Shown here piece by piece: positions 1 through 35,978 of a DNA stretch of 35,978 nt. The stretch comes from Eledone cirrhosa. Lineage: Eukaryota. The notes under the pieces are model-generated. The model saw nothing but the letters and a program-made list of their open reading frames with translations. It searched no databases and was not told the origin of the DNA. The stretch spans positions 1 through 35,978 of the forward strand of contig CAXHJY010001218.1 in assembly GCA_964016885.1 (NCBI GenBank), read 5' to 3'. The position numbers and the translations under genes were made by a program. Positions within the stretch are counted from its first letter, which is position 1; each line of letters starts with the position of its first letter.

Positions 1-326
1 AGGCATACCGAAAACGATAAATTGAAACAAAATGAAAACGAAATTTCATTTCTCACTCTTAGTATGGCAATTACTTAAATGTAAGTATGCATGTATACGT
101 ACTACATATATGTATACAGACGTACAGTAGCATGCACATATATATATATATATATACATATATACATACATATGCATACAGGTACACATACATATATGCA
201 CGTATCAGTTTAGCGGCGCTTATTATAACGTCGCTTTGTTCGTTTGTAAACAAACTGAACAGCCTGAATTTATGCCATACGGTGTTAAGGCAACCACGTC
301 ACCTTTTTGTTCAACACTGACACAGG

Positions 327-371
327 AACGATGTACTAGTTTCAAGCTTGTTAGCTATCATCAGCACCGTT
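327..371 (-). ncRNA. Minimal type I hammerhead ribozyme (474-bp unit, copy 1)
   Basis: Minus strand reads AACGGTG-CTGATGA-T-AGCT(AACA)AGCT-T-GAA-ACTAGT-A-CATCGTT: 7-bp stem I with one G-U, 4-bp stem II, palindromic stem III ACTAGT, GUA cleavage triplet. Confidence 0.75.
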
Positions 372-800
372 TACCCATCTGCCAGATAGTTGAACGTTCC
401 AAAGTATATACTTTCCTTATGAAAATTAACGGCTGAGCAGCCTAATTTGCATATTGAGTGAGTTAAATCGGTCAGGCATACCGAAAACGATAAATTGAAA
501 CAAAATGAAAACGAAATTTCATTTCTCACTCTTAGTATGGCAATTACTTAAATGTAAGTATGCATGTATACGTACATACATATATGTATACAGACGTACA
601 GTAGCATGCACATATATATATATATATATACATATATACATACATATGCATACAGGTACACATACATATATGCACGTATCAGTTTAGCGGCGCTTATTAT
701 AACGTCGCTTTGTTCGTTTGTAAACAAACTGAACAGCCTGAATTTATGCCATACGGTGTTAAGGCAACCACGTCACCTTTTTGTTCAACACTGACACAGG

Positions 801-845
801 AACGATGTACTAGTTTCAAGCTTGTTAGCTATCATCAGCACCGTT
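801..845 (-). ncRNA. Minimal type I hammerhead ribozyme (474-bp unit, copy 2)
   Basis: Identical to 327-371. Confidence 0.75.
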
Positions 846-1513
846 TACCCATCTGCCAGATAGTTGAACGTTCGAAAGTATATACTTTCCTTATGAAAAT
901 TAACGGCTGAGCAGCCTAATTTGCATATTGAGTGAGTTAAATCGGTCAGGCATACCGAAAACGATAAATTGAAACAAAATGAAAACGAAATTTCATTTCT
1001 CACTCTTAGTATGGCAATTACTTAAATGTAAGTATGCATGTATACGTACATACATATATGTATACAGACGTACAGTAGCATGCACATATATATATATATA
1101 TATACATATATACATACATATGCATACAGGTACACATACATATATGCACGTATCAGTTTGTTTACAAACGAACAAAGCGACGTTATAATAAGCGCCGCTA
1201 AACTGATACGTGCATATATGTATGTGTACCTGTATGCATATGTATGTATATATGTATATATATATATATATATGTGCATGCTACTGTACGTCTGTATACA
1301 TATATGTATGTACGTATACATGCATACTTACATTTAAGTAATTGCCATACTAAGAGTGAGAAATGAAATTTCGTTTTCATTTTGTTTCAATTTATCGTTT
1401 TCGGTATGCCTGACCGATTTAACTCACTCAATATGCAAATTAGGCTGCTCAGCCGTTAATTTTCATAAGGAAAGTATATACTTTCGAACGTTCAACTATC
1501 TGGCAGATGGGTA

Positions 1514-1558
1514 AACGGTGCTGATGATAGCTAACAAGCTTGAAACTAGTACATCGTT
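1514..1558 (+). ncRNA. Minimal type I hammerhead ribozyme (474-bp unit, inverted copy)
   Basis: AACGGTG CTGATGA TAGCTAACAAGCTT GAAACTAGTA CATCGTT; predicted cleavage after 1551. Confidence 0.75.
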
Positions 1559-1800
1559 CCTGTGTCAGTGTTGAACAAAAAGGTGACGTGGTTGCCTTAA
1601 CACCGTATGGCATAAATTCAGGCTGTTCAGTTTGTTTACAAACGAACAAAGCGACGTTATAATAAGCGCCGCTAAACTGATACGTGCATATATGTATGTG
1701 TACCTGTATGCATATGTATGTATATATGTATATATATATATATATATGTGCATGCTACTGTACGTCTGTATACATATATGTATGTACGTATACATGCATA

Positions 1801-4139
<2,339 letters not shown>

Positions 4140-7100
4140 CTAAGGCGGGTAAAATTCCCGAGATCCATGGACGAGTTCTCTCCAGCGGTCTCTGTCCCTC
4201 ATTATCGCTGCCATATCCTGCATCTCCAACAGACCAGTGTCTGTCCTTAGGGCATCAACATTTGTTAACCTTGGTCTTCCTCTTCTAGTGTGTCCATGTA
4301 GGGGCTCCCAAAGGAGCACTGAGTGCAATGTCAACTCTGGATGTCGGTGAGCACGTCCAGCCAACCTCAGTTACCTCTGTGTCACTTTTGAGCTGACTTT
4401 TGGGATGCTCCCATACAGCTCTGAGTTGTTCATCCTCAGTGTATACTGATTAATGTTCAGAGCCATCCTGAGCATTCTCGTGTAGCACCCATCCACCATC
4501 TGAGTGAGTCTCTTGGTCAGTGTCCAAGTCTCAGACACATACAGCAGCACAGACTCCACTACAGCAATGAAGAGGCGGATTTTCAGGTCTCTACGAAGGT
4601 CCGACTTCCACACCGATCTCAAGCTGTGACACGCCACCCAGGCCTTGCTCTTCCTCTCAACCACATCATCTTCCGTATTCCCAATCTTTGCTCCCAAATA
4701 CAGGAAGTCCTCAACCAATTCCAGCGGCTTCCGGCCTACATTAGTGATCCCCTCTGGCTTCTCAACATTCTCTACCAGATATTTTGTTTTAGTCTCATTC
4801 ATTCTCAGCCCCACACTCATCGACACAGTCTCAACCTCCCGCATCAAATCCTCTGCCTCCTTTACTGTATTTGTCACCAAAACTATGTCGTCGGCAAATT
4901 CAGCATCCGATACCTTTTTCGCCCCAACTCTCCTGCTCTGAGCCGGTGTTACAGTAAAGCCAGAGTCCTGGTGTTTCTCCAGTGCAAGGCGCATACAATA
5001 GTCCACTGCGATGATAAAAAGGTAGGGAGCCAATGTATCTCCCTGGAGCACTCCAGCCAGTATCTCAAAGAACTCTGTCATCCCATCAGGTGTAATGACT
5101 TGGGCTTTGGTGTTGGTGTAGAGCAGTGATATCAGGTACACTATCCTCTTGGGGATTCCATAAGCCTGTAAGATCTTCATCAGGCAGTAACGGTCCACAG
5201 AATCAAAGGCCTTCCTAAAGTCAATGAAAACCATGACCGCAGGAAGACACTTTGCTCTAGCTCCCTCTAATATCCTCCTCAGCATCAGAATGTGACTGGT
5301 GGTTGATCTACCCTCTCTGAAGCCGTTCTGGTTGTCCCTGAGCTTCTTCTCCATCTCAGGCTGGATCCTGTTAAGAATCATCCTGTTGAGGGTCTTTGCC
5401 ACAAGTGACGTCAGTGAGATCCCCCGGTAGTTGTTGGTGTTAGAGAGATCTCCCTTCTTTGGCACTGGGACGATGTTACTGATCCTCCACTGATTCAGGG
5501 CAACTCCTTTCTCCAGTGCCCCGTTACAGAACCCCAGGATGATATCATAAAAATCACACCTCTTCATCACCTCTGATGCCACTCCATCTTCTCCATGAGC
5601 CTTGCCCTCCTTGATCTTCTTCTTGGCTCTCTGAAGCTCCTCTCTGGTGAAGGGCTCTGTCTCAACATCCAGTTCCTCAAACAGCCGCCTGATCTCCCCA
5701 GTGCTCTGGGCTGTGGAGGGTGGCTCTCCTAGTAGGCTCCTAAAATGGTCTAGCATTTCCTCTTCCTATCCTCGGGCCCCGTTCCCTGGATCTGACTCGA
5801 ACACCTTTTCTTCCTCCCTGTGATCTCGTTGATGATCATCCAGCTCTCCTTACATCCAGATCTGTCAACCGCTCTCTCCACACTTCTGATATTCTCTATC
5901 AGTGCCTCCTCTCTGACCTCAGTGTAAGCGGTACAGAGCTCTTCCCTCATCACCTCGACAGTCTCCATCCTCTCCTCCGTAGGATCAGCATAGAATTGGT
6001 CCCTGGCAGCTTTCAGGTGTTCTCTGGCTGCACACACTTTTGGGTTTGCAGAGCTGACGTGCTTCCCTTTGTTCTTTTTCCTCGGCACCAGGGTTTCACT
6101 TGCTTTCGCCACTGCATTGGTGAAGTGCCCGTACCTCCTCGTCACACTCTCCCCAGTCCATCCAATCTCTCTCTCCTCTGACTCTCCACACAGAGCACTA
6201 AACCTGTTTCTCACTTCCACTGTGAACCTCTCCTGTAGCTTATCATCTTCCTTGAAAGCTCCCCAGTCATAGATTGTTCTCCGGGGCTGAGCCTTGCTCT
6301 TTCTTAAGTTCACGCGGACCTCACTCATAACAAGCCGGTGGTCACTACCCAGTGTACTGAAATAGCTGTATGGTTCCGTGTTCAGAACACTATTCCGCCA
6401 CTTTTTCCTCACCAGAATGAAATCAATCTGGGACTTGGACAGGTGCATATCTGAGATGTAGGTCCACATCTTCCCCAGATTCTTCCTAAACCTTAGGTTG
6501 GTCGCCATCAAGTTCGCCTCCAGCAGGGTGTCTCTCAGTAGTCTTACATTTCGGTTGGTGTTGTTATGGAAGTACCAGCAAGGATCTTCACTGCCCTCCT
6601 TACTCAGATGTGCATTGACGTCCCCCAAAACAAGCAGGATATTGTGTGCCTGAGTGGTGTTGACAGCTCTACACACCTCCTCATGGAACTCCTCGGCATT
6701 CACATCACTGTCCCCCTCGGTTGGACTATAGGCTGAGATGACTGTCAGTCTTGGGTTTCCATTGAAGGTCACCCTCAACACTCGCGGGGAGATAGGCATT
6801 ATTTCCCTCACCAACAGATTGGTTTTTGCACTGAACACAAAACCCACTCCTCCTACTGCAGCATTTGTTGTGTTCTTCACTGCCGATGTAGTGATGAGCT
6901 GGCTCTTCCTCCCGATCATCACACTCCTCACGGGCTCATCGTGTAGAATCCTGTGTTCTTGGATCGCAAGTATCTGTATACCACTCTCCTCGAACAGATG
7001 TCCCAACTCCTCTCTCTTCTCCAGCGTTCGAATAGTCCTCACATTCAAAGTGCCCATTTTGATGGCTCTTCTGCAGGACAAAACTGCATTCTTTATATTT

Positions 7101-7246
7101 GTCTCAGAGACAGCTGATCCATCATCCACTGGCCCTCTCTGTGGCTGTAAGCCAGCAGAGTCATAACGACCAGGCTGCTCCTTGACAGTGTAATTAGGGG
7201 CTCTAACCCTAGTGCTGTTAGATCGACTCTCCATATTTCTTTTCAA
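4140..7246 (-). pseudogene. RTE APE endonuclease-reverse transcriptase polyprotein, disrupted
   Basis: APE motifs GTLNVRT, AIQEHR, SAYSPT, GDVNAH, QIDFILV, GSDH. RT motifs NYRGISL, QNGFR, FIDFRKAFD, GVLQGDTLAP, FADD. C-terminal RLAG...GRP. Frameshift near 5753 (TGC TAG where TGG CTA would keep the frame) and an in-frame TAA at 4371-4373. Confidence 0.92.
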
Positions 7247-7446
7247 TGGCTGACATTAACTTACCGGCGCCACTCGAATAAGGTAGTTATTTAACCCATA
7301 AATGGAGCCCTAAGAGGTACTACCACCCCGGGCCAGGGCAGACCTGGGAGTCATGACAACTAAGGGGTAACTCCACATTCCCCACATCTCCTGAACTCCC
7401 GAAATGGAGCCTTGCCACTGGATGTAGTTTAATGTCATACCCAGGA
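4140..7446 (-). mobile_element. RTE-clade non-LTR retrotransposon, apparently full length (about 3.3 kb), inactivated
   Basis: A 200-nt 5' leader, then one APE-RT reading path with no ORF1. Flanked by a candidate 32-bp target-site duplication (4107-4138 / 7447-7478). Confidence 0.9.
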
Positions 7447-7490
7447 CATATATATATATATACCTATATATATATATACATATATATATA

Positions 7491-8880
7491 TTGAATAAAC
7501 GTTACACTAGATAAACTTCTATATTAAATATAAGAACATATGTAGACCAAATGGGCATGCTAAACTTTTGAAATGATTTCTGCTAGACGCGATTTGGTAA
7601 ATAATTTTTAGCTTTATCTGTTTTCGACTCTGATGCTTATAATGAACTTGGCAATATATTGTCAATTAATTTTGAAGGGTTGATTTTTGTGGTCGATTTG
7701 CGTGGCATATTATGTTTTTATTTTTATTATTTTTTAATATTTTTTAATATTTTTTAATATTTTTTAATATTTTTTTAATATTTTTAATATTTTCATTTTT
7801 AATATGTAATATTTTTTAGTTTTCTATTTATTTGTTTATTATTATTATTATTTTTTGTTTCTGATATTTTTATTAATATATTGAAATCTGTTCTCTATTT
7901 CTGCTTGATAGATAATCATGTAGAGTAAAGACAAGAATAGTATTGTTAAAATTAATATAGACTCTATATATATGTGTGTATATATACACATATATGTATA
8001 CTTAAATTTTTATAGCACAATGAGAATGTTCTCCGTGTGAAATAGGGGTTTGCGGAGTTGATCACGTAAACTCACATCGATGTTTGTAGTTATCATATAA
8101 ACATATGAATTTTTAAAACTAGACATAAGATCATTACTTTTCACACATTATAGATACGTGTCTCATTCAGGAATACTGATATTTACATTATAGTGCCTGG
8201 TTTTTATACGAACTAATATTTCTACATTAAAACATAGGGTTTTTAAACTCTGCCTCGCCTATGTCTGGTTACTTTTCATTTTTCTCTCTATATAACGGCT
8301 GGTTTCTTTCCTAACCACATATATCTCCCTTACATTAATACTAGAGCTAAATAAATAAATAAATAAATAAATGTATCATTGATACGTCGTTCAACTACCT
8401 ACTTTTCTCTATATATATCTATCTCTATCTATCTCCTCTCTCTATATATCTCTCTCTCTGTTTCTTTACATGAAGTTCTTCTCTTTATCTATCTTTCCAT
8501 CTCTCTATTTTGTTGCATGCATTTCTTCTTTTTCTTCTTTTTCTTCGTTTTCTTTCTTTCTTTCCTTCTTTCTTTCTTTCTTTCTTTCTGTTTACAATGT
8601 TTCACTGCCAAATCAACTTTTTCAAATACAAGTCGATGTTGAACGGTATGTCAAATCTATTTATCTATAAAACTGTCTATATTGTATTTTGTCTGAAGAA
8701 GGCATAACATATTGTTAATATGATATCCCTGAAATATATATAATGAAATAAATATGGTTTTATAAATATAGTTTCCATTTATTTAATATCGTAAATATAC
8801 TCCAAATACTTGTTGAGTGCTTTTATATCAGTTATAAATATTTACTAGTTGTAACCCAACATTTTAAATATAACTTTCCA
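7491..8880 (+). mobile_element. Non-coding island with a 3'-proximal hammerhead motif; possible solo PLE pLTR or 3' fragment
   Basis: Bounded by TA satellite. Internal simple repeats (TTTTTTAATA)n at about 7730-7790, (TAAA)n at about 8348-8372 and a (TCTT)n-rich stretch at about 8520-8590. Hammerhead about 130 nt from the right boundary, a layout similar to the two PLE pLTRs in this window. Confidence 0.45.
8685..8750 (+). ncRNA. Candidate type I hammerhead ribozyme
   Basis: TATTTTGT-CTGAAGA-AGGcATAaCATATT(GTT)AATATGaTATcCCT-GAA-ATATATAT-A-ATGAAATA: long stem II hairpin, palindromic stem III, 8-bp stem I with two G-U pairs. Confidence 0.6.
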
Positions 8881-9019
8881 TATATATACATATATATATA
8901 TACATATATATATATACATATATATATATACATATATATACATATATATATATACATATATATACATATATATATATACATATATATACATATATATATA
9001 TATGCCTATATATATATAC

Positions 9020-9052
<33 letters not shown>

Positions 9053-9079
9053 AACATATATATACATATATATATATAC

Positions 9080-9110
<31 letters not shown>

Positions 9111-9217
9111 CATATATATACATATATATATATACATATATATACATATATATATATACATATATATACATATATATATATACATATATATACATATATA
9201 TATATACATATATATAC

Positions 9218-9262
<45 letters not shown>

Positions 9263-9267
9263 TATAC

Positions 9268-9314
<47 letters not shown>

Positions 9315-9319
9315 TATAC

Positions 9320-9350
<31 letters not shown>

Positions 9351-9367
9351 CATATATACATATATAC

Positions 9368-9402
<35 letters not shown>

Positions 9403-9431
9403 CATATATACATATATACATACATATATAT
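8881..9431. repeat. Interrupted (TA)nCA microsatellite
   Basis: Direct reading. Confidence 0.98.
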
Positions 9432-10097
9432 ATATGAAATACGTCCCTTCACGCACAAGGCGCCAAGGTACGCATGTATTGTCCAACCAAGTGCCAGTGT
9501 GGTTCAATGGCGGGTTAATAAATTAACGAGCCAGAACAAATATAAACAAGGTTTAGTAAATAATGAAAAAGTTTCAAAATAAATTTTTAAAAATTGACTT
9601 TACCTACTATAGTTACCTTTACCGATCGGTTTCGAATCCCAAAAATAAAACGGAGACCATACGGCCTTCGTTGCAAAGAGAGATTCTCGTCAGAAGGTTC
9701 TTTTCATTCAAAGAATATAAAATTCCTGAATTTAAATCACAAACTAGCGCTATCAAAAACTGTTCCTGGGATGAGAGTGGATGGTGTAGAACAGGTTTAT
9801 CAAGGGCCGTAGCAAAGATAGAGGCAAAAGGAGGTAGGTCAAACTAGCCACCGCTGTTGCCAGCAGCAGTCGGAATGACCCGGTTTGTTCTCAACGTTTG
9901 TGGAGGTAGTAGTAATATGAAATACGTCCCTTCACGCACAAGGCGCCAAGGTACGCATGTATTGTCCAACCAAGTGCCAGTGTGGCTCAATGGCGGGTTA
10001 ATAAATTAACGAGCCAGAACAAATATAAACAAGGTTTAGTAAATAATGAAAAAGTTTCAAAATAAATTTTAAAAAATTGACTTTACCTACTATAGTT
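9432..10097 (-). mobile_element. 483-bp non-coding unit in partial tandem (1.38 copies) with a hammerhead ribozyme; retrozyme-like
   Basis: 9432-9614 is repeated almost exactly at 9915-10097. Hammerhead at 9615-9698. No ORF on the ribozyme strand. Confidence 0.85.
9615..9698 (-). ncRNA. Type I hammerhead ribozyme with canonical core and extended stem II
   Basis: Minus strand reads ACCTT-CTGACGA-GAATCTC...GGGATTC-GAA-ACCGATCGGT-A-AAGGT: perfect 5-bp stem I, 7-bp G-C-closed stem II capped by a second hairpin (AACG-A-AGGCC-GTAT-GGTCT-C-CGTT), 10-nt palindromic stem III, GUA triplet. Predicted cut between 9620 and 9619. Confidence 0.88.
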
Positions 10098-10356
10098 TAC
10101 ATATATATATATATACATATATATATACATACATATATACATACATATATATATACATACATATATACATACATATATATATACATACATATATACATAC
10201 ATATATATATACATATATATATACATATATATATACATATATATATACATATATATATACATATATATATACATATATATATACATATATATATACATAT
10301 ATATATACATATATATATACATATATATATACATATATATATACATATATATATAC

Positions 10357-10391
<35 letters not shown>

Positions 10392-10552
10392 CATACATAT
10401 ATACATACATATATACATACATATATACATACATATATACATACATATATACATACATATATACATACATATATATATACATACATATATATATACATAT
10501 ATATATACATATATATATACATATATATATATATACATATATATATACATAC

Positions 10553-10583
<31 letters not shown>

Positions 10584-10720
10584 CATATATATATACATAT
10601 ATATATACATATATATATATATACATATATATATACATATATATATATATACATATATATATACATATATATATATATACATATATATATACATATATAT
10701 ATATATACATATATATATAC

Positions 10721-10751
<31 letters not shown>

Positions 10752-10850
10752 CATATATATATACATATATATATATACATACATATATATGTACATATAT
10801 ATATATACATATATAGATATATACATATATATATACATATATATATATAC

Positions 10851-10917
<67 letters not shown>

Positions 10918-10956
10918 CATATATATATACATATATATATACATATATATATATAC

Positions 10957-11001
<45 letters not shown>

Positions 11002-11002
11002 C

Positions 11003-11037
<35 letters not shown>

Positions 11038-11096
11038 AGTATATATATACATATATATATATATATACATATATATGTATACATATATATATATAC

Positions 11097-11131
<35 letters not shown>

Positions 11132-11244
11132 CATATATATACATACATATATATATATACATATATATATATACATATATATATATACATATATATATAT
11201 ACATATATATATATATACATATATATATATACATATATATATAC

Positions 11245-11327
<83 letters not shown>

Positions 11328-11332
11328 CAGAC

Positions 11333-11363
<31 letters not shown>

Positions 11364-11412
11364 TATAGAAATATACATATATATATATACATATATATAT
11401 ATATACATATAC

Positions 11413-11477
<65 letters not shown>

Positions 11478-11561
11478 CATATATATATATATACATATAC
11501 ATATATATATATACATATATATATATACATACATATATATATACATTATATATGAATTTAC

Positions 11562-11601
<40 letters not shown>

Positions 11602-11646
11602 ATTATATATATACATATATATATATACATATATATATATATACAT

Positions 11647-11678
<32 letters not shown>

Positions 11679-11691
11679 CATATATATATAC

Positions 11692-11743
<52 letters not shown>

Positions 11744-11747
11744 ATAC

Positions 11748-11805
<58 letters not shown>

Positions 11806-11893
11806 ATATATACATATACATATACATATATATATATATACATATACATATATACATATATATATATACATATACATATATATATATATACAT

Positions 11894-11939
<46 letters not shown>

Positions 11940-11943
11940 ACAT

Positions 11944-11989
<46 letters not shown>

Positions 11990-11999
11990 ACATATACAT

Positions 12000-12033
<34 letters not shown>

Positions 12034-12121
12034 ATATATACATATACATATACATATATATATATATACATATACATATATACATATATATATATACATA
12101 TACATATATATATATATACAT

Positions 12122-12167
<46 letters not shown>

Positions 12168-12171
12168 ACAT

Positions 12172-12249
<78 letters not shown>

Positions 12250-12357
12250 ATATACATATACATATATATATATACATATACATATATACATATATATATA
12301 TATATACTTATATATATATATACATATATATATATACATATATATATATACATATAC

Positions 12358-12420
<63 letters not shown>

Positions 12421-12499
12421 CATATATATATATACATATATATATATATACATATATATATATACATATACATATATATATATATATACATATATATAC

Positions 12500-12532
<33 letters not shown>

Positions 12533-12574
12533 CACATATATATATATATACATATATATATATACATATACATA

Positions 12575-12608
<34 letters not shown>

Positions 12609-12891
12609 CATATATATATACATATACATATATATATATACATATATATATATATACATACATATATATATATATACATATATATATACATATACATATA
12701 TATATATACATATATATATATATACATATATATATACATATACATATATATATATACATATATATATACATATATATATACATATACATATATATATATA
12801 TACATATATATATACATATATATATATATATACATATATATATATCCATATATATATATATACATATATATATATACATATATATATATAC

Positions 12892-12959
<68 letters not shown>

Positions 12960-12965
12960 ATATAC

Positions 12966-12996
<31 letters not shown>

Positions 12997-13039
12997 CATA
13001 TATATATATACATATATATATATATACATATATATATAC

Positions 13040-13094
<55 letters not shown>

Positions 13095-13138
13095 CATATA
13101 TACATATACATATATATATATATATACATATATATATA

Positions 13139-13219
<81 letters not shown>

Positions 13220-13246
13220 GTATATATATATATGTATATATATATG

Positions 13247-13322
<76 letters not shown>

Positions 13323-13334
13323 TATATGTATATG

Positions 13335-13368
<34 letters not shown>

Positions 13369-13390
13369 TGTATATGTATATATATGTATA

Positions 13391-13422
<32 letters not shown>

Positions 13423-13673
13423 CATATATATATACATATATATATATTTATATATATATATACATATATATATACATATACATATATATACATATACATA
13501 TATATACATATAAATATATATATATATATATATACATATAATTATATATATATATATATATACATATAATTATATATATATATATATACATATAAATATA
13601 TATATATATATACATATAAATATATATATATATATACATATAAATATATATATATATATATATATACATATAA

Positions 13674-13704
<31 letters not shown>

Positions 13705-13821
13705 CATATAAATATATATATATATACATATAAATATATATATACATATAAATATATATATATATACATATAAATATATATATATATATATATATACATA
13801 TAAATATATATATATATATAC

Positions 13822-13852
<31 letters not shown>

Positions 13853-13861
13853 GATATATAT

Positions 13862-13900
<39 letters not shown>

Positions 13901-13919
13901 AATATATATATATATATAC

Positions 13920-13950
<31 letters not shown>

Positions 13951-13969
13951 AATATATATATATATATAC

Positions 13970-14000
<31 letters not shown>

Positions 14001-14029
14001 AATATATATATATATATACATATAAATAT

Positions 14030-14063
<34 letters not shown>

Positions 14064-14127
14064 ACATATATATATATACATATATATACATATATATATA
14101 TACATATACATATATATACATATATAC

Positions 14128-14180
<53 letters not shown>

Positions 14181-14221
14181 CATATATATACATATATATA
14201 TATATATATACATATATATAC

Positions 14222-14270
<49 letters not shown>

Positions 14271-14275
14271 TATAC

Positions 14276-14346
<71 letters not shown>

Positions 14347-14357
14347 CATATATATAC

Positions 14358-14406
<49 letters not shown>

Positions 14407-14411
14407 TATAC

Positions 14412-14478
<67 letters not shown>

Positions 14479-14505
14479 CATATATATACATATATATATA
14501 TATAC

Positions 14506-14542
<37 letters not shown>

Positions 14543-14687
14543 TATACATATATATATACATATATATACATATATATATATATACATATAAATATATATA
14601 TATATATATATATACATATATATACATATATATATATACATATATATACATATATATATATACATATACATATATATACATATATAC

Positions 14688-14744
<57 letters not shown>

Positions 14745-14755
14745 CATATATATAC

Positions 14756-14804
<49 letters not shown>

Positions 14805-14848
14805 TGTATATATATATATACATATATGTATATATATATATATATACA

Positions 14849-14930
<82 letters not shown>

Positions 14931-15093
14931 CATATATAAATATATATATATACATATATATATATATACACACATATATATATATATACATATATATATA
15001 TACATATATATATACATATATATATACATATATATATATATACATATATATATATACATATATATATATATACATATATATATATACATATAG

Positions 15094-15127
<34 letters not shown>

Positions 15128-15159
15128 ATATACATATACATATATACATATATATATAC

Positions 15160-15190
<31 letters not shown>

Positions 15191-15230
15191 CATATATATA
15201 CATATATATATATATATATACATACATATA

Positions 15231-15271
<41 letters not shown>
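10098..15271. repeat. 5.2-kb interrupted (TA)nCA microsatellite with variant domains
   Basis: Direct reading. A TATG patch lies at 13188-13386 and a TAAATA-variant domain at about 13510-14700. Confidence 0.98.
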
Positions 15272-15278
<7 letters not shown>

Positions 15279-16416
15279 TAACAACAAAGAGCGCTTAGAA
15301 CATAGGTATATCTTTAATTGCTAACAGTGTTTCGTCCACACTAGAAGTGGGACTCTTCAGACTATAAAGAGTAAATACATAGTATACAAGCATTGACAAA
15401 GCCAAAACAGAAGAATATATGCGGGGATACCATAAGTTGGGAGGAGTTTAAAGAGTAAAGTAAAAAGAGTAAAATAAGAAAAGAGTAAAATAAAAATAAA
15501 CATAAAAATAATAAAAATATTAAAAATAAAAATAAAAATAAAAATACAATAAAAATAAAAATAAAAATAAAAAAAATAAAAACAAAAATAAAAATAAATA
15601 AAAATAAAAATAAATATAAAAATAAAAATAAAAATGAAAATGAAAAATAAAAAATAAAAAATAAAAAATAAAAAATAAGAAATGTTATCACTCACAGTTG
15701 GGCAGGGTTCCGTTAACATACAGCTACATACAAGTATATGCATAAGCATGAGCACCCGCATGCACCTACCACAAGCACCCATATGCAACACATACAATAT
15801 ACACTCATACAAGTAACATATCATAGACGGATGGGCACAAGTTAAGAGATAGAGATAGAGAAAAAATAGATAAGAGGTAGATAAAAAATAGTTAAAAAAA
15901 TAGATTAAAAAATAGATAAAAAAATAGATAAAAAATAGATAAAAAATAGATAAGAAATAGATAAAAAATAGATAAAAGATAAAAAATAAAAAATAATAAA
16001 ATAAAATAAAATAAAATAAAATAATATAAAGTAGAGTAAAATATACACCAGAAGATAAATAAAACAATACACCAAAAAAAATGGAGTAAAATATACACCA
16101 TAAAGGAAGGTGTGGGTAAAGATAAGACTGGCAAATGCATAAGCTATCAAGCTATGTTCAACAAGTGATATACGTACAACATATAAAATACACAAAAATA
16201 TATATACAAAAATATATATAAAAAATATATATAAAAGAGACGTATATATAAGGATATATATATGTATATATACACATATCAGTCCAAGTAATGCATATTT
16301 ATAAAGATGTAACTGGGGGTAAAAAGGTGTAATAAGGGTAATCAAGATGGTAATTATTAGGGCATGTAATAATAATATTAATATAGAAATCCTAAGGTGA
16401 CACTAGTGTTGACTCA
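15272..16416 (-). repeat. 3' pseudo-LTR of the Nematis-type PLE
   Basis: Direct repeat of 20480-21640, differing mainly in the lengths of the (AAAAAT)n and (AAAAAATAGAT)n tracts. Confidence 0.92.
15311..15370 (-). ncRNA. Minimal type I hammerhead in the 3' pLTR (stem I partly disrupted)
   Basis: TCTTTATAGT-CTGAAGA-GTCCCAC(TTCTA)GTGTGGAC-GAAACACTGTT-AGCAATTAAAGA. Confidence 0.7.
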
Positions 16417-16569
16417 TGGTGATATATGGAATATATCAGGACACGAACGCCTTAGGTGTTGCAGTTAGCCACAGTTCAACAATAGAGTGTTCGAATGAGA
16501 TTTTTTATGAACAGATGCTATGTCCGCACTAGATTGAGTTGACCATTACAATGCAATGGAAACATCCCA

Positions 16570-16704
16570 GGTTGGACAGTCCCAAAAGTTCACACTCCAA
16601 AGTTCAATCCACAGGTGTGCATTCATAGAGTTGAGCGGTTGGGCAATCCGAAAAAGTTCACACTACAAAGTTCAATACACAGATGTGCATTCATAGAGTT
16701 GAGC
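16570..16704. repeat. Diverged 67-68-bp tandem duplication in the PLE 3' non-coding region
   Basis: GGTTGGACAGTCCCAAAAGTTCACACT...ATTCATAGAGTTGAGC occurs twice (16570-16636, 16637-16704). Confidence 0.85.
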
Positions 16705-17855
16705 ACTCAGGCAAGAATTAACTGGTTAACAAGGTGTATCCATATCACAAGCAGGAGCAAATGCTGGGAAGGTTTGAGGCAAATTCATATACCGCAGCAC
16801 GAACATCAAGAGGCAAATAACTGAGGCGCATATTAGTGAGCAGAAGCAGGCAAGTGCAGGTGGTAAAACACAGTCAGGTGAAGCAGGTTATTATGCATAC
16901 CATTTAATATAATATAAGATAAGAAAACTCAACAACAGTGCATAACAAATAGCTTCCAAAGCCGATAACCACAAAATCATAACATTGAGCAACAATCCGG
17001 CACCACAAGAATATACTCAACATTAGGGTTAGTCCAGAGACAGTATATGTATACTTATACATACACACATACACACAGACATGTATATGCAGAGACAGTA
17101 TACGTACACATATATACAGAATATTCAAAATACAACCTTATGAGGAGATGCGTATTCCCACGTGTAGTCACCAGATTCAATTATAAACAAACCGTTAATA
17201 AATACGGAAGGCTATCGGGGCCAAAACATTATTCTTGGGAGAATAACACAGAGCGTCAATCTATGGAAGACCAACTATGCCAAAAATACACCGGGCAAAA
17301 ACACCCCAAAGTCAGCGTGTAGACTGTGAGCCGCAGAATAGGAGGGTAACACATACATGTACTCCATATCTACCGCCCACGGCGAGATGGCACAGGTCAG
17401 CTCACAGTGACTGGCTAACTCTCCGTCCCATATGGGCACAGGCCCATTGGTTCACCACGAGTCAAAGGTAATTTAAATAAACTAAAATAAGATAAAATGC
17501 GAGGGGCAGGTTAAATCTAATCAATTGTGCATCTTATAACGCAGTACACACTCTACATAGATGTATTACATCACAACTCATGAGCATACAAAGGTACAAA
17601 TCCATACAATACACGTTGGGATAGACCCACCAATACGCAAACACACACACGGTGGCTGGGCAAGTATGGAAGGGTCACATCCACTGTACCGAACAAGGGT
17701 GCTTATTAACATATACACCAACTCACGTATACACCTCGATATCCAAATTCCATATACACATTCAGGTATACATATACACACAGACACATATACAACCAAG
17801 ACAAACAATAGGAGACAAATACACTAGATTACCCAACTGGAGAATTCTGAAAGTG

Positions 17856-20318
17856 CTAGCTAATAGGCTTAAAGTAAAAGAAAGAGCTTAATATCCGGTG
17901 GGGGCATGAGGAAAATATTTCCGACTTTCTATTTAGTAGGGAGCACTTGGCAAATATAATAGAGTGGGATTCCGTAAGGCATAGGTTACATACTCTATTA
18001 TGAGGAGTATATGGATGGGATTTAGCAACTTGCCGCCAAGTGAGGGTGTACTGTGTTCGTGCATTTTTTAAATTGTGGACGTGCGCTGCCAAGGGGGTAG
18101 AATTCTTCAGTTTATTATGTCTAAATGTACACTGGTGAGAGTTAAATCTGGTTTTAAAAGGGGTGGAAGTTGATCCAATATAAGTTTTAGTGGACGCAGT
18201 AGTTACCACATCACACGCATAAACTATGTTTCTAGTAAGGCAGAAACCATTCAGGGGGCAGCCCGAAGCCCTTCTACAGTTACAATTTCTGGTGATGCTA
18301 TTATCTAAATGATCACCAGCTTGGTGACCACGGGTGTTCAGGCTACCTCTGTCGACTCCAATGTTTTCCCCTAGGCGTAAGGTGTCGAGGCCTTCCTTAA
18401 TTTTCTTATTATTGGTATTGGCTAGATGAGAGGCCAGATTTTGGGTTGTAGAATACGAGAGTTTAACCACATTCTTATTGAGGATAGAGTGGTACCTATT
18501 ACCAGGAGGGAAGTTCCTCTCTAACACAGAGAAGAAGGCCCTAGGAATATTCGTAGCCACTTCGGAGTTAAATGGGGGGTTAAAATATGTATTCAATCTT
18601 CTTCTATTCTTTTTGTTCTTATTATTATTACTATTACTATTATTACTATTACTATTATTATTACCATTATTATTATTATTAATTCCATTGCTAAGGTTAC
18701 TATGTTCACCTAATCTATGCGGGGAGCTAAGAGGCCTACCGTTATTGTTACTTGGTCCATTGGTACCCTGTTGGTGCATTTTACCGGCATTCAAAACCCT
18801 CATGTTCGAAACACCTCTATTACCAATGGACATATTATGTGTTATAACAACACTGGTAGAGCTACTATTTGGACTATTATTTCCCTGGGCATAATGTAAT
18901 TTGTCCCTAAAGCCGGATCTAGCTAAGGCATCATTATAATAATCAGCCTGCGAGTTAAACGCCTCTTCGCTATGTGAGAGTGAACTTATTCTGCTAGAGA
19001 CCCCCTTCAATATACCACCGATGACCGATTTAGGATGGTTGGAGTTAGTATTCACATAAGTCAGCAATTCATTAGGCTTATGGTAGGGTGTGTACGTATG
19101 GTTACCTAAGTCCAATGTAACATCAAGGAAGTTGACAGTCCTATCATTTATATCCATAGTAATGGACAGATTGAAGGTTTTAAAGAATTTATACAGCTTT
19201 TTCCTAATGCGCACTATATTATACTTGCTAGCATCTATGGAGAGTAGGGCATCATCACGGTACAACCCACCCCTAAGGAATGGAAAGTTACTATGTAGTT
19301 CAGTAAGGAGGTAGAGCCCAACTAAGTCGGTGACCTGAGCAGAATCACTTGACCCCATAGTAATGTCAAAATTATCCGGTGTGTTTTTTCTCGTCCATAA
19401 ATTATCCTCAAACATAATGATGGTTTTACGTGCGGCGAGAACGATATCTATCTGTGGCCGTGTAATGACCCCTCTCTGCATGGCTAGGATAAGGGCCTTA
19501 TTGAGGATGATAGGAGATATAGATGTATAATAAGCATCAATATCAAATTGGATAAACCTAAGCGAATCACGCCCACAATCCGTAGAAAACCACCTAATGA
19601 CTTCACTAGCATTACCCCAAAGCTCAAGGAATGTTTTTCTTTAACCAGGGGAATTACGCTATCTAAGATTCTCTTACTTATAAACCCCAAATCAGACTTG
19701 GAGGGGCAGATAAGCCTAACTGAGGGGCTACTAATAAAGTTTTCCTTATGGTCCTTAAGGGTGAATCTAGGCTGTTTGGGGTAATATGGTTGAGTGTGTT
19801 TATCTAGACCTAATTTTACTACTATGTTAATATTATTAACATAGATTAATATTATCTAAATTACTCTGCGTTGTTTTTTTGTAGTTCCTATGTAGTTCAT
19901 TATAAATGAAGCCACGATAAGTTTTATAATCCATACTATACAGGTTTTTAGTTTTGTCGGAAGGGACCAGAATAGATTTATTATCCTTAAAGTCCTTAAC
20001 GATTGAACCGAGTTTACTCTGAAAGTTATTGGTACATCTAGATTTTTTATACCTAATATTCCTGACAAGGGATAACAGCTCACTTTCGAAATTATCCAAT
20101 AGGCTATTGTGTGTGGGGCTCCTATATGTCTTAAAGCCATAATTATTAAAACTACACTTATCATCAGGGTTATCATACTTCTTATCAAAATAGAACGCAC
20201 GCTACCGAACACGTTTTACAAAGGAATTTATGCTAGTTATAAGCAATTTCTCATATGAAATTTTAGAAGAGGTGGGAATATTCTTCAAAGAAATGGGTAA
20301 GTATGTCTTTGTTAGCAT
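17856..20318 (-). pseudogene. PLE reverse transcriptase-GIY-YIG endonuclease, disrupted
   Basis: ATG at 20318 gives MLTKTYLPISLKNIP..., with a TAG at 20202-20204 and frameshifts near 19835 and 19630. Motifs TLKDHKENF, FIQFDIDAYY, FDITMGSSD, GLYRDDA, NFLDVTL, FNPPF, CNC..CPL..C, IVY...YIGST..FKTRFNSH, CNLCLTE, LLN...CPH. Confidence 0.92.
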
Positions 20319-20479
20319 ACTGCCTGATGATACACAAGAATATAAATTCACGCATATCAAAGTTGAAGCTCAACCAGTGGGAGCCGTATAATATATAAGG
20401 GAGAGAATGGGAGTGTGTAACACTCCACTTATCAAATAGGCAGTATATGGTTAGCTCAATGTCAGAGGACAGAGCCGTA

Positions 20480-21638
20480 ATACAATTAACAACAAAGAGC
20501 GCTTAGAACATAGGTATATCTTTAATTGCTAACAGTGTTTCGTCCACACTAGAAGTGGGACTCTTCAGAGCATAAAGAGTAAATACATAGTATACAAGCA
20601 TTGACAAAGCCAAAACAGAAGAATATATGCGGGGATACCATAAGTTGAGAGGAGTTTAAAGAGTAAAGTAAAAGGAGTTAAATAAGAAAAGAGTAAAATA
20701 AAAATAAACATAAAAATAAGAATGAAAATAAGAATAAAAATAAAAATAAAAATAAAAATAAAAATAAAAATAAAAATAAAAATAAAAATAAAAATAAAAA
20801 TAAAAATGAAAAATAAAAAATAAAAAATAAAATAAAATAAATGTTATCACTCACAGTTGGGCAAGGTTCCGTTAACATACAGCTACATACAAGTATATGC
20901 ATAAGCATGAGCACCCGCATGCACCTACACACAAGCACCCATATGCAACACATACAATATACACTCATACAAATAACATATCATAGACGGATGGGCACAA
21001 GTTGATAGAGATAGATAAAAAATAGATAAGAGGTAGATAAAAAATATATAAAAAATAGATAAAAAATAGATTAAAACATAGATAAAAAATAGATAAAAAT
21101 AGATAAAAAAAAGGATAAAAATAAATAAAAATAGATAAAAAATAGATAAAAAATAGATTAAAAAATAGATAAGAAATAGATAAAAAATAGATAAAAGATA
21201 AAAAATAAAAAATAATAAAATAAAATAAAATAAAATAAAATAAAATAATATAAAGTAGAGTAAAATATACACCAGAAGATAAATAAAACAATACACCCAA
21301 AAAAATGGAGTAAAATATACACCTTAAAGGAAGGTGTGGGTAAAGATAAGACTGGCAAATGCATAAGCTATCAAGCTATGTTCAACAAGTGATATACGTA
21401 CAACATATAAAATACACAAAAATATATATACAAAAATATATATAAAAAATATATATAAAAGAGACGTATATATAAGGATATATATATGTATATATACACA
21501 TATCAGTCCAAGTAATGCATATTTATAAAGATGTAACTGGGGGTAAAAAGGTGTAATAAGGGTAATCAAGATGGTAATTATTAGGGCATGTAATAATAAT
21601 ATTAAAATAGAAATCCTAAGGTGACACTATTGTTGACT

Positions 21639-21640
<2 letters not shown>
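20480..21640 (-). repeat. 5' pseudo-LTR of the Nematis-type PLE
   Basis: Direct repeat of 15272-16416. Confidence 0.92.
20519..20578 (-). ncRNA. Minimal type I hammerhead in the 5' pLTR (intact stem I)
   Basis: TCTTTA-TGCT-CTGAAGA-GTCC...GGAC-GAAAC(ACT)GTT-AGCA-AT-TAAAGA: TGCT/AGCA and TCTTTA/TAAAGA pair; GUU triplet. Confidence 0.8.
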
Positions 21641-21695
<55 letters not shown>

Positions 21696-21859
21696 ATATA
21701 TATATACATATATATATATATACCTATATATATATATACATATACATATATATATACATACATATATATATACATATATATATACATACATATATATATA
21801 CATATATATATACATACATATATATATACATATATATATATACATATACATATATATAC

Positions 21860-21891
<32 letters not shown>

Positions 21892-21925
21892 ATATACATA
21901 TATATATACATATACATATATATAC

Positions 21926-21959
<34 letters not shown>

Positions 21960-22489
21960 ATATATACATATACATACATATATATATATATACATATATA
22001 TATACATATATATATATATACATACATATATACATACATACATATATACATATACATATATATACATATATATATATATATATACATACATACATATATA
22101 CATATACATATATATACATATATATATATATATACATACATATATATATACATATATATACATATATATATACATATACATACATATATATATATATACA
22201 TATACATACATATATATATATATACATATATATATACATATATATATATATACATACATACATACATATATACATATATATACATATATATATATATACA
22301 TACATATATATATACATATATATATACATATATATACATATATATATACATATATATACATATATTTATACATATATATATATATACATACATACATATA
22401 TATATACATATATATACATATATATATACATATATATATATATACATATATATACATATACATATATATATACACATATATATATATAC

Positions 22490-22520
<31 letters not shown>

Positions 22521-22521
22521 C

Positions 22522-22612
<91 letters not shown>
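21641..22612. repeat. Interrupted (TA)nCA microsatellite
   Basis: Direct reading. Confidence 0.98.
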
Positions 22613-22614
<2 letters not shown>

Positions 22615-22662
22615 TATAGATAGGTAAATATACACGGGTGTGTATGATTGTGTATAGAAGAT

Positions 22663-23191
22663 TATATTAATAAGAGGAATTCCAACTTTGTCTGATTTAC
22701 TCGTTTTATTTACAATCCTTTAAAATATATATAATGGTATTATAATGAAATAGTATGATAGAATATTAAATTCTAAGTGTTAATTGAACAAGTACTTTCA
22801 TGCTTTCGCAATCTTCAGGTTCATGATATGTGGTGACAGTCGAGTTTGCAATTTTCAACTGTAATGAGATGGGTAAATTTCCTACCTTTTATACATTTTA
22901 TACAGAGAAAAGTGGCTCCAGAATGCAAAGCCCTGCAAACTGTATTTCGACCAATCAGTGTGTAGTTTCACTGAATTACTACAGCTGATTGGTTTAAGCG
23001 TCACGGCTGGTTGAGCATGCTAACGACCAATAGTCATATCCAACGTATCAATTGTTTTGCTTTTTTGAAATGATGAAAATAGCATTTTCTATTAATCATC
23101 ACCATCAACATCACTTTTATTATTATTATTATTGTTGTTGTTGTTGTTGTTAGTGGTCGTGGTCATAGTGGTAGTAGAAGTAATACCCCTA
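22663..23191 (-). repeat. Inverted copy of the 3' pLTR (27030-27558)
   Basis: Mirror coordinates sum to 50221. Four substitutions noticed in 529 bp. Confidence 0.95.
22785..22823 (-). ncRNA. Minimal type I hammerhead in the inverted pLTR
   Basis: Reverse complement of 27398-27436. Confidence 0.8.
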
Positions 23192-23522
23192 CGTCTTGTA
23201 GAATTCTTCGCTGATAAAAATAATGAGAGTGATGAATCACTAGTAAAGAATAATATTCTATCATACTATTTCATTATAATACCATTATATATATTTTAAA
23301 GGATTGTAAATAAAACGAGTAAATCAGACAAAGTTGGAATTCCTCTTATTAATATAATCTTCTATACACAATCATACACACCCGTGTATATTTACCTATC
23401 TATATCTATATATATATTCCTATTGTGTATATGCCAACATGTCTGGAAAGCAACAAATGAAACCAACAGAATCATAAAGAATTCTAAAGGAGATATCATC
23501 GAAATTATCAACACTTATCACG

Positions 23523-24788
23523 ATGATGGACACACAATCCTCTATTTTAAAGGAAATAGAAAAACAATCTACAGACGGAAAACTTATAACTGAACATATA
23601 AACTCTGAAATTAAGAATTTAGCTGAAATTATACCAACAGTTATCAAAGATACAAGAGAAAGCCTACCACAACCCCCTTGGATGTCAGAAATAAACGAAA
23701 GAAATTTGGAAAACAAAACACATCGAATAAGAAAAGAAATGTGGAAGACATGGAAAAAATTCCTTAACATAAGAAAACAAAATTTCTGGAAAGCATACAG
23801 ATGCGAAAAATATGTCGAAACACATTCGAAATGGCTCTCTCTAACGGCACCCATACTCCCTCGTAAATACCTAATTACAGAAATTGCAGGAGAACCAGAA
23901 GAAGAAACAAAACTCCGATGGGAACTTACATTGACAAAATTCAGGACCGACATCTCCATTTCTGAATGTAAACAATCCCGCTACAAAGCCAAATATGAAG
24001 CTATTGATGACCAAATTGAAGTTGAAATTTCAAAGCTAACGACTGGTATTATAGCTGAAAAACTACGAGAACTATGGATCGGAGATATCTCAAAAGAAGA
24101 AAACAAATCAAGAAAGGTATGGCAGCAGAAACAATTATTTCTCGATGAATATGCTGCAAATTACGGTAAAGACTCTGGAACCCTGAGAAAAAGCATTAAA
24201 AGTGGACAATCTCATCAACACAACATACGCCAGAACACGTGCCAACACAAACACTCACCTTACCTTGAATCAAAGAAGAACTACGGTAATAACTCTTCGC
24301 TTTTTCTACAAAAACACCCTATCGCACACAACATGAACAAAAAGCACAAACACGATAGGTATTCCTTTGACCAGACCATGAGAAGTAGTAAAACCAGGAG
24401 ATCATTCTCAAGATCTCAACAGAGACTACCAACAAGGAATGTGGAAACAAAACGTAGAATAACCAGATCACTCTCAAGATCTCAACAGAGATTGCCCACA
24501 AGAAACTGGACGAAAAAACGATCTAAACCTGAAAGCAAACCTAGGTCATTTTCCCAGATTGTTAAAAATAATGCTAACAGGAAGAAAAATAATATACAGA
24601 ATACCAAAAATAGGACAAAATACATAACGAAACCAAATATAATATCACGACCAAAAGTTCATCAAGCGAACACCAACAGGAATATAAATCCTGAACAGAG
24701 AAAAATTCATTTTTTAACGTCAGGACAACAAAAACCGGAAAAAGAAAAACTCCAGGAGGAAACATACCCAAAACAGCTGTACACGTAG
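23523..24788 (+). CDS. PLE upstream ORF1 (421 aa): charged helical N-terminal half and basic Arg/Ser/Lys-rich C-terminal half; function unknown
   Basis: Long open frame inside the element with a duplicated RSxSRSQQRLPTRN motif (66-nt period, 24399 and 24465). The ancestral start is probably ATG 23439, which is in frame but followed by one TAA at 23475-23477. Confidence 0.75.
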   Translation: MMDTQSSILKEIEKQSTDGKLITEHINSEIKNLAEIIPTVIKDTRESLPQPPWMSEINERNLENKTHRIRKEMWKTWKKFLNIRKQNFWKAYRCEKYVETHSKWLSLTAPILPRKYLITEIAGEPEEETKLRWELTLTKFRTDISISECKQSRYKAKYEAIDDQIEVEISKLTTGIIAEKLRELWIGDISKEENKSRKVWQQKQLFLDEYAANYGKDSGTLRKSIKSGQSHQHNIRQNTCQHKHSPYLESKKNYGNNSSLFLQKHPIAHNMNKKHKHDRYSFDQTMRSSKTRRSFSRSQQRLPTRNVETKRRITRSLSRSQQRLPTRNWTKKRSKPESKPRSFSQIVKNNANRKKNNIQNTKNRTKYITKPNIISRPKVHQANTNRNINPEQRKIHFLTSGQQKPEKEKLQEETYPKQLYT

Positions 24789-27022
24789 ATCCTAAAATAA
24801 TTAATTTATCTAAAAGAGATCTTGACAATGATGAAATGCAAATTCTGTCAAAAGGACTGAAATTCACACCGATTCCAACAGTCAACCACCAAGAACTGAA
24901 GGAGGATACCCAAGAATTCTGTCGAAAATTACGTCTTGTAGAATTCTTCGCTGATAAAAATAATGAGAGTGATGAATCACTAGTAAAGAATAAATCAAAT
25001 TTCACTCCGCCAAAAGGAAGAAATATCTATCTCGACCAATACATTGACATCCTGTCTAAATTTCCTCTTAGACATAATACTAATGTTAGGCCAAACATTA
25101 ACAAATCAGAAATGTCTGCACTTAAACGTATACAAAATGATAAAACAATAATAATTAAACAAGCAGATAAAGGGGGTGCAGTTGTTATAATGGATACTGA
25201 ATACTACAAGGATTTGGTTGAGGAACAACTGAAAGACACAACATTCTATCATGAAATACCGTCAAATATAGACCACAACATCATGAAGAAGATCAACAAC
25301 CTGGCTTCAAAATACCACAACTCATTTACTGATAAGGAAAGAGACTACATCACCAATTTTGAGCCGAAACCCAGCAACCTGTATGGCCTACCGAAAGTTC
25401 ACAAGTCAAAAGAAATACAACTGGCAGTAAGAGAACAAAACAGTGTGTACATTAAATTATTACACCCAAAAGACTTAAAACTTAGACCTATTATAGCTGG
25501 TCCAACATGCCCCACTCACCGTCTAAGCAATTTTGTTGACATTATTTTGAAACCACTATGTATTCACATACCCAGTTTCATCCGGGATGATATCGACTTC
25601 CTGTCCCATCTTCCCCAAACCACGGAAACGAATTCACTTCTACTCAGTTTTGATGTGGTAAGCCTTTACACCAACATTACACATGATTTAGGAATAAAGG
25701 CGGTTAAATACTGGGTGGAAAAACATAGAGAAGTGATTCCCATTAGATTCACAGCGCCATTTATATTAGACGCAGTTAAACTTATTCTGGAAAACAACAC
25801 TTTCTTCTTAAATGGAAAGAATTACATCCAAATTAGAGGCACAGTGATGGGAACGAAGTTTGCTCCCGTTTACGCGAACTCTGTAATGGGATACTTAGAA
25901 CAACAACTCTACCAAGAAATAGAGGAAAAATATAGTACTGACTTTAGAAAGTACATTGAAAAATCTTGGAAGAGATACCTTGACGACTGTTTCATCATCT
26001 GGACAGAATCTCTAGATACTCTGGATGAGTTCAATATCCTCCTGAATAACCTACACCCATCTCTCCAATTCACAAAAGAGATGAGTAGGACCAAATTACC
26101 ATTCCTAGATATAATGATAATCAAAAACGACACCACCATTACCACGGATATATATTATAAACACACAGACACCCATCAATATCTGAATTTTAAGTCGTGC
26201 CATCCACCTCATACAAAACGCAACATCCCATACTGCCTAGCCAGAAGAATTTGTACCATTGTAGAAGATACGAATACCAGGTACAAACGCCTAACAGAAC
26301 TAAGAGAATTTTTGCTCAAACAAAAATACCCATCTCTACTTATAGAAAATGGCATACAGCGGGCTATAAAAATACCTATACAACAACTTAGAACAACCCA
26401 AAGAAGAAGAAACCAAGAACTGGTCATACCATTTATAATGACACACAACCCATGTCACCAGAATATCTTCAACACTGCCAAAGCAAACCTACCGATCATT
26501 GCTCAAAGTAATGAATTAAAAGGCTTAATCACAGATCGATCTTTGACTCTTAGTAAAAGACAGCCAAAAAATTTGAAGCAATTGCTAACAAAAGCAAAGT
26601 TTGACCTTAACAACAAAGACCAATCATTCACTGTATCTAAATGCAATGATAATCGATGCGGCACATGTCAATCCATACACGCCGGTCAATATATGAAAAC
26701 AAAAACTGGAAAAATATTCACAAATGCAAATATGAACTGCAAAAGCAGAAATCTAATTTACTGCATTAAATGCCCGAATTGTGAAGAACTATATGTCGGT
26801 CAAACTGGAAATGCACTATCGGAACGTGCACGGGTACACCGTCAACAAATCAGAGACCCAAATGTCCGTCAGATACCCCTAAGCGGCCACCTGGCAACAT
26901 GTGGTCAGGGAATATTTATAATATTCCCATTCTACAAATTACACAGCCCAAATGAAATCAAGAGAAAAATCAAAGAAAAGAATTTTATTGATAAATTCAA
27001 ACCCAAGCTAAATGAACAATAA
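24695..27022 (+). CDS. PLE reverse transcriptase-GIY-YIG endonuclease, intact frame (first ATG at 24836; frame open from 24695)
   Basis: IINLS (upstream of the ATG), LSKGLKFTP, KQADKGG, YGLPKVHK, LRPII, SFDVVSLYT, GTVMGTKFAP, RYLDDCF, PFLDI, C-xxx-RC-xx-C linker, LIY...C..C...YVGQT...R...H. Confidence 0.95.
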   Translation, partial: TEKNSFFNVRTTKTGKRKTPGGNIPKTAVHVDPKIINLSKRDLDNDEMQILSKGLKFTPIPTVNHQELKEDTQEFCRKLRLVEFFADKNNESDESLVKNKSNFTPPKGRNIYLDQYIDILSKFPLRHNTNVRPNINKSEMSALKRIQNDKTIIIKQADKGGAVVIMDTEYYKDLVEEQLKDTTFYHEIPSNIDHNIMKKINNLASKYHNSFTDKERDYITNFEPKPSNLYGLPKVHKSKEIQLAVREQNSVYIKLLHPKDLKLRPIIAGPTCPTHRLSNFVDIILKPLCIHIPSFIRDDIDFLSHLPQTTETNSLLLSFDVVSLYTNITHDLGIKAVKYWVEKHREVIPIRFTAPFILDAVKLILENNTFFLNGKNYIQIRGTVMGTKFAPVYANSVMGYLEQQLYQEIEEKYSTDFRKYIEKSWKRYLDDCFIIWTESLDTLDEFNILLNNLHPSLQFTKEMSRTKLPFLDIMIIKNDTTITTDIYYKHTDTHQYLNFKSCHPPHTKRNIPYCLARRICTIVEDTNTRYKRLTELREFLLKQKYPSLLIENGIQRAIKIPIQQLRTTQRRRNQELVIPFIMTHNPCHQNIFNTAKANLPIIAQSNELKGLITDRSLTLSKRQPKNLKQLLTKAKFDLNNKDQSFTVSKCNDNRCGTCQSIHAGQYMKTKTGKIFTNANMNCKSRNLIYCIKCPNCEELYVGQTGNALSERARVHRQQIRDPNVRQIPLSGHLATCGQGIFIIFPFYKLHSPNEIKRKIKEKNFIDKFKPKLNEQ
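24710..24716 (+). promoter_or_regulatory. Candidate -1 programmed ribosomal frameshift slippery site (T TTT TTA)
   Basis: X XXY YYZ heptamer correctly phased to ORF1 (CAT TTT TTA). It lies 15 nt after the last stop (TGA 24692-24694) of the -1 frame that encodes RT. Confidence 0.65.
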
Positions 27023-27189
27023 TAACGCCTAGGGGTATTACTTCTACTACCACTATGACCACGACCACTAACAACAACAACAACAACAATAATAATAATA
27101 ATAAAAGTGATGTTGATGGTGATGATTAATAGAAAATGCTATTTTCATCATTTCAAAAAAGCAAAACAATTGATACGTTGGATATGACT

Positions 27190-27335
27190 ATTGGTCGTTA
27201 GCATGCTCAACCAGCCGTGACGCTTAAACCAATCAGCTGTAGTAATTCAGTGAAACTACACACTGATTGGTCGAAATACAGTTTACAGGGCTTTGCACTC
27301 TGGAGCCACTTTTCACTGTATAAAATGTATAAAAG
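27190..27335 (+). promoter_or_regulatory. Putative Pol II promoter in the pLTR
   Basis: Three CCAAT/ATTGG boxes (27190, 27229, 27266) spaced 37-39 bp apart, then TATAAAA twice (27319, 27328), about 65 nt upstream of the hammerhead. Confidence 0.5.
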
Positions 27336-27397
27336 GTAGGAAATTTACCCATCTCATTACAGTTGAAAATTGCAAAGTCGACTGTCACCACATATCA

Positions 27398-27436
27398 TGA
27401 ACCTGAAGATTGCGAAAGCATGAAAGTACTTGTTCA
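27398..27436 (+). ncRNA. Minimal type I hammerhead ribozyme in the 3' pLTR
   Basis: TGAAC-CTGAAGA-T-TGC(GAAA)GCA-T-GAA-AGTACT-T-GTTCA: perfect 5-bp stem I, GNRA-capped stem II, palindromic stem III. Predicted cut after 27431. Confidence 0.8.
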
Positions 27437-27556
27437 ATTAACACTTAGAATTTAATATTCTATCATACTATTTCATTATAATACCATTATATATATTTTA
27501 AAGGATTGTAAATAAAACGAGTAAATCAGACAAAGTTGGAATTCCTCTTATTAATA

Positions 27557-28348
<792 letters not shown>

Positions 28349-28464
28349 TTAAGATAAGCAGAACAAGTAAAATTCAATCAATTTTTCAAAATACATTAAA
28401 AAATATAATATAAATATTTACCTCTTCTAGTGGCCCTTACTGTCCCTGGACATATTAACTTCTA

Positions 28465-33527
<5,063 letters not shown>

Positions 33528-35978
33528 AAGGAAGCTGTGGAATCGCTTCTTGACTTCATGGATGATTTCTTCCTATCCCAACTAGTGCTCGAACCAACGA
33601 GGTGCCACAAAAACGTCCTAGACTTAATTTTCAGCAATCACACTGACAATATCCACAATATTGCAGTGGAGAAAACTCTACTCTCTGATCATGACATGGT
33701 TCTCTGTGATCTGAGTTTCCACCGTCCAATATACAAACCCAATGTCATTTCTCCTGTCCATCCGTTTGACGCTATGGATTTCCACAATGCAAACTGGGAA
33801 GCGATCAGTCATGATCTTGCACATGTCGACTGGTCCTTCACGCACACTCATACACCCACTAACATCAAAAAGTCCTGGCAGACATTTGTGGACACTGTTA
33901 CAAACATATGTGCTAAACACACCCCATTAAGAACTATAAACAAATCTAAGAGCAGAATCCCTAGAAATAGAAAAACACTCATCAGAAAAATTAAGAGAAC
34001 GAACAAAAAAATCAACAAGCTGAAATACTGTCAGCAGCAACACATCAACTTGACTGCCATTTCATCACTAGAGATTAAAAAACATAACCTCCAAAACAAC
34101 ATAATGTCCCATCAACAATCAGAGAAGAGCTGTCAGAGAAGAGCTGAAGAGGCCTGGGCCATTGAGAAGATCAAACTCAATCCCAAAGTCTTCTTTTCAT
34201 TTGCAAAAAAACACAAAATCACTGGCTCTACTGTTGGCCCTCTAATTGATGAAAATGGCACTCTTCAAGACAATGCTAAAACCATGGGTGAGATACTGCA
34301 GAAACAATACTGCTCTGTTTTCAGCAATCCTGATATGGCCGATCTGGGCTGTATCGGCGATGTTACTCCCCATTACACCTTATCGGACATAACGTTTGGC
34401 GCCCCTGATGTCTTGGCGGCAATAAAGGAAATCAAGCATAATTCAGCAGTAGGTCCCGATAGGTTCCCTGCTTGTGTCTTGAAGGCGTGTCAACACCAAC
34501 TTGCTTCTCCTCTTGCCAATCTGTGGCGGAACTCACTGGATGCTGGATATGTGCCAGAAAACCTTCTATCCCAGTCTGTTGTCCCAGTTTTCAAAAAGGG
34601 AAACAAATCCCTTGCCGTGAATTACCGTCCAATCTCACTCACCTCTCATATCATTAAGGTATTTGAGCGAGTGGTGAGATCGCGAATGACCCACTTCCTT
34701 GAGAGTAACAATATGCTGAACTCCAACCAGCATGGATTCCGTAATGGAAGGGATTGCCTGACGCAACTACTGCATCACTTTGATGACATTTTGAGAGCCT
34801 TGGGAGAGGGTTCCAACACTGATGTTATCTACCTTGATTTCAGCAAGGCCTTTGACAGGGTTGATCATAACATTCTACTGAGAAAGCTGTCCAATATTGG
34901 TGTCACTGGAGAGCTGCTGCAGTGGATCAAGAGCTTCCTGTCAAACAGAACCCAACATGTTGTAGTTGAGGGAGTCAAATCAAGCCCAGCCAAAGTCAGT
35001 AGTGGAGTCCCACAAGGCACTGTGTTGGGCCCACTTCTCTTCATCATCTATATTAATGACATCACTGACATCATCAAACACAGCAACATTAAAATTTTCG
35101 CTGATGATTCCAAGCTCCAAAAGGTCATCAATGGCGTGGATGACCGGATAAGCCTTCAGTCAGACCTACTGGCTGTTACCCAATGGGCAGAAAAGAACAA
35201 CATGTTACTGAACGAAGACAAATTCGAACTGATCCACTTTGGAAAAGAGGATGCTCTGAAACTCCCGTACTCCCTTCCCTCCGGGGAAACTCTCGTGGCA
35301 TCTAACAACATCAGAGACTTGGGAGTAACCGTGGACAGCAACATAAGCTGGACCACGCATATAAGCAGCAAAGTTGACATGGCCCGCAGAATGTGTTCCT
35401 GGATCCTCAGAACCTTCCAGTCGAGAGATTCCCGCACCATTATCCTTCTCTTCTCTACTTTCGCCCGACCACACCTTGAATACTGTTGTCCACTGTGGTC
35501 TCCCCACACGAAACAAAGTATCATGAAACTTGAAGCTCCTCAAAGGGCAATCACGAAAAAGATAGATGGCATGTCAGACCTTGACTACTGGGGTCGATTG
35601 GAAAACCTGAAACTTTACTCACTCCAACGTCGCCGTGAGCGTTATATTATCTGCATGATGTGGAAAATGTTCCATCATCACTGCCCAAATGATGTTGGCA
35701 TCGCCTTCAAGATACACCCAAGGCTTGGGCCCCGTGCTATCCGTCCCATTCAAAAATCTAAATCGCAACTCATAACAACAATACGGCACAATTATTTCAC
35801 CTCAATCGGCCCTGCTCTCTTCAACATCACACCAGGACACGTCAAAACAGAAACTGACCACACAAAATTCAAGAAGTCTTTGGACAAATTCCTCCAAGTA
35901 ATCCCGGACAAACCACCCACACCCGGATATGTCTCCGCAAACAGTAATTCTCTTCTCGAATGGGCCATGGTGCCCAAA
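33528..35978 (+). mobile_element. CR1-superfamily LINE, 5'-truncated within the APE domain; uninterrupted ORF2 fragment (817 codons) running off the window
   Basis: Manual translation from 33528 gives EPTR..VLDLIF..SDH (end of APE), [81 protein letters not shown]. No stop codon was found, which explains its absence from the ORF track. Confidence 0.92.

Follow-up and report, generated by a model that had tools for sequence, protein, structure and literature searches.

A two-armed insertion of a 474-nt hammerhead repeat in Eledone cirrhosa, probably a retrozyme copied by a PLE reverse transcriptase

The first 1,804 nt of the stretch of Eledone cirrhosa DNA analysed here (the window, 35,978 nt; contig CAXHJY010001218.1 of assembly GCA_964016885.1, forward strand) hold two arms of a 474-nt repeat, set head to head and joined at one end to a (TA)n microsatellite. 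This is very probably a young insertion of a many-copy, non-coding, two-armed hammerhead repeat, a likely non-autonomous non-LTR retrozyme for whose copying into (TA)n a Penelope-like element (PLE) would have supplied the reverse transcriptase. The class is known and the family new, and a published hypothesis already has PLEs driving the mobilisation of such repeats; the locus adds a clean footprint of the copying step, with two arms, a probable 65-nt tail and a microhomology junction. The most informative feature is the inversion, overlooked in the first-pass annotation, which had described 1–1804 as a 474-bp tandem repeat. The period, the near-identity of the units and the single hammerhead in each unit hold up, but a simple tandem does not, as 1153–1804 is inverted. 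The element and its flank are laid out as follows.

1..1159, minus strand: left arm, at least 2.44 head-to-tail 474-nt units with their sense on the minus strand, running off the left edge of the window
1153..1159, no strand: head-to-head junction on the 7-nt microhomology TCAGTTT; the unit also contains the complement of this word, 47 nt off (1200–1206)
1153..1804, plus strand: right arm, an inverted copy of 652 nt (one unit plus 178 nt), whose 3′ end joins (TA)n
1805..4139, no strand: (TA)n/(TATACA)n microsatellite of the host, into which the element was likely inserted

Tandem Repeats Finder returns a period of 474, with 2.4 copies and 99% matches at 1–1159, and self-comparison places the 474-nt units at 99.7% identity. 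All differences between the units, two in number, are in unit 1, which lacks 1 nt near 102 and has C for G at 400. The direct tandem is confined to 1–1159, and by self-comparison the remainder is a reverse-complement copy of units 2–3, identical along its full length. At 1804 the right arm ends and enters a 2.3-kb TA/TATACA microsatellite. Each arm passes a predicted ribozyme cut site and a unit boundary, and the right arm alone is longer than one unit; the template would thus have been either a circle or an uncut multimer. The 5′ end of the left arm lies 130 nt past the start site of the right arm, so the arms overlap, an arrangement that disfavours L1-type twin priming on one linear RNA.

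The unit was first described as lacking coding capacity, and the reading frames agree: the longest ATG frames reach 40 aa in the sense direction and 76 aa in the antisense, while 101-aa stop-to-stop frames traverse the TA tract. The GC content of the unit is 0.35, and there is no LTR arrangement.

Three type I hammerheads are found in the element, one per unit, and the inverted right arm puts them on opposite strands.

1514..1558, plus strand: type I hammerhead of the right arm, predicted cut 1551/1552, after GUA
801..845, minus strand: type I hammerhead of unit 2, predicted cut 808/807
327..371, minus strand: type I hammerhead of unit 1, predicted cut 334/333

The palindromic stem III (ACTAGT) and the cut at 1551/1552 are as first annotated, although the cut site cited sits in the inverted arm. 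The core CUGAUGA...GAAA...GUA is present in all three copies, with C3 U4 G5 A6 N7 G8 A9, G12 A13 A14, the A15.1-U16.1 pair and H17 in place and the stems in type I order. Stem I has 7 bp, stem II a U.U and 4 bp, and stem III 2 bp with a 2-nt loop (palindrome ACUAGU). The predicted cut sites of the consecutive minus-strand hammerheads (327–371 and 801–845) lie 474 nt apart, with no ORF between them. Not one of 20,000 dinucleotide shuffles of the unit satisfies the hammerhead descriptor, and a scan of both strands of the whole window gives seven hits: three in the 474-nt element, identical to one another, three in PLE ends, and a loose match at 8693 that was set aside. In an Rfam search the element gives no gathering-level hit; below threshold there is a weak Hammerhead_HH9 match at 1507–1569 (18.5 bits, E 0.1). 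MicroRNA-family matches on the TA tract, all far below gathering score, were rejected as composition effects of AT hairpins.

As a predicted ribozyme, the hammerhead motif looks maintained but weak. The G10.1-C11.1 pair of hammerheads is highly conserved but not absolute, and here it is absent, with a U.U at the base of stem II. In the predicted fold the 4 bp of stem II have pair probabilities above 0.9, and stem III, as a 6-bp dimer duplex, is predicted at -4.8 kcal/mol. The core-proximal pairs of stem I reach probabilities of just 0.18–0.28 in the dimer context, and the folding z-scores of the isolated hammerhead (-0.9 and -1.2) are not significant. Among 25 variable sites listed over 1328–1668 in public contigs, none falls on the 24 positions of the core (12) and stems II and III (12), with P of about 0.15, post hoc and from a filtered table; the two sites inside 1521–1551 are N7 and loop II (P of about 0.02, post hoc, from the same filtered table). 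The variant 1514 A>T (about 35% of the depth in public run X1) breaks a stem I pair, as does the rarer 1518 G>T, neither with a partner change among the variants listed, and 1518 G>A improves stem I. A short palindromic helix III is described as a mark of hammerheads that work as dimers (Cervera and de la Pena 2014, PMC4209133), with which the dimeric mechanism suggested in the first-pass annotation is consistent, and the same paper reports poor in vitro cleavage by PLE hammerhead variants.

We compared the unit with public data. The run search lists 24 runs, none of them of RNA (which has no bearing on expression), and the full unit was matched against the contigs of X1, X11, X4 and X5; X1–X3 are one sample, and X1, X2, X3 and X11 are one study, possibly the window's own source, so that they do not count as independent of the host individual. 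Contigs matching one full unit number 5,293 in X1, 72 in X11, 19 in X4 and 1 in X5, counts by which the 474-nt repeat is a many-copy family. Overlapping contigs cover unit positions 1353–1615 unbroken. The share of contigs that continue into unlike sequence is 0 in X1 (of 5,293, rounded) and 0.01 in X11 (of 72), in a comparison that leaves out 1195–1327, uses loose ends of at most 30 letters and draws on the 20 listed of 136 loose ends. The name retrozyme, given at the outset, is supported by the ORF-free 474 nt from cut to cut, by the many-copy family and by the continuity of the unit over 1353–1615.

The contigs also reveal where copies of the family end, and two sites can be placed on the right arm.

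1797..1804, plus strand: 'short' end of the window copy, in phase with 1330; in the read-through RNA it falls at the loop of a stem-loop predicted to have 6 bp
1388..1395, plus strand: 'long' end site, where other family copies run into (TA)n; it is placed 65 nt past the short end, and the window copy reads through it

A second end recurs in the family: copies give way to (TA)n 65 nt further on than the end at 1804. With 1328–1450 as the query, contigs passing from 1395 into (TA)n number at least 11 of 1,903 in X1, 9 of 1,528 in X2, 7 of 1,700 in X3 and 1 of 28 in X11, among the 22 listed of 85 loose ends. These contig ends concern other copies, because the window copy reads through 1395. A sequence variant ends at the same site in at least 2, 3, 5 and 1 contigs (X1, X2, X3 and X11), with TA letters visible in three of the four rows. 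The short end is seen in the window copy alone, the contig comparison having left out 1195–1327.

Loose contig ends at 1376–1420 and 1579 belong to a diverged subfamily of the unit that, in the letters visible, keeps the first four octamer bases in place. The contigs of X4 come from another organism and cover 1328–1550 in 19 contigs; at window 1498–1550 X4 contigs share the hammerhead region alone and then diverge on both sides, which suggests that other families may carry a near-identical hammerhead motif. One X4 contig is an exact match to 1348–1460. The 15 studies listing matches were not read as horizontal transfer: of the two other-organism runs compared, X4 and X5, X5 (share 0.74) gave just one contig with a 35-nt match, and such shares likely come from TA-tract words.

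An inverted 5′-truncated copy, a tail and a (TA)n bias are given as hallmarks of PLEs (Craig et al. 2021, PMC8557442). In the window copy an inverted 5′-truncated copy adjoins the 5′ end, and (TA)n is joined both at 1804 and by the long-end contigs of the family. The window itself supplies a comparator.

21642..28579, plus strand: two-armed, ORF-bearing PLE, not part of the 474-nt element, with RT and GIY-YIG at 24695–27022 and TA flanks

The GIY-YIG domain of the comparator scores 27.8 bits, above its cut-off, and RVT_1 27.5 bits, below its cut-off of 29.6; the translation shows a CX4CxxC linker, described as a Neptune/Nematis-type motif (PMC8557442). Hammerhead cores lie at 27403 (plus strand) and 22818 (minus strand); as in the 474-nt unit, stem II has a U.U at its base and stem III is a palindrome of 6 nt. 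Its arms end at 27558 and 22602, a phase difference of 61 nt that TA homology blurs by a few nt. The spacing between the two 3′ ends, 61 nt in the comparator and 65 nt in the 474-nt family (the short end being known from one copy), exceeds the published PLE tail of 30–40 nt (PMC8557442), which counts against the PLE reading. Beyond TA tracts, the unit has no similarity to either PLE of the window; the best non-TA match to the PLE ends, 36 nt on the opposite strand (E 0.18), was rejected. No clear common RNA hairpin or fold was found between the tails of the 474-nt unit and the comparator. With neither a common sequence nor a clear tail fold, the comparator can be said to share the footprint but is not thereby identified as the driver.

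The comparator has the same two-armed layout as the 474-nt element, which speaks against an origin at the DNA level. By that account, the array would be a satellite formed by unequal exchange or fold-back repair, or else an assembly fold-back, and its ribozyme a relic of a PLE end; we hold this to be improbable. Amplification and assembly are both known to create microhomology fold-backs as artefacts, and the public contigs contain no joint across the inversion, a region left out of the comparison. Local tandem amplification from a PLE terminus has also been proposed (Li, Clavereau and Pollet 2026, bioRxiv 10.64898/2026.07.22.740005). However, the mirror symmetry of the arms breaks off at 1804, where the right arm leaves the unit for the TA repeat, and contigs repeatedly show the second fixed end, again with (TA)n behind it.

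It is similarly doubtful that the array is the multiplied pseudo-LTR of an autonomous ORF-bearing PLE, with an ORF that was lost at the 5′ junction or lies beyond the window's left edge. PLE pLTRs are known to carry such hammerheads, in tandem and inverted (PMC8557442, PMC4209133), and retrozymes are reported as homologous to pLTRs (bioRxiv 10.64898/2026.07.22.740005). The left end of the array is outside the window, and the contig comparison, with its loose ends of at most 30 letters, partly listed, and the TA tract left out, leaves room for rare ORF-linked copies of the unit. In the comparator, however, the ATG of the ORF region follows 14 nt after the long end, whereas the 474-nt copy runs on at that point into the rest of the unit. 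The unbroken contig cover over 1353–1615 and the near-zero share of unlike run-on in X1 and X11 likewise weigh against an attached ORF, as does an RNA period of 474, which is not ORF-sized, with no RT and GIY-YIG ORF between successive hammerheads. Because the left arm is directed away from the junction, any ORF 5′ of the units would have been lost there and is not expected leftward, where the first-pass annotation had proposed to look for it.

For a retrozyme copied by a PLE reverse transcriptase, we propose the following route. Transcription reading through the array, possibly begun at the octamer/TATA-like block that lies a short way upstream of the ribozyme, would produce a multimeric RNA. 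Hammerheads paired via the 6-bp ACUAGU palindrome may cut this multimer into 474-nt monomers, which a host ligase is predicted to close into circles. The PLE protein would nick both strands of the TA repeat, and from each nick cDNA would be made on a circle or an uncut multimer, starting at one or other of two fixed positions inside the RNA; these lie +253 and +318 nt downstream of the cut and 65 nt from each other. The 3′ ends of the two cDNAs could then anneal by the 7-nt TCAGTTT/AAACTGA and prime each other's second strand, yielding the palindrome. For the left arm the route predicts an end at the long site, followed by (TA)n, 458 + 474k nt to the left of window position 1. The proposal that the internal TA tract anneals to the target is unsupported in the window copy, since the arm ends 13 nt past the hairpin of that tract and has about 2 nt of homology (TA).

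The anole Poseidon PAc protein has been reported to nick and extend both strands, with two starting points inside the RNA by which the tail is defined (Frangieh et al. 2024, PMC11167929). That system resembles the route proposed for the 474-nt family in its two internal start sites, its AT-rich target, the extension of both strands and a start site lacking homology with the target; unlike the 474-nt element, it is autonomous, uses a template in cis and can dispense with cleavage (PMC11167929).

The choice between a circular and a linear multimeric template is about even, because the anole result with uncut RNA and the cleavage of one in nine Xenopus dimers keep the linear route in play. The linear variant of the proposed route takes as template an uncut multimer transcribed from an existing array, with a hammerhead that is weak or acts later, and somewhat less than half of our total belief rests with it. 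In the anole PLE the main template is uncut, unprocessed RNA, no reads ended at the cut site and hammerhead cleavage is dispensable (PMC11167929); in vitro cleavage was reported for just one of nine Xenopus retrozyme dimers, the other eight being inactive (bioRxiv 10.64898/2026.07.22.740005). The U.U at the stem II base of the 474-nt hammerhead points the same way, and a homogeneous source array would also yield identical arms. However, abundant circles are described for retrozymes of coral, mussel and axolotl, and a hammerhead of the axolotl that also has a U.U cleaves well as a dimer (PMC7229834). Compared with 100 shuffles in which the TA tract is retained, the circular monomer has the better predicted fold (z -3.5), and both unit-1 differences are missing from the other units, the change at position 400 also being absent from the listed family variants. 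A z of -8 for the circular fold against plain shuffles was discounted, as alternating purine-pyrimidine tracts pair with themselves; the stricter controls give -3.5 and, for the tract hairpin, -2.1.

More speculatively, two PLE reverse transcriptases on opposite strands of one nicked TA repeat may have copied one self-promoted 474-nt circular RNA repeatedly from the two fixed sites, their cDNAs meeting via the 7-nt match, with a PLE like that 20 kb away as the driver and the 47-bp hairpin as a functional RNA element for protein or ADAR binding. We offer this complete version as a tentative one that is more likely wrong than right. If two enzymes did copy one circle, the locus would be genomic evidence for a rolling-circle route that the literature covered here proposes but does not demonstrate. 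Retrozymes have been proposed as passengers of PLEs (PMC7229834; bioRxiv 10.64898/2026.07.22.740005), and an autonomous PLE with the same footprint nearby makes a natural passenger-driver pair for testing circles as template.

Three further features of the unit may bear on transcription and folding.

1433..1440, plus strand: octamer ATGCAAAT, with further copies at 445–452 and 919–926; a possible promoter element, by motif only
1470..1506, plus strand: 16-nt palindrome (1470–1485) with a TATA-like core (1474–1481), then GGCAG (1502–1506), just upstream of the hammerhead; candidate start region
1680..1791, plus strand: alternating purine-pyrimidine tract, predicted 47-bp hairpin, with a copy at 1206–1317 and minus-strand copies in the left arm

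The first two octamers had been recorded before and are confirmed, and the copy at 1433–1440 is a third. The octamer arises by chance in 1,373 of 20,000 shuffles of the unit (6.9%) and so by itself is weak evidence. None of the 25 listed family variants falls inside the octamer or TATA-like motifs (P 0.54 each). The promoter of newt satellite 2 reportedly contains an octamer. Each sense unit has four T4 runs, which would hinder read-through under a Pol III promoter; multimers need read-through, so their formation would be hindered too if the promoter is of that type. Newt satellite 2 (Coats et al. 1994, as cited in PMC2220036) is, like the 474-nt repeat, a hammerhead tandem repeat, and its ribozyme is dimer-dependent (PMC7229834) and its promoter internal and of snRNA type, whereas the promoter in the 474-nt unit is a motif layout alone (octamer, TATA-like core and GGCAG).

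The tract at 1680–1791 is predicted to form a hairpin with 9 G.U and 8 G-C pairs, at -56.6 kcal/mol in the sense strand and -28.3 in the antisense. Against shuffles that keep the purine-pyrimidine pattern its stability is modest (z -2.1; 29 of 1,000). The resemblance of this TA/TG tract to the host satellite, remarked on from the start, is loose: the tract has GT, TG, GC and CG steps that are missing from the TATACA flank, and is predicted to fold as the 47-bp hairpin. An editing scar as the source of the G.U excess was set aside, being inseparable from the strand bias of the host satellite. GC skew is near -1 in the kilobase TA arrays at 1805–4139, 10098–15274 and 27554–33528, where the interruptions are almost all C on the plus strand, a strand bias common to separate TA arrays of the window.

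The 474-nt unit shares with metazoan non-LTR retrozymes (Cervera and de la Pena 2020, PMC7229834) non-coding tandem units with one type I hammerhead each, a GC content below 50% (35% here), the lack of LTR structure and a stably folding circular monomer, which here is a prediction. The axolotl HHR_Amex2 of that paper has the same U.U at the base of helix II. At 474 nt the unit exceeds the RNAs of about 170–400 nt and the 150–450 bp repeats given for metazoan retrozymes (PMC7229834) and lies within the 51–972 bp published range of retrozyme units. Its helix III carries a 2-nt loop, in contrast to the 2 bp and tetraloop of most invertebrate retrozymes, and we found no two-armed insertions, fixed ends or TA targeting described there (PMC7229834). 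Expression is demonstrated for the published elements (PMC7229834), whereas the RNA of the 474-nt family is a prediction. We found no description of two-armed retrozyme insertions in the open retrozyme literature that our search covered, with subscription journals and supplements outside it. Li et al. link retrozymes to PLEs by homology, trees and co-occurrence, mainly in vertebrates (bioRxiv 10.64898/2026.07.22.740005); in the window no homologous pLTR was found, and the link is instead the insertion footprint.

The EN+ PLEs, including Chlamys/MRC1 (PMC8557442), have partial tandems, an inverted 5′-truncated copy, a tail at one end and a (TA)n bias, features that the 474-nt element shares, the tail probably so, and for Chlamys non-autonomous multicopy head-to-tail insertions are described. 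The 474-nt element differs in having no ORF and a probable tail of 65 nt rather than 30–40 (PMC8557442). The MRC1-type elements belong to a clade described as mostly without hammerheads, unlike the 474-nt family (PMC8557442).

Other elements of the window were also recorded. The comparator PLE (21642–28579) has an extra upstream frame of 436 aa (23478–24788) that matches no Pfam family, and at its inversion junction 64 nt from inside the ORF recur without a mismatch (23190–23253 = 24930–24993), which suggests a possible template jump. A second PLE-like element at 15272–21640 (minus strand) is one-armed, with interrupted RT/GIY-YIG-like frames (identified by eye, with no Pfam hit), partial tandem ends of about 1.1 kb and a hammerhead motif at 20568; its 3′ hammerhead copy near 15355 keeps the core but has a disrupted stem I. 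The CxC...C linker of this element differs from that of the comparator, and we take it to be possibly Hydra-type.

At 9432–10097 a 483-nt unit with a 183-nt terminal direct repeat (99%) has TA satellite on both sides, a 'unit plus about 180' shape that resembles the right arm of the 474-nt element. A relaxed scan finds no hammerhead in it, and Rfam gives no hit outside the TA flank; it is possibly a PLE passenger that is ribozyme-less or carries another ribozyme. Two LINE-type retrotransposon fragments, at 4371–7255 (minus strand, APE and RT in two frames) and 33531–35978 (plus strand, RT), each adjoin TA satellite.

Follow-up and report, generated by a model that had tools for sequence, protein, structure and literature searches.

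Predicted -1 frameshifting between ORF1 and the RT-endonuclease frame of a Neptune-like Penelope-like element from Eledone cirrhosa

The window analysed here is a stretch of 35,978 nucleotides (positions 1 to 35,978 of contig CAXHJY010001218.1, assembly GCA_964016885.1) from Eledone cirrhosa and carries a Penelope-like element (PLE), the features of which are listed in Table 1. Its RT-EN frame matches Pfam RVT_1 (E 3e-6, under the gathering score) and GIY-YIG (E 3e-6, over the cut-off). The N-terminal RT motifs GxKF and DKG are present as KGLKF and ADKGG and are conserved in the homologue alignment; four substitutions occur in this copy at RT columns that are at least 90% conserved. In the GIY-YIG domain two cysteines lie between GIY and YIG, IYCIKCPNCEELYVG, followed by two histidines (CCHH). 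A CX2-5CxxC linker is given as a defining motif by Craig et al. 2021 (PMC8557442; here and below, the accessible part of that paper). The element shares with the Neptune type of endonuclease-bearing (EN+) PLE described there the RT, this linker and the C-terminal CCHH GIY-YIG domain, as well as an inverted pseudo-LTR (pLTR) with tail, a (TA)n target and a candidate hammerhead-like motif. By eye, the spacing from linker to GIY resembles the Neptune rows of Fig. S2 of PMC8557442 and not the short Nematis rows. A quick RT tree, in which no named Neptune reference is included, sets the window element apart from a Poseidon-type clade, and by its motifs the element is classed as a Neptune-like endonuclease-bearing PLE. 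An Athena/Coprina type of EN- PLE, marked by the lack of an endonuclease and by telomeric repeats at its 3' end, was ruled out, with GIY-YIG present and (TA)n in the flanks.

Table 1. Features of the Penelope-like element in the window
Feature	Position	Strand	Evidence or remark
Inverted pseudo-LTR with tail (3'-end copy), adjoining (TA)n	22562..23191	-	self-BLAST 96% to 27030-27661
64-bp RT-gene piece at inverted junction	23190..23253	+	100% to 24930-24993
Truncated direct 5' pLTR end/tail leading into ORF1	23251..23417	+	88% to 27453-27621
ORF1, 449 codons, from ATG 23439	23439..24788	+	402 homologue clusters
Premature TAA stop, ORF1 codon 13, private to window copy	23475..23477	+	
TGA stop opening RT frame	24692..24694	+	TAA in run X11, still a stop
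RT–Zn-linker–GIY-YIG frame, 775 aa	24695..27022	+	Pfam; 466 homologues
Slippery heptamer T TTT TTA, predicted -1 shift site	24710..24716	+	ORF1 phase
Further canonical heptamer in phase, C CCA AAA, inside overlap	24767..24773	+	
ORF1 stop TAG, 23 codons past heptamer	24786..24788	+	
CX4CxxC zinc-finger linker, CNDNRCGTC	26642..26668	+	translation; typical of Neptune/Nematis
3' pseudo-LTR ending in (TA)n microsatellite	27030..27555	+	
Hammerhead-like motif, type I, minimal (stems I and II around a CUGAAGA...GAAA core)	27398..27436	+	motif scan; fold z -0.3

The pLTRs of the window show the inverted/tandem arrangement with tail and (TA)n target. The tail of the inverted copy (22602-22768) is 100% identical in self-BLAST to the truncated direct copy, and the 64-bp stretch of RT-gene sequence where the inverted copy joins is likely a template-switch scar. 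Rfam gave no hammerhead match in the window for the motif near the 3' end, which we take to be hammerhead-like from the general consensus.

ORF1 encodes a protein without a name, helical as modelled and ending in a basic tail (pI 11.9); it is composed of a heptad-like helix, a conserved helical domain (to about 24160) and a basic low-complexity region; AlphaFold predicts an all-helical structure with a mean pLDDT of 89. In a comparison for a capsid fold, a Zn knuckle, an RRM or esterase motifs, no Pfam family was common to more than one of 88 members of the ORF1 family, Foldseek with the model returned nothing at E<=0.001, and no clear match was found in the PDB, to whose sequences the ORF1 profile gave only weak matches of coiled-coil type. 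The best structural likeness (VIA, Z 9.1, rmsd 6.4, 124 aligned) is to generic helical bundles, and the best result in the ESM Atlas (0.77) is a chance-level lead. The product probably serves to package RNA, in the manner of gag or L1 ORF1p.

The sequence-only reading of this stretch had ORF1 and the RT frame overlapping by 94 nt in the -1 relation, with T TTT TTA in ORF1 phase and the conserved motif IINLS upstream of the first RT-frame ATG, all of which the analysis confirmed. Counted stop to stop, the upstream frame is open from 23478 to 24788 (436 aa). The heptamer has the X XXY YYZ form of -1 shift signals, is read as CAT TTT TTA (H-F-L) and is the sole six-T run on the + strand of the coding region (23439-27022); the background of in-phase T6 upstream of the junction is 1 per 4003 ORF1 codons in nine related loci. 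IINLS starts at RT-frame residue 35 (24797) and the first ATG (24836) is residue 48, with no AUG ahead of the conserved RT N-terminus.

Because of the private stop at ORF1 codon 13, the window copy probably makes neither full product and, judged from its sequence, is likely dead; at position 23475 another letter is found in all of the depth of sequencing runs X1 and X6 and in 96% of that of X11. Such private lesions, and the T homopolymer at the site, would suit a reading in which the offset is itself a private indel or a homopolymer sequencing error and the family has one continuous ORF. The copies were viewed through 4 of 23 listed runs. One of them, X9, contributed one contig, which does not reach the junction; for the three that cover it (X1, X6 and X11, from organisms A, C and H) the listing has no indel from 24584 to 24960, and contigs bridge the junction in X1 and X6. 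The substitutions seen are 40 of 310 rows, so that some copies may have substitutions in the heptamer.

The -1 offset with an in-phase heptamer was also found conserved in relatives. Among 96 loci fetched, 16 related loci show the layout, 14 with in-phase T TTT TT(A/G) and two with in-phase T TTA AAC. In a quick tree they fall into two deep RT lineages whose ORF1s are unrelated, one with the ORF1 type of the window and the other with ORF1s that we read by eye as esterase-like (GDS/GxxD/DGxH); Pfam did not recognise the latter. In-phase T6 was absent from the loci of the 48-row Poseidon-type clade, and scans of viral contigs found nothing. In L027, a decayed member of the L004 family, the T run is shorter, an EN-less relative (L052) has no upstream ORF in -1 relation, and one locus (L021) is unreadable. 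Fused ORF1-RT proteins were found neither in 149 ORF1 matches (maximum 609 aa) nor in the 120 RT homologues listed, which measure 517-817 aa although the search reached up to 1357; a search of long proteins also gave none, which counts as weak evidence. As no indel is listed in three runs and the layout recurs in 16 loci, the offset is not private, and the reading as an indel or error is extremely unlikely. The single-ORF type of EN+ PLE is likewise ruled out, the family state being two ORFs in -1 overlap.

The C-termini of the ORF1 proteins are consistent with the same signal. Phe-Leu occurs within the last 50 residues of 66 of 78 full-length homologues, against 9-13% expected, and the residue before it is never K, E, Q, M or W, whose codons are unable to end in U (0/66, background 24%; p ~2e-8 if the homologues are independent). 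The terminal FL is absent from the other 12, which include two with HFF, two with YFR and one ending in HF.

A run of T followed by AG could also serve as a 3' splice acceptor, with ORF1 removed as an intron. Introns are retained in PLEs (PMC8557442), TTTTTTAG is read in 9 of 17 junctions, and G, E, D or A, corresponding to G after the heptamer, follows FL in 46 of 66 proteins. Splicing is nevertheless very unlikely, because AG follows the T run in only those nine junctions and is missing from the other eight, the window included, and because splicing does not fix the phase of ORF1 to RT and would not keep it at -1 across all 17; two loci, moreover, use U UUA AAC. The same two loci speak against slippage of RNA polymerase on the T run, by which an mRNA in the RT frame would arise without ribosomal shifting. 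Of the 17 junctions 15 do have the T6 run, but its codon phase, which polymerase slippage would not require, is identical in all 15. Six T are also short for polymerase slippage, a reading that we regard as more improbable than splicing. A separate start of RT, whether ribosomes re-initiate past the ORF1 stop or begin at a codon other than AUG, would make the heptamer incidental; this reading has in its favour the ATA and ATT codons at 24764, 24797 and 24800 as well as the intact RT ORFs of 700-800 aa reported by gene callers. The position of the first Met, however, varies widely, from ahead of the conserved motif to deep within RT; it lies within the RT model in 11 of the 16 junction loci for which a Met is called (the window is one of them, L013 is not), and the conservation of the heptamer would go unexplained; the probability of a separate start falls between those of splicing and polymerase slippage.

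RT-EN is thus very probably made only by a -1 slip of the ORF1-translating ribosome on U UUU UUA, and with the private indel and splicing not holding, the gag-pol-like expression suggested in the sequence-only reading is supported as a prediction. Most ribosomes would end at the ORF1 stop and release the 449-aa helical protein with its basic tail. A minority would shift and produce a fusion of about 1194 aa (426 + 768, computed for the family state) with the junction ...IHF(L/F)NVRTTK..., and the rarity of the shift would set a high ratio of ORF1 to enzyme. Leu/Phe heterogeneity is expected at a U UUU UUA junction (PMC5009743, accessible part). HIV-1 gag-pol has the same U UUU UUA, with the structural ORF in the zero frame and the enzyme in -1. 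Unlike HIV-1, the window element is non-viral and target-primed, its ORF1 has no Gag match, and a conserved stem-loop at a fixed spacer is lacking in its family.

No single conserved structure appears to act as stimulator in the group; hairpins occur in a few families and none is evident in the window family. A stimulatory hairpin or pseudoknot would be expected 5-9 nt downstream of the heptamer, and none was found there in the window. Folding of three downstream stretches of the window gave z +0.3 to +0.7, in line with the earlier remark that no strong hairpin follows the heptamer; over all folds of this family z was about +0.3 to +0.8. A hairpin 5' of the heptamer (24678-94, z -2.8) has one arm altered in run X11 (24693). 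Stable hairpins (z <= -2.6) were obtained for 3 of 15 junctions folded (L001, L010 and L028), a crude pseudoknot scan gave one candidate (L028) in 17 junctions, and no compensatory change was seen among 6 pairs in the consensus fold of five junctions (L002/L003/L005/L013).

In 18 of 66 proteins, and in 7 of 16 related loci from both RT lineages, exactly 10 codons separate the heptamer from the ORF1 stop; the distance is shorter in 1 of 66 proteins. L004, L009 and L015 have this spacer and no stable hairpin. The hazard of a stop is 28% at 10 codons and 10% further on (p 3e-5, assuming independence), the trait changes 7 times on the tree of ORF1s (4 or more of these changes being forced), and the peptides within the 10-codon spacer are unrelated between proteins. 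A C after the stop, which makes termination weak, is found in 5 of 7 loci with spacer 10 and in 2 of the 10 others, a borderline difference (p 0.058, or 0.035 if L013 is left out). The recurrent position of the stop may indicate that slippage is stimulated by a ribosome in termination: a ribosome terminating 10 codons on would block the following one on the slippery site. In synthetic E. coli reporters, trailing ribosomes are shifted when the heptamer precedes a slowly decoded stop by 8-10 codons, with a peak at 9 (Smith et al. 2019, PMC6815119, accessible part). At the SARS-CoV-2 pseudoknot, frameshifting falls as ribosome load rises (PMC8168617). The slippery site and spacer, 10 codons in many relatives, are alike in both systems; the published one is bacterial and synthetic, with no natural eukaryotic case in the accessible part, and the spacer of the window is 23 codons. 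Against a collision speak, besides this longer spacer, the clustering of the spacer among kin (no shuffle of 500 was as low), three loci with spacers of 0-1, and, in L010 and L028, a 25-nt hairpin whose end lies immediately ahead of the stop. That EN+ PLEs with a zinc linker are generally two-ORF, frameshifted elements, many of them stimulated by a ribosome terminating at the 10-codon stop, is a tentative and rather doubtful generalisation.

The canonical EN+ PLE has a single ORF (PMC8557442), whereas the window element has a separate 449-aa ORF1 in -1 overlap. The legend of Fig. 1 of the same paper and of its preprint names, for some PLEs, an ORF1 'separated by a frameshift with a pseudoknot'. 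The window element resembles these in an upstream ORF1 of predicted coiled-coil character and a predicted frameshift before RT, and differs in that no conserved pseudoknot was found in its family. The figure itself may already draw an optional ORF1 with frameshift for Neptune. Presumably the elements meant are of the Athena/Terminon type; Athena is without endonuclease and telomeric. In Neptune-like PLEs an extra domain or ORF is known as well, since esterases are mentioned for those of fish and molluscs (Rodriguez et al. 2017, PMC5408684, accessible part), from which the ORF1 of the window appears to differ in not being of esterase type. The layout is less unprecedented than the sequence-only reading implied, because an extra ORF in Neptune-like PLEs and an ORF1/frameshift arrangement in some PLE type are already in print. 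A slippery site in EN+ PLEs was not found in the literature consulted, and may be given in figures, in Arkhipova 2006/2017 MBE, in Gladyshev 2007 or in Repbase.

A large group of EN+ PLEs would thus possess a gag-pol-like ratio switch, contrary to their description as single-ORF elements. With a conserved -1 signal, two lineages and interchangeable ORF1s, annotated 'RT ORFs' of the group would be N-terminally incomplete, and an ORF1 family of at least 402 clusters is still unnamed. In such a group one slippery site would be available in many natural versions, paired with various RNA stimulators or with none. The 10-codon spacer gives a sharp, testable prediction as to whether ribosome queues can program eukaryotic frameshifting; if the collision reading is true, these elements would exemplify frameshifting programmed by collision in a natural eukaryotic setting.

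The Penelope-like retrotransposon (PLE) in the window contains an upstream gene, ORF1, and a reverse transcriptase (RT)-GIY-YIG endonuclease frame, which share 94 nt at a -1 offset, as stated in the sequence-only reading, and the slippery heptamer T TTT TTA lies in the phase of ORF1. It is the only T6 on the plus strand of the element's coding region; upstream of the junction, in-phase T6 occurs a single time in 4003 codons of nine related ORF1s. The motif IINLS at RT-frame residue 35 does precede the first ATG, at residue 48, and of the 16 junction loci for which a methionine is called, 11 have no AUG of their own upstream of the conserved RT start. Programmed -1 ribosomal frameshifting at the heptamer is the best reading and very probable, given the layout, the phase, the conservation and the missing AUG; slippage itself, its rate and the role of ORF1 are what we infer. 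Independent initiation of the RT would leave the heptamer unexplained.

Features of the window PLE, of related loci and of other elements in the window
Feature	Position or loci	Remarks
PLE insertion		between (TA)n arrays
Inverted pseudo-LTR (pLTR) with tail	22562-23191
RT-gene fragment, 64 bp	23190-23253	captured exactly at inverted-pLTR junction
Direct pLTR, last 167 bp		upstream of ORF1; followed by ORF1, RT, CX4CxxC linker, GIY-YIG and 3' pLTR with hammerhead-like motif
ORF1 start, family state	ATG 23439	449 aa
Upstream frame, open	23478-24788
RT-GIY-YIG frame, open	24695-27022
Heptamer T TTT TTA	24710-24716
Terminal ORF1 motif	24755-24788	coincides with second heptamer C CCA AAA
Second PLE	17856-20300 (-)	broken; DKT replaces DKG; different C-terminal nuclease
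LINE coding region	4371-7255 (-)	between long (TA)/(CA) arrays
LINE coding region	33500-35978 (+)	between long (TA)/(CA) arrays
T TTT TT(A/G) loci	L001-L005, L009-L011, L013, L015, L017, L019, L028, L081	in phase, in -1 overlap
SGNH/GDSL-esterase-like ORF1 lineage	L011, L014, L015, L017, L019, L020	distant lineage; ORF1 ends in this domain directly 5' of slippery site
Upstream ORF, 413 aa, in -1 overlap	L040, 1043-1241	A AAA AAC lies 3 nt upstream of the ORF's stop; long-branch RT, no recognisable endonuclease
PLE RT with same-frame extension	L022, 2998-4059	preceded by about 275 aa with H...D...Q...C pattern

By their motifs, we take the two LINE regions to be RTE-like (minus strand) and CR1/L2-like (plus strand). 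The 594-aa frame of the second PLE gave no Pfam match, and this element resembles the Hydra clade as far as that is described in the available text of PMC8557442. According to the criteria of Craig et al. 2021 in the same text, the CX4CxxC linker of the main element groups it by sequence with Neptune or Nematis; its linker spacing, compared by eye, resembles the Neptune rows of the accessible supplement, the assignment being made by linker criteria.

A private indel in the window copy was considered as another source of the -1 offset. Four of 23 listed sequencing runs were compared over 23425-24960; organisms A, C and H (X1, X6 and X11) contributed 303, 486 and 1096 contigs, with each of the 30 bins covered, and X9 a single contig. 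In these runs the indel table holds four rows, all of them upstream of the heptamer at 24440-24583; the offset is not private. No substitution in the heptamer was found among 40 listed of 310 substitution rows, and the stop opening the RT frame is still a stop in X11. Because the TAA at 23475 is private to the window copy, the family ORF1 begins further upstream, with a predicted fusion of 1194 aa. This private TAA, together with differences at four RT columns that show 90% or higher conservation among 105 homologues, makes the window copy likely dead.

The 96 related DNA loci comprised the best 80 of 280 confirmed in one third of the metagenome collection and 16 from genomes. In-phase T TTT TT(A/G) in a -1 overlap was present in 14 of them, and two others (L014, L020) have T TTA AAC in phase, followed at once by a stop. 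Polymerase slippage would also yield an RT-frame mRNA but is very unlikely, as it needs neither the fixed phase nor U UUA AAC. Splicing, named in the earlier reading as another way of joining the frames, is disfavoured and a weak explanation, since AG after the T run is missing in 8 of 17 junctions and splicing would not fix the phase. Of the loci on the frameshift side of the RT tree that lack the signal, L027, whose T run is shorter, is a decayed member of the L004 family, L021 is broken, L052 has neither endonuclease nor -1 ORF, L022 and L026 are of other architecture or cut, and several contigs begin downstream of the junction. The H...D...Q...C pattern of L022 suggests a cysteine-protease-like domain.

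A quick RT tree with 74 rows includes 12 frameshift rows, all of them placed outside a Poseidon-type clade of 48 rows (support 100); members of that clade carry a long N-terminal extension within a single ORF and show no in-phase T6. The frameshift rows form two lineages, one with window-type ORF1s and one with unrelated ORF1s of 600-840 aa whose C-terminal domain looks SGNH/GDSL-like by eye (Pfam silent), which points to a predicted frameshift signal that has outlasted replacement of ORF1.

The search with the ORF1 N-terminal domain gave 402 clusters at 50% identity, 150 of them listed; 78 of the 149 new matches listed are 320-500 aa long. Phe-Leu occurs within the last 50 residues in 66 of these 78 (9-13% expected) and not in the other 12. 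The preceding residue is H in 24, S in 10, R in 9, P in 8, N in 6, Y in 4, D in 3 and G and L in one each. K, E, Q, M and W, whose codons cannot give the first U, do not occur at this position (0/66, background 24%). No fused ORF1-RT protein was found: the longest ORF1 match among the 149 listed has 609 aa, the longest RT homologue among 120 listed of 466 has 817 aa in a search that reached 1357 aa, and a weak search of longer proteins was empty. Matches that carry a name come from the bivalves Mytilus, Saccostrea and Pinctada or from assemblies of bivalve symbionts, the latter likely host carry-over. Animal-type PLEs under bacterial labels in MAG or symbiont assemblies (L081-L096, P0007, P0011, P0062, P0091, P0275) are likewise likely carried-over host DNA.

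The predicted ORF1 structure consists of long helices (pLDDT 89); K/R make up 26% of the tail behind them. ORF1 belongs to no Pfam family and its structure and profile matches are only generic helical bundles, so a role as RNA-binding RNP scaffold would be an analogy and not a result. The long-spacer ORF1s (window, P0122, P0126, P0127, P0130, P0140, P0150, P0152, P0155, P0159) have in common a terminal motif resembling (E/Q)-T-x-(P/V)-K, which lies 3-4 codons upstream of their stop. It may act as an RNA element or cause a nascent-peptide pause.

As the earlier reading had noted, the window lacks a strong downstream hairpin, 3' folding being no better than in shuffles. Significant hairpins occur in 3 of 15 junctions folded, and of 17 junctions scanned for pseudoknots one has a candidate; no covariation was found in the one small junction set tested. 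The spacer from heptamer to ORF1 stop measures 10 codons in 18 of 66 ORF1 proteins, 9 in one and less in none. Gap peptides are unrelated among the proteins with a 10-codon spacer, and this label requires seven changes when mapped on the ORF1 tree, though close relatives tend to share it. Among related DNA junctions the spacer is 10 in 7 of 16, in both lineages; three have 0-1 and the window 23. The offset in an 80S disome is about 10 codons. For E. coli, Smith et al. 2019 (PMC6815119) showed that when one ribosome pauses at a stop codon, -1 slippage of the ribosome following it is stimulated at a distance of 8-10 codons, with a peak at 9; in the available text of Bhatt et al. 2021 (PMC8168617), the stop position tunes SARS-CoV-2 frameshifting by another route. 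Given this spacing and precedent, a collision stimulator is conceivable for many relatives but rather unlikely, and does not explain the window family. The rival reading is a stop lying directly downstream of a 25-nt hairpin, as in L010 and L028.

Canonical endonuclease-bearing (EN+) PLEs have a single ORF in the available text of PMC8557442, and that of PMC6431247 contrasts them with two-ORF endonuclease-less PLEs. The Fig. 1 legend of PMC8557442, also in the preprint, allows for an ORF1 set apart by a frameshift and pseudoknot and names no clade. The layout is perhaps already sketched in that figure; in the supplement, 'pseudoknot' is absent and 'ORF1' is used only for Chlamys. For fish and molluscs, the accessible part of PMC5408684 mentions esterases in Neptune-like PLEs. 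The portions available of PMC3846280 and PMC5718144 add nothing on this layout, that of the frameshifting review PMC5009743 has no occurrence of 'Penelope', and a slippery site in EN+ PLEs is described nowhere in the literature covered. Judged by sequence comparison, the -1 frameshift signal in this two-ORF Neptune-like PLE is real and conserved; the present comparison adds quantitative backing, an ORF1 family without a name and a 10-codon spacing that can be tested.
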